A stretch of DNA of 61,193 nucleotides, filler included, from Hausera hauseri (Eukaryota): assembly GCA_046269625.1 (NCBI GenBank). It is 9 parts of 9 records of this genome, joined end to end, with 100 filler letters (N's around TTAATTAATTAA, not from the genome) between each part and the next. Parts side by side here need not be neighbours in the genome. Positions count along the whole stretch, not along the records: positions 50,067 to 56,544 come from JBJURY010095987.1; 8 more parts are not named here. One strand, 5' to 3'. Positions 1-61,193 of this stretch are shown piece by piece. The notes beneath the pieces were generated by a model, which worked only from the letters and a program-made list of their open reading frames with translations, was not told where the DNA came from and made no database searches. Both the position numbers and the translations under genes were made by a program. Position 1 is the first letter of the stretch; every line of letters begins with the position of its first letter.

Positions 1-729
1 ATTAACTCATTCACTCATTAAATGATTCTTCTTTTCATCCTTTTTTGAATTTCCTGAATTTATATTGGCTGTTTATTTATTTAACTTTGAATTGAATTTA
101 AACATTAATATTCGTTTAAATTCCTCCCCACAAATGTATTCTAAATAATATACTTTAATTTTAAAATTGTTTTTATTTTCAAAATTTTGATTTCTGATAA
201 AAATATTACAGAGATAATTTTTAATTTATCATCGCCTGATGCATTATGTTTTAGAATTACATTACCAGCATTTCTTATTAATTTTATATTTAACATTAAC
301 TCCAAGAATAAGATGCATCGGTTGATTGAAAAAAAAATCAAAATTTAGTGGACCATAAAGATAACACTTTTGAATTTTTAGGCCATTTCTTTCTTTCATC
401 CTCAGTAACAACTCCGATGCTTTACAAATAAGTATTTTCCGTATCTGCACTAAAATTCAAAATATTTTGTATCAGTACCTTTGCAGTATGCTTATCGTTT
501 GAATCTTTAATCTTTTTCCTTCTTCAAACTTTTTGCCTTCTTCTGTTCACTCAAATGTGAATATGACATGCTGTTCATCTGCCGACAACAATACGTTTAA
601 TAATTTATCCACATTTTCAATTACGTCAAGTGGGACCAAGTCAATTTTGATACAGTCGGTTAAACGGAATTTTGTTAATGGGGTGTTAAATCATTCTACA
701 TCAATTACAGCCACTGACTCTTCCAATAA

Positions 730-1361
730 TTTGCCTTCATCATTCTTATCGCTGGACTCCAGTCTTAAATCCTACATCACAACTTCTTGCTTCCGCACCC
801 CCAAAAAGGACGTCAAGTTCAAGCTGCTTCTACAACTTAATCACACAGTCACCGAACACCAAAGGCCTATCTGACAAAAGGTCAGACCACTGTTACGTCG
901 TAGGCGAAAAGCGGTTGAATCAGAGTTCAGTGAACTCTAAAAGTCTGGTATTATTCGAATATCAAAATTACCATGGGCTTCACCATTACATGTAGTAACA
1001 AAGAAAGAGGGCACTTACAGACAATGTGGTGACAACCGGCAGTTAAACAACCTAACAGCCCTAGACGCATACCCTTTACCTCTCATAAAGGACATTCTGC
1101 AAAGTCTAACCAGTACTAATACGTATTCCACAATTCATTTGCATGAAGCTTATCATCAAATTCCGGTTGCACCTGATGACATTCTAAAAACTGCTTTTAT
1201 CACTCCATTTGGTCTCTATAAGTATCTTTTTATGCCATTTGGCTTAAGTAACGCTTCTCAAACTTTTCAACGACACATTGATACAGTTCTCTGAGGCCTT
1301 GCCTTTGCTAATCCATAAATTGATGGCATATTTGTTGCCCCCACCTCGGTTAAACAACATG
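730..1361 (+). pseudogene. Ty3/gypsy pol fragment: protease-RT spacer and N-terminal half of reverse transcriptase
   Basis: Translates to PWASPLHVVTKKEGTYRQCGDNRQLN..DAYPLPLIKDIL..AYHQIPVAPDDILKTAFITPFGLYKYLFMPFGLSNASQTFQRHID with stops and frameshifts; homologous to the minus-strand elements at 2840-6300 and 9035-12746. Confidence 0.9.
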
Positions 1362-2762
1362 TATTCGTACCATACAATTGGGTCTGAGCCGTTGATGGTA
1401 AGTACGGGTTTCTTTTGTGTTTTTCCATTTGATGAAAAATTAGTGGGAATAACGTCACAAATCAGTATTATAAACGCACAGTCTGGAACAAAACCTAAAA
1501 GAAACAGTATGTGATAGGAAGGTTTAGGATTTTCTTCGATAGTTGCGTTGATGAATATCGTCAGGTCGGAATAATATATTTTTCAGTATAACAACGTGAT
1601 GTACAGTGGAAATGGTAAAGAGACGGTTTAAGATGTTTACTGATTTTGTATTTCTGACAGGCTACGCATTCCTTAACCCAGTCCTGTACATTTTTGCGCA
1701 TTGATGACCAAAATACATGACGTTGAAGCAGGTGAAAGATTGTTTTCGAACCCGGATGATGGAGTGAATGAGTATGAAGTAAAGCTGGCTTTTGTAAAGG
1801 TGGAATTAAAATGATCTTTTCATTACCGAAGGTCGCCATATCATATACAATGCTACCAATGATCTCAAACGATTTGAAGGAGCTAAGAAAGTCAGCAGAT
1901 TGTTGATTGACCTTTATGACTTCGGATCAAAAAATCGGCTCAACTGTAATGGAGCCAACCGACCTCGACAGAAAATCTACGACTAAATTGTCTGTATCTG
2001 AAATGTATTATAAAACAAAACTGAATGTAGATCGGCATGATATATGTCGTTCTTGCCTCGGTAATGGCTGTTTCAACGACACGGTATGCAGGAGAGGCTT
2101 GTGGTCAGTTTGAATAACGAATTGACGCGACAAAAGTAGGTGTCCGAAATGTTTTACTGCAAGAACTATGGCGGCTAACTCACGGTCAAATGTTGCGTAA
2201 CGACTTTCGGGTTGTGTGAGTTCTCGAGAGTAAAATTCTAATGGTTCGTCGACGTCGTTTAAAATCAGGTGTAGTACCGCACCGGTAGGTGTGCTAGAGG
2301 CATCGGTGGTAAGTATAAGATCAGCGTTGGGTTTTGAATAAGCAAGTATTTCGACTGTTTTAGGCCTTCGCGTAAATGATTAAATTTGGTGACTAAATCA
2401 GGAGTCCAGTGGATTAACTGCCACTTTTTCAGGATGATAGATGGGGGAAAATGCTGTAAGCTCAGATCAGTACGATACGTATTTATGGATGAAGTGGTGT
2501 GTGCCTAGAAAACTACTCATATCCGTAGTAGTCGTTGGTAGCGTTATGTTTTTCAATTGTTGTAGTCTATCTGGTTGTGGAGAGTGGCCGTGAGGAGTGA
2601 TGATGTGGCCTAAGAAATTAATAAATTTTTGAAAGAAATGACACTTGGAGAAATTGACCTGTAAATTGCTGTAATGGAGTCTATGAAAGATAATACGGAG
2701 GTGTTCTTGATGTTGTTTAACCGAGGTGGAGGCAACTAATATGTCATCAATGTATGGAAACG
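1362..2762 (-). pseudogene. Ty3/gypsy pol fragment: RT C-terminal half (YIDD), RNase H, integrase zinc-finger region, then integrase 3' remnant
   Basis: ORF 2467-2766 FPYIDDILVAS..FLGH; RNase H motifs TDAS, EFYSR and TDHKP in between; ORF 1561-1839 HSLHHPG..CVACQ; many stops and deletions. Confidence 0.9.
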
Positions 2763-2839
2763 TCATATGAAGTTGATTTATACACCATTCGACAAAGAAT
2801 TAAATTCTGAACAAGATAGACCTATTAGAAAATTTTTAG

Positions 2840-5800
2840 TTATTGAGGAAAAACTTGTCGAAAAGAAACTGTAGAAAAACTGCGTGGAAGTAGAACGGAA
2901 GAAGAATTAAAGGAGTCAAGAAAGGTTTCTGAACAATCAGCTGAGGAATCTGGTGTATCATTAACGAAAAATGCAGGTTTCACGTTAGTTATGTGAACGT
3001 TTTGTTCTTTATAATTTTTTAAAATCGTAATTGTGTGTGAGGTAACGTTGCGGACTTTAAATGGACCTAAGTAGTTTAGTTGGAAACAGGATAGAGAAGG
3101 GTTTTTTAACCACACGAACTTTGCATTAAATAGTGAGTCAGGTAAGTATATTTTGTCACCATGTACTATTTTGCAGAAAGAATTCTGGCTTAGCTGAACA
3201 AAGTGATTTTGTGCAGACTTAATTGTATCGTCAGTTAGTGTGTTTTCCAAATCGGTGAGTTCAAAAAGTGCGCGAATTGTGGTACCGAAAAGTGCTTCAG
3301 CGGATACGCAACTGGTGGTAGTAGATGGCGTGTTTCGCCACCCGAATAAAACAAAAGGGATGATAGTTGTCCAATTCTTATGAGTTTCGGCCAGGATTTT
3401 TAACGAGATCTTGAGAGTGCGATGAAAGCTTTCTAATAAGCCGTTCGACTGGGGATGATATGGAGTTGTGTGTATGTGATTTATGCCCAGTAGATTAACT
3501 AAAGACTTGAATAGGTTCGATTCAAATAGGGGACCTTGGTATGTAATTATATAGCAAGGTGAACCGAACCGGCTAATCCAAATCCTTATGAATGCATCGG
3601 CAATGGAGTCTATATTGATGTAGCGCAAAGGGACGGCTTCAGGCCAACGAGATGCGCGGTCCATCATTGTTAAGGTTAATTGGTGGCTGTTATCAGAAGG
3701 TAATGGGCCGACGATATCTACATGAACTGATTCAAAACGGGAAGTGCAGGGAAAATGAAATAACGGTGGTTTAAGATGTTTGGCTACCTTAAATTTTTGG
3801 CAAGATAAGCATTGTTTAACCCAGCTTTGCACGTCAGATCTCATTGATGGCCATGTTACATGACGTCTGAGGAGACGGAATGTAGCCTTGGGACCTGGGT
3901 GATGCAAAGAATGAACGTGTTGAAATACAGTTTGTTGGAGAGAAGGTGCCAAAATTGGCAAATGTCGCCCAGGCGTCGATGTGTCCATGGCTATTCCATC
4001 GATGATTTCTACGGATTTGTACTCTTTAAGAGTTTCAGCGGAAAAGGAATTTTGGATTAATTGTTCCTTAGAGAATATTGGTATGACACTAATAGCACCA
4101 ACTAACCTTGATAAGGAGTCGGCTATTAAATTGTGTGTGCCGGAAATATGGCAAATTTTGAAGTTAAATATTGACAGATATGAGATATAGCGTTTTTGTC
4201 GGAGTGATGGTTGTTTCATGTTCATTACGTCAACGAGAGGTTTATGGTCCGTTTGAATAGTGAAGGAACGAGCGATAAGTAAATGTAAAAAATGTTTCAG
4301 ATATAAAACAGTAACCAGGAGTGCTCTATCGAAAGTGGAATAACGGCGTTCTTGCGGCTGCAGCTTGAGTGAAAAGAATTCTAACGGTTCAGGTTTTGGA
4401 TAAGCTAAAATATCGACTGTTTTAAGCTTCTCGCTGAGTTCATCGAACTGGTTAACAAGTTCTTGTGTCCAATATATTAACTTTTTCTTTGGCCCTGCTC
4501 CTAGTTGAGCGGAAGGAACAGTTAACTGGCTACAGTGTGGGACGTATTTATGTACAAAATGTAAAGTCCCAAGGAAACTACGCATATCAGTAGTGGTTTT
4601 TGGTAGCTCGATGTTTTTTAGCTGATGGATTCTATCAGGCTGTGTACTGTGACCGTCAGGTGTGATGACGTGGCCAACGAAATTGACCTTTTTCTAAAAG
4701 AAGAAACACTTAGAAAAGTTCACTTGCAAATTGTGGTTTTGCCAGCGTTGGAAAACTAGTCTTAGATGTTTTTCGTGTTGTTTTGGCGATGCCCATGCAA
4801 CTAGTATGTCACCAATGTATGGATATACAAATGGCAAGCCTGAAAGAACTGAATCAATGTGCCGTTGGAAAGTTTGTGCTGCGTTCTTTAAGCCGAACGG
4901 CATAAATGCGTATTAGAAAAGGCCAAAAGGTGTTATAGTGGCCGTTTTCTGAATGTTTTCGGGTGCTACCGGTATTTGGTGGTAGGCTTTTTCAAGATCT
5001 ATGGTTGAACAAATCGTAGTTTTGTGCAAAAAATGTAACATATTCTTAATCAAAGGTAGAGGATAAGCGTCCATGGTAGTGATGTTATTAAGTTGGTGAT
5101 AATCGCCGCATGGACGGAATGTGCCATCTTTTTTCTGGACGACGTAAAGTGGTGATGCCCAAGACGATTTAGAGCGTTTTATTATGCCAGCTTGTTCGAG
5201 TGCAGAGAATTTCGTTTGGACTGTCTGTCGACGGCGTGGTGAAAGTTGGCGGAGTTTCTGCCTAACGGGCCTAAGGTTTTCTATTATGATATGATAAAAC
5301 GTCGTGTTAGCTGGTCGAAACGCTGGGTTTTTTTAATTGTATGGAAACAATACTTGACTAAATATTGTTGCATTTCTTGGCTAAGCGTAGTAAAGGTTTG
5401 ATTGGACTTAGTGTGGAAAATGGTAGAAATCGAGCCGCCTAAATCGGACTGCAACGGAAAAGTAGGATTGTTTATATTGGTTTTATCAGTAAGGTTTTTA
5501 TTTACATTGGTTAATAGTTTCTTCAATATTGATTTTACAGTTGAGATAGGCTGCATGATGGGTTGTTTATCTGTAGGAATCAGCTTTATTGAACTGCTTT
5601 TAATGATCCGACGTTGTCTACAATTTACAAGGAGGTTGTAGAAAGATAAGAAATTAGATCAAAGTATTGGAGATTGTGTGTCGGCAACAATGAATGTCCA
5701 ATTAAAAATGTTGAAAAATGGCGGTAAAGTGAATGAAATCTTGGACGTGCCGACAATGCGTAATGCTTGGCCGTTAGCTGTATACAATTTGGTGTTAGAT

Positions 5801-6300
5801 GGTGAGATGGATGGTGTTTTGATGGATTGTGGTAACAAAGAAACAGGAGCCCCTGAGTCAATGAGGAAGTTAATTGGTTGATTGGGTTTGGATGTTAAGG
5901 AGACTTTTAATGTGAAAACAGCGCAGGAATGGCTATTAGAAGAAAGATGTTTGCCTGTGGCAGTATGCGCCAAAACATCTGGCGGCTTTGTCAGCTTTTT
6001 TGGATAGTACGATTTGTTTAGTCGGGAGAATTTCAATGGATTTGGTTAAGTCGACTTGAAAACGTGCAACCGTTAATGCAGTGCGGGCTTTATTGCTGAA
6101 CCTATTATGGTAAAGACAAACGATGTCGGATTTTTGAAAAGTTAATGTAAAGAATTTACACCCCAGGCAACATTTGTTGGAATTTTGCGATGAAGCACGG
6201 CTATGACTGGGTGTGAATTGACTTCGTCTCGACATGGATAAATTGTCCAATTTAGAAGTTAAAGCAGAAATAGCTTGATGTATTGCCGTGTTTTCAGCCC
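2840..6300 (-). mobile_element. Decayed CsRn1-type gypsy LTR retrotransposon (gag C-terminus, protease, RT, RNase H, integrase), truncated at both ends
   Basis: Protease FLIDSGA (5659-6036), RT MPFGLKNAAQTFQR (4694-4903), RNase H plus integrase in ORF 2840-4585 (HVDIVGPLP, PYHPQSNGLLE, YLGPF); Gag remnant CLYHNRF. Confidence 0.95.
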
Positions 6301-6390
6301 GGGGGCGTTTATTTGGTTATTCAGCGCTAAGATTTCAGCGTTATGTGGTGTCAAAGGTGGTTGTAATGTGGCTAGGATTATGAACTAGAA

Positions 6391-7070
6391 GTGAAGAAGA
6401 TAAAAGTACAATGCAAAAAGCCGATTGAACAAACGAAGACCATCAAGATAATAATTGAACCAGCAAGTGAACAAGTGCGAATGACGAAACATCGTCAAGC
6501 TCAACTAGCCCAGGCGCAGAAGGAATACGACAGTACGCAGAAGCGTATTGTTGTTAAGGATAAGTTGGTGGGCAAGTGGAAATCACAATGTGAAAGAAGC
6601 AGACAAAACAGATTGCGCTCAAAATTGTGGCTGTCGGAAGAAATTGCAATAATACAGTTGGATCAAACAAATGAACCGAGACTGCATGTGAACCTTGACA
6701 AGCGCTTTGAAATACGGCGGAAACTAAGAAACACTAATGAAGGTAGAATCACGCAGCTCGAAAAGGAAAATGAGAGGCAGCGAGAGCAGATAGCTCATTT
6801 TAAAAGTGTCATTGCTCATCAAGGTCGAACAATATGGCAATTACAAAAGGAAAAAACCGATGCTGTAGTGGAGACTCAGACTGAAGGTAATATAAATTGT
6901 AAATTTGATGTATTTAATTATTAGACGTAGTGAATACAGAAGCGGCGGAGACAGACCGAAAACAAGTCAGTTCGGCTCATGAAGAATAAAGCAGTGCAGG
7001 TTACATGTAATATATCTGAATCAGATGTGATTCACAATTATTACAACTGCACTGTGAACAATTTTAAGTA
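6391..7070 (+). CDS. Uncharacterised basic coiled-coil protein, probably with a 38-nt intron (6887-6924) and a 3' frameshift; possibly pseudogenic
   Basis: 177-aa ORF with heptad-like Q/E/K/R composition; AT-rich GT..AG segment 6887-6924 whose removal continues the frame (TEDVVNTEAAET); downstream frame ends HNYYNCTVNNFK* at 7070. Confidence 0.55.
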
Positions 7071-7101
7071 GTCAGTTGCATATATATTAAGAAAGTTAAT
7101 C

Positions 7102-7117
7102 GGTCCTCTTCAGGGCC
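7102..7117 (+). promoter_or_regulatory. Histone-mRNA-type 3' stem-loop
   Basis: GGTCCT-CTTC-AGGGCC followed by ACAA; 6-bp stem and 4-nt loop match the GGYYYT(T/C)YTHARRRCC histone stem-loop pattern. Confidence 0.6.
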
Positions 7118-7127
7118 ACAATTTTTG

Positions 7128-7190
7128 ATTATTTTGTCTTAGTTTTATTTTGCCTTTATCTTAGTTTTATTTTGTCTTTGTTTTAGTTTT
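7128..7190. repeat. Short T-rich tandem repeat (about 20-bp unit, TTAGTTTTATTTTG core) at a contig end
   Basis: Three imperfect copies visible. Confidence 0.7.
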
Positions 7191-7290
7191 NNNNNNNNNN
7201 NNNNNNNNNNNNNNNNNNNNNNNNNNNNNNNNNNTTAATTAATTAANNNNNNNNNNNNNNNNNNNNNNNNNNNNNNNNNNNNNNNNNNNN
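7191..7290. other. Artificial contig linker (44 N + TTAATTAATTAA + 44 N); also at 12747-12846, 16804-16903, 23887-23986, 28675-28774, 45363-45462, 49967-50066 and 56545-56644
   Basis: Identical 100-nt structure eight times; TTAATTAATTAA puts stop codons in all six frames. Confidence 0.98.
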
Positions 7291-7387
7291 ATCGGCCAAA
7301 GACATTTTTAAAAACACTAATAAAATTATTGTTGTTTGAAATACATTGTTCATAATACCTCATGTGATATTTGCGAGATAAAAAAAT

Positions 7388-7510
7388 AATCACGAATTCA
7401 CCAAATTCGGGATACTATATGCTCACGGATTCACCCTATCTGAAATAAGTATTAATTTCCGATTCACCCAATCCGAAATACTATATACTCACGGATTAAC
7501 CCCAACGGGG
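7388..7510. repeat. Imperfect tandem repeat of about 32 bp (CACGGATTCACCC..GAAATACTATAT core)
   Basis: About four diverged copies visible; may be the subterminal repeats of a DNA transposon. Confidence 0.6.
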
Positions 7511-7566
7511 GATAATAAATAAGTACCGGTTCATAAATTCGTGAAATTCACTTTTGTTTAAACGCG

Positions 7567-7770
7567 TCAATTTAAAAGGGGGTATAGGGTTTTGTGCCAG
7601 AACTCCCATTTTTCCTCTACTGTTGCCATAATGTGAGTTAAGGTGCTATTAAATCTTTCTACCGTCCCATTTGTTTGGGCGTGGTATGGAGTATATTTCA
7701 ATTGCAATATGTGGAATATTTTTGATATCTCCGCCATTACTTCTCCTATGAAGTTTGGGGCTTGATGTAG
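7567..7770 (-). pseudogene. Gypsy integrase core fragment from a different family
   Basis: YTPYHAQTNGTVERFNSTL motif. Confidence 0.85.
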
Positions 7771-8449
7771 GACTTGTACGATAAAATTACAGTGTTCCAC
7801 CTTAACTGCATTAGTATAGTGAAATATAAAATTCATAATCAGTGTTTTTGGTGCTTACGCTTAACTCCGACAATCAAAAGCTTCGGCACCATAAACTTAA
7901 CCCAATCCAATAGTAAGCAAAGTCGTAAACGTAAATACAACCCGGATAGTCCGGCATTTGCTTTCGGAAACCAAAAATAATTGAATAAAAGTAAAAATGA
8001 AAGCTGCATATCCACTCTATTTACAAAATGGCCAACAATATTTTTTAATTAAAAATATTTTTGAAATTCTGCCAAAAAAGTTTTTAAAAAGTTTAGCCGG
8101 CACTTATAACAAACGTGATGGATAACTTTAACGATATGTTTTTACACGATATTTCATTATCGAACTGTTGCTGTTGGGACGGAACGGTTAATTTTGTCAT
8201 TGTGCTTTCGTGAGTGGGATTTTAAACATTGTTTGAAATCTTAAAAAATGTTTTGTCTAAACATTTTCTGTTTTCACTGTTGATAGATTTGGTTACGCAA
8301 TTTAACATATAACAGGATAATGTTGGAATTTCTTTTTTGTTTCTGTTTCTGATGTTGTTGTTGTGCGAGTCTTCGCTTTTCTGTTAAAATTTTTGTTGCA
8401 CGAAGAGACAACGGGGTTGGCTTTGCGATTGACAAAAATGATAACGCGT

Positions 8450-8962
8450 GTGGCACAGAATTACTTCGAGTTTGATGTTTGATGATTTGTTTTGTGATGA
8501 ATAATTGCAGTGGTGGTTTAAGAAAAGAATAGAATCACTGGCTATCTATCAAAATTATTGTGAAGGCTCCGCATTGCAAAACGTCTTGACCACGTCGCCT
8601 TGATACACATTCAATAACGTTATTAATTTGTTTAAGTGAGTCGAAATGGAATAAATTCGAAATCTTATTAAGGAACAATTCACGGGACGATACCAGGTAA
8701 TCCAAACTCCTTGGAAGAGCTTCTATAAGCTGAAGTGAAACGTCGTAACAGATTTTCCTTATATCGACTCATGAATCCTTGCGGTTTCGAATTAGACTGA
8801 CAACTTGAGTAACAAGTTCACTGGCTGACTGGCCGCTAAACGAACGAAGGACTAACCAAAGAGGATCACTATGAGAAGCGTTCCCGTCTACCGGTACCGG
8901 GTGACGTATAAATCTCCAGGATTGTAGCGACGCTTACAGCTGCATTACCACATTATCTCCCT
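8450..8962 (-). mobile_element. Polypurine tract (8953-8962) and start of the 3' LTR (from 8952) of the gypsy element at 9035-12746; distal LTR end uncertain
   Basis: Minus strand reads AGGGAGATAA|TGTGGTAATG about 80 nt after the integrase-tail stop codon. Confidence 0.55.
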
Positions 8963-9034
8963 GTGGCAAAGATGGCATTACGTAAAGCAAAAAAATAAAA
9001 AGGAAAAACTGCAATAAAGAACAATGCCTGTGAT

Positions 9035-12000
9035 CTACTCAGTTTTTGTATAAACTATACGTTGAACCTTATCGATATTTTGTTCCCTGCTATATTTACT
9101 AAAGGTAACTGTCTTGATTTGTTTGAAGTGCTGTTTAACTGCTTGCTGAAATGGTTGGGGTGAAGTTATGTCTTGATTTGACATGTGAGCAAGTTGAAAA
9201 CTGGTCGATATGTCATTTAGCATCTCTTTATGAGTTGGTGCTGATTTTAGGGTAGCAGGTTCAAGTTTAGGCAGATTGCAAGAAGAATTGAAAGAGTCAA
9301 GAAAGGTTGGTGAAGGTTCAGCTGAGGAATCCGGTGTGTCATTAACGAAGAACGCAGGTTTCACGTTAGTTATGTGCACGTTTTGTTCTTTTCCGTTTTT
9401 GAATATTGAATTTGTGTGTGAAGTAATGTTAAGAAATTTAAACGGTCCTAAATAGTGCGGTTAAAATCCAGATCGTGACGGATTTTTCAACCACACGAAC
9501 TTCACATTAAATAGTGAGTCAGGTAAATATGTTTTGTCGCCGTGTATTATTTTACAGAAAGCGACTCGACTTAGCCGGATGAAATGATTTTGTGCATACC
9601 TAATGGTTTCGTCAGTCGGTGTGTTGTCTAAATCGGTCAGTTCAAAAAGTGCACGAATTGTGGTGCCGAAGAGTGCTTCAGCGAGTGCGCAACCGGTGGT
9701 GGTAGATGGTGTGTTGCGCCACCCGAGTAATACGAATGGAAGGATGGTATTCCAGTTCGTATGTGTTTCGGCTAGAATTTTTAGGGAGATTTTAAGAGTT
9801 CGGTGAAATCGCTCCAATAAGCCGTTGGATTGGGGATGGTATGGAGTAGTATGAATATGGTTTATGCTCAATCGATTAACTAAGAATTTGAATAGGTTCG
9901 ATTTGAACTGGGGGCCTTGATCTGTTTTAATATAACGTGGTGAACCGAACCGACTAATCCAAACCCTTATGAAGGCATCTGCGATGGAGTCAGTGTTGAT
10001 GGATCGCAAGGGAACAGCCTCGCGCCAAAGAAATGCGCGGTTTATCATTGTTAAGATGAACTGGTGGCCATTATCAGAAGGTAATGGGCCAACAATATCT
10101 AGGTGAACTGATTCAAAACGGGATGTACAGGGGAAATGGAATAATGGTGGCTTAAGATGCTTAACTACTTTGAATTTTTGGCAAGCCACACAATGCCTAA
10201 CCCAACCCTGTACATCGAATCTCATTGATGGCCATGTGATGTGACGTTTGAGTAGGCGGAATGTTGCCTTCGAACCTGGGTAATGCAACGAATAAATATG
10301 GTTAAATGCTGTTTGTTGAAGAGAATGTGCCAAAATTGGAAAATGGTGCCCAGGTATCGACGTGTCCATGGCTACGCCATCAATGATTTAGATAGATTTA
10401 TATTGTTTAAGTATTTTAGTAGAAGGATTCTGAACCAATTGTTTTTTAAAAAAATAGGCATGACGCTAATTGCATTAACCGATCGTGACAAAAAATCCGC
10501 TATTAAATTATCTGTGCCAGAAATATGGCAGATTTTAAAGTTGAACGTTGACAAGTACGAAATATGACGTTCTTGTCGAAGTAAGGGATGCTTCATGTTC
10601 ATTGCGTGAACGATGGACTTGTGGTCTGTTTGAATGGTAAAAGACCGGGCGATAAGTAAATGTGAAAAATGTTTAAGAGCTAAAACGATGGCCAGGAGTT
10701 CTCTATCGAAGGTGGAATAACGGCATTCTTGTGGCTGGAGCTTACGTGAAAAGAATTCTATTGGTTCGTTTATTCCTTGAGATATTTGATGGAGAACCGC
10801 TCCGACGGCTGTTGCTGATGCGTCGGTTATCAGGATGAGATCGGCATCGGGTTTTGGATAATCCAAGATTTCAACGGTTTTAAGATTATTGCGGAGCTCA
10901 TCAAACTGGTTTAGAAGGTCTGGCGTCCAATATAGAGGTTTCTTTGGCCCTGATCCTAGTTGAGCGAAAGGGGCGGTTAACTGGCTGCAGTGCGGGGCGT
11001 ACTTATGAACAAAATGCAAAGTCCCGAGAAAGCTGCGCATATCAATTTTACTTTTTGGCAGTTCGATATTTCGTAATTGGTGAATCCTATCAGGCTGTGG
11101 ACTGTGACCGTTAGGCGTGATGATGTGCCCTAGGAAGTTGACTTTATCTTGAAAGAATGTGCATTTTGCGAAGTTAACCTGTAAATTGTTGTTATGCAGG
11201 CGTTGAAAAACGAGCTTAAGATGTTCAGCGTGTTGTTTAGGTGAAGATGATGCTACCAATATATCGTTGATATATGGGTAAGCGAATGGTAGACCTGAAA
11301 GAATAGAATCGATATGCCGTTGAAAAGTTTGGGCTGCGTTCTTTAAGCCAAACGGCATGAAGGCATATTCGAAGAGGCCAAATGGTGTTATTATCGCCGT
11401 TTTTTGAATATCTTCAGGCGCTACCGGTATTTGGTGGTAGGCTTTTTCTAGATCTATAATAAAGTAGATTGTAGTTTTATGCAACGAATGTAAGATGTCC
11501 TTTATCAACGGTAAACGACAAGCATCCATGATGGTGACATTATTAAGTTGACGATAATCGTCGCATGGTCGGAATGTACCATCTTCTTTTGGTACTACGT
11601 GAAGTGGTAAAGCCCAAGGTGACTTCGACCGGTGGGTTATTCCTGCTTGTTCGAGTAACGTGAATTCAGATAAGACTGCTTGTCGACAGCGTGGTGAGAG
11701 TAACCTGAGTTTTTACCTGATTGGCCGAGGATTCTCGGTCATGATGTGATGGAATGTCGAGCTAGTTGGTCTAAAAGTTGTGTCTTTTGTGATCGTGTGG
11801 AAGCAGGACTTAGTTATGTATTGCTGGATTTCTTGACTTAACGAGGCAAATGGCGTTGTTAATAAATTAGATGGTTGATCAATGGCAGGACTGGATATGG
11901 TGGATATTGAACTGTCTAAATCGTCTTTGTCAACGTTTTCTACTTTGTTACCATTCAATGGGAATGTAAAATTATCAAAATCAGTAGTGTTAAAATTTAT

Positions 12001-12746
12001 ATTTGCATTTAAATTAGGAAATAACATTTTTACTATAGGCATGACAAACGAGGTAGGATGCGCAACCAATGGAGAGTTATCTGTATACGTTGCATCTACT
12101 TAATTGTTTCTAACTAATCTATTGTCTTTACAGTCTATTAGGAGGTTGTAAAAAGATAAAAAATCGAAGCCAAGTATTGGTGACTGTGTGTCGGCTACGG
12201 TGAAGGTCCAGGTAAAAACGTCAGGAAAAGGCTGTAACATGAACGAGATTTTGGACATGCCGTACACACGTAATGCTTGGCCATTAGCTGTATATAATTT
12301 CTTGGATGACAGAGAAAGAGTTTTAATTTTGGTAGACAGAGGCAGAAGAGACCCTGCTGCTCCAGAGTCGATTAAAAAATTAATCGATTGAGTGGGCTTA
12401 GTTGCTATTAAGGCGTTTAGAGTAAATACGGCATAAGTACGGCTGTTACGGTGAAGATATTTGCCTGTGCCAGCATGCGCCGAAACATCTGGCGGCTTTA
12501 GCCGTTTTTTAAAGCTACAGGATTTAAATTGTTGGAAGGAGTAGGCTGTGAGGAATTGGAGCGGCTGATGAAGATGCAACCCGCAATGCAGTTGTGCGCT
12601 TTGGTGTTAAATTTATTGTGATATATACAGGCGATGTCAGGTCGTTTGAAATTAGGCGCATAAAACCTACATCCTAAGCAGCATTTATTAGTATTATTTT
12701 TGAATTTGGTATGATAGTAACACACCGTCGGTCGCTCAGGCGACCT
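9035..12746 (-). mobile_element. Near-complete CsRn1-type gypsy retrotransposon: gag C-terminus with two CHCC knuckles, protease, RT, RNase H, integrase; several lesions
   Basis: ORFs 12498-12725 (CX2HX9CX3C twice), 12100-12579 (FLIDSGA), 10372-11529 (RT with YIND variant, RNase H TDAS), 9461-10369 (integrase), 9035-9379 (integrase tail). Confidence 0.95.
12466..12510 (-). promoter_or_regulatory. gag-pol -1 ribosomal frameshift signal (A AAA AAC plus downstream structure)
   Basis: Heptamer at 12504-12510 in the gag frame just before the gag stop; pol ORF 12100-12579 is in the -1 frame; GCCG/CGGC stem starts 7 nt downstream. Confidence 0.75.
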
Positions 12747-12846
12747 NNNNNNNNNNNNNNNNNNNNNNNNNNNNNNNNNNNNNNNNNNNNTTAATTAATT
12801 AANNNNNNNNNNNNNNNNNNNNNNNNNNNNNNNNNNNNNNNNNNNN

Positions 12847-13661
12847 TTTATCTGACAGTAGTGTGTCCAGATCCGTTATGGCTGCGAGCGTTGTTGGCTG
12901 CAGGTATTGAATTAGTGTTAAGGTCTTGTTTAGTTGGCCGGTGATGCTGCATTGAGTAGCCCATGTTTCAAACACATGGAACCACTTCAATGGGGTTCCG
13001 TCCGAACCTATGAAGAAGGTGGGACATGCTAATTTGGTGGTTTGGCCTGTGTTGCTGAAGCAGTTTCTGCTTTTTTGTCAGGTGTAAGGTTGTCAACATT
13101 TCCTTTTAATCTGGGAGTGGCTAGCATTGTTGCGTTGTGTATGGTGAAATATTCCGAAATGGGATTATCCCATGGGCGCAAAATGTTTGCGTTATGTGAA
13201 AAAGTGTGGTCCGGATATGAGCTCGCGAGTTGTTGTAGCATCGCCTTCACGAACGTATTAGACGAGAAGCGATGTTCTCTCGTGTTGAGTAGGCCACGCA
13301 CAAGAAACTGGATTTCTCGCGGGATTGTTGCTTTTCCGGATTTATGCGCCGAGTTAGCGTTATTATCGTATATGTTGGTGCTAGTATACTTTAGCATTTG
13401 TTCGGTATCGTTCGTATGGTTGGCGGGTCGCGTGTCATCATGTTTAGTAATGTGGGTATTTGTGGCCGGATTGTTTTCGACAGCCTCGTTTGTCGAAATG
13501 TCAGATCCAGTATGTACGGTTCTGTGTGAAAGGGACGTGTGTGCGGTATTCGCTGTCGCCATTTCAGAAACTTTGTATTGGGCAAAAGCCTTATATAGGT
13601 CGCACAATTCAAGTAATAAAATGCAGTCGATAAAATAACTGGTGAAAACGTGGGGAAACAA
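12847..13661 (-). pseudogene. Gypsy gag N-terminal part (capsid-like region plus long low-complexity N-terminal extension)
   Basis: KLACPTFFIGSDGTPLKWFHVFETWATQCSIT..LIQYL resembles gag at 22659-23363 (EFFIG..KIWLQ..NNIT); same strand and collinear with the gag C-terminus across the linker; one frameshift. Confidence 0.75.
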
Positions 13662-15874
13662 CTTCAGATTAGAAGGTTGACGGAGTGATCTCGACGTCGT
13701 GTGTAGGTGGAGTTGGACTGGACACCGTGTATGAAGTTGGCGGAGTTGTCCTCGACTCTACGTTGTATTTGGTTGAGGTTGTTTCGTCTGTTTTAAAACA
13801 ACATTTGCGTGAACCTTATTTCGGTTTTCGTTGTCATCGTTACGGCTGCTGCCGTCGCTGTTTGGTTGTTTCGTTTTTGTGTCGCGTGTGGCCATCTGCA
13901 GAAAAGCTAAATAAATATGATAAGAATATTAAAGAAATTGATCAGGAAATTATCTGCATTCATGTCTGCATCCATTCGATTGGATTTGTATTTGATATCT
14001 GATAGCGAAGATGGGAATTACTGTTGACAGGTTTGTCCACCATGTGAAAATGATGAGGTATTTATGACGGTATGACCGACAGAAAATGATGGGCTCGTCA
14101 TAATTTCAGTAATTGCCATCGTCAATAATCAGTATCGCTGAAACATTGAGTAGATCGGGTAACGTCAGCAGATCGACCATTCTATTTGTTATCGGTAATG
14201 ACGACGATGTTGCAGCGGCATTTGCGGCTGACGAATACGATATCAACGATGCGGATTTAGTGACGTTATGGATTTCCCCTTTTTTGAAAAGTTCGACTCT
14301 TCTTTTTTGTGGATTTGAACAAATGGGTTTTAATCCAGATTTTGTTACTTATATTTTTGGGCGAATTCGTGACTTGTTTATTTTTTTGCACTTATTTTTT
14401 GTTTGTAAAGCAAAGCTTTACAATACTCCCCCGTTCTTTTGATGTGTGGTGTTCATAGGGGTTGAATTATTTATTAGTATTAGCTAGTTCATGTGTAAGT
14501 TGAAGTTTAACTGTCTCGGTGACTTTTCGTTTTTTTCTTCACATGTCTTGTAAATTTTGTCAATCGCAGCGAAATAAACTTCCTTTTGTATTTTACTCAT
14601 TTTATAATTTGATTTAAGGAAATATTTTTGTTTGTTGGAATTTTCGTTGGATTTACGGTTGATTACAGAGATTATTGCCTCTGACGAGTTGGATATCGAT
14701 AAAATTACCGATGACATGTAGATGGATTTGAATTTATAAACTGGTGCCATTTATTTTTTGGTTATCTGACTTTATTGTTGTGTTTTATTTGCTATCAGAA
14801 TATATTGTCATAAAACGGGGACTTTTGCACCCTTGTACACCTAATAGTACTTATTCTTTATGCTGTTTTTCTCTTTGTAAATCCTTATTTTCATGATAAT
14901 TAATGGCAGATTATATTACGACATTAGTGATGATTCTTATAAGAGATTATTTAACTGCTGCTACCTATCTGAAATCGTTTGGCAGTGACAGTTTGCGTAT
15001 TTAGTTATTATTCATGGTTGCATACTACTATGAAATCTATCAGTGGCAGTAAAATATGAATATTATCTTGTAATATTTTATAAATGTCAGAAATAAAAAT
15101 TGTTTTATTGTTATTTGCATATGCTTAATTATTCCCTAATCAATGATGAGTCATCTCTTAGTATCGCAACAACATTTTGAGAATTTTCTGTACGTAAGTA
15201 ACCGTTTGACTCGGATTATTACAGACTGCAAGAGGAACATTGGTATGTCAATTGCGAGAAATGTTAAGAAGCTGCTGAAATATTAGCATTACAAATTTAT
15301 AATTTAAGTTATTCAACTTGTTAGTTTAAGCTTCCAAACATAATTTGCACATACATAACATGGTATAATATTTTGTACTACTGTGCAAATTGTTAAGTAT
15401 ACGTGCAAGTTTAATGATTTTCAACTCACAACATTGTATGACTCATCGGAACAACGATTAGTTGAAGTTGATACAGAAATTCAATAGTAATTTGTCACAC
15501 CCAAAGTCAACGTACTGAAAGATCGATTCCGTGATCCATTAATTTTATTTATATAATTTTCTGAAAAAAAATCCAAATCGAAGTGTTAAATTGAACACTA
15601 AATTCGTTTCATAAAGTTCCAATATTTTTGGTTTTCCACAGAAATTTGAAGCGAAATTAATCATTTTTAGATTTCTAAATGAAATAATTTTAAAATTTAA
15701 ATTGGGGAGAACGTAATCCTTGTTGGCTTTCGTCGTTTGAATTATCCCTATAGGTACTTATTCAATATAACTGAAATTTGACACGTTCGTTTTTCACCCG
15801 TACTGAATCGGCACCTTTTTTCCGACTTTCCCCAACGTCCTTTAGTGCTCCTGCACCCGCTAGGGTTTCAAAGA

Positions 15875-15990
15875 TGGTTGCATCTAGCGTACTCGTTGCC
15901 TATTAAAAACGGCATGAGTGAGTGCCGGTTTCGGCACTGTGGGTTTGATCCCCACCTGTTTTAGTGCGGAGTTTACGCTACATGCAACCA
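15875..15990. ncRNA. Multibranch RNA-structure element in the 3' UTR of a gypsy element; function unknown
   Basis: 17-bp closing stem with one mismatch enclosing three hairpins (TGCC/GGCA, AGTGCCG/CGGCACT, GTGGG/CCCAC). Confidence 0.6.
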
Positions 15991-16019
15991 GGCATTTGGT
16001 TCTTGGTCAATGTAGGGTT

Positions 16020-16803
16020 TTACTGGAGTCGAGGTATCTTGGATGCACTCCTGGTGCGACTCGACACTGGGGCGGCAGGGGTTTGACTACGTATGGTCGT
16101 ACGTTCCGTTTCTGGAAGTATGGGCGTTGGGGCAATATTTGTTTCAGTTTGGACCGGGGTTGGGTCATAGACTACTGGAGTGTTTATGTTGAATGGATCA
16201 ATTCTGTTGTAATTTTGTCGAAGTTTGTCTACTTCTGACATGCTGGGTACGACTTGTTCGATAGAATCTTCCGTATCGGAATATTGATAGCCAAATGCGG
16301 GTTTTACATTCGACAAGTGGACTGTATGTTCGTTGTTGTCGCGGATTATTTTTGCGTTGTGCTCAGTGATTTTAATGAGCTTGTAGGGGCCCGTATAGTA
16401 CGGTTCAAAACCGTGTCTTTATTGGCTTTTGAGCCAGACAAAGGATGCATATCGTAGGTTCTTGGGCATGATTGGTTTCTTGTGATTGTTGTTGAATGCA
16501 GCGTTCGTGTCTAGTGACAGGAAATGCTTCCGGGCTTGGTTGAGAGCAGGAATTGAGGGTACTTCCTCGTTGCTCACCAGATCTTGTGGGAATGTAAGAT
16601 AGGCACCAAATAATAGTTGTGCCGGAGAGGCGTCAGTGCTAGTGTTCGGAGTATTTCTCCATCCTAACAGCACGATGGGTAATGCATCCAGCCAATTCTT
16701 GTTTTCGTGGCATAGGATGCGTAGGCATGATTTGAGTGTACGATGAAATCGTTCAATCAAACCATTCGCCTGCGGATGATAAGGCGACGTATGAATGTGT
16801 TTT
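16020..16803 (-). pseudogene. Gypsy integrase C-terminal half (CsRn1-like, distinct subfamily)
   Basis: HTSPYHPQANGLIERFHRTLK..LLGWRNTP, EPYYTGPY, HLSNVKPAF; frameshifted. Confidence 0.9.
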
Positions 16804-17597
16804 NNNNNNNNNNNNNNNNNNNNNNNNNNNNNNNNNNNNNNNNNNNNTTAATTAATTAANNNNNNNNNNNNNNNNNNNNNNNNNNNNNNNNNNNNNNNNN
16901 NNNAATGAAATTTAATTTTTTCAAAACAATCATGGCGCCATTGCAAAAATTTTTTTCATATTCACAATCAGCATCAAAAAGAGTATATTCCTGAATAGGT
17001 GGCAACTAAAAACCCGACTACCAGCAGGGTAAGTTCCCTTGTGAGTAAACGAATTCAATCCTGCATTCACTTCAACATCCGTCAGCTAACAGTCCAAAGA
17101 CAAAGAATAATAGTAGCAATAAATTAAATGTTTCTCAGGTGGGACACCAGATATCATTTTAAATAAATCATGCAGCTCAGTTGGAGAATTTACTAAATAA
17201 ATTAGTCAAAAATCAAATGAAAAACGAAAATTTACATCGAGAAAATTAGACACGAATTTGATGATTACAAAAATGACGAAGATACTCGATTCAGTGAATT
17301 ACAACTATATCAAAATGACAATTTTGATTAAAAATTATCGTAGACGATTGTTTCACTATTGAAAAACAGTATCAAAAAAGACAATTAAAATGATATTAGA
17401 TTCTAAGACCCGGTTCTTATGTTGGTTCTATCAAGATTGAGGAAGAGTCTTTGGATTTATGACGCCAAGAGAAATGCAAGAGTTGAAAGAAAAATTTCGT
17501 ATAACCCAGCTTTGTACAAAATATTTGATGGAGTATTGTTCAGTGCTTCTAATTATAAGGTTAGAAATCGGATAACAGATTTTAAATTTTTCACACA

Positions 17598-18880
17598 AAC
17601 GAGGATTTCTGCGGTCAGCTGAAGAATACTTATGTTATCGCCAAAATTAACAGTTATTGGACGTGAGGGGTGTGAATTTATTATTCCATATACAACGGTC
17701 AATTTGCAATAGGCAGTTATTGAACATTTTGAAAATGACGATTGTTTTAAAAGATTCGACTCATGGCACGTACGTCAGTGATTGCTGGGTTCAAAATGCG
17801 TCGGTCCGTTTGGCAGAAGATGATGTGATTCGAATTGGATTCAGCGTCGGTCAGTACGGATTTCAATCGGATGATGTTGTTATTGACGATTTGGATGTTA
17901 TGAATCTCCCTTATACGACTGTTTCCGATACTCAGAGGATTGCGTGGCAACAACCACCAGTATCATCTCAACAACATTCTATTTCTAATGCAAAATTCAG
18001 TCGTCCTCAGAGTGCTAACATACTGAACGAACGTCATCTCACACCAACAGCTCCAGAAATAACAAGCGCAACAAATTCCATCCAGAGGTTCTATAAAAGG
18101 TCAAAGAATTATCATTACTGGGAACCCACAGTATTATCAGCTTCAAAGGAGTTGATAGACTAAAATCAATCGAACATGACTCGGTAGCTAAAACTCGCCA
18201 AATCGATAGTCTATTACAACAAAATGCTAAATTAATGCAATCAACTAATCCAAATCAAATAGACAATCTTTACAAGAGCATCAAACAGTTGATTGATGAA
18301 GTATCTGTGAAAGAGTCGGAAATCGAACGACTCCAGAGTATTGTTTGACAAATGAGTGAAAATGCCAATCGAATAAACATGAATGTATCAAATAATGACG
18401 ATGTGTCAAAAATTTGAAGAAAGTTTGAGAAAACAAAAAAGATCTTCATTGTAGTTATGGTTTTATCAATACTCTTCAGAAAAGTCTTAATTGCTGTGGG
18501 GAATCAGCTTCTAGTTTGAAACGCGATATTCAAACTCTCAACCACACGCTAACTGAAAAGGATATCAATATCGCTTCGTTAACTAGCAAATTGGTACGAC
18601 TTAAAAATTATGAAGAAATCGAAAAAGAGAAAGCGGAGAGAGAACGAAATGTAATTAACTTTAAATAGAAACTTAAAGCATCTGAATTAGATTGTATGGA
18701 AATAGCAAATGTTATGGAAAACGTAAAAGAAATCGACCAAGGAAACCAGTGATCTAAAACTTCAACTTAATAATGTAAAAAAAGCAAAAGCGAAATTACG
18801 TAACGATCTAGGCGAATCAAAAAAGAAGTTTGGAAAGTTCCGATCGAAAGTAATGGATGCTCTGTTGTCAAAAACGAACT
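17598..18880 (+). pseudogene. FHAD1: FHAD1-like (forkhead-associated domain plus coiled coil) intronless pseudogene
   Basis: Across frameshifts reads RGFLRSAEE / LSPKLTVIGREGCEFIIPYTTVNLQ*AVIEH / VLKDSTHGTYVSDCWVQNASVRLAEDDVIRIG, matching my recollection of the FHAD1 N-terminal FHA domain; long coiled coil with stops follows. Confidence 0.75.
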
Positions 18881-19581
18881 TTAAAATACCCAGTGGTGGT
18901 ATGTGTGAAGTTGGTGGAACTCGTCCAGTGAAGAATTTATATCGGTTTTCTGTATACTGACATCTTTGTCGACCATTTTAGTACTCGCAGATAGGGGTTT
19001 AGATGGCATAAATGTTTCTGTAGAATCAGGTATATTGTTTTGATGATTACTGACGGAAATTACATCAGTTGTTTCCAGAGTTAATGGCTGACAAGAGTTT
19101 GACACCATTAGAAAATTACCTTTCAACTGATTGTATTTCTGTTTATAAAAATTGCATTCAGCAGCCAATTTCAAATAATCATCATCAACGTCAATCTGTT
19201 TCTCCCTCAAAAGACGATTCTCTTCATCCAGTGTTTGATTTTTCGTCAGCACAGATTGGTATGAAGATACCAATAACTCACATTCAGCTTTGACAAATCG
19301 TTTTGTAATTGAAAATTGGATTCAACTCCGCTTAGTCTATCTCGAAGTACTTCATTTTTGTTCATTAATGCTTCTGTGTCTCTGGCAGATCGAAATCTTT
19401 GCTTTAATTCATTGGCTTTAAATAATTATCTTTCAAGTTTATTACATTTTTTTTCTAATTGAATTAGTTTTCTAGTAAGTGCTTCACATTTTTCTTCGCT
19501 TCTGTATTTAGTCTCTTTTAAAGAAATCAGTTGATCCTGAAATTGTAGAAACTCAGCCGATGAAATATTTTGATCAGTCAT
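18881..19581 (-). pseudogene. GRIPAP1: GRIPAP1 (GRASP-1)-like N-terminal coiled-coil pseudogene
   Basis: ATG at 19581: MTDQNISSAEFLQFQDQLISLKETKY..LER*LFKA..ARDTEALMNKNEVLRDRLSGVESNFQLQND, resembling the GRIPAP1 N-terminus (LSEEEFQRMQAQLLELRTNNY..ENEMLQAKL..FRLQN); one stop and one frameshift. Confidence 0.65.
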
Positions 19582-20170
19582 TTGTCACATAGAAAAAAGT
19601 TTAAATTATATTGAGAAAGTATTACGTTAAAAAACAAAATACAGGAATTATGCTGACACCAATTTGTAATTTAATAATATATCCAAAATGATGAAATAAT
19701 CCAAAAGATTAAATTTCCTGTTTTGATAAAATTCCAAAAGGTAGACTCGCAAATTAGTAGAATAAAATGATTGATAAAATCAGTAATATGAACTCACAAA
19801 AGCGGCAATATCACCTCCCAATTCCTCAATTGTAAATAAAATTCCAACGATAACGAGTACAACTATATCTGAAATGCAGTGAAGATATCGAATAAAATCG
19901 TTTGTATTTAACTCAAAATCAAAACAGTCTAAAAGCAAAATGGTAGGAGTTGAAGAAAATCAATTTACTGTTTTATAATATTTACAAAATTTTCTCATAT
20001 CATTACCATATTTAAACAACGTTTTTTTTTGTCAAATCACCAATTGGGTGAATGTATGCACCATAATAAGTACAGGGAAGAATTGAAATATTTCGTGTAC
20101 AACACCGAACCAAATATCAAAGTTAGAGACATTTATACAAGGTGAAGTTTCAAAATGGTGGTCTAGTTTC

Positions 20171-22124
20171 ATGTGGCAGGGCCTCGTTATTCATAAGGAT
20201 TCCCAGGTCACATTCAATCGAGGCCTTAGGGAATGTCTTAAAATTCGCAAGATGAAACGCAATTGGTCTCAGAACGAACATAAAGAAATTGAGATCCCGA
20301 AATTTGTCAATTACCTAACAAGATTCACACCGACTGAATTCAAATCTCGCGCTCATGATTTCGTTCCTTTAAGGGAGAAAATTGTCGTTTACTACGTCGA
20401 AATGAAACTCGAAATGGCTGATCAAGTAAAATTACCGGATGTCAAATTCTGTGTCCGATGTAATAGACATTTTATCAATGAAGATAATTTTCGATTACAC
20501 CAATCCCTTGATCATGCAATCCGGAAAAGAAAACATCCAGCAATCCTCCGGCGTCCAGATGTAACTATTCTGGATATTCGCCGACGGCCTACCGACTTGG
20601 ACCGTGTGGAGCGGAACACGGTAATACTGCTATTTTTCTATAACCCTACAAACGAATATAATTTTATTTATTTCATACATTTTATCACAAATCCTAATGA
20701 AATATTATACTCATGTATTCTCCTCTATATACACGCGATAAAAGCAATCGAGTTTAGATTAAGTTATTCCAAATTTCTTTTACTTAGAAGTGCTTTTACA
20801 CCAACGAAACATATGATACAAGGTCTATCTTTTATTTGTCATATACGGTCTCCAACTACCACTGAAGTGGCCACATTACCACCGTTATTTTCGCACGTAA
20901 AAGGTTCGTATGGCAACGCTGCTACTCCTGTATGGCAATTAATTCATCGAGCAACAGCTACAAGCTACGCCAAAAGTACTGCTACCGGTCATATCGTAAA
21001 TTTTAACGTCATAGTTGACAACATAAAGTATCTACCGGTCGAATCCCGAACACATAAGTTATATTTACATGCAACTCCAGAAGCGTGTATCTCCAGGGTT
21101 TCCGATGAATTCGCTAACGTTCTTCATGTGGGACGCTTCACCATTTGAATGGTCAATATATGCATCAGGTTTAAACAGCGATGTGCAAAGTGACCTAAGA
21201 TTTCTAACGTGGACCGAGTCACAATATCCAACACTAATGTTGATTGGAAACTTACAGCAGCAAGATCTTCAAGGTTATACGCAGTTAGTCAACTGTTTAA
21301 AATCAGAGTCCGCTACAGTTTCGTTAATATTTCGCGACGGAAAAGCCACAAGTGTTATATCCACAATATGTTAGGCTTCCACTCACGGCTAATTCTGCTT
21401 TACCGCCACAATGCGTATACTTGTTTTCTATCACTCAAATATCTTACAAAATGTACGTCCATAGTCAAGGATTATCTATAGAAGTAAAACTTCCGAGAAA
21501 AATAAATATGTTCTCCAAGTCAACAACAGTGACACCACAGTCCTTGACACTCAGTGCTCAATGGTTGCAGAAAATACATACGCCCAGACCGTAGTTACAC
21601 TTGACAAAAATATCACAGATGAAGTCCGAACCCCGTCACTAGTTTTATCAGTCGTTGAACCGGGATTCCTATACTTTCATATCTCACTGGCAGAGAATAT
21701 GTGGGTTTTCCAAACGGGCAAAGAAAATATTTATACCTTGACTGTGAAACAGTCTGATTCCAATACTTGTCAAATATACATGCCCGATAATACGCGTCTT
21801 GAACCCACCATTTCTGCGGGGAAGTGGGTCACCCCGAAGTTTGAGATTCGCCGCGGCGAGGCTGAGGTCTCGGCCGCCTACCCTATATCATTGGGTTGGA
21901 CGGCACTGTTCGCTGACGCCCCACGAAACGCCCCTGGCTACACGACCACTCCGTATTCCCTCTTCTTTTTTAAAAATAATAAACATATTTACACAACTGC
22001 ATTAACATACTTAAACACTGCGGTTATCTACAACGTCATCTCCACTTTTCTTTGCTCACCTGACTTTTACCTCACACATCACGGCTCCACGGTGCCGCCC
22101 GTTGGGACCCCGCAATCTTCTTAA
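20171..22124 (+). other. Cluster of unidentified ORFs: a single C2H2 zinc finger followed by beta-strand-rich, frameshifted ORFs
   Basis: CVRCNRHFINEDNFRLHQSLDH fits C-x2-C-x12-H-x4-H; overlapping ORFs 21069-21374 and 21561-22124; candidate GT-AG intron 20621-20787. Confidence 0.45.
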
Positions 22125-22658
22125 ACTTATATCCACCTCCACATACACTTCCGTATCCGCGGTAGCATGAACTCATCGCCAACCATAGATGAAAAAATCC
22201 TTGTTTCCTCCACCGGATAAATTTCTGGTGCACAGAACATCATCGAGATCAGTTGAACAAATCGATGGTACGGGAGTTCGCAATGACGGATATTCACAAG
22301 GAATAGACTGGTTGTTTGCTGACGAATTAACTGTCAAATTTCCAATATGTATAGTAGACTTTGGATCGAATGTTGTCGATGAATTGTTCGAATTACCAAC
22401 TCCCATTATTAAAGTATTCGATCGAATATCATTCAAAATTCCAGCTCGTAAACTAACACTATTGTAATTCGTTAAGTGATTAGAATAAGGCAACATAATT
22501 ACGCAGCAAAGAAACCTTTTTATATAAAAAATAGGTTCGTTACCAACATGAACCGTTTATAATTTTTTATTCGGTTTCAAATTTTTTACACCGCTTCTGC
22601 ATACCAATATTTAAACACCTGCCTTAATAAAATTTCTTATATACAAATCACCCATAGG

Positions 22659-23886
22659 GTGAATGTGGGTACCACATTACCCCCCGTGGAAATAGACACC
22701 ACGGATAAAACCACCATGAAACCAAAATCTGTAATACTGCTTCAAAAACCAACCCCTACTTCCGCTAATAACTCTTCGCCTACTACTTCTTCCGCTCCTT
22801 TCCCTCACTGCATCGAATTCTTCATTGGCAACCAAAGATCCAGCAAAATTTGGTTGCAATTCCATCAGTTGTGGCTACAGGCAAACAATATCACCAATTC
22901 CTCAACCAAGGCACACAATCTCCTCTTCTTACTCCCTAACAATATCAAAACACAAATTCACAACATTATCCAAATCTTTGAACTTTCTAACCCATACTCA
23001 CAGCTCTCCAACGCTGTTCTTAAAACAACAGAACCCTCAATGGACACCATCATACAACGCTTCTTTCACGACAATGCTATAGGCACACAACGACCATCAG
23101 AATTTTTACGCACTTCTTTAGCACATCTACACGCTCTCGGAGTCACTAAAGAACACAGTGCAGAACTATTGCGCCACTACTTTCTCGACGCGTTAACCAT
23201 CCAAATTCGGGCTCTACTTACCGTGGTGGAGGACTGCATGGCGCTTGAGAAATTGGCCGAATTAGCCGTTAAAACACACGACGTTCTACACTTAAACTAC
23301 CCACCAATCGTTTATGCGGCAGTTGCCACTACCGCTATACAAAACAACAACACATCAATATAGCAATAACTAAATCAATTACGTGCCGAAAATACAGCAC
23401 TACAAACAACAATCAACAATATAAACAATAAATTAAGTGAACTTTCCCTGTCCAGACGAAAGGATTTTGTCTCGGACCGCGCCCATTTCGCATCTAGAAA
23501 CTGGTCACAATCGCCTGCGCGGTCGCTTATCTGCTACTACCACAGCAGATTCAATAAGAATGCCAAGAAATGCTGCCTATGGTGCAAATCTTATAATGAA
23601 AGTTTTTCTTCAGACACCGTTGTTTGCATTAACCACGCAAAGTTTAAAAATCAAGCTTGTAAATGCATTCCAGGATGCACCTTCAAAACAGATACGAACG
23701 ACGAACGTACTATTTTTTCTTTTAATAGTCGTCCTAGTTCACCTTTTCAAAAAAACTAACTTTTAGACCATGCGGTGATTACTGACAGTTAAACAACTTG
23801 ATAATTATGGATGCGTACCCCTTGCCACTCATCAAGGACATCCTGCATCGCCTTAATTCAACTACCATTTATTCGACCATCGATTT
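22659..23886 (+). mobile_element. CsRn1-type gypsy gag (double CHCC) joined directly to an internal RT fragment
   Basis: Gag GTQRPSEFLR..LEKLAELA; CYYHSRFNKNAKKCCLWC and CINHAKFKNQACKCIPGC; AAAAAAC TAA; then TFRPCGDY*QLNNL..DAYPLPLIKDIL. Confidence 0.9.
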
Positions 23887-23986
23887 NNNNNNNNNNNNNN
23901 NNNNNNNNNNNNNNNNNNNNNNNNNNNNNNTTAATTAATTAANNNNNNNNNNNNNNNNNNNNNNNNNNNNNNNNNNNNNNNNNNNN

Positions 23987-24366
23987 AATTATAAAACAAT
24001 AGTTTTGTACAGATCGCCTAACAGCCTTCAACTTTTCGGTGAACCTTGGCTATTCACGTTTTCTCAGTCTTCCGAACCCTGCCAGGTATCATTCAATCAT
24101 TATTTTACACATTCTATTTCTATATCATGCACATTCATTCAACATTTTATACATTCTATACAACCCTTATTTTATCAACCAGTACACACAGTGCAACCAA
24201 CATGAACACACATTTATACACATTCATACACACATATATACATTATATATATTTATATATATACATTATATACAATTTTAACTCCCCTAACTTCTCCACT
24301 TAATCTTCTTGATGTTGGCCGGATTCCCCAACTAATCAGTCAGGTTCCAACATTTCCCCCCTCCTT
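23987..24366 (-). mobile_element. Polypurine tract (24353-24366) and LTR start (24352) of dynein-carrying element, copy B
   Basis: AAGGAGGGGGGAAA|TGTTGGAACCTGACTGA on the minus strand; first about 35 nt shared with the LTR starting at 27173. Confidence 0.75.
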
Positions 24367-25900
24367 GGGGCAATCCGGTCTTTAAATATATCATCTTCCG
24401 CCCAATCACCAGGACCAACATGATCCAACATCTTCTGTTTGGTTTTATTCGGATCATTATCTTTTTCAGGTTTTCTTTTTTCCATTACATAAATGGCTTC
24501 CATCCCGAGTTTAATCCATCCAGGAGGATTTTGTATAGTTTTGACAACATTTATACCAGCAAGTTTCAGTCTGTCTATTGCAGGTAACATTTCATTGAGA
24601 TGCGGTAGAGCTTCAGCTAAATTAGTCCCACCTTTATCAATCGGAGCATTACAATTCATAGCTTCAGGTTCGTCAGTAAATTCTTGAGTTTGTGACGAAC
24701 TTTTTGGAGAGATACTTATTTTTTCAACCAATCTCGTACCTTTTGATTCATCCTCTAAATCCAAAATACTACTACCTTCTGAAATACTTTCGTCTAGTTT
24801 ATATAACTCATTTTGATTTGGTTCGGTCTTGTTTTTATCTACGTTTTTGTTAATCGCTTGACCAACAAGATTTTTCTCCTTTTCGTACACACTCTTCTTC
24901 AACTGATTGGCAGCATCAATCATTATTCTTTCTAAATTATCATTTTCTGCCTTATTTATTGTTTTATGCTGGGTTTGAAACATTTCATTCTTAGACGTTA
25001 CGTAATTATATTCAAGTAAGATTAACTCACTTGTAAACTCTTTGCACTCCGAATCACTATTTTCGAACTGTGAATTGTTTGTTACGTTAGAATCTCCGGT
25101 CACATTAACATAATCCTTAATTAATAAGCATAGCTTCAAATTACGATTAGTTATTACTCCAACTTATGTTTCCTCCTCCTTTTCCATTGTATTGTCTTTC
25201 GTAATTAGTACATCATTTTCCACCAACTTGTCATCTGAGTCTGAATTTTGTAGAAATTCATCAGCAGAAATTGAATTTTCAACATGTGATATTTGATCAA
25301 CAGGATTAGATATCGCTACTTCCTTTCTGGTTCTCGACAGAATATCATCATTGTGTTCTTGTTCACTTAAACATGTACCAAGTAATTTGTATTTTATATT
25401 TCTCACCAACTTAGAATCGTTCAATTTAAAATATTTTTCTTGAACTTCCATGTAATTCTCATCCTTAAGTATTTTGAAATTGCTTAAATTATTTGTTTGT
25501 CGATTCCCTTCAGATGATCCAAAATTAGTAAGAATGAAATTGTTGCTTTCTACTGGGCTACATTTACCTCTATTCTCCAGACAATCGATTCAGATGGTAC
25601 TTGATTCCTTTTCACCTACAGATTTATCTACTGAAACCTTTAAATTACTTTTAGTATTTGATTGATTTTTGTCGCCTAAAATATTTTTCCGCAGTTGTTT
25701 TGACACATAAAACTTGTAAATTGTTATGTATTTTATTGTTGTTAAATTCAGGAAAGACAGGAATATTTCTTGCGGCTTCGTCCTCGAAATTTTCCATTTT
25801 GTAAGGAGTAATGTTCTTCTTCTCTTTCTGCAGAACGATTCTGACTGGTGTTTGAGGACTACTTCCATTATATGAAACAACTTAGTTCTCTTGTAGTGAT
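24336..25900 (-). pseudogene. Copy B of an acidic low-complexity ORF ending in a truncated axonemal dynein stalk fragment (about 24412-24645)
   Basis: NLAEALPHLNEMLPAIDRLKLAGINVVKTIQNPPGWIKLGMEAIYVM..KMLDHVGP; collinear with 27153-28674. Confidence 0.8.
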
Positions 25901-26514
25901 TCAGTACCTAAAGTACAACATATTGTGTGTGCCAGGTTCAAAAAGATGAGTAGACATTAGTGTCGAAATATCTGCCCAACAGATACTATTTGATGAAGAT
26001 CTTAGTAAGATCGAAATATTAGAACGTTCGAATCCAGCAACATTATTGTTCTCTAAAAGGCATATATGTATAATTTATTAATAATTTTATGTTTCTCCTA
26101 AAGAACCATACTGATAACTTATAACATACTCTGCATATTCTTTGAAATTTCTAGGTTGACAATACGAACTTACTTGATTAGGACACATTACCGTTTCAAT
26201 TATCCATGTTTTCCGGCTGTGGTAATCAATTGTTTCATCTTCCGTCTTATCTCGTCGATTATTGTCGAATTGCTAACACCTTGACTTCTACTGACTCATT
26301 ACACTTCTCACCTAGGTTAGTATGACATTGCACTCCAACTCCATTTAACCAAGGGGCCATGGTTAGATTGTTGTGCACACACAGTACTCAATGGATAGAA
26401 TTTTGCTCAGAAGTGACATCACGATATTCAGGAAATTAATGCATGATATTCAGGGGAACGCCCACTGACTGCTGGTATTCAGATTCAGTCCGTTTTCCAA
26501 TTCTGAGTACAGCA

Positions 26515-27187
26515 TGTTCTGGTACCCCGCCTTTGTCTTTATAATTGTACCCGTAACAGTAAGGTTTTCAATTGAATATATTAGACAATTTTATTAACAT
26601 CATTTGTCATAACGAACTATATTCAGCTATGGTTTTGTAAATTGCGTAATTTACAAATATTAAACAATGATTACTAAGTCGTTCGGAGAGCATCTTGGAC
26701 CAATTTTGGATAGATAGAAGAATCAGAATGCCATGAATGAGGCGATTCATCTCACAATGGTGTAGACACATGTGTAGGTCATGTGCTCACCAACCTCTAT
26801 TGAATGTAATATTGCAGTGAGAATAATAGTGTATTAATAGAGACTGCCTCTGCTCCCTGGTTCTTCGAAAGCCGACAGGAATCATGACACTCTTACTGAT
26901 AATCACAACACTTTGCGCCTTCATATTTCCACACCTATATTACATTTTCTAGCACACAGGTTTTCTACAAACAATTTCCATTCTTCACAAAATTCACATG
27001 ATAAGCAAAATATATGTACAATGTACCTATATACAACGTCACCATTCACTCGCTCCGTTCTGTACATATACACACATGCCCACACACATACCCTATATAT
27101 ACTATATACAACTTTCTTCTTCTCTATTTCTTCTGTCCTCCGGATTACGCAACTAGTCAGTCGGGTTCCAACATTTCCCCCCTCCTT
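26515..27187 (-). mobile_element. Polypurine tract (27174-27187) and putative LTR (about 27173-26515)
   Basis: Purine tract ending GGGGAAA|TGTTGGAACC; AATAAA near 26591-26596; imperfect terminal inverted repeat GGTACCAGAACA at the distal end. Confidence 0.65.
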
Positions 27188-28674
27188 GGGTAATCTGGCC
27201 TCTAAATGCATCACCATCCACCCAATCTTCTGCATGTTGCAAATTTATTTGGGTTTTCTTCAATCTACCAATGATTTCTGCTAATTCGGTTTCGGCTTGT
27301 ACAAGTTTAGTCTTTTTTGACGCTACTACATTTGCAATACAATTGTGCGATTCCATCTCCAACATCCATCGATAGAAACCTTCAGTTGTCGGTGATGTAT
27401 ATAAAACTTTAGCTGGATCAAATTCCGAGTTAGAGATGTGTTCCTTGCGAAATTGTAGCATAACTGGAACCGGAATGTCATATTTTTCGTGTTCTCGTAA
27501 ATATGGGAAAAACTGTAGATCACTTAGAAGCTCTTTCGAAGGACCCCAATAATCGAGCATCTTTTGTTCGGGTTTATTTGGATCATTAACTCTTTCATAT
27601 TTTATCTCTCTCATTATACAGATGGTTTCCATCACGAGTTTAACTCCACCAGGTGGATTTTGCATAGTTTTAACAGTAGTGATATCAGCAAGTTTCTGTG
27701 TGTCTACAGCAGGTAATACTTCATTGAAATGTGGTAAAGTTTCAGCTAGATCAGTCCCACCTTTATCAATCGGAGCTTTACAATTTGGTATATTTCTCAT
27801 ACTTTCGGTTTCGTCAGTAAATTCCCACGTTTGTGATAAACTTTCCGGAGAAATACCCTTCTCTTTATGCAATCCAGTGCCTCGCGATTTACCCTCTGAA
27901 TACAAAATACTACTACTTTCGAAAGTGTTTTCGTCTAGTTTGCCTAACTCATTTCAATTTGGTTCGATATTGTTTTTGCCTAAGTTTTTATTAATTTCTT
28001 GAGAAATAAATTTTTCTCCTTTTTCGTCTACACTCTCTTTCAATTGTTCAGTAGTATCAATATTTAGTTTTTGTAAATTATCATTTTCTTCGTTATTTAG
28101 AACCCTATGCTGAGTTTTCAGCTTTTCGTTCTCAGACATCACAGAATGATTATCAATTAAAACCACCTTACTTGTAAAATCTTTACACACCGAACCAATA
28201 CTTTCTAATTGTGTATCACTTCTCATGTTAAATTCTCCGGACACATGAATATAATCCTTAACTAATAAGCATGGCTTCAAATTACGATTAGTTATTACTC
28301 CAACATGTGTTTCCTCCTCCTTCTCCATTGTATTGTCTTTCGTAATTAGTACATCATTTCCTACCAACTTGTCCTCTGAGTCTGAATTTTGTAGAAATTC
28401 ATAAGCAGAAATTGAACTTTCAACATGTGATGCTTGATCAACAGGATTAGACATTGCTACTTCCTTTCTGCTTTCGACAAAATATCATCATTTTGTTCTT
28501 GTTCACTTGAACATGTAGTAGGTAATTTGTGTTTTACATTTCTCACCAACTTGGAATCGTTCGATTTAAAATATTTACCTTGAACTTCCATATAATTCTC
28601 ATCCTTAAGAATTTTGGAATTGCATAAATTATTTGTTTGTCAATTCCCTTCGGATGTTCCAAAATTAGTAAGAC
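27153..28674 (-). pseudogene. Copy A: element ORF ending in an axonemal dynein heavy-chain stalk/microtubule-binding domain (about 27225-27775, inner-arm DNAH3/7/12-like)
   Basis: DLAETLP..ADITTVKTMQNPPGGVKLVMETICIM..DYWGPSKELLSDLQF..YDIPVPVM..EFDPAKV..EGFYRWMLEME..VVASKK is the characteristic dynein stalk-MTBD sequence; ORFs 27954-28454 and 27153-27905 are in the same frame, split by one stop. Confidence 0.9.
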
Positions 28675-28774
28675 NNNNNNNNNNNNNNNNNNNNNNNNNN
28701 NNNNNNNNNNNNNNNNNNTTAATTAATTAANNNNNNNNNNNNNNNNNNNNNNNNNNNNNNNNNNNNNNNNNNNN

Positions 28775-31700
28775 TTTTCGTGGTTTCACTATTCTCTCCC
28801 CCTATTTGTTCAAATTTTGGTTGTCAGCAAAGTGATCTGGTCGATGTTTCACTACTCCCACCTCCTTTTTGTTTAAATTTGGTTGTGAACAAAGTGATCT
28901 GGTTGTGGTTTCACTACTCCCACCCATTTTTGTTCAAATTTTGGTTCTAAACAAAGGGACCTTATCATGGTTTCACTATTCCCACCCTCTTTTTGTTTAA
29001 ATTTTGGTGGTGAGCAAAATGATCTTGTCATGGTTTCACTATGCCATCCAACGTAATTTTCGTTTCATCTGATTGGTCAGAGATTTTGACACTGAACAAA
29101 GCATTTTCTGATCTGCTCATGGTTTCACTTTTCCCACCCCCTTATTGTAGAAATTGTGGACCTAACAAAGTGTTCTGGTCGTCGTTACACCATTCACACT
29201 CCTTTTCGTTCAAATTTTGTTTGTGAACAAAGTGATCTTGTCATCGTTTCAGATTCCCAACATAGGCAATTTTCATGTGAACTAATTGGTCAACGATTTT
29301 GACAGTAAACAAAGCATTTTCTGATCTGTTTGTGGTTTCACTATTGCCACCCCCTTTTGTTAAAGTTTTCGTTCTAAACAAAGTGATATGATCGTGCTAT
29401 CACTATTCCCACCCTTTTTTGTTCAAATTTTGGTTGTGAACAAAATAATCTTCTCCTGGTTTCACTATTCCCAGCCCGCTTTCGTTTAAATTCTGGTTAT
29501 GATCAAAGTGATATCATCGGGGTTTCACAATTCCCACCCCTTTTTGTTCAAATATGGTTGTGAACAAAGTGACTTGCTCGTGGATTCACTATTCCCATCC
29601 CCTTTTTGCTTAAATTTTCGCTGTGAACAAAGTGATCTTGTCGTGGTTTCACTACTCCCTCCCTTTTTTGTTTAAATTTTGGTTGTGAACAAAGTGATAT
29701 TGTCATGGATTCACTACTTCCAACCCACTTAATTTTCATTTAATCTGATTGGTCAAAAATTTTGACACTAAACAAAGCATATTCTGATCTGCTCATGGTT
29801 TCACTATTCCCACCCCATTTTGCTTAAATTGTGGTTCTGAACAAAGTGATTTGGTCGTGGTTTCACTATTCCCACCCCGTTTTTATTTAAATTTTGCTTG
29901 TGAACAAAGTAATTTCGTCATGGCTTCAGTATTTCCGTCCCACTTAATTTTGGTGTAATCTGATTGTTCGCAGATTTTGACACTGAAAAAAGCATTTTCT
30001 GACCTTTTCGTGGTTTTAATACTCCCATCCCCTTGCTGTTTAAATTTTGATTGTGAATAAAGTGATCTGCACAAGGTTTCACTATTCCCACCTTACTTTA
30101 TTTTGGTGTAATCTGATTCGTCGGAGATTTTGACACTGAACAAATTATTTTCTGATCTTTTCATTGTTTCACTATTTCCACCCCCTTTTGTTCAAATTTT
30201 GGTGGTGAACAAAGTGATCTTGGCATGGTTTTACTATTCCCATCCCCTTTTTTGTTCAAATTTTGGTTGTGAAGAAAGTGACCTGGTCGTGGTTTTACTA
30301 TTCCCACCCTATTCTTGTTTATATTTTGTTCTGAACAAAGTTATCTGGTCGTGCTTTCACTATTTCCACCCGCCTTTTGTTCAAATTTTTGTTCCAAACA
30401 AAGTGATATTGTCATGGTTTCAGTATTCCCAAACCACGCAATTTTCGTGTGATCTAATTCTTCAGAGACTTTGACACTAAACAAAGCATTTTCTGATCTG
30501 CTCGTGGTTTCACTATTCCCACCCACTTTTGTTCAAATTTTGGTTCTGAAAAAATTGCTTTTGTCATGATTTCAGTATTCCCACCCCACGTAATTTTGGT
30601 GTAATCTGATTGTTCGCAGATTTTGACATTGAACAAACCATTTTCTGATATGTTCGTGCTTTCAATATTCCCACGCTTTTTTTGTTCAAATCTCGGTTGT
30701 GAAAAAAGTGATCTTCTCCTGGTTTCACTGTTCCCACGCCCTTTTACTTACATTTTTGGTTGTAAACAAAGTGGTCCGGTCGTGGTATCACTACTCCCAT
30801 CCCCTTTTCGTTTAAATTTTGACTGTGAACAAAGTGATATCGTCGTTGTGTCACAAATCCCACCCCCTTTTGTTCAAATTTTCGATGTGAACAAAGTGAT
30901 CTTGTCGTGGTTTCACTATTCCCACCACCTATTTGTTTAAATTTTGGTTGTGCACAAAATGATCTTGTCGTGGTTTCCCTATTTCCACCCACCTTTGTGT
31001 GTAAATTTTGGTTGTGAACAAAGTGATCTGGTCGTAATATAACTATGCTCACCCCCTTTTTGTTCATCTCTTGGTTGTGAAGAAAGTGACCTTGTCGTGG
31101 TTTCACTATTCCCGCCCCCTTTTTGTTGAAATTTTGGTTGTGAACAAAGTGATCTTGTCACGGATTCACTATTCCACCCCGATTCGTTTATATTTTTGTT
31201 TGTGAATAAAGTGGTCTTCTCGTGGTATCACAATTCTCGCCGCCTTTTGTTCAAATTTTGGTTGTGAACAAATTGCTCCTGTCATGATTTCAGTACTCCC
31301 ACCCCACTTAATTTTGGTGTAATCTGATTGTTCGCAGATTTTGAAACTGAACAAAGCATTTTCTGATCTGTTCGTGGTTTCACTATTGCCACCCCTTTTT
31401 CTTAAAGTTTTGGTTCTGAACAAAGTGATATGATAATGCTTTCACTATTCCCAGCCCTTTTTTGTTCAAATCTTGGTTGTGAACAAAGTAATCTTCTCCT
31501 GGTTTCACTATTCCCAACCCACTTAATTTTCCTGTGATCTGATTAGTCAGAGATTTTGACGCTAAACCAAGAATTTTCTGATGTGCTCGTGGTTTCACTA
31601 TTCCCATCTCCTTTTTTTTTAAATTTTGGTTGTGAACAAAGAGATCTTGTCGTTGTTTCACTATTCCTATCCCCTTTTTTTCATATTTTGGTTGTGAGCA

Positions 31701-34700
31701 AAGTGATCTGGTCGTGGTTTAACTATTCCCACCACCTTTGTGTTCAAATTTTGATTGTGAACAGAGTGATCTGGTCATTGTTTCACTATTCCCACCCCAC
31801 TTAATTTTGGTGTAATCTGATTGGACGGATATGTTGACACTGAACAAAGCATTTTTCGGCGCAGAGTGGGTTTCACTATTCCCACCCATTTATGTTTAAA
31901 TTGTGGTTGTGAACAAAGCAATCTGGTCGTGAATTCACATTCCCACCCCCCTTGTGTTTAAATTTTGGTTGTGATCAAAGTGATCTGCTCGTGGTTCCAC
32001 TTTTCCCACTCCCTTCTGTTCAAAGTTTCGTTCTGATCAAAGTGACATAGTCGTGGTTTCACTATTCCCAGCCCACTTAATTTTGGTGTGAGAAAATTGG
32101 ACAGAGATTTTGAAACTAAACAAAGCATTCTCTGACCTGTTCGTTGTTACAAAACTCCCACCCCCTTTTGTTTAAATTTTGGTTGTGAACAAAGTGATCT
32201 TGTCGTGGTTTCACTATTGCTATCCCCTTTTTGTTTAAATTTTCGATGTGAACAAAGTGATCTTGTCCTAGTTTTACTATATCTATCCCACTTAATTTTC
32301 GTTTGCTCGTGGTTTCACTATTCCCACCCCACTTAATTTTGGTGTAAAGTAATTGGTCGGAGATTTGGCACTAAACAAAGCACTTTCTGAGCTGCTCATG
32401 GTTTCACTATTCCGACATCCTTTCTGTTTAAATTTTAATTGTGAACAAAGTAATCTTTCCGTGGTATCACTATTATCTCCCCCCTTTTTGTTCAAATTTT
32501 GGTTGTGAACAAAGTGATATGGTCGTGGTTTCAATATTCCCAGCCCCCTTTTGTTCAAATTTCGTGGTGAACAAAGTGACCCGGTCGTGGTTTTAATATT
32601 CCCACCCCCTTTTGTTTAAATTTTGGTTGTGAACGAAGTGATCTGGTCGAGGTTTCACTGTTTCCAGCCCCCTTTTGTTGAAATTTTAATTGTGAACAAA
32701 GTGATATCATCGTGGGTTCACAATTCCCACCCCGTTTTGTTCAAATTTTGGTTATGAAAAAAGTGACTTGGTCGTGGTTTCACTATTCCCACCCCATTTT
32801 TGTTCAAATTTCAGTTTTGAACAAAGCGATCTGGTCGTAGTTTCACTATTCCCACCACCTTTTTGTTTCTATTTTGCTTCTCAACAAAGTAACCTGCAAA
32901 AGGATTCACTATTCACACTCCATTTAATTTTGGTGTAATCAAATTGGTACGAGATTTTAACACTGAACAAAGCATTTTCTGATCTGCGTATGGTTTCACT
33001 ATTCCCACCACCTTTTTGTTTAAATTTTTCTTGTGAGCAAAGTGATCTTTTCGTGGTTTAACTAGTCCCATCCCCATTTTGATTAATTTTGTTTGTAAAG
33101 AAAGTGATCTTGCTGTGTTTTCACTATTACCACCTCCTTTTTCTTCAAATTTTGGTTGTGAACAAAGTGACCTTTTCGTGGCTTAACTATTCCCACCCAC
33201 TTTTTGTTTAAATTTTGCTTGAGAACAAAGGAATCTGGTCGTGGTGTCAATATAAGCCATCCCACTTAATTTTCGTGTGATCTGATTGGTCAGAGATTTT
33301 GACACTAAACAAAGCATTTTTTGATCTGCTTGTGGTTTCACTATTCCCACCCACTTTTGGTTTAAATTTTCGTTGTGAACAGTGTGATCTGGTCGTGGTT
33401 TCAATATGCCCATCCCCTTATTCTTTAAATTTTGGTTCTGAAGAAAGTAATCTTGTCCTGTTTTCACTATTCCCACCCGCTTTTTGTTTAAATTTTGGTA
33501 GTGAACAAAGTGATCTTGTCGTGGTTTCACTATACCCATCCCCCTTTTGTTTAAATTTTGGTGGTGAACAAAGTGACCTGGTCGTGGTTCAACTAAGCCC
33601 AAACCCATTTTGTTCAAATCTTGGTTGTGAACAAAGTGACCTGCTTGTGGTTTCACTATTCCCACCTCCTTTTTGTTTTAATTTATGTTGTCAACAAAGT
33701 GGACTTGTCGTTGTTTTACTGTTCCTACCTCCTATTGTTCAAATTTTTGTTGTGAACAAAGTGATCTTCACATGGTTTCACTATTCGCAACTTACTTAAT
33801 TTTGGTGTAATGAAATTGGTCCAAGATTTTAAGACTGAGCAAAGCATTTTTTGATCTGCTTATGGTTTCACTATTCCCACCCCCTTTTTGTTTAAATTTT
33901 GCTTCTGAACAAAGTGATCTTTTCGTGGTTTAACTATTCCCACACCCTTTTTGTTTAAATTTTGTTTTTAAACAAAGTGATCTTTTCCTTGTTTCACTAT
34001 TCCCACACTTTTTTGTTTATATTTTTGTTGTGAACAACGTGAACTGCTCGTGGTTTCACTATTTTCACCCCCTATTCTTTATATTTTTGGTTGCTAACAA
34101 AGTGATCTGGTCGTAGTTTTACTATTCCCACCCCATTTTTGTTTAAATTTTGGTTATGAAAAAAGTGACCTGGTCGTGGTTTCACTATTCCCACTCACTT
34201 TTTGTTTCTATCTTGGATGTGAGCAATATTATCTGGTCATGGTTTCACTATTTCCAGCCCCCTTTTGTTCAAATTTTGGTTGTGAACAAAGTGACCTAGT
34301 CGTGGTTTCACTATTCCCACTCCTTTTCTGTTTATATTTTGGATGTGAGAAATGTTATCTGGTAGTGTTTTCACTATTCCCACACCCTATTCTTTACATT
34401 TTTGGTTGTTAACCAAGTGATCTAATCGTAATTTCACTATTCCCACCCACTTTTTGTTTAAATTTTGGTTGCGAACAAAGTGATCCTCACAAGGTTTCAC
34501 CATTCCCACCCCCACTTAATTTTGCTGTTATCTGATTGGTCTGAGATTTTGACACTGAACAAATGATTTTTTGATCTGCTTATGGTTTCACTATTCCCAC
34601 CCCTTTTTGTTTAAATTTTGTTTCTAAACAAAGTGATCTTATCTTTGTTTCACTATTCCCACACCCTTTTGTTTATATTTTTGTTGTGAACAACGTGAAC

Positions 34701-37700
34701 TGCTCGTGGTTTTACTATTCCCACCTTCTTTTTGTTCAAATTTTGATTGTGAACAAAGTGATATTGTCGTGGTTTCACTATTCTCACCCCCTTTTGTTCA
34801 TATATTTCTTTGTAAACAAATTGATGTTGTCATGGTTTCACTATTCCCACCCCATTTTTCTTCAAATTTTGGTTGTAAACAAAGTGATACTGTCATAGTT
34901 TCAGTATTCCCAACCCACGTAATTTTCGTCTGATCTGATTGTTCAGAGATTTTGACACTAAGCAAAGCATTTTGTGATTTGCTACTGGTTTCACAATTCC
35001 CATCCCCTTTTTCTTTAAATTTTGGTTCTGAACAAAGTAATCTGGTCGTGGTTTTACTATTCCCATCCCTTTTTTATTATATTTTGCTTGTGAACAAACT
35101 GATCTGTTCGTGGTTTCACTATTTTTATCCCCTTTTTCTTTAAATTTTGGTTGCAAACAAAGTAATCTTGTCGTGGTTTCACTAGTCCCATCCCCTTTTT
35201 TTAAATTTTGGTTGAGAACAAAGTGTACTTGCGTGGTTTCACTGTTCCTACCTCCTATTGTTCCAATTGTTGTTGTAAACAAAGTAATCTTTACATGGTT
35301 TCACTATCCGCACCCCACTTAATTTTGGTGTAATCAAATTGGTAGGAGATTTTAACACTGAACAAAGCATTTTCTGATCTGCGTATGATTTCACTATTCC
35401 CACCGCCTTTTTGTTTAAATTTTGCTTGTGAGCAAAGTGATCTTTTCGTGGTTTAACTAGTCCCATTCCCATTTTGATTAATTTTGTTTGTAAAGAAAGT
35501 GATCTTGTCATGTTTTCACTATTACCACCCCCTTTTTCTTTAAATTTTCATTGTGAACAAAGCGATCGGGTCGTGGTTTCACAATTCCCACCCCCTTTTT
35601 GCTTAAATTTTTGTTCTGAAAAAAGTGATCCAGTCGTAGTTTCACTATTCCCATTTCCTTTTTCTTTAAGGTTTGTTTGTGAGTAATGTGATCTGGTTGC
35701 GCTTTCACTATTGCCATCCCACTTTTGTTTAAATTTTGTTTTTGAACAAAGTGAACTGCACAAGGTTTCACTATTTCCACCCCACTTAATTTTGGTGTAA
35801 TCTGATTGGTCGGAAATTTTGACACTAAACAAATGATTTTCTGATCTGCTCGTGGTTTCATTATTCCCAACCCTTTTTTGTACATATGTTGGTTGTAAAC
35901 AAAGTAATCTTGTCATGGTTTCACTATTCCCACCCCATTTTTCTTCAAATTTTGGTTGTGAAGAAAGTGATACTGTCATAGTTTCAGTATTCCCAACCCA
36001 CGTAATTTTCGTGTGGTCTGATTGTTCAGAGATTTTAACACTAAGCAAAGCATTTTGTGATTTGCTACTGGTTTCACAATTCTCACCCCCTTTTTCTTTA
36101 AATTTTGGTTCTGAACAAAGTAATCTTGTCGTGGTTTCACTATTCCCATCCCCTTTTCATTATATTTTGATTGTGAACAAACTGATCTGTTCGTGGTTTC
36201 ACTATTCCTATCCCCTTTTTCTTTAAATTTTGGTTGCGAACAAAGTAATCTTGTCGTGGTTTCACTAGTCCCACCCCCTTTTTTTTAAATTTTGGTTTTG
36301 AACAAAGTGATCTTGTCGTGTTTTCACTATTCCCATCCCCCTTTTTGTTTAAATTTTCGTTGTCAACAAAGTGGACTTTTGGTGGTTTCACTGTTCCTAC
36401 CCGCTTTTTGTTTAATTTTGATTGTGAACAAAGTGGACTTTTCGTGGTTTCACTGCTCTTACCCATTTTGTTCAAATGTTTGCTGTGAACAAAGTGATCT
36501 GCACATGTCTACACTATTCGCACCCCAGTTAATTTTGGTGTAATGTAATTGGTCCGAGATTTTGACACTGAACACAGCATTTCTGATATGCTCATGACTT
36601 CACTATACCCACCCCCTTTTGTTTAAATTTTGCTTGTGAACAAAGTGATATTTTCGTAGTTTCACGATTCCCACCCCCCTTTTGTTTAATTTTATTTGTA
36701 AACAAAGTGATCTTGTCATGTTTTCTCTATTCCCGCCCCTTTTGTTCAAATTTTGGTTGTGAACAATGTGATCTGGTGGTGGTTTCACTGTTCCTTTCCC
36801 CGGTTTGTTTAAATTTATTGGTGAACAAAGTGAACTGTCGTGCTTTCACTATTCCTACCTCACTTTTGTTTAAATTTTTGTTGTCAACAAAGTGGAATTG
36901 TCGTTGTTTCACTGTTCCTACCCCCTTTTTGTTTAAATTTTGGTTGAGAACAAAGTGGACTTGTCGTGGTTTCACTGTTCCTACCTCTTATTGTTCAAAA
37001 TTTTGTTGTGAACAAAGTGATCTTAACATTGTTTCACTATTCGCACCCCACTTAATTTTGGTGTAATCAAATTGGTACGAGATTTTAACACTGAACAAAG
37101 CATTTTCTGATCTGCGTATGGTTTCACTATTCCCACCACCTTTTTGTTTAAATTTTTCTTGTGAGCAAAGTGATCTTTTCGTGGTTTAACTAGTCCCATC
37201 CCCATTTTGATTAATTTTGTTTGTAAAGAAAGTGATCTTGCTGTGTTTTCACTATTACCACCTCCTTTTTCTTCAAATTTTGGTTGTGAACAAAGTGACC
37301 TTTTCGTGGCTTAACTATTCCCACCCACTTTTTGTTTAAATTTTGCTTGAGAACAAAGGAATCTGGTCGTGGTGTCAATATAAGCCATCCCACTTAATTT
37401 TCGTGTGATCTGATTGGTCAGAGATTTTGACACTAAACAAAGCATTTTTTGATCTGCTTGTGGTTTCACTATTCCCACCCACTTTTGGTTTAAATTTTCG
37501 TTGTGAACAGTGTGATCTGGTCGTGGTTTCAATATGCCCATCCCCTTATTCTTTAAATTTTGGTTCTGAAGAAAGTAATCTTGTCCTGTTTTCACTATTC
37601 CCACCCGCTTTTTGTTTAAATTTTGGTAGTGAACAAAGTGATCTTGTCGTGGTTTCACTATACCCATCCCCCTTTTGTTTAAATTTTGGTGGTGAACAAA

Positions 37701-40700
37701 GTGACCTGGTCGTGGTTCAACTAAGCCCAAACCCATTTTGTTCAAATCTTGGTTGTGAACAAAGTGACCTGCTTGTGGTTTCACTATTCCCACCTCCTTT
37801 TTGTTTTAATTTATGTTGTCAACAAAGTGGACTTGTCGTTGTTTTACTGTTCCTACCTCCTATTGTTCAAATTTTTGTTGTGAACAAAGTGATCTTCACA
37901 TGGTTTCACTATTCGCAACTTACTTAATTTTGGTGTAATGAAATTGGTCCAAGATTTTAAGACTGAGCAAAGCATTTTTTGATCTGCTTATGGTTTCACT
38001 ATTCCCACCCCCTTTTTGTTTAAATTTTGCTTCTGAACAAAGTGATCTTTTCGTGGTTTAACTATTCCCACACCCTTTTTGTTTAAATTTTGTTTTTAAA
38101 CAAAGTGATCTTTTCCTTGTTTCACTATTCCCACACTTTTTTGTTTATATTTTTGTTGTGAACAACGTGAACTGCTCGTGGTTTCACTATTTTCACCCCC
38201 TATTCTTTATATTTTTGGTTGCTAACAAAGTGATCTGGTCGTAGTTTTACTATTCCCACCCCATTTTTGTTTAAATTTTGGTTATGAAAAAAGTGACCTG
38301 GTCGTGGTTTCACTATTCCCACTCACTTTTTGTTTCTATCTTGGATGTGAGCAATATTATCTGGTCATGGTTTCACTATTTCCAGCCCCCTTTTGTTCAA
38401 ATTTTGGTTGTGAACAAAGTGACCTAGTCGTGGTTTCACTATTCCCACTCCTTTTCTGTTTATATTTTGGATGTGAGAAATGTTATCTGGTAGTGTTTTC
38501 ACTATTCCCACACCCTATTCTTTACATTTTTGGTTGTTAACCAAGTGATCTAATCGTAATTTCACTATTCCCACCCACTTTTTGTTTAAATTTTGGTTGC
38601 GAACAAAGTGATCCTCACAAGGTTTCACCATTCCCACCCCCACTTAATTTTGCTGTTATCTGATTGGTCTGAGATTTTGACACTGAACAAATGATTTTTT
38701 GATCTGCTTATGGTTTCACTATTCCCACCCCTTTTTGTTTAAATTTTGTTTCTAAACAAAGTGATCTTATCTTTGTTTCACTATTCCCACACCCTTTTGT
38801 TTATATTTTTGTTGTGAACAACGTGAACTGCTCGTGGTTTTACTATTCCCACCTTCTTTTTGTTCAAATTTTGATTGTGAACAAAGTGATATTGTCGTGG
38901 TTTCACTATTCTCACCCCCTTTTGTTCATATATTTCTTTGTAAACAAATTGATGTTGTCATGGTTTCACTATTCCCACCCCATTTTTCTTCAAATTTTGG
39001 TTGTAAACAAAGTGATACTGTCATAGTTTCAGTATTCCCAACCCACGTAATTTTCGTCTGATCTGATTGTTCAGAGATTTTGACACTAAGCAAAGCATTT
39101 TGTGATTTGCTACTGGTTTCACAATTCCCATCCCCTTTTTCTTTAAATTTTGGTTCTGAACAAAGTAATCTGGTCGTGGTTTTACTATTCCCATCCCTTT
39201 TTTATTATATTTTGCTTGTGAACAAACTGATCTGTTCGTGGTTTCACTATTTTTATCCCCTTTTTCTTTAAATTTTGGTTGCAAACAAAGTAATCTTGTC
39301 GTGGTTTCACTAGTCCCATCCCCTTTTTTTAAATTTTGGTTGAGAACAAAGTGTACTTGCGTGGTTTCACTGTTCCTACCTCCTATTGTTCCAATTGTTG
39401 TTGTAAACAAAGTAATCTTTACATGGTTTCACTATCCGCACCCCACTTAATTTTGGTGTAATCAAATTGGTAGGAGATTTTAACACTGAACAAAGCATTT
39501 TCTGATCTGCGTATGATTTCACTATTCCCACCGCCTTTTTGTTTAAATTTTGCTTGTGAGCAAAGTGATCTTTTCGTGGTTTAACTAGTCCCATTCCCAT
39601 TTTGATTAATTTTGTTTGTAAAGAAAGTGATCTTGTCATGTTTTCACTATTACCACCCCCTTTTTCTTTAAATTTTCATTGTGAACAAAGCGATCGGGTC
39701 GTGGTTTCACAATTCCCACCCCCTTTTTGCTTAAATTTTTGTTCTGAAAAAAGTGATCCAGTCGTAGTTTCACTATTCCCATTTCCTTTTTCTTTAAGGT
39801 TTGTTTGTGAGTAATGTGATCTGGTTGCGCTTTCACTATTGCCATCCCACTTTTGTTTAAATTTTGTTTTTGAACAAAGTGAACTGCACAAGGTTTCACT
39901 ATTTCCACCCCACTTAATTTTGGTGTAATCTGATTTGTCGGAAATTTTGACACTAAACAAATGATTTTCTGATCTGCTCGTGGTTTCATTTTCCCACCCC
40001 TTTTTTGTACATATGTTGGTTGTAAACAAAGTAATCTTGTCGAGGTTTCACTATTCTCACCCCGTTTTACTTATATTTTTGATTGTGAACAAAGTGGTCT
40101 CGTCGTGGTTTCACTATTCCCACCCCCTTTTTGTTTAAATTTTGGTTGCGAACAAAGTGATATTTACGTGGTTTCACTATTCTCACCCCCCTTGAGTTTA
40201 ATTTTGGAAGGGAACTTAGTGATCTTGTCGTGTTTTCACTATTTCCTCCTTTCTTGTTTAAATTTTCATTGTAAACAAAGTGATCTGGTCGTGGTTTCAC
40301 TATTCCCCCCCTTTTTGTTCACATTTTGGTTGTGAACAAAGTGATATTGTTGTTGTTTCACTATCACCACCCCGTTTTGCTTATATTTTTGGTTGTGAAC
40401 AAAGTAGTCTCGTCGTGTTTACACTGTTGCCATCGCCCTTCTTGTTTAAATTTCTATTGTGAACAAAGGGATCTGCTACTGGTTTCACAATTCCCACCCC
40501 CTTTTTGTTTAAATTTTGGTTGTGAACAAAGTGATCTTTTCATGGTTTCACTAGACCCACCCCATTTTGTTTATATTTTTGGTTGTGAACAAAGTGAACT
40601 GGTCGTGGTTTCACTATTCCCACACCCTTTTTGTTCAAATTTCGGTTGTGAACAAAGTGATCTTGTCGTGGCTTCACTATTCCCACTCCCTTTTTGTTCA

Positions 40701-43700
40701 AATTTCGGTTGTGAACAAAGTGACCTGGTCATGGAATCACTATTCCCACCCAACTTAATTTTGGTGTAATCTGTATGGCCGAAGATTTTGACACTGAGCA
40801 AAGCATTTTTTGATCTACTCTTGGTTTAACTATTTCCAACCCCTTTTCCTTTAAATTCTGGTTGTGATCAAAGTGATGTAGTCGTGGTTTCATTATTCCC
40901 GCCCCCTTTATGTTAAATTTTGTTTCTAAACAAAGTGATCTTTTCCTTGTTTCACTGTTCCCACACTTTTTTGTTTATATTTTTGGTTGTGAACAACGTG
41001 AACTGCTCGTGGTTTCACTATCCACACCCCCTTTTTGTTCAAATTTTGGCTGAGAAAAAAGTTATCCAGTTGTAGTTTCACTATTCCCACGCCGTTTTAC
41101 TTATATTTTTGACTGTGAACAAAGTGGTCCGGTCGTGGTTTCACTATTCTCACCCGCCCTTTTGTTTAAATTTTGGGTGCGAACAAAGTGACCTTGTCGT
41201 GGTTTCACTATTCACATCCCATTTGTTTAAGTTTTCGTCGTGAACAAACTGATCTGGTTGAGGTTTCACTATTCCTACGCTATTTTTGTTTAAATTTTTG
41301 TTGTGAACGAAATGATCTTGTTGTTGTTTCACTATTACCACCCCGTTTTACTTATATTTTTGTTTGTAAACAAAGTAGTCTCGTCATGTTTTTACCATTG
41401 CCATCGCCCTTATTGTTTAAATTTTCATTGTGAACAAAGTGATCTGGTAATGGTTTCACTATTACCACCCACTTTTCGTTTAAGTTTTGGTTGTGAACAA
41501 TGTGATCTAGATGTGGTTTCACTGTTTCCACCCCTTTTTGTCTGTATTATGGTTGTGTACAAAGTGATCTCCTCATGGTTTCACTATTCCCACCACACTT
41601 AATTTTGGTGTCACCTGATTGGTCGGAGATTTTGACACTGAACATCACTTTTTGGCGCAGAGTGGGTTTCACTATTCCCATTCCCTTTTTGTTTTACGTT
41701 TTCCTTGTGAACAAAGTGATATTGTCGTGGTTTCAATATTCCCACCCGAAATTTGTTTAAATTTTCGTTGTAAACAAAGTAATCTGGTAGTGGTTTCACT
41801 AATCCCACACCCCTTTTGTTCAAATTTTGTTTGCGAACAAAGTGACCTGGACGTGGTTTCACTATTCCAACCCCTTTTTTTAAATTTTGGTTGTGAACAA
41901 AGTAATTTCGTCGTGGTGTCATTATTTCCGCACCCTTTTGTTCAAATTTGGGTTGTTATCAAAGTGATGTCGTCGTGGTTTCAATATTCCGACCCCCTGT
42001 TTGTTTAAATTTTGGTTCTGATCAAAGTGATCTTGTCGTGGTTTTATTACTCCCGCATATTTTTGTATAAATTTTGGTAATGAACAAAGTGATCTGTTCA
42101 TGGTTTTACTATTCCCACCCCTTTTGGTTCAAATATTGGTTGTAAACAAAGTGATCTTTTCGTGGTTTCAATATTCCTACCCCATTTTCGTTTAAATTCT
42201 GGTTGTGAACAAAGTGATCTTGTCATGTTTTCACTATCCCCCCCCTTCTTGTTTAAATTTTGCTTCTGAACAAAGTGATCTTTTCCTGGTTTCACTATTC
42301 CCACCCCCTTTTGTTTATATTTGTGGTTGTGAACAAATTCATCTGGTTGTGGTTTCACTATTCCCACCCTCTTTTTGTTTGAATTTTGGTTGTGAACAAA
42401 GTGATCTTGTCGTGGTTACACTATTCTCACCCCCTTTTGTTTAAATTTTGGTTGTGAACAAAGTGATTTTGTCATGGTTTTAGTATTTTCAACCCACGTA
42501 ATTTTCGTGTGATCTGATTGGTCGGAGATTTTGACACTAAACAAACGATTATCTGATCTGCTTATGGTTTCACTATTCCCACCCCCTTTTTGTTTAAATT
42601 TTGGTTCTGAACAAAGTGATCTTTTCCTGGTTGCACTATTCCCACCCCTTTTTTGTTCAAATTTTGGTTGTGAACAAAGAGATTTAGTCGTCGTTTCACT
42701 ATTCCCACCCTCTCTTTGTTTAAGTTATGTTTCTGAACAAAGTGATCTGGTCGGTATTTCACAACTTCCACACCCATTTTGTTCAAATTTTGGTTGTGAA
42801 GAAAGTAATCTTTTCATGGTTTCACTATTCCCATCCCACTTAATTTTCGTTTGGTTTAATTGGGGAGAGATTTTGACACTGATCAAATCATTTTATGATC
42901 TGGTCGTGGTTTCACTATTACCATTTCCCTTTTGCTCAAATTTTGTTTCTGAACAAAGTGATCTGTTCGTGCTTTCAACATTTCCACCCCTTCTTGTTCA
43001 AAGTTTAGTTGTGAAAAAAGTGATCTTGTCATAGTTTCACTATTCCCAACCCACTTAATTTTCGTGTGATCTTATTAGTCATAGATTTTGACGCTAAACG
43101 AAGCATTTTCTGATGTGCTCGTGGTTTCACTATTCCTACCCCCTTTTCCTTTAAGTTTTGGTTGTGAACAAAGTGATCTGGTCGTGGTATCACTATTCCC
43201 ACCCCATTTTTGTTTAAATTTTGGTAGTGTTCAAATTGAGCTGGTCGTGGTTGCACTATTCCCACCCGCACTTTGTTTAAATTTTGGTTGTAAACAAATG
43301 GATTTCGTCGTGATATCACTATTCCCACCCACTTTTGTTCAAATTTTGGTTGTGAACAAAGGTATCTGGTCATTGATTCACTATTCCCACCCCACTTAAT
43401 TTTGGTGTAATCTGTTTGGCCGGAGATTTTGACACTGAGTAAACCATTTTCTGATCTGCTAGTGGTTTCACTATTCCCACCCCACTTCATATTGGTGTAA
43501 TCTGATTGATCGGAGGCTTTGAAACTGAAAAAAAGCATTTTCGGATCTGTTCGTGGTTTTACTATTTCCACTCCCTTTTTGTTTATATTTTGGTTGCGAA
43601 CAAAGCGATCTGATCATGATTTCACCATTCCCACCCCATTTAATTTTGCTGCAATCTGATTGGTCGGAGATTTTGACACTGAACAAAGCACATTTTGGAG

Positions 43701-45362
43701 CAAAGTGGATTTCACTATTCCCACCCAATTTTGTGTAAGGTTTGGTTGTGACCAAAGTGATCTCGTCATGGTTTCACTATTCCCACCCTCTAATTGTTCA
43801 AATTTTGGTTTTGAAGAAAGTGATCTGGTCCTGGTTTCACTATTCCCACCCCCTTTTTGTATATATTTTTGGTGTGAAGAAAGTGATCTAATCCTGGTTC
43901 CACTGTTCACACCCCATTTAATTTTGGTGTAATCTGTTTGGCCGGAGATTTTGACACTGAACAAAGCATTTATCCATCCGTTCGAGGTTTCACTCTTCCC
44001 ACCTCCTCTTTGTTTAAATTTTGGTTGTAAACAAAGTGATCTGATCATGATTTCACCATTTCCACCCCATATAATTTTGGTGCAATCTGATTGGTCCGAG
44101 ATTTTGACACTGAACAAAGCATATTTTGGAGCAAAGTGGATTTTACTATTCCCACCCAACTTTGTGTAAAGTTTGGTTGTGAACAAAGTGATCTCGTCAT
44201 GGTTTCACTATTCCCACCCTCTAGTTGTTCAAATTTTGGTTTTGAAGAAAGTGATCTCGTCCTGGTTTCACTATTCCCACCCCCTTTTTGTATATATTTT
44301 CGGTGTGAAGAAAGTGATCTGGTCCTGGTTTCACTGTTCACGCCCCATTTAATTTTGGTGTAATCTGTTTGGCCGGAGATTTTGACACTGAGCAAATCAT
44401 TTTCTGACCTGCTCTTGGTTTCACTATTTCCACTTCCTTTTTCTTTAAATTTTGGTTGTGAACAAAGTAATTTTGTCGTGGTGTAAGTAATCTCAGCCCC
44501 TTTTTGTTCAAATTTCGGTTGTGAACAAAATCACTTTGTCATGATTTCACTATTCCCACCCCCTTTTTTGTTTAAATTGTGGTTGTGTGCAATATCATCT
44601 GGTCGTGATTTCACTATTCTCACCCCCTTTTATGTAAATTTTGGTTGTGAACAAAGTGATCTGGTCATGGATTCACTGTTCCCACACCTTTTTCTTCAAA
44701 TTTTGGTTGTGAACAAAGTAATTTTGTCGTGGTTTCACTATTCCCACCACACTACATTTTGGTGTAATCTGATTGGTCTGAGATTTTGTCAGTGAACAAA
44801 GCATTTTCATATCTGTTCGTGGTTTCACTATTCCCACCTCCATTTTGTTTATATTTTGGTTGTGACCAAAGTGATCTGCTTATAGTTTCACTACTTCCAC
44901 CCACATTTTTGTTAAATTTTGGTTGTGAACAAAGTGATCTGGTCGTGGATTCACTGTTCCCACACCAGGTAATTTTGGTGTACTCTGATTGGTCGGAAAT
45001 TTTGACACTGAACAAAACACTTTTCGGCGCAGTGTGGGTTTCACTATTCCCATCCGTTTTTGTATAAATTTTTTTTGTGAACAAAGTGATCTGCATGTGG
45101 TTTCACTGCTCCTACCTCCTGTTTGTCCAAATTTTGGTTGTTGACAAAGTGATCTGGTCATGGTTTCACTGTTCCCACACCAGGTAATTTTGGTGTACTC
45201 TAATTGGTCGGAAATTTTGACACTGAACAAAACACTTTTCGGCGCAATGTGGGTTTTACTATTCCCACCCGTTTTTGTATAAATTTTTTTTGTGAACAAA
45301 GTGATCTGGTCGTGGTTTCACTATTCCCACCCCCTTATTGTTTATATTTTTGGTTTGCACAA
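28775..45362. repeat. Satellite array: about 63-bp monomer interspersed with an about 90-bp variant monomer
   Basis: Consensus GTGGTTTCACTATTCCCACCCCCTTTTTGTTTAAATTTTGGTTGTGAACAAAGTGATCTGGTC fills the whole contig; variant carries CACTTAATTTTGGTGTAATCTGATTGGTCGGAGATTTTGACACTGAACAAAGCATTTT. Confidence 0.97.
32924..40040. repeat. Near-identical higher-order duplication inside the satellite (about 32924-35915 repeated at about 37052-40040, offset 4128)
   Basis: Identical ORF translations at 33083/37211, 33299/37427, 34893/39021 and 35474/39602. Confidence 0.92.
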
Positions 45363-45806
45363 NNNNNNNNNNNNNNNNNNNNNNNNNNNNNNNNNNNNNN
45401 NNNNNNTTAATTAATTAANNNNNNNNNNNNNNNNNNNNNNNNNNNNNNNNNNNNNNNNNNNNTCTAAATCTCAAAACAATATTGCTTTAAAGAAAATTAA
45501 CCTCTCCAATTTCAAGAAGGCAGTCAGCATCAACAGGGAACACCCCATAGTTGACATCAGCGTCTGAATATTTCTGTTTTTTAATGTAAGTATTATTGAG
45601 GTATCTGAAAAAAAAAACACCTTTTGATTCTCCTTTTGATTTCTTCCAAGTCTAGTGATATTTTTTCTCCTCATTTATTTATTTGCTTTTCACTATTTGT
45701 TTATACACTGCTATTCCGTCCAGATTAAATATATCTGTTTTAAAATGTTCATCATCTGCACATTATTGTGTAAAGTCAAGGAAAGTATACCCATGCGCAT
45801 TTTTCC

Positions 45807-48800
45807 TTGCATCATGAAATACATCAACTAAATTGCCACAATGTTATGAAAAAGTACTTTGGCCATACGTACAACAGGGTTCAATATTATACATGCCCTA
45901 CATGTGACGTAGTGTGCCAAATCAATTATGAATACTTTTACTATGTCCATAAACAGGATTTAATTTTCTTCATCAAGTCGAAAAAACAAATATTCAGTAC
46001 CAATATGTCAATAATGACTTCCATGCCAAAGGAAAATAGAGGGTGCAGTTCATATGTGTATTGCACGTGTGTAATATACAACCCTCAGAATTGCCACAAT
46101 GCCATGAGGAGCTATTATGGACATAAATTTATCAGCATCATTAATTATATCTGTCCAGGATGTGAGCCTGTATGTAATAAAGAATACATACAGTTTTATG
46201 AAGAACACAGACATCATTTGACTGACTTTGCATCAAAGTCAAAGAAGACCATCTTTAATGAACATAAGCCAGTTGCACAGCCTGCAGTATCACGGCCTAT
46301 AGTACCATGGCCTGTAGCATCACAGCCTGCAGTACCACAGCCTGCGGTATCACAGCCTGTAGTACAGCCAGATGCAGGACTAAAACGCGCATCGGACGCA
46401 TCAGGCGCATCAGGTGTACCGCCTCCATCAAAGAGTCAAAGACTGCGGCCAGTTGATGCTGCGGCATTAAAGAAAAAATGCTGCAAATATTCCATTGATT
46501 CAACTAGTCAAACAACCATCAAGGAGTTACTGGAGTACACAGAGGAAGAAACAAAGGGGATTCTTCAGGACAACATAGCTGAGCTCAAGGCCATTAAGGA
46601 TAATATGAAACCTGAGGCCACGTGCGTCAATGTTGATGGAGAAGAGTCCAAAAGGGCCTTCAACACCAGAAATAGATCCATTTTTGAAGCCACCAATATA
46701 GTAGAATGGCTGCATGAAGAGCATACAAAGCTGATCCGTGAAGCTAATGAAAGTCAGGATAAGAAGAGCGGATGGACTCTGGCAACCACCGAGAGATTAC
46801 TTGTGTATGTTCACAAGTCTTCTCCAATGCGAGGCGGTACTTATATTCAGCTTCAGAAATGGATCACTAGTAAAAAAGCATGCGTCAATGTCCATAATAA
46901 TGACAACATATGTTTCGTGTATGCCATTCTATCAAAACTCGTACTGAATCAAAAACATGCAGCAGATCGAGTTTGGCTATATAATGATCTGAAGCATAAC
47001 TATGACTTCCAATGTATCATATTTTCTCCATCTTTAGATGAAATTAAGAAGTTTAGCCGAATCAACAATATATCCATCAACATAATTGGATTGGATGAGG
47101 ATGACAAATTTTATCCCCTGCAGATATATGATACTGAATTGGAAGATCATAGGGATCTGCTGGTACTATATGATGGAGAAAAGAAACATTTTGTTTGGAT
47201 CAAGAATTTTGAGCGTCTAGTCAGATCCCAAATTACGAATTATCATGGACAAATAGAATTATGTAAAAGATGTCTGTCTCGTTTTAGTAGTGATACAGTA
47301 TAGGACAAGCTTGCAAAGCACAAAATGTACTGCAACAACAATTACTGTGTAAGACCAAAATTTCCCAAGGAGGACTATATTGAATTCAAGGAGTTCGAAA
47401 AAAAGATCAAGGTCCCAATAGTTATCCATTTCGACTTCGAAGCTATTCCCGGCCAATTTACAGATGCACTCCCATTCCTCAACATAGCAGCACAACGGCA
47501 TACCAATATCATGAACTATCATGGTGTTGCATGTATGCTAAAGGACTGGTAAGTGAACCATTTCTATTCAGGGGTCCAGGCGCAGCAGCACATTTCATGA
47601 AACGACTTGAAGACACAGCTCATGAGCTTGAAAACATGCTTCATCAGGATAAGGGTAATATAAGCATGTCGTGGAAACAAGCTGAAGAATGGCGCACTGC
47701 AACAACATGTTATTTGTGCGACAAGTCTTTTACCAACGAAAATCATAAAGTCAAGGATTATTGCAATTTTACAAGCAAATATCCAGGAGCAGCATGCAAC
47801 AACTGCAATCTACGCTGCAAAACATGTACATACATGTGCCTGTAGTATTCCACAATCTCAGTGGCTATGATTCCCACATCATTGTTCGGGAACTGGGTAA
47901 TATCGATTCTTAGACAGCTTTCGCTTCATGAGTTCGTCACTGGATAGTTTAGTGAAGAACCTTCCTGCAGAAGAACTCAAGGAGATGAAGCTGTTCTTCC
48001 CCACTGCATTTGACCTCCTCAAAAGAAAAGGCGTGTTTCCTTATCACTACATAACCTCATGAGAAACAGTGGATGAAACCTCATTGCCGGACAAGAAGGC
48101 CTTTTACAGTATCCTCCCTGATTGCGATATCAGAGATACTGATTACCAGCATGCCCAGAATATCTGGCATGCATTGCAATGCAGAACAGTAAGGGAATAC
48201 AGAGACATATACCTCAAGACAGACGTTCTGCTGCTCACAGATGTCTTTGAGAGTTTAGTGATGTTACAATGAAGAGCTATGCGTTGGATCCGGCTCATTT
48301 TTACGGCTCCAGGGATGAGTTGGGCAACTATGCTGAGATATACCGGAATAAGGCTGCAGATCATTAAGGATTGCGACATGATCCTTATGACCGAGAGAGG
48401 CATTAGAGGCGAAATATGCCAGGAAATTCATCGGTATACCGAGGCCAACAACAAGTATATGGCCCAGTATGATCCATTCAAGGAATCCTCATATACATCA
48501 TACCTTGATGCCAACAACTTGTATGAATATACAGTGAGCGCCCCATTGCCGTACGATAACTTCAAATTGGTCGAGAATCCTGAAGACATTCCTATATTTG
48601 ATCTGAATCCCGCTGGGGATACGGGGTACATACTGGAGGTGGATATGGAATATCCTGCTTCCATCCACGCAAGTCATCAACAGCTGCCTTTCCTCCCTGA
48701 GAGCAGGTTTCCGCCCCATGGAAAGCATAAAGAAGCTGCTCTGTCAACTGGGTAATAGGGCGAGGTATGTAGTTCACTACAGCAATCACCAGCAAGCAGT

Positions 48801-49741
48801 TAGATATGAACTCCGCATAAAAAAGATCCATAAAGCCCTCCAGTTCAGTCAGTCCATGTGGCTGCAACCCTACATAGATCTCAATACCAAGGTGCAGCAA
48901 ATGCCAAAACGATTTTGAGAATGACCAGCTCAAGCTTTACAACAACTCGGTCTTTGGCAAGGCGATGGAGAATATCCGGAACAGGATCAACATGGAACTG
49001 GTATGTGACTGGAGGCGAGCAGAGAAGCTTATTTCCGAGCCGAACTTCCACAGCAGCATCATATATGCTGAGAACTTGGTCAGAATTCATATGCTGAAGA
49101 CATCCTTGGTATTCAACAAGTCCATATATGTGGATATGGCAATCCTTGACCTGTCCAAGACCCTGATTTATCATTTCCACTACGGCATCATGGTCCCCAA
49201 GTTTAAGTAAGTGCAGCTGATGTATATGGATACTGGTAGTATCATCTATCAGATCCATACTGAGGACATTTATGAGGACTTTGCCCAGTTGGCAGAGAAT
49301 ATGGATACCTCGGACTATCCAAAGGATCATCCCAACTATTTAATTGCCAACAAAAAGGTCCTTGGGAAATTCAAAAACTAGGTAAATGGAGCAGTCATAT
49401 CAAGATTTGTATCTCTCAGATCTAAAATGTATGCTCTAGACGTATGTAGCCAAGTAAAAAAGCGGGAAAAAGGGATTCAAAGGGCTACCTTAGCCAAGAA
49501 GATCAGTTTTGAAGACTATGTGACAGTTCTGCATGAGCAGACTCATATTATTTCAGAAATTCGAAGGATCCAATCTAGGAATCACAACATCCATACAATA
49601 TTTCTGTATAAGAAAAGTTTAGATTGGATGAATGACAAGAATAAGATCCTGAACGATGGAATCTATACAATACCTCACGGACACGTGGCATTGGAAATAT
49701 TGTTATTCATTGTTATTCTTTGTTTACTAAATGTTGTATAA
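45807..49741 (+). pseudogene. Polinton/Maverick- or adintovirus-type protein-primed family B DNA polymerase with an endonuclease VII-like insert, decayed
   Basis: GGTYIQL..KKACVNVHNNDNICF; HFDFEA; CYLC..KVKDYCNFTSKYPGAACNNCNL; FHNLSGYDSH; KGVFPY; YLKTDVLLLTDVFE; YLDANNLY; KLYNNSVFGKAMEN; YMDTGS; many stops and frameshifts. Confidence 0.92.
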
Positions 49742-50066
49742 AAATATCGTGTTGTCTTCTTGATCAAGTGCTAGGATCTCTTAATTACCAAGAAATTTGA
49801 ATTAAAAAAAATCAAAAAATCGATCAGAATCCCAAACTGACGTTTTTGAATTTGAAACCTGTGAGAGAAATAACCATTTCCCCAATCAAAAAAATCCCAA
49901 AAAGTAAAAATCAAAAACGAGCCTGAAGAGCAAGAATCCAGCTACACAAATTCGAAAACCGCATTANNNNNNNNNNNNNNNNNNNNNNNNNNNNNNNNNN
50001 NNNNNNNNNNTTAATTAATTAANNNNNNNNNNNNNNNNNNNNNNNNNNNNNNNNNNNNNNNNNNNN

Positions 50067-51330
50067 TTAATTCCCGTTTTTTGTCATCTTCATTGTACCT
50101 TATGTGGCGATATTGATCAATTGCTGGTAGCGTTCTTATAGCAACAATCTTTGAACTATCTGAAATCTCTATCCTAACTAAGTAATTTGTATTCGGTCTT
50201 AGTTTGTTGCAAAAATTCCGTTTATTTGTTTCATATATAACAACTTTTTTATGAGATTCTGTACAAGTTATTATTATATCTTGTTCATTTATTGTGTTTT
50301 GTAATATTATTTCAATGTGATTTATATAGGGCTTTAGTTTAAATTTAATATGGAAGTCTTTCATCCATTTTACATAAAATGCATGTTTATGTAATTTGTG
50401 TTTCTGCATTTTAATCTGGTTTTGTGGGTTAGGCTGAACTGTTGATTTTCGATCTCTATCTCTGTTTCTGTTTCTATCTTGTTCTCCCCTATCCTTAATG
50501 GTGGGTGTAGTCCATAGTGTTGACGTTATCGTCTTTTTTTCTAAAGGTGGTGAGGTGAAACGTGGCTTAGCAAAAGCCGGAATAGGTATGTTGGGTTTAG
50601 CTGCGAAAAGAATAGGAATATGATAAGAATGCACTCTAATATATTGTTTATTTTCCATTGTTTGATATGCCTCTAAACGGATTCTGTACCAGACATATGA
50701 ATATTGTGCAGCATGAACGAGTATCATTCCGCTCAAGATAACAATAATGTGGTTGTTTTATAAATGTAGAGATTGGATTAAGCCACATGCTGATTTCAAA
50801 TTCGATGGGTAATAATTGTGTGATGCGGAAATTCATACAAGGTGGTTGTCTTGTGAGATCGATACTGGAAAATTCAATATCAGGCTTTAGGAAATGAGCG
50901 GTAAAAGGATTGCGCGAAAATACATCAGAGGTTTTCAAGAAATTCATCTCCTGATAAGTAAGAACGCGAAAAATCATATTTGGTTCAAAATCTTTGGCAT
51001 CGGTGTTATTCACTTTCAGTATTACATAGTATGTATATGTCGTATCATAACTGACAGAGCAGCAGATTTTATTGTGTTTCAAAAATTGTGCAAACTGAGG
51101 AAACGTTTTACTGTGATATAAAGACAAAATTTACTTTATGGTACAGTGGTAAAGGTAAATGAGTCCGAAGGCAAATAATGGGTTTATTTGTATCAATGTT
51201 GATAATAGTGGTGTGTTCTACCCAATCAGTAAATGGTATTACTGTAGTATTGGTTTTGTAGCTGTTACCGGTATTACGAAAGCTAGAAAAAAGAAGAAAA
51301 TGATAGCCAAACCACGACTCGGAATGGGAC
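50067..51330 (-). pseudogene. Extra ORF after integrase: hydrophobic signal/TM-like segment and two fibronectin type III-like segments
   Basis: GLAIIFFFFLAFVIPVTA in the integrase-tail frame; PPCMNFRITQ..FEISMW..WYRIRLEAY; AFYVKW..LRPNTNYLVRIE..IRTLP. Confidence 0.5.
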
Positions 51331-54300
51331 GATCAGGGTAATTTTCGACGGAACTCAGTGAGTGACTTTTGCACATTGCTGCCACTTTGGGCTCTTCTGT
51401 TGTAAATGATTCTTGCTCTGTTTCGTGTATGAAGTCATTANNNNNNNNNNGTTGGACAGATACAGCCTCGTATTTATCAGGTCTTTTCTGAATAAAAAGC
51501 GTTTGTGGACGCACATCAACCACTTTGTACGGTCCTTGGCCGGTACGTGCTAATTTTAACGATTTGCCTTTCTTCACAGCAGGATAGTGAACCATTATAT
51601 AATCTCCAATCTTGTATGTGGCCGAGCTTTCTTTTTGAATTGCTTTTTATATCCAGCTCTGTATTTTTCTTCAAATTGTTTAGCTTCGCGTTGAAAGTAT
51701 TCAAGTCGTTTTAGCAGAATCTGATATTGATCATCCATGTGATCACTGGTTAACAAGGATGATGGTAGTAGTTCCGTGTCTAATGGTAGTAAGGGCAATC
51801 GGCCGAACATTAATTCAAAAGGTGAATGATTGGTACTTTTAGTAGGCGTTGTATTTATTGCAAAAGCTGTAGTTTTCAAATGGTTATGCCAATCTTTTTG
51901 ATCGTTCAACCATTCCATTGCATTGTGGATGGTATGAAGTCGTTAACAAATGTTTGCACTGGAATATTTTTGACAATTTTTCGAAGAATTCGCTAATGAA
52001 ATACGGTGATGGTCGGTTAATAATTGTTTCGGAGTACCTAATACAGCAATAATTTCGTAGAAAAAGGCTTCAGCAACTGTACTACTAGTCATGTTTTTTA
52101 ATGGCACTAGTATAACATAGCGAGAATAATAGTCAACAAGGGACAGTATATATTTGTATCCTGAATCTGGAGCTGGGAATGATCCGGAGATATCCATTGA
52201 ACACACTGCCATTGGTTTCCGTGCTTCCGGTAAGCTTCCTAGAAATGGTCTTACACGAGATCCTCTATCTTGTAGCACGTATTTTACATGAACGTACTCA
52301 TCCTTCAATGTTTATTTATGTGAGGCCAGTAATATTTTGCGGTTATACGCTTCAGTTTTATTTAAAGACGGATGTCCAGCTAGATGTGAATCGTGTTCTT
52401 GTAATATGACAGCCTTAATGGCCGGTGTGGGTACAAGAATCAGTTTTCTTTCTCCAACTCTTAGTCGTAAAACCCCATTTTCAATTTCCAGATTTTTCGA
52501 TTTTTCTCAAAATTTTTTGGTATGACTTGATATTGGATCATGTACTTGTCCGTTGATTACTTGCTTGACTTGAACAATAAAGGGATCTTGATTTTTCAAA
52601 GTTTCGATGTTGCGTACTTGAATTTGGTGTTGTTCTTGCAACATTTCGTTAATAATTTTCTCATTCAATTGTTTGTCATTCTATTTGTCTAATGGTTTGT
52701 AAACAGCGGCTGCTATCCTATCATATGGCATTCTCGAAAGCGCATCGGCATCTAGGTTTTCTTCGCCTGGACGATATCGGTATTCAAGATCATAATTTAA
52801 AAGTTCCAACTTCCATCTTTGGAGTCGACTGGATACATATCTATTGTCTGAGCGCAATGATAAGAATGCTTTATGGTCAGTAAATATTATGATTTTATGA
52901 CCGTAAACGTAATACTCGTAATGTCGCAACCCATCGCGAATAGCTAATAACTCTAATTCAGTGGTAGAGTATTTTCGTTCTGCATTATTTAAACTCCGTC
53001 CTCCGTAGGCGATTACGTGTTCTATTGTTTCGTCTGGGTTTTGTTGAGCCAATATATAACTAATTGCTTTTATGCTAGCATCGGTTTTCAGAATAAAGGG
53101 CAACGAAAAATCTGGGTATCTTAATATCGGTGTTGATACCATTCGTTTCTTGATCTCGTCAAATGCATTTTGATTCTCTTCTGTCCATTCCAATTTTTGA
53201 TCCTTAAGAGCTTATATTGAGGTTGGTTAATTTCTGCAAAGTTAGGTATAAATATAGCATACAATCCTCCCAAACCTAGCCAGGCTTTTATTTCATGTAC
53301 GTTGGTTGGTGGGTGATATTCTAAAATTTTGGATATCAAATTAGGATTAGTTGAAATTCCTTGGTTATATACAACAAATCCAAGATATCTAACTTCTTTC
53401 CTACACCATTCACATTTTTTCGGATTTAATTTTAATTTCGCAAGACTAATTCGATCGAATACATCTTTCAATTCAGCTAAATGCGCAGTCCATGTCTTGG
53501 ATGCGATGGGAATATCATCAATATATGATAATCCACGTACTCCTTTTAGTACTAGGCGAATAAATTCTTGAAAGAAGGTGGGTGCTGTTTTCAGACCAAA
53601 CGGCATACGGGTGAATTGGTAGACTGCCGTATGCGTCTTAAATGCAGTTTTCCATCTGTCCTCTTCAGCTACAGGAATTTGCCAAAATCCACTTTGTAGG
53701 TCTAAAGTGGTGAAGTATTTACAATCTTTCAATTCATCAATGATATCGCGATTTCTAGGAATCGGATAAGCATGATTCATCAAGTGCTTATTCAGGGTAA
53801 CAGTTTACACACAAACGATGTTTAGTCATATTGGCTTTCTTAGCCGTAACTATGGGAGAAGGCCATGGCGATTGACTGGGCTCTATAATTCCTTTATCGA
53901 GCATTGCTTGGATTTGTTCCTGGACTTCCTTTTGGAGTGCTTTTGGAGGAGGGTACCATTTTGGTATTGGTTGTCGTAACAAATCTATTTTTCCTGTTAA
54001 TGGGTCAATCATGAATGATAATTTGAATTTGACTAGATCAGTTCGTCCGATATCTGTTTCATTCTTTGCAAAAATGTCAAGATATTCATAAGTGAGATCT
54101 GAGAAGTGTTCTAGATACTCATCTGATAGATTTTTCTTCGCTTTTGCGAGAACAATACTCAACACATCTACAACATCTTGTTTTGAGGTGGATACCGTTG
54201 CGACATGATTATTAGAAATCTTACGTCGAGTTGTTTCTAAGGCTTGTCCAATTTTTGTTTTTGCGAATAACGTGATATATCTCGAAGTTGGGTTTAAAAC

Positions 54301-54910
54301 TTCTACCAGAATAGTTCCTCCGATTACATTAACACACTAATGAGGCATCATTATTTTATTTCGCAACGTTTTTGGTATAAACTCAACAATATTGTTATCT
54401 GAAAAGGCTGTTCTTGCATGTATAACTATTCGAGAATTGGGTGGTATCTTCTCGATATGTCCCAACCAAATGTCTGTTTCCTTGTTATCCGGGGGTTTAT
54501 CCTCATTGTTTGGACAAATTGATCCTGATTGTAAATTTATGTGCACTCCTTTTAATTTTCGTAGCACGTTCATACCTAGAATACATCGAGGATCTAGGGT
54601 GATCATTACGTCGAAAGTTATTTTAACTCTGTCCACAAACCCATGGTTCACTTTTCCAGTATCTATATGGTTTACTACATTGTTGGAAAGCTGAAGTGGT
54701 ACCGGGTGAGTCTTTTGTAGCCAATTTTATTTGAGATTGTAATTCTTCTGTAATTGCATGTTTTGCAATTAATGCAACATTAGCTCCTGTGTCCACCATA
54801 GCATTCAGGTCAAAAGTATCAAAATGAACTGTTGTATGGGGTCTATTATCTCGGAGTAGTTCCAGAAATGTCAGTACGTCGTTATGATTATCAATGTGTG
54901 GTTCCATCAT
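51330..54910 (-). mobile_element. Gypsy pol (protease, RT, RNase H, integrase) of a second lineage, decayed
   Basis: MVDTGAN; PSQSPWPSP; LDLQSGFWQI, MPFGLK, SYIDD; KTDAS, YSTTELE, TDHKA; MDISG, VDYYSR, SPFELMFGR, GPY. Confidence 0.95.
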
Positions 54911-55498
54911 AGTGTAACTAGACGAACAATGTTAGCGCTGTTAGATAAAATGACCTTTAAACTTTCTAACGATTGGGCATCGGTTTCTACCATTTTGTTC
55001 TTATCCTTGATTTCCGTTAAGTCTGGATAACAGCTGACATGTTTCGATGTTGTTGGTTTATTGGCTAAATGCACTCCTTTGTCTGATTGAGTTTCTATTG
55101 ATTTATTATATTGATGATAAGGTATTGAGGGTAACATTCCCAAACTAGGTGAATTAGGCAATGTCACTCGATTATTTTTCATGGTCTGTGTGATATTAGA
55201 TTGCCTGATCTCCTCTTTGGTGTATTTTGGCAAATTTCGTAACTTTATATATTTTATTTTCGCGTAAGGATCCGTCAAATCTGTTAAATTTGGTAATTTA
55301 TAAGTAGGCAATGTTTTATTATCATATGGTGCATCCGGTATTTTATGTTTATTCTTTTTCTTTGGCTTCATAAACTTGAATTTTCTCCTTGTATCCTTAG
55401 GAAGTCCTGTTGTAGGATAATATTTCGGAGTATTGCTGTCATCTGAACTTGATGAATTGTCCTTTGGGGATTGTCTCTACCTTGTAGTCAACATGTTT

Positions 55499-56544
55499 TT
55501 ATAATTTGTTTCGCCATTGTTTCTCATGGTAGGCCTTAATAAATTTGCCAAGTGGAGAAAATAGTGCTCCTATTATGCTCAACGACATTCCTGTTAAATT
55601 ATAAATCTCATAGGCATTTAATACGGAATTGATGCAGACTTTCAATGTTTGTATAATGAAGTATATGGCCAGAAAACCTGAAGCTACTTGGCCAAATTTC
55701 AAGAATCCTCCCCACATTTTATACCACAAATTTGAAACGATTTTAGAATAGGCGTCAGGTGTCAATAACCTATCCAATTTTCCTTCTCCGGCTGTCGTCG
55801 ATTACTCGATGTATTCCACGATTTACTATTTGTTCTTTGTCTAGGATATGCTAAAAATTTCACAAATGAATCAATTTTCTTTTTGCTATATAGTGCTGAT
55901 TTGGATACGTCGGTAAACATATTGGTTTCGATTGCATGTTTCAAGTTCGTCATAGTTATCTTTGGTTTTTCTTTAACTCTATCACGATTCGGTAACCTGA
56001 CCCAGAGGTCTTGATTATCATACTTGATAAAGGGCTTAGTGCTGAACAATTCTGAATCTCAGTAGGTATTGTATGTAGTGCCAAGAGCACCCTAGTGATA
56101 GGCTGAACGTATCGGATTTCCTCGTTATATTTGACCGGTATCTTCGAATAACATGGAGTGCCGGTAATCAACGGCAATTCTAATCGTTTGCATTTATAAG
56201 AATAACACTTCTAGGACTCTGCCTGGGATTCCTTCGCCAAAAGGAAGGGTTATTGTGATCATCTCTGGGTTGGATGCTTAAATGGCTAGGCGATTTCTTA
56301 GAGTTTCACAATTCACTACAAAATATTTGAATTGTTTCGGAATATATTTCTTCGATTGTTTTGTGGGTTAGATAGAATAGAAAATCATCTCGATTTGCGA
56401 TATAATCGGCAATATTTACTAATTGAGCTCTATTATTGGGAGAATTATCGGCTCCTTTAATTTTTCTGATATAAAATTATCGTAATTCGTACTGAATACT
56501 TTCTGCCCACATTTTGTAATTTCATCCTGTTGTATGAATTTAAC
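55499..56544 (-). pseudogene. Envelope glycoprotein resembling chuvirus G / herpes gB-type retrotransposon env, C-terminal part
   Basis: CGQKVFSTNY; YKCKRLELP..CYSKIPVKYNEEIRYVQPITRVL..C; ALYSKKKID..LAYP; membrane region WGGFLKFGQVASGFLAIYFIIQTLK..SIIGALF. Confidence 0.75.
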
Positions 56545-57605
56545 NNNNNNNNNNNNNNNNNNNNNNNNNNNNNNNNNNNNNNNNNNNNTTAATTAATTAA
56601 NNNNNNNNNNNNNNNNNNNNNNNNNNNNNNNNNNNNNNNNNNNNTCGAGGTATCATGCATTTTTATGTAATAACGCCTTATCACATATTTTTATAATTAT
56701 TTAGTCTTTTAGTTAGTTTATGAGTTTTGGAATTTGGTCCCATATGGGTGCCCGATATTATACATCATTTCTACTATTTCTAAGATATAAATAACTGTGT
56801 TCCACAAAAAACATTTTAAAATTTTTTATTAGCTTTGATGAAAAAAATCTTTACAAATTTGCCAGTTTCTTTACTACAATTAAAACTGTTTTGCGATACC
56901 CCAATTAATTTTGTTTGCATTCGGCTTTACCTACGGCTCTCAAAAACCTCTTAGAACCGCCACATGTGAAGCTACTGTTTCATATTCAATGAACTTTAAT
57001 TAAAATATTAATTTAATTTAAAATATAAATTATTGGCGTGTTCGACTCAGATATCAATAAAACTCATCATGACAAAAATTTTAGCAGCGGTAATTCATTT
57101 TTAGCCAAAAGGAAATTTGATTTAAAAATATTTAAAACAATTTTTTAAATTATTAAAATTATTTAATTCCATAGTGTTGATATGACCGAACTATTTATAG
57201 AAGGTGCGCGAAAGTTCTACTTTAAATATGGAATTCCTGTGCATTATTTTTGAAACTTTGTATATGAAGTGAGATTTTGAAGTTGTACAACAGAATTCTG
57301 TTTGATTTCATTTTTTGTTCTTTAGTGAATTGAACAATACTACAAATTTGTCCTTATCAAGGGCTACGGCAGAAAATGACAGTGTTTATATGATTTTTCA
57401 CCACACTTTCCGTATATCATATCTGATTTCTTAAGCATATACCAATTTTCGTATAAAATTTCGTCGATAATGTTTGACGGTCCGCTTATTAATAATACAG
57501 ATTGAAAATTCACAGCGATAAATGCTTCTTGCAAATATATTTATACTTGGTTAAATATTTGCAAATTATCATCCTTAGATTATAATTATTATTGTATCTT
57601 GAATA

Positions 57606-58838
57606 AGGGTGTGGGGACAAAAAATCCGTACAATTTTAGTTTTACTGGTAATTAGGAATTCTTAGAATTAGTTTACATTTAGTTTGTTTCCGTGAATTTT
57701 TATGATACTAAAATTTCATTATTTCATGCATTTGTTTTTATCAGACGTGGTGACAATAATGGAGAATTTAAATCAAAGTGAACGTCGTAGATTGATTGCC
57801 GAGTTTTACCAGAATCATCAACAAATGAAGAAGTCTTTTACCATTAATCATTTTATTATGATGGGAGTTGCTAGACAAACAATCTATGATGTTTGTAAAC
57901 GTGCCTATTCATGTTTGCCATTTGAAAGAAAGAATTAATCGGGGAGGATTGCAAGAAAAATTCCAAACAGAAAGAGGGAATCTCTGGTCAGTGATGCTCA
58001 TGGTAAACTTGGTGTTAGTTTAAGAAAATTGAGAAGAAAACATCATATTGATAAGAATTATGTAAGAAATATTTTGAAGCAGTAATGAGTTACATCAGCT
58101 CCTAAATATTCAGAAAAACAAAAATTTGAACAAAAATCGAAACTGAGAAAACTTAGTGACAATGAATTTTCACCAGCAAAAGGTTTAGAAATATCATTGA
58201 CGATGAGTCGTATTTTTCTGCAAATAATGAGTCATTTTATTGTAAAAAGGAAAAGTAATTTGATCCTGAAGTTTATTTCAATAGACACAAAAGGTTTAGT
58301 CAAAAATTGTTAGTGTGGCTGGCGATTTCTTCTCGTGGTCGCTCTTTGCCGTACATTTGCCCATCAGGAAATTCAGTAACGGGTGAAATGTACGAAAGGC
58401 AGTGTATAAGAACTAGATTAACGAGTTTCATAAGGAAACATCATTCTGATGGCAATTTTGGGTTTTGGGTGGACATGGCGACGGTCCTCTACGCCAATCA
58501 AGTTGTTGATGCATATAAAGAATTAAACATTCCTTTCAATGAAAAAGCCAGAATTGTCCCAAACGTTCCTCAACTTCGGCCTATCGAACGATTTTGGAGA
58601 AATTTAAAAAGCGATGTGTATAGTGGGGGATTGGAGGCTAATTCACATAAAGAATTAAAACAAAGAATCCAGTGCATATTGCGGAAGAAGAATAACAGTA
58701 CTTTCTTTAATTTAATGAAAGATCTGAAAACAAGTATGAGAAAGGCAAGTAGATTTGGAGCTGATTGTGTCATTTAACAATGTATTTTCATATTGTATTT
58801 AATAATAAATCTGTACGGATTTTTTGTCCCCACACCCT
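57606..58838 (+). mobile_element. Full-length Tc1/mariner-superfamily DD37E DNA transposon (1233 bp)
   Basis: Perfect 27-bp TIRs AGGGTGTGGGGACAAAAAATCCGTACA (57606-57632 and 58812-58838) flanked by TA on both sides. Confidence 0.95.
57759..58777 (+). pseudogene. DD37E transposase, inactivated by stops and frameshifts
   Basis: IIDDESYF; FWVD-(37 aa)-E in PQLRPIERFW; HTH-like N-terminus (GVARQTIYDV). Confidence 0.9.
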
Positions 58839-59462
58839 TATTAGCTGCCAAATTTATACATTAGCGACGCAATTGACAATTAGATATGTACTCTGTGCCT
58901 GGGAAAGACATTAATGATCAACTATTAATCGAATATTACTTGACAAAGCAGTGAACATTTCATGATACAACATCACCTAACCCGTTGAATATTAGTGGCA
59001 CATGGACAGAAAAAGTCACAGAAGTTTCACAAAAATGTCGCTTATGTATGGATGATTTTTGTATAACATTTTTCATAATATTCGGCACAAAATTCTGAAC
59101 TTGCTTAGTATTCAATACTTTTATTGGAACGTGATTCCTTCTTCAAAGAATATTGATTTATCATGTTTTGTTAGATTTTGGGTTGGGCCCTAACTTCTCC
59201 CACTATCTAACAATAGTTTTTAATATTTTTGTAGTGCAGGTTAGGTTTACCGTTATAGGTAAATCAGGATGTGCCTTACTAATTAATATACTGTGCCGGT
59301 ACTGCGTGCGATGTCCTCTGCAGATATTTAAAAGAATTCTCTCCTAACTATATAAGTTACACTGGATTTTAAAACCTTAAGGTAGTCCAATCACCCTTAA
59401 GGGCCGAAGAAAAATTATAAAAGATTTTAGAAAGAAAAATATATTTTTACAAATAACAATTA

Positions 59463-59982
59463 CGTTCTAGCGTTCGGTATTAAATATAACTTTCGAAACT
59501 GTCTGCAATATATGCGATACGATAACTTATCGAATTCGTCGGATTCGGAACACTTCTGTTCACCTTCCAATATCGAATACCGTTGACGGAATACCACCGA
59601 AACTTTCTGCAATAACTGCGGTAATAACAATTCTCTCAATAACTATTTCGCTTCTAAATCTTTTCGTTCGAGTCTAAACCCAATTCACTTTCAAGTCAAC
59701 AATGACTGACTGACTGTGAAATCCGTCGGCTTATATACTAACTAATTTGCCGATTACATAATTTTCATTTGATGTAATATCGATTAAATTCCATTTTCTT
59801 CGATTACAATTAGGTTATTTACAAAATTTTTAGCTTTTCACATATTCTTCTGATTACATAATTCATATCAATTTATAATAACTACGAATTAGCAATACAT
59901 AACATTTCAATCGATTACAAATTATCCGATTTACGATAGTGCTATACAACCAATGTACAATTCTATAACATTTCTCCTCCCT
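59463..59982 (-). mobile_element. Polypurine tract (59971-59982) and LTR starting at 59970; distal end approximate
   Basis: AGGGAGGAGAAA|TGTTATAG; internal TATATAA followed about 25 nt later by TCAGTC repeats (initiator-like). Confidence 0.6.
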
Positions 59983-60134
59983 GAACGACACCTCGCATGT
60001 GCGATTGCGTCAGTAGAGGTGGCGTCGATTTATTGTCGGCGCAGCAATTCCAGTCTACTCCAAAGATTACTGTCGTCAACTGGCTCGGTTTCTAACGCAT
60101 AACTCGTACTAGGCTGGCTCGGAAGAGGAACGGA

Positions 60135-60356
60135 TCAGTTACATTCTCCATTCGAAAAATATTTTAATCCATCTGCCTCGGCTCGGCATACCGGGCATGT
60201 CGTTTTCCCGTTGTCTAACGTCCAGGTTTCTAAACACGTGCGACAGTATCTGTGTCTACACGCTTGGTTGTCGAGTTTAACATAACCTTGCCAGATATCT
60301 TCGTTACATACTGGACAAGTGTCTTCGTTCTCATTCGTATTCTCGTCGCTGTCCAA
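60135..60356 (-). pseudogene. C3HC4 RING finger ORF just upstream of the polypurine tract
   Basis: CPVC..CRHRYCRTC..W..CPVCR; no ATG in frame; the frame continues past one TGA to about 60030. Confidence 0.8.
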
Positions 60357-61193
60357 GTCGACTTTGGGTAATATCTGTATTCGTTCGAATGAAAGTCCAT
60401 CTTGATCGTGTTAGAGTAGGGGTTATCTTATTTAACCTTTACATCACTCCAACATATAAATTGACCAACTGTATCACTTATTTCTTAGGTTCTTATCTTT
60501 TACCATCGTTTATTACTATCATTAACCTTACTTTGTCGTAGTGTCTGCTCATCTAATTGTGCTTGTCGTTCCTGTTAGGCTTCTGCTAGTTAAGTATTAC
60601 CATTCTTCATATCTTATAATGCCTCAATGACAAATATGATTGATTGTTAATGAGGTCTGATTATTATGAGCAACAGCTAGACTTTGGATTGTACCTTAGT
60701 ATGAATATTTGCTTTAATATCATCTAGTCATCAGCCTCTATCACTATGCTCTAACAAGTGGTTACTCGTCTTCTCTAAGAGTCGCTATCTAACTACCCAT
60801 TAACTCAGTCTTTTACGAGACCATCTATACATGAGCAAACATGTATAATCTCTTCATTTGAATCTGATTTTATACGCAAAATATACTTCAATTTTCATCC
60901 ACTCATTGGGGCTAACCATAGTCTTACGATTATTCTCATCGGTTAACGTTATTTATTTTCATCTCTACTTCCATTAAGATTTTGAACTATTCTTATAACG
61001 AATAACTATTTCTTTCCCCTATAAATTATTATTGAGAATTCATATATTTATCGAGTTATGTTCGTTATTGTGACACGATAATTCATAAATAAAACAATAT
61101 CCATTGGTCTAAGCCGTTTATTCATAAATAAAATTCAACTGTTTCAATTTTTGCATTAGAAATAAAACTAGAAATATATTTTTAATATATTGC

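What the first reader, a model, noticed from the sequence alone, without database searches (positions are those of the whole stretch)
27153..28674. LTR element whose ORF ends in a captured axonemal dynein stalk/microtubule-binding domain
Seen: an acidic, non-dynein ORF runs in frame into about 180 aa of dynein heavy-chain sequence, then through the polypurine tract into a TG-starting LTR. The captured part is intronless and covers the microtubule-binding domain with adjacent stalk coiled coil, with no AAA modules. Known: this is the part of dynein that contacts microtubules. Inference: a retroelement family acquired a stand-alone microtubule-binding module, possibly to tether its particles or RNA to microtubules, spindles or sperm axonemes. 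I know of no described equivalent. This copy has a premature stop.
Basis: partly seen in the sequence, partly recalled or inferred. Interest (0 to 1): 0.85.

Follow-up and report, generated by a model that had tools for sequence, protein, structure and literature searches.

The report
Orphan ORF with captured dynein domain
Two neighbouring, broken copies of an otherwise unknown open reading frame really do carry the microtubule-binding tip of an axonemal dynein motor. Nothing in the piece shows that they sit in an LTR retroelement or that they still work.

Summary
The sequence observation holds. On the minus strand, an uninterrupted 250-codon frame (27153-27905) runs from non-dynein sequence into about 180 residues of dynein stalk plus microtubule-binding domain (MTBD). 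It matches DNAH12 residues 2599-2775 at E 4.8e-48, and the fold model matches the DNAH7 MTBD. It then runs into a 24-residue non-dynein tail.

No other part of a dynein is present in the piece. The premature stop is real (27954-27956).

A second, diverged copy of the same fusion lies 3.14 kb away on the same strand (24336-25907, 81% identical). It has its own stops and an in-frame 309-nt loss of the second half of the MTBD.

The LTR reading is not supported:
- No paired repeat, no TG...CA termini and no gag, pol or RT signal were found in any frame.
- The two copies stop being alike about 90-110 nt after the stop codon, inside a TG/TA simple repeat.

Divergence between the copies fits neutral decay. 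No relative of the non-dynein part was found anywhere.

Best reading: dead copies of a lineage-specific chimeric ORF that captured a dynein MTBD, probably as cDNA. The carrier (local duplication or some mobile element) is unresolved.

The parts
27153..27905 (-). Copy 2, uninterrupted 250-codon frame: about 45 non-dynein residues, the dynein stalk/MTBD segment, a 24-residue non-dynein tail, and the stop at 27153-27155
27228..27776 (-). Dynein-derived segment of copy 2 (ORF residues about 44-226). It holds the last 1-2 heptads of CC1, the whole MTBD with a beta-hairpin flap of the DNAH7/12 type, and about 30 residues of CC2. There is no intron.
   Evidence: DNAH12 2593/2599-2775; tblastn; strands 104-107 and 115-118
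27954..28454 (-). Copy 2, upstream orphan Glu/Asp/Asn/Lys-rich part (166 codons), ended by the premature stop at 27954-27956
   Evidence: no Pfam or PDB match
28455..28674 (-). Copy 2, further upstream part in another frame (1-nt deletion near 28473 relative to copy 1; stop at 28640-28642). It is cut off by the edge of the piece.
27134..27190 (-). Best-conserved block between the copies (about 92% identical). It holds a purine run with G6 followed by TGTTGGAACC, then stops in all three frames (TGA, TGA, TAG).
   Evidence: (D6)
27065..27133 (-). 3' tail of copy 2: a poorly conserved purine-rich stretch, then a TG/TA simple repeat. Likeness to copy 1 ends here.
24336..25907 (-). Copy 1 of the same fusion (81% nt identity over 1137 nt). 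It has stops at 25590-25592 and 25164-25166, and a 1-nt indel near 24372. It lacks the 309 nt that correspond to 27231-27539 of copy 2 (second half of the MTBD and CC2), and that loss is in frame.
24313..24369 (-). Copy 1 counterpart of the conserved 3' block
25908..27064 (.). Spacer between the copies. It has no repeat of either flank, no protein-family match in any frame, and no tRNA or Rfam family.

Best explanation
The piece holds two same-strand neighbours, 3.14 kb apart. They are independently broken copies of one lineage-specific, intronless chimeric reading frame of at least about 560 codons when whole.

The order of parts is:
1. An orphan Glu/Asp/Asn/Lys-rich N-part.
2. About 180 residues copied from a single-headed inner-arm axonemal dynein heavy chain (DNAH12/7/3 type): the tip of the stalk and the whole MTBD.
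3. A short Trp-acidic tail.

Shown:
- The fusion, its two copies and their separate breaks.
- The absence of any other dynein part.
- The absence of LTR and retroelement hallmarks in the piece.

Inferred:
- The dynein piece entered an existing ORF as a partial cDNA (retroposition or template switching), because it is intronless and flanked in frame on both sides by non-dynein sequence.
- The unit was then duplicated. I commit to a local tandem duplication whose end lies in the TG/TA simple repeat.
- Both copies have since drifted as pseudogenes.

When whole, the product would have been a non-motor protein able to dock on microtubules or axonemal doublets through a DNAH7-type MTBD. With almost no CC1 to pair with CC2, the registry switch that tunes dynein's affinity could not operate. 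Today neither copy can make the whole protein.
For: - Fusion and dynein identity.
- Second copy, collinear across the junction between the orphan part and the dynein part.
- The breaks differ between the copies, so their common ancestor was open.
- The frame is far longer than chance allows. From the piece's base composition I estimate a stop about every 12 codons on this strand (my rough figure, not tool-derived), against 250 and 274 open codons.
- Decay: copy 2 keeps 34/59 strongly conserved MTBD columns, and each copy has its own losses. dN/dS is 0.54, and 13% of neutral simulations score as low or lower. Three stops were seen against about 7 expected under neutrality, which is not significant.
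- No LTR pair, no TGTTGG...CCAACA termini and no RT, IN, PR or gag in any frame.
- Likeness between the copies ends in a simple repeat about 90-110 nt past the stop.
- Mosaic divergence (dS 0.12 in the 5' part, 0.51 in the middle) fits gene conversion between neighbours.
Against: - Only 4.7 kb is visible. What lies upstream of copy 2 is cut off, so a pol gene or a 5' LTR could lie just outside.
- Two dead copies and no live one is more typical of mobile-element debris than of a host gene pair.
- The best-conserved block between the copies looks like a retroviral polypurine tract followed by a TG-starting end.
- A variable simple-repeat tail is also what some non-LTR elements carry.
- The cDNA origin is inferred without knowing the intron pattern of the parent dynein gene.
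- I could not count copies in the genome.
Confidence: 0.45

Rival explanations
1. One reading: the ORF is an accessory last gene of an LTR retroelement. The dynein MTBD was transduced into it, and a polypurine tract and 3' LTR follow the ORF.
For: - The conserved block AAGGAGGGGGGAAA + TGTTGGAACC sits at the ORF end and is the best-kept stretch between the copies, at about 92% against 81% overall.
- The ORF is an orphan, intronless and present in more than one dead copy.
- LTR elements are known to capture host gene fragments (PMC13317346, PMC4299795; abstracts only).
Against: - There is no second LTR in the piece.
- Past the block the two copies lose likeness within about 60 nt, although LTRs of one family should stay as alike as the ORF.
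- No CCAACA terminus follows the TGTTGG.
- No gag, PR, RT or IN was found in any frame of the 4.7 kb, including the 1.2 kb upstream of copy 1.
- Purine runs are common on this strand.
Confidence: 0.15
2. The copies are 3' ends of a non-LTR retrotransposon, or of sequences retroposed by one. The unit ends in a variable TG/TA simple-repeat tail, and copy 1 may be 5'-truncated near 25907.
For: - Likeness between the copies ends inside simple repeats of different length.
- A conserved block just upstream of the tail could be a 3' recognition element.
- Upstream of 25907 the frame of copy 1 is closed.
Against: - No RT or endonuclease signal was found.
- The predicted stem in the conserved block is weak, at -9.9 kcal/mol with only two sequences.
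- The 5' limit of the unit cannot be seen because copy 2 is cut.
- No target-site duplication can be called in the simple repeat.
Confidence: 0.2
3. The dynein segment is an exon of a real dynein heavy-chain gene that has been broken up by insertions.
For: The sequence identity to dynein is unambiguous.
Against: - The segment is joined in frame to non-dynein sequence on both sides.
- It occurs twice with the same non-dynein neighbour.
- 29 full-length dyneins find nothing else in the piece.
- A profile of the AAA4 end plus CC1 does not match the upstream part: 1.0 bit, and 204 of 1000 shuffles do as well.
- 25 of 59 near-invariant positions are changed.
Confidence: 0.03
4. A live family exists elsewhere in the genome (host gene or element), and these two are merely its dead members. 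The intact protein tethers something to microtubules or axonemes.
For: - The ancestor of the two copies had an open frame of at least 500 codons.
- The MTBD half shared by both copies was close to canonical before they split, because most losses are private to one copy.
Against: - No protein like the orphan part was found in 5.8 billion clustered proteins, within the length and word limits of that tool.
- Two metagenome scans also found nothing.
- No sign of constraint was seen since the split.
Confidence: 0.12

Closest known systems
Axonemal inner-arm dynein heavy chains DNAH12 / DNAH7 / DNAH3 (stalk tip and MTBD)
   Same: About 180 residues align end to end with DNAH12 2599-2775 (E 4.8e-48) and DNAH7 2646-2843. 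The predicted fold matches the DNAH7 MTBD on microtubules (6rza, TMt 0.81) and includes the beta-hairpin between H2 and H3.
   Different: There is no AAA ring, linker or tail. Only 1-2 heptads of CC1 and about 4 of CC2 are present. 25 of 59 strongly conserved columns are changed. The segment is flanked by non-dynein sequence.
Sdic cluster of Drosophila melanogaster (chimeric gene built from a dynein intermediate-chain gene and AnnX, amplified in tandem)
   Same: Both are a young chimeric gene built partly from a dynein subunit gene and then duplicated into same-strand neighbours (PMC3469443).
   Different: Sdic comes from an intermediate chain, keeps introns and is expressed and functional in sperm. 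Here the donor is a heavy-chain MTBD, both copies are broken and expression is unknown.
Host gene-fragment capture by LTR retroelements (retroviral transduction; plant LTR-element gene capture; capture in crocodilian ERVs)
   Same: An intronless host fragment is placed in frame inside a foreign ORF (PMC13317346 and PMC4299795, abstracts; the rest is my own knowledge).
   Different: None of the defining LTR-element features could be shown here.
Chimeric retrogenes such as TRIM5-CypA (from my own knowledge, not tested here)
   Same: A partial or whole cDNA of one gene lands inside another reading frame and gives it a new binding module.
   Different: No poly(A) trace or target-site duplication is visible around the dynein segment, and the recipient ORF is an orphan.

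Membership tests
LTR retrotransposon / endogenous retrovirus | Two long terminal repeats in direct orientation | tested here: not met
   Self-comparison finds only the two ORF copies. Nothing downstream of either copy recurs upstream. The piece is only 4.7 kb, so an LTR outside it is not excluded.
LTR retrotransposon / endogenous retrovirus | LTR termini TG...CA with short inverted repeat | tested here: not met
   TGTTGG occurs at 27173 and 24352. No CCAACA follows on that strand in the spacer.
LTR retrotransposon / endogenous retrovirus | Polypurine tract directly before the 3' LTR | tested here: inconclusive
   A conserved 14-purine run with G6 lies next to TG, but there are 9 purine runs of 12 or more on this strand in 4.4 kb.
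LTR retrotransposon / endogenous retrovirus | gag / protease / reverse transcriptase / integrase | tested here: not met
   No such Pfam match in any open stretch of 34 aa or more that was scanned, at E up to 10. The region upstream of copy 2 is cut off.
LTR retrotransposon / endogenous retrovirus | Primer-binding site and target-site duplication | not testable with these tools
   No element ends are defined and no host tRNA set is available. ARAGORN finds no tRNA in the piece.
Dynein heavy chain | Microtubule-binding domain at the stalk tip | tested here: met
Dynein heavy chain | Six AAA+ modules, linker and tail | tested here: not met
   tblastn of 29 full-length dyneins hits only the MTBD segments.
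Dynein heavy chain | Full antiparallel stalk (CC1 and CC2 of about 100 residues each) | tested here: not met
   A BLASTP extension into an 'NYVT'-like motif is not backed by the AAA4-end/CC1 profile: 1.0 bit, 204/1000 shuffles as good. CC2 stops after about 30 residues.
Non-LTR retrotransposon | Reverse transcriptase / endonuclease ORF | tested here: not met
Non-LTR retrotransposon | 3' end in poly(A) or a simple-repeat tail of variable length | tested here: inconclusive
   TG/TA simple repeats of different length lie where likeness between the copies ends. With only two copies this is weak.
Processed retrocopy of a host mRNA | Lack of the parent's introns | not testable with these tools
   The dynein segment is one open 530-nt stretch. 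The parent gene of this genome could not be fetched.
Processed retrocopy of a host mRNA | Poly(A) remnant and target-site duplication | tested here: not met
   The dynein segment runs straight into further coding sequence, with no A-run.

The most novel reading that the evidence does not exclude
Elsewhere in this genome an intact, expressed family (a retroelement or a young host gene family) encodes the orphan acidic protein fused to a stand-alone inner-arm-dynein MTBD. It would use the MTBD to anchor its product, particle or RNA on microtubules or sperm axonemes. The two copies here would be its dead relatives.
Probability: 0.12. Interest if true: 0.75.

Novelty: new member of a known kind. 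Interest (0 to 1): 0.35.

Why it matters
Three literature searches here and my own memory turned up no stand-alone dynein MTBD outside a dynein heavy chain. Viruses and retroelements are known to reach microtubules by binding dynein subunits, not by carrying dynein's own microtubule contact.

If a live version of this fusion exists, it would be a natural 'motor-less' MTBD protein. It would also be a new example of domain capture creating a cytoskeleton-binding module.

As seen here, the finding is two decaying copies with an unknown carrier. Its present value is as a lead for a genome-wide search, not as a demonstrated system.

Tried and rejected
1. More copies or relatives of the fusion.
- The search for homologous proteins with the 250-aa ORF, the 274-aa copy 1 frame and the 140-aa best-conserved orphan part returned only one ordinary dynein fragment, P0161.
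- Two metagenome scans and two viral scans found nothing.
- The ESM Atlas gave nothing for the orphan part and only MT-domain fragment clusters for the ORF.

I masked them in the local tblastn and worked beside them.
- The two runs found are coded. They hold 0.39 and 0.09 of the words and could not be examined further.

3. The idea that the orphan part is a decayed AAA4 end plus CC1. It was raised by a BLASTP extension and rejected by the profile-against-shuffles test and by PDB phmmer.

4. Purifying selection. NG86 dN/dS of 0.54 looked below 1. A neutral simulation with the observed transition bias gives a mean of 0.67 and a range of 0.46-0.94. The claim is dropped.

5. RNA elements. There is no tRNA. 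The only Rfam row is mir-297 at 27.9 bits against a gathering score of 90, inside the TG repeat, which I take as chance. The stem-loop in the conserved 3' block is weak.

6. Helitron-like end (CTAG after a hairpin). I considered this by eye only and rejected it because likeness between the copies continues past it.

7. The alignment tools print a consensus line on their own. I did not use, store or search with any of them.

Full report
**What is there**

The piece (23987-28674) is AT-rich, at 29-43% G+C. All long open frames lie on the minus strand.

Its middle part is unmistakably the tip of a dynein heavy-chain stalk:
- Pfam MT (PF12777) matches at E 7.6e-6, just above the curated cutoff.
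- phmmer against solved structures gives DNAH12 at E 4.8e-48 (query 50-226 = DNAH12 2599-2775). I count 84 identical of 177 on the printed alignment. DNAH7 follows at 8.6e-42 and DNAH3 at 5.7e-37.
- A full HMMER pass over 1.84 billion representatives finds 1582 matches. The long ones are dynein heavy chains hit at the same relative place. The best named one is a chytrid dynein.
- An AlphaFold2 model built on 31 natural MTBD-bearing proteins has pLDDT 82.7. It shows a long helix, the globular helical bundle, a beta-hairpin at 104-118 and a long return helix.
- Foldseek puts the DNAH1 stalk+MTBD crystal structure first. The microtubule-bound DNAH7 MTBD follows at TM 0.81, rmsd 2.9.

The hairpin is the 'flap' of the DNAH7-type single-headed inner-arm dyneins. 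That assignment is from my own knowledge of that structure.

**Limits of the dynein part**

Homology starts about 8-14 residues before the conserved CC1/H1 proline. It ends about 30 residues into CC2, at ORF residue 226.

A BLASTP alignment of copy 1 to a full dynein stretched further upstream through an 'NYVT'-like motif. I tested this with a profile of the AAA4 end plus CC1 from 30 dyneins. The upstream parts score 1.0 and 1.6 bits, and 204 and 84 of 1000 shuffles do as well. PDB phmmer finds nothing for these parts. So the upstream Glu/Asp/Asn/Lys-rich part is not recognisably dynein.

Twenty-nine full-length dyneins find nothing else in the piece by tblastn.

After residue 226 the frame continues for 24 non-dynein residues that both copies share. 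The dynein piece is therefore embedded in the ORF, not terminal.

**A second copy**

Self-comparison shows 24411-25533 matching 27540-28673 at 81% over 1137 nt. It also shows 24225-24450 matching 27065-27261.

Copy 1 (24336 to about 25907, minus strand) has the same orphan part running in frame into the same dynein segment. Relative to copy 2 it lacks 309 nt (27231-27539), which is the second half of the MTBD plus CC2. The loss is in frame.

The breaks are private to each copy:
- Copy 2 has stops at 28640-28642 and 27954-27956, and a 1-nt deletion near 28473.
- Copy 1 has stops at 25590-25592 and 25164-25166, the 309-nt loss, and a 1-nt indel near 24372.

Their common ancestor therefore had an open frame of 500 or more codons. 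From the piece's base composition I estimate a stop about every 12 codons on this strand by chance (a rough figure of mine, not tool-derived).

**Is it under selection?**

Pairwise NG86 gives dN 0.174, dS 0.321 and omega 0.54, with a bootstrap interval of 0.40-0.74. I then simulated neutral divergence with the observed distance and transition share, dropping stop codons in the same way. That gives omega 0.67 on average, with 2.5-97.5% limits of 0.46-0.94, and 13% of runs at or below 0.54.

Three stops were observed in the shared 375 codons, against about 7 expected for two neutral lineages. That is suggestive but not significant.

Against 82 dynein MTBDs, copy 2 keeps only 34 of 59 columns that are 80% or more conserved. 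In the half both copies share, most losses are private to one copy.

I read this as a near-canonical MTBD at the time of the split, followed by drift in both copies.

Divergence is mosaic: dS is 0.12 in the first 128 codons and 0.51 in the next 159. That fits recombination or gene conversion.

**The LTR claim**

The best-conserved stretch between the copies is a 57-nt block around the stop codons (27134-27190 and 24313-24369, about 92% identical). It reads as a purine run with G6, then TGTTGGAACC, then stops in all three frames.

Everything else that defines an LTR element fails or cannot be tested here:
- No second LTR is present.
- No CCAACA terminus follows the TGTTGG.
- Likeness between the copies falls away within about 60 nt of the block. 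It ends in TG/TA simple repeats of different lengths.
- No gag, protease, RT or integrase match appears in any open stretch, even at E up to 10.
- Purine runs of 12 or more occur nine times on this strand.

A simple-repeat tail where likeness ends is at least as typical of non-LTR elements. It could also simply mark the breakpoint of an unequal exchange.

With copy 2 cut by the edge of the piece, the 5' limit of the unit is unknown.

**Reach of the searches**

No relative of the orphan part, or of the fusion, was found:
- Nothing in the 5.8-billion-cluster protein search, within its length and word limits.
- Nothing in two metagenome scans and two viral scans.
- Nothing in the ESM Atlas.

Two coded runs hold 0.39 and 0.09 of the words. 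I kept those places out of all later search and alignment calls.

So the copy number in the genome, which is the decisive fact, could not be obtained.

**Verdict**

A dynein MTBD has been lifted out of its motor and set in frame inside an orphan ORF, and that fusion was copied at least once.

The interpretation goes beyond the evidence. Nothing shows an LTR element, and both visible copies are dead and drifting.

I rank the readings as follows:
- Dead neighbours made by local duplication of a chimeric, cDNA-derived ORF: 0.45.
- Some non-LTR or other mobile carrier: 0.2.
- An LTR element: 0.15.
- A live family elsewhere: 0.12. This overlaps the readings above.
- A real dynein exon: 0.03.

The closest described parallels are the Sdic chimeric dynein-subunit cluster of Drosophila (PMC3469443) and host-fragment capture by LTR elements (PMC13317346 and PMC4299795, abstracts). 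Three literature searches found no described stand-alone MTBD fusion.

Noticed in passing
window 27156-27227 (-) and 24339-24410 (-): The non-dynein tail after the MTBD keeps a Trp flanked by acidic residues in both copies (pattern D-W-x-[DE]-x-D-x-F). From memory this resembles the Trp-acidic motifs that bind kinesin light chain. This was not tested.
   Followed up: no
window 27150-27162 and 24331-24343 (minus strand): Inside the conserved 57-nt block both copies carry TGA, TGA and TAG spaced so that all three frames are closed within 11 nt.
   Followed up: partly
window 27228-27231: The right edge of the 309-nt stretch missing from copy 1 falls within one codon of the end of dynein homology in copy 2. 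The loss therefore removes exactly the rest of the dynein insert. It could be chance or a recombination-prone junction.
   Followed up: partly
window 25140-25535 versus 24655-25139 (and their copy 2 counterparts): Divergence between the copies is mosaic: dS is 0.12 in the 5' part and 0.51 in the middle part. This suggests gene conversion or recombination.
   Followed up: partly
window 26237-26536: A G+C-richer island (0.43 against about 0.32 around it) lies in the spacer. It has no protein-family, RNA-family or repeat match.
   Followed up: partly
window 24990-25046 (-): Copy 1 reads CKEF...YNYVT, which BLASTP lines up with the CK.FH...NYVTPTSYLE motif at the end of dynein AAA4. The profile test does not support homology. 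Copy 2 is more diverged at that place.
   Followed up: yes
window 24085-24160 (+) and 24142-24162: Degenerate 34-nt direct repeats containing ACATTCTAT units lie downstream of copy 1. Their nature is unknown.
   Followed up: no
window 27009-27093 (-): A sub-threshold Rfam match to mir-297 (27.9 bits, gathering score 90) lies inside the TG/TA repeat. I take it for a low-complexity chance match.
   Followed up: partly

Follow-up and report, generated by a model that had tools for sequence, protein, structure and literature searches.

An env gene placed ahead of protease on a contig of Hausera hauseri very probably comes from a Burro-like, high-copy Ty3/gypsy element with GAG-ENV-POL order as a trait of the family, of which this contig carries a truncated and decayed copy. 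The window, i.e. the whole stretch of DNA analysed (61,193 nucleotides of assembly GCA_046269625.1), strings together nine short contigs with identical spacers between them, and the element lies on the minus strand of the 6.5-kb contig at 50067-56544 (JBJURY010095987.1). There, env is followed by a coding linker of about 600 nt and then by protease (PR), reverse transcriptase (RT), RNase H (RH) and integrase (IN), an arrangement of the original prediction that Pfam matches and open reading frames (ORFs) confirmed. The env-protease junction is a feature of a lineage and not a new order; the original prediction took the order as unknown, and it has been published for Burro (Burro section of PMC6431247) and for errantiviruses of nematodes, bryozoans and flatworms (main text of PMC13524379).

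Env, linker and pol of the H. hauseri copy

Position 56544, which had been read as the start of env, is the end of the contig inside env. It is followed by an assembly spacer (N44-12 nt-N44, 56545-56644; an identical one stands at 49967-50066), and about 265 positions of the env profile and everything upstream of them are missing from this copy. Both ends of the element fall beyond the contig. Because the contig is cut inside env, upstream gag and LTRs are unseen rather than absent; gag and LTR of the family lie outside the sequence analysed. The description of env as standing where gag should be was misleading, given that in a complete relative gag is found upstream of env, beyond the point where our contig ends. 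No direct repeat of at least 30 nt was found within 50067-61193, no repeat or purine tract plus TG in the contig of the element, and no Rfam match or marker gene in the window.

The env region (55499-56544, minus strand as for all features of the element) represents the C-terminal 60% of a gB/chuvirus-type (class III) protein, with an ectodomain in several frame pieces and then a membrane region. The latter piece (55801-55499) matches PF24664 at E 1.8e-18, and Pfam missed the ectodomain when read in one frame because the ectodomain changes frame. When a profile of six relatives was run against the 1358 six-frame pieces of the window, five env pieces were found at E of at most 1e-4 and a sixth at E 0.34; all six are colinear with the profile, at positions 266-616. 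Identity to the relatives P0157 and P0137 is 26-38%. The env fold was read from the model of a relative, L001, and not from the H. hauseri pieces: its ectodomain model (pLDDT 82, 31 sequences in the alignment) resembles chuvirus-type glycoproteins (E 3e-35, TM 0.66-0.76) and herpesvirus gB (E 5e-13), and through this model the proposed comparison with chuvirus G and herpes gB gave a match. When the env sequence profile was searched against solved structures, 28 of the 30 rows returned were herpes gB, with E values of only 0.19-2.2. A word-index search with the membrane piece passed none of 132 candidates, an env piece had no match in phage records, viral contigs or metagenome contigs, and the alignment of the relatives' env found none of five in viral contigs.

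Between env and protease is a basic Pro/Lys-rich ORF of 189 codons (54907-55476; 14% K, 9% P, net charge +16) with a YPDL motif. This length was reached in none of 20000 shuffles, and the linker is real coding DNA. The claim of about 600 nt of basic coding sequence therefore stood as to the ORF, but not as to its continuity: a stop closes the env frame just past the anchor, the linker is in a different frame, and the protease is back in the env frame. From the FGQ of the env anchor to the DTG of the protease there are 298 codons with the net frame kept (122-382 residues in relatives). The YPDL motif lies about 77 codons ahead of DTG, and a YP motif is found 30-62 residues ahead of DTG in 8 of 11 relatives; YP also occurs in the tail of a consensus of 31 env sequences, mostly free-standing. 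This motif may be akin to late-domain motifs. Many other frame breaks occur in the copy, including stops and frame changes in Pol, and the copy is dead. Env and pol cannot be read as a single ORF in this copy, which has a stop behind its anchor and changes frame on either side of the linker.

The protease (54560-54931) is in two frame pieces with DTG at about 54793, recognised by RVP and by tblastn to P0126 and L001; its Pfam match is weak (RVP E 0.0015, below cut-off) and gains support from its DTG motif and from being colinear with relatives. The region between protease and RT core (53805-54560) has its best matches in env-fused polyproteins, with P0272, L001 and L002, all env-fused, at ranks 1-3 of 145 matches. 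It is followed by the RT core (53190-53804; RVT_1 E 7.4e-30), RNase H (52681-53211; RT_RNaseH_2 E 6.7e-33, RT_RNaseH E 8.7e-31) and a broken integrase with zinc-binding, core and C-terminal parts (51455-52440; Integrase_H2C2 E 0.017, rve E 4.4e-8), whose similarity to relatives extends to 51455 by tblastn. The env profile detected no second env in the remaining 1.4 kb of the contig.

A search with RNase H gave distant gypsy Pols only among the 120 listed of 301 matches (1872 candidates), as did a search with RNase H plus integrase (46 of 7989), and the closest protein among the matches listed is about 51% identical, on RNase H. When scores of six Pol pieces were summed, env-fused proteins ranked 1-4 and 6, in a comparison where most competitors had been chosen by likeness to the H. 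hauseri Pol. Trees of RT only and of RNase H only did not group this Pol with the env-fused proteins. In a partitioned Pol tree of 51 taxa it shares a long branch with four Pols that bear chromodomains, adjacent to six fused proteins (87), and an AU test (5000 replicates, p about 0.2) rejected neither Pol topology, the comparison set being unnamed Burro-like relatives. Judged by sequence, the H. hauseri element is a divergent cousin of the env-fused relatives.

Env-fused relatives and other copies of the family

A HMMER search with the env anchor piece returned 226 proteins, 150 of them listed; together with 5 cluster members, 155 were examined and 147 aligned. A protease motif follows the anchor in the same protein in 12 of the 147 (10 clusters at 90%), while 7 are long without such a motif and 128 end after env. 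By Pfam, env then protease was found in 9 of 16 proteins chosen by length and, among 4 further proteins scanned, in P0272 and P0274; P0157, P0272 and P0274 carry env-PR-RT-RH-IN in one protein, and P0238 has zf-CCHC ahead of env. The record of P0157 bears the name of a bacterial MAG, which was taken as contamination. P0121, a WD40 protein, and four similar rows were rejected as env relatives on matches that are short and split into several stretches.

Scanning metagenomes with the relatives' alignment left 2 of 90 stretches, L001 and L002. The latter has a closed ORF of 3703 aa with the order Gag-Env-PR-RT-RH-IN, including two zf-CCHC, a ubiquitin-like domain and two proteases; L001 has a similar domain order in an ORF open at its start, and no LTR pair was found within either. 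The H. hauseri copy is colinear with both and with the env-fused relatives. Hence the predicted gypsy lineage with a gag-env-pol polyprotein order is supported by intact relatives that have this order in one ORF, and, instead of a unique junction and gag-pol-env in intact copies, the relatives share the junction in gag-env-pol order.

In a FastTree of the env anchor (17 tips), the H. hauseri env joins all 12 fused proteins with support 0.885. In an IQ-TREE of 68 env sequences it is sister (75/86) to a clade of 18 tips, itself supported at 92/92, which is made up of 14 fused and 4 env-ending proteins.

Additional modules were seen in the relatives. Protease-like repeats, two to six in number, separate env from RT in several of them (P0238, P0274, P0172, P0137 and L001). 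Ankyrin and C2H2 domains were also found in P0274, and L001 (10617-12107) and L002 (12085-13473) each have a further ORF downstream that encodes an exonuclease domain of the RNase T type.

Other copies were sought in a public run, X1, which contains the stretch under study and may be the source of the window itself; contigs were aligned at 80% likeness, and no RNA run was among the public runs listed as containing the stretch. A total of 7525 contigs tile all 30 bins, with a summed depth of 70-6690 against about 10 for a single contig without differences (54795-55291). At several of the frame breaks of the H. hauseri copy, other copies differ from it in length. This tiling and depth, together with the length differences, show a high-copy family in which many of the breaks are damage in the H. 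hauseri copy. Only 4% of the contigs run on into unlike sequence, and none of the 6 loose ends listed (of 1033) falls between env and protease. The stretch from linker into protease is covered by a 498-nt contig that shows no differences, and multi-copy contigs of diverged sequence can be aligned over the two points where the linker changes frame. In the middle of the linker the depth drops to 102; the contigs are short, and none of the multi-copy ones listed reaches from env to protease.

Coding sequence behind the integrase and the rest of the window

Just past the integrase, a hydrophobic stretch like a signal peptide (51257-51313; hydropathy 2.39 over 19 residues) precedes coding pieces at 50067-51130, which are cut by the contig end and include a fibronectin-III (FN3)-like module at 50328-50167. 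With a profile of seven post-integrase segments from relatives, picked by eye and built without H. hauseri sequence, this module was the best of 1358 pieces (E 5e-7), and the Atlas lead for the post-integrase piece was fn3 (score 0.80). Its pairwise BLAST with L002 was not significant (E 0.16), and Pfam fn3 had no match in 4 members of the module. In P0157, P0272, P0274, L001 and L002 a related module and then a membrane anchor stand behind the integrase; a hydrophobic leader was scored in P0157, P0272, P0274 and L002 and recognised by eye in L001. The L002 module was modelled as two FN3 domains (pLDDT 81, 4 sequences), with a Foldseek E of 1.9e-8 to LAR FNIII 3-4 and, by VIA, Z 9.3 and an rmsd of 3.4 over 94 residues to an fn3 domain of collagen XX. 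In L001, a second signal-FN3-like-anchor module was also seen inside the polyprotein, between protease repeats (about 4750-5320).

This second surface protein behind the integrase is apparently undescribed so far: the module is unmentioned in the Burro section of PMC6431247, and no mention of it was found in the main text of PMC13524379, while earlier Burro papers may show it. A tentative proposal, with the balance of probability well against it, is that particles carry two surface proteins from one polyprotein, a gB-type fusogen ahead of Pol and a tandem-FN3 type I partner for attachment or host modulation. In this role the FN3 protein would be comparable to gD and gH/gL, which serve herpes gB in that way. 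A complex prediction for L001 env with the FN3 module scored 0.00 and gave no answer. The main text of PMC13524379 raises the entry route of gB-only errantiviruses as an open question, and, if the proposal is true, the FN3 partner would answer how these enter cells; as a candidate for how gB-type retroelements attach to cells, the second membrane protein is open to testing. The range of the lineage would also be wider than reported if its host were not a flatworm.

Other contigs of the window hold remains of several kinds. Remnants of two related gypsy pol genes, alike at about 79%, and a gag-like ORF with DUF7041 were found at 2840-4693, 9461-12606 (minus strand) and 22563-23363 (plus strand), and no env was seen with these ordinary gypsy remnants or the DUF7041 ORF. 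A fragment of dynein stalk (27953-27153, minus strand; PF12777, E 9e-6) ends at a purine tract plus TG, as does a related copy 3.1 kb away (25163-24336, minus strand); it looks like a piece of a host gene carried by an LTR element. A RING finger ORF (60410-60135, minus strand; Pfam E 1.9e-8), on a contig other than that of env and pol, is followed by a purine tract plus TG at 59982, similar to the 3' end of an LTR element. Weak matches to FHA (E 0.0016) and to a NUP210 Ig-like domain (E 7.6e-5), at 17651-18163 and 21465-22124 (plus strand), are possibly host exons. The contig at 28775-45362 (16.6 kb) is made up of a diverged satellite that has a unit of about 63 bp and forms higher-order repeats. 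Broken pieces at 45774-49741 (plus strand) were taken by eye to resemble a Polinton-type DNA polymerase B, with no Pfam match on four pieces, and a 15-bp Pro/Gln-rich repeat lies at 46261-46377. A remnant at 58259-58777 (plus strand), without Pfam match, presumably resembles a Tc1/mariner transposase, likewise by eye.

Proposed expression of the polyprotein, alternative explanations and known systems

In the relatives, one ORF encodes Gag (CCHC), accessory domains, a signal stretch, gB-type Env, anchor, tail, protease(s), RT, RNase H and integrase, and continues past the integrase with a second signal stretch, FN3 domains and a second anchor. From this order we infer that the internal signal would send Env into the ER by co-translational insertion, and signal peptidase would free Gag from Env. 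Pol would stay on the cytosolic side, tethered to the Env tail (the 600-nt linker of the H. hauseri copy would be this tail) until the protease cuts it loose. With Pol tied to the Env tail, the enzymes would be brought to the budding site by Env and not by a Gag-Pol fusion; such hanging of Pol from a cytosolic tail would be a mode of enzyme packaging unlike Gag-Pol fusion. The second signal would yield a separate surface protein, and Env would fuse the particle with another cell.

In a different reading, env and pol are separate ORFs, the stop after the anchor is genuine, and read-through, frameshift or splicing gives rise to Pol, with a lower Pol:Env ratio as the result. The stop right after the anchor and the other frame of the linker speak for it, as do the divergence of the H. 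hauseri family from its single-ORF relatives and the 4 of 18 sister-clade sequences that end after env. But this copy is full of other breaks, the 298 codons between env and protease preserve the net frame, other copies vary in length near both frame changes, and 14 of the 18 sister-clade sequences are fused while the remaining 4 may be fragments or broken copies; we consider separate ORFs quite unlikely. The junction might also have arisen by chance, bringing together env and pol of different elements through nested insertion, deletion between tandem copies or misassembly, which would fit an assembly of short contigs, a Pol that is not nested among the fused relatives, and the lack of a listed multi-copy X1 contig over the whole junction. 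Yet the same set of relatives is indicated by env, by the pre-RT region and by the post-integrase module, no env was found behind the integrase in the 1.4 kb left, the contig has neither a repeat nor a purine tract plus TG, and X1 contigs cross from linker to protease (498 nt) and, among diverged copies, over both frame changes. Such an origin is very improbable and largely refuted.

The linker could finally be a very short gag in an ENV-GAG-POL order like that of oribatid mite elements, an order on record in the main text of PMC13524379; its basic, nucleocapsid-like composition and its position ahead of protease agree with this. Against it, the linker has no CCHC knuckle in any frame and no Pfam or Atlas match, its best E to five gag regions (mite gags not among them) is 0.08, and the four mite rows of PMC13524379 carry an F-type env. 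Moreover, the relatives have an equally basic tail at this position and a true gag upstream. The probability of a short gag is close to negligible, and the linker is best read as the cytoplasmic tail of Env or a spacer before protease, in agreement with the GAG-ENV-POL order that we prefer.

Among known systems, the Anakin elements reportedly have env located after pol. They are BEL/Pao elements with a chuvirus glycoprotein of the same env family, PF24664 (excerpt of Dezordi et al. 2020), and they differ by their BEL/Pao Pol from the H. hauseri element, whose Pol matches gypsy-type proteins and whose env is upstream, with none past the integrase. Troyka was rejected as a match: an excerpt of PMC12440569 states that no Troyka encodes env, and the H. 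hauseri element has one.

GAG-ENV-POL errantiviruses with gB-type env occur in Nematoda, Bryozoa and Platyhelminthes (Chary and Hayashi, eLife 2026; PMC13524379, here by its main text and supplementary file 2), where they do not form one clade, and ENV-GAG-POL order was found in two mites. Of the features that define errantiviruses there, the H. hauseri copy has the Ty3/gypsy PR-RT-RH-IN order, an HSV/gB-type env (PF24664) and an env about 0.6 kb upstream of pol (limit 2 kb), and gag upstream of env is present in the relatives L002 and P0238. By eye, the relatives' env resembles six Schmidtea 'C1a' rows of supplementary file 2, and the first residues of the H. hauseri env resemble the ends of these rows; the C1a cysteine region is missing from the H. 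hauseri copy. This copy is broken, whereas PMC13524379 retained intact copies only. The words 'polyprotein', 'fused' and 'fibronectin' have no occurrence in its main text, and its figures may show a single ORF or the FN3 module. The oribatid mite elements differ in having F-type env where that of H. hauseri is of the PF24664/gB type. Non-canonical nematode ERVs, with env/pol order flipped and env from an RNA virus glycoprotein (Sacco et al. 2022, cited in PMC13524379), are similar by description.

The closest likeness in organisation is to the giant gypsy elements Burro and GYPSM1 of planarians. According to the Burro section of PMC6431247 (Arkhipova and Yushenova 2019), these have env in frame between gag and pol, in an ORF of about 4900-5100 aa with MATH, BIR, BCL2, ubiquitin-like and ankyrin domains, and the Env of Burro is homologous to mononegavirus fusion glycoproteins. 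The H. hauseri element shares with Burro the PR-RT-RH-IN order, env ahead of pol and a high copy number; its order and net frame fit an env in frame with pol, yet the stop and two frame changes intervene. Of the Burro-type extra domains, a ubiquitin-like one is present in L002 (E 0.018) and ankyrin in P0274, and Pfam found no MATH, BIR, BCL2, ubiquitin-like or ankyrin domain in the 6.5-kb contig, which starts within env. The differences are that the H. hauseri Pol lies outside the clade of six fused relatives, adjacent and not nested, and that it has one protease where several relatives have two to six. By its gene order, the H. hauseri element is a further, divergent and formerly very successful case of a kind on record since 2019.
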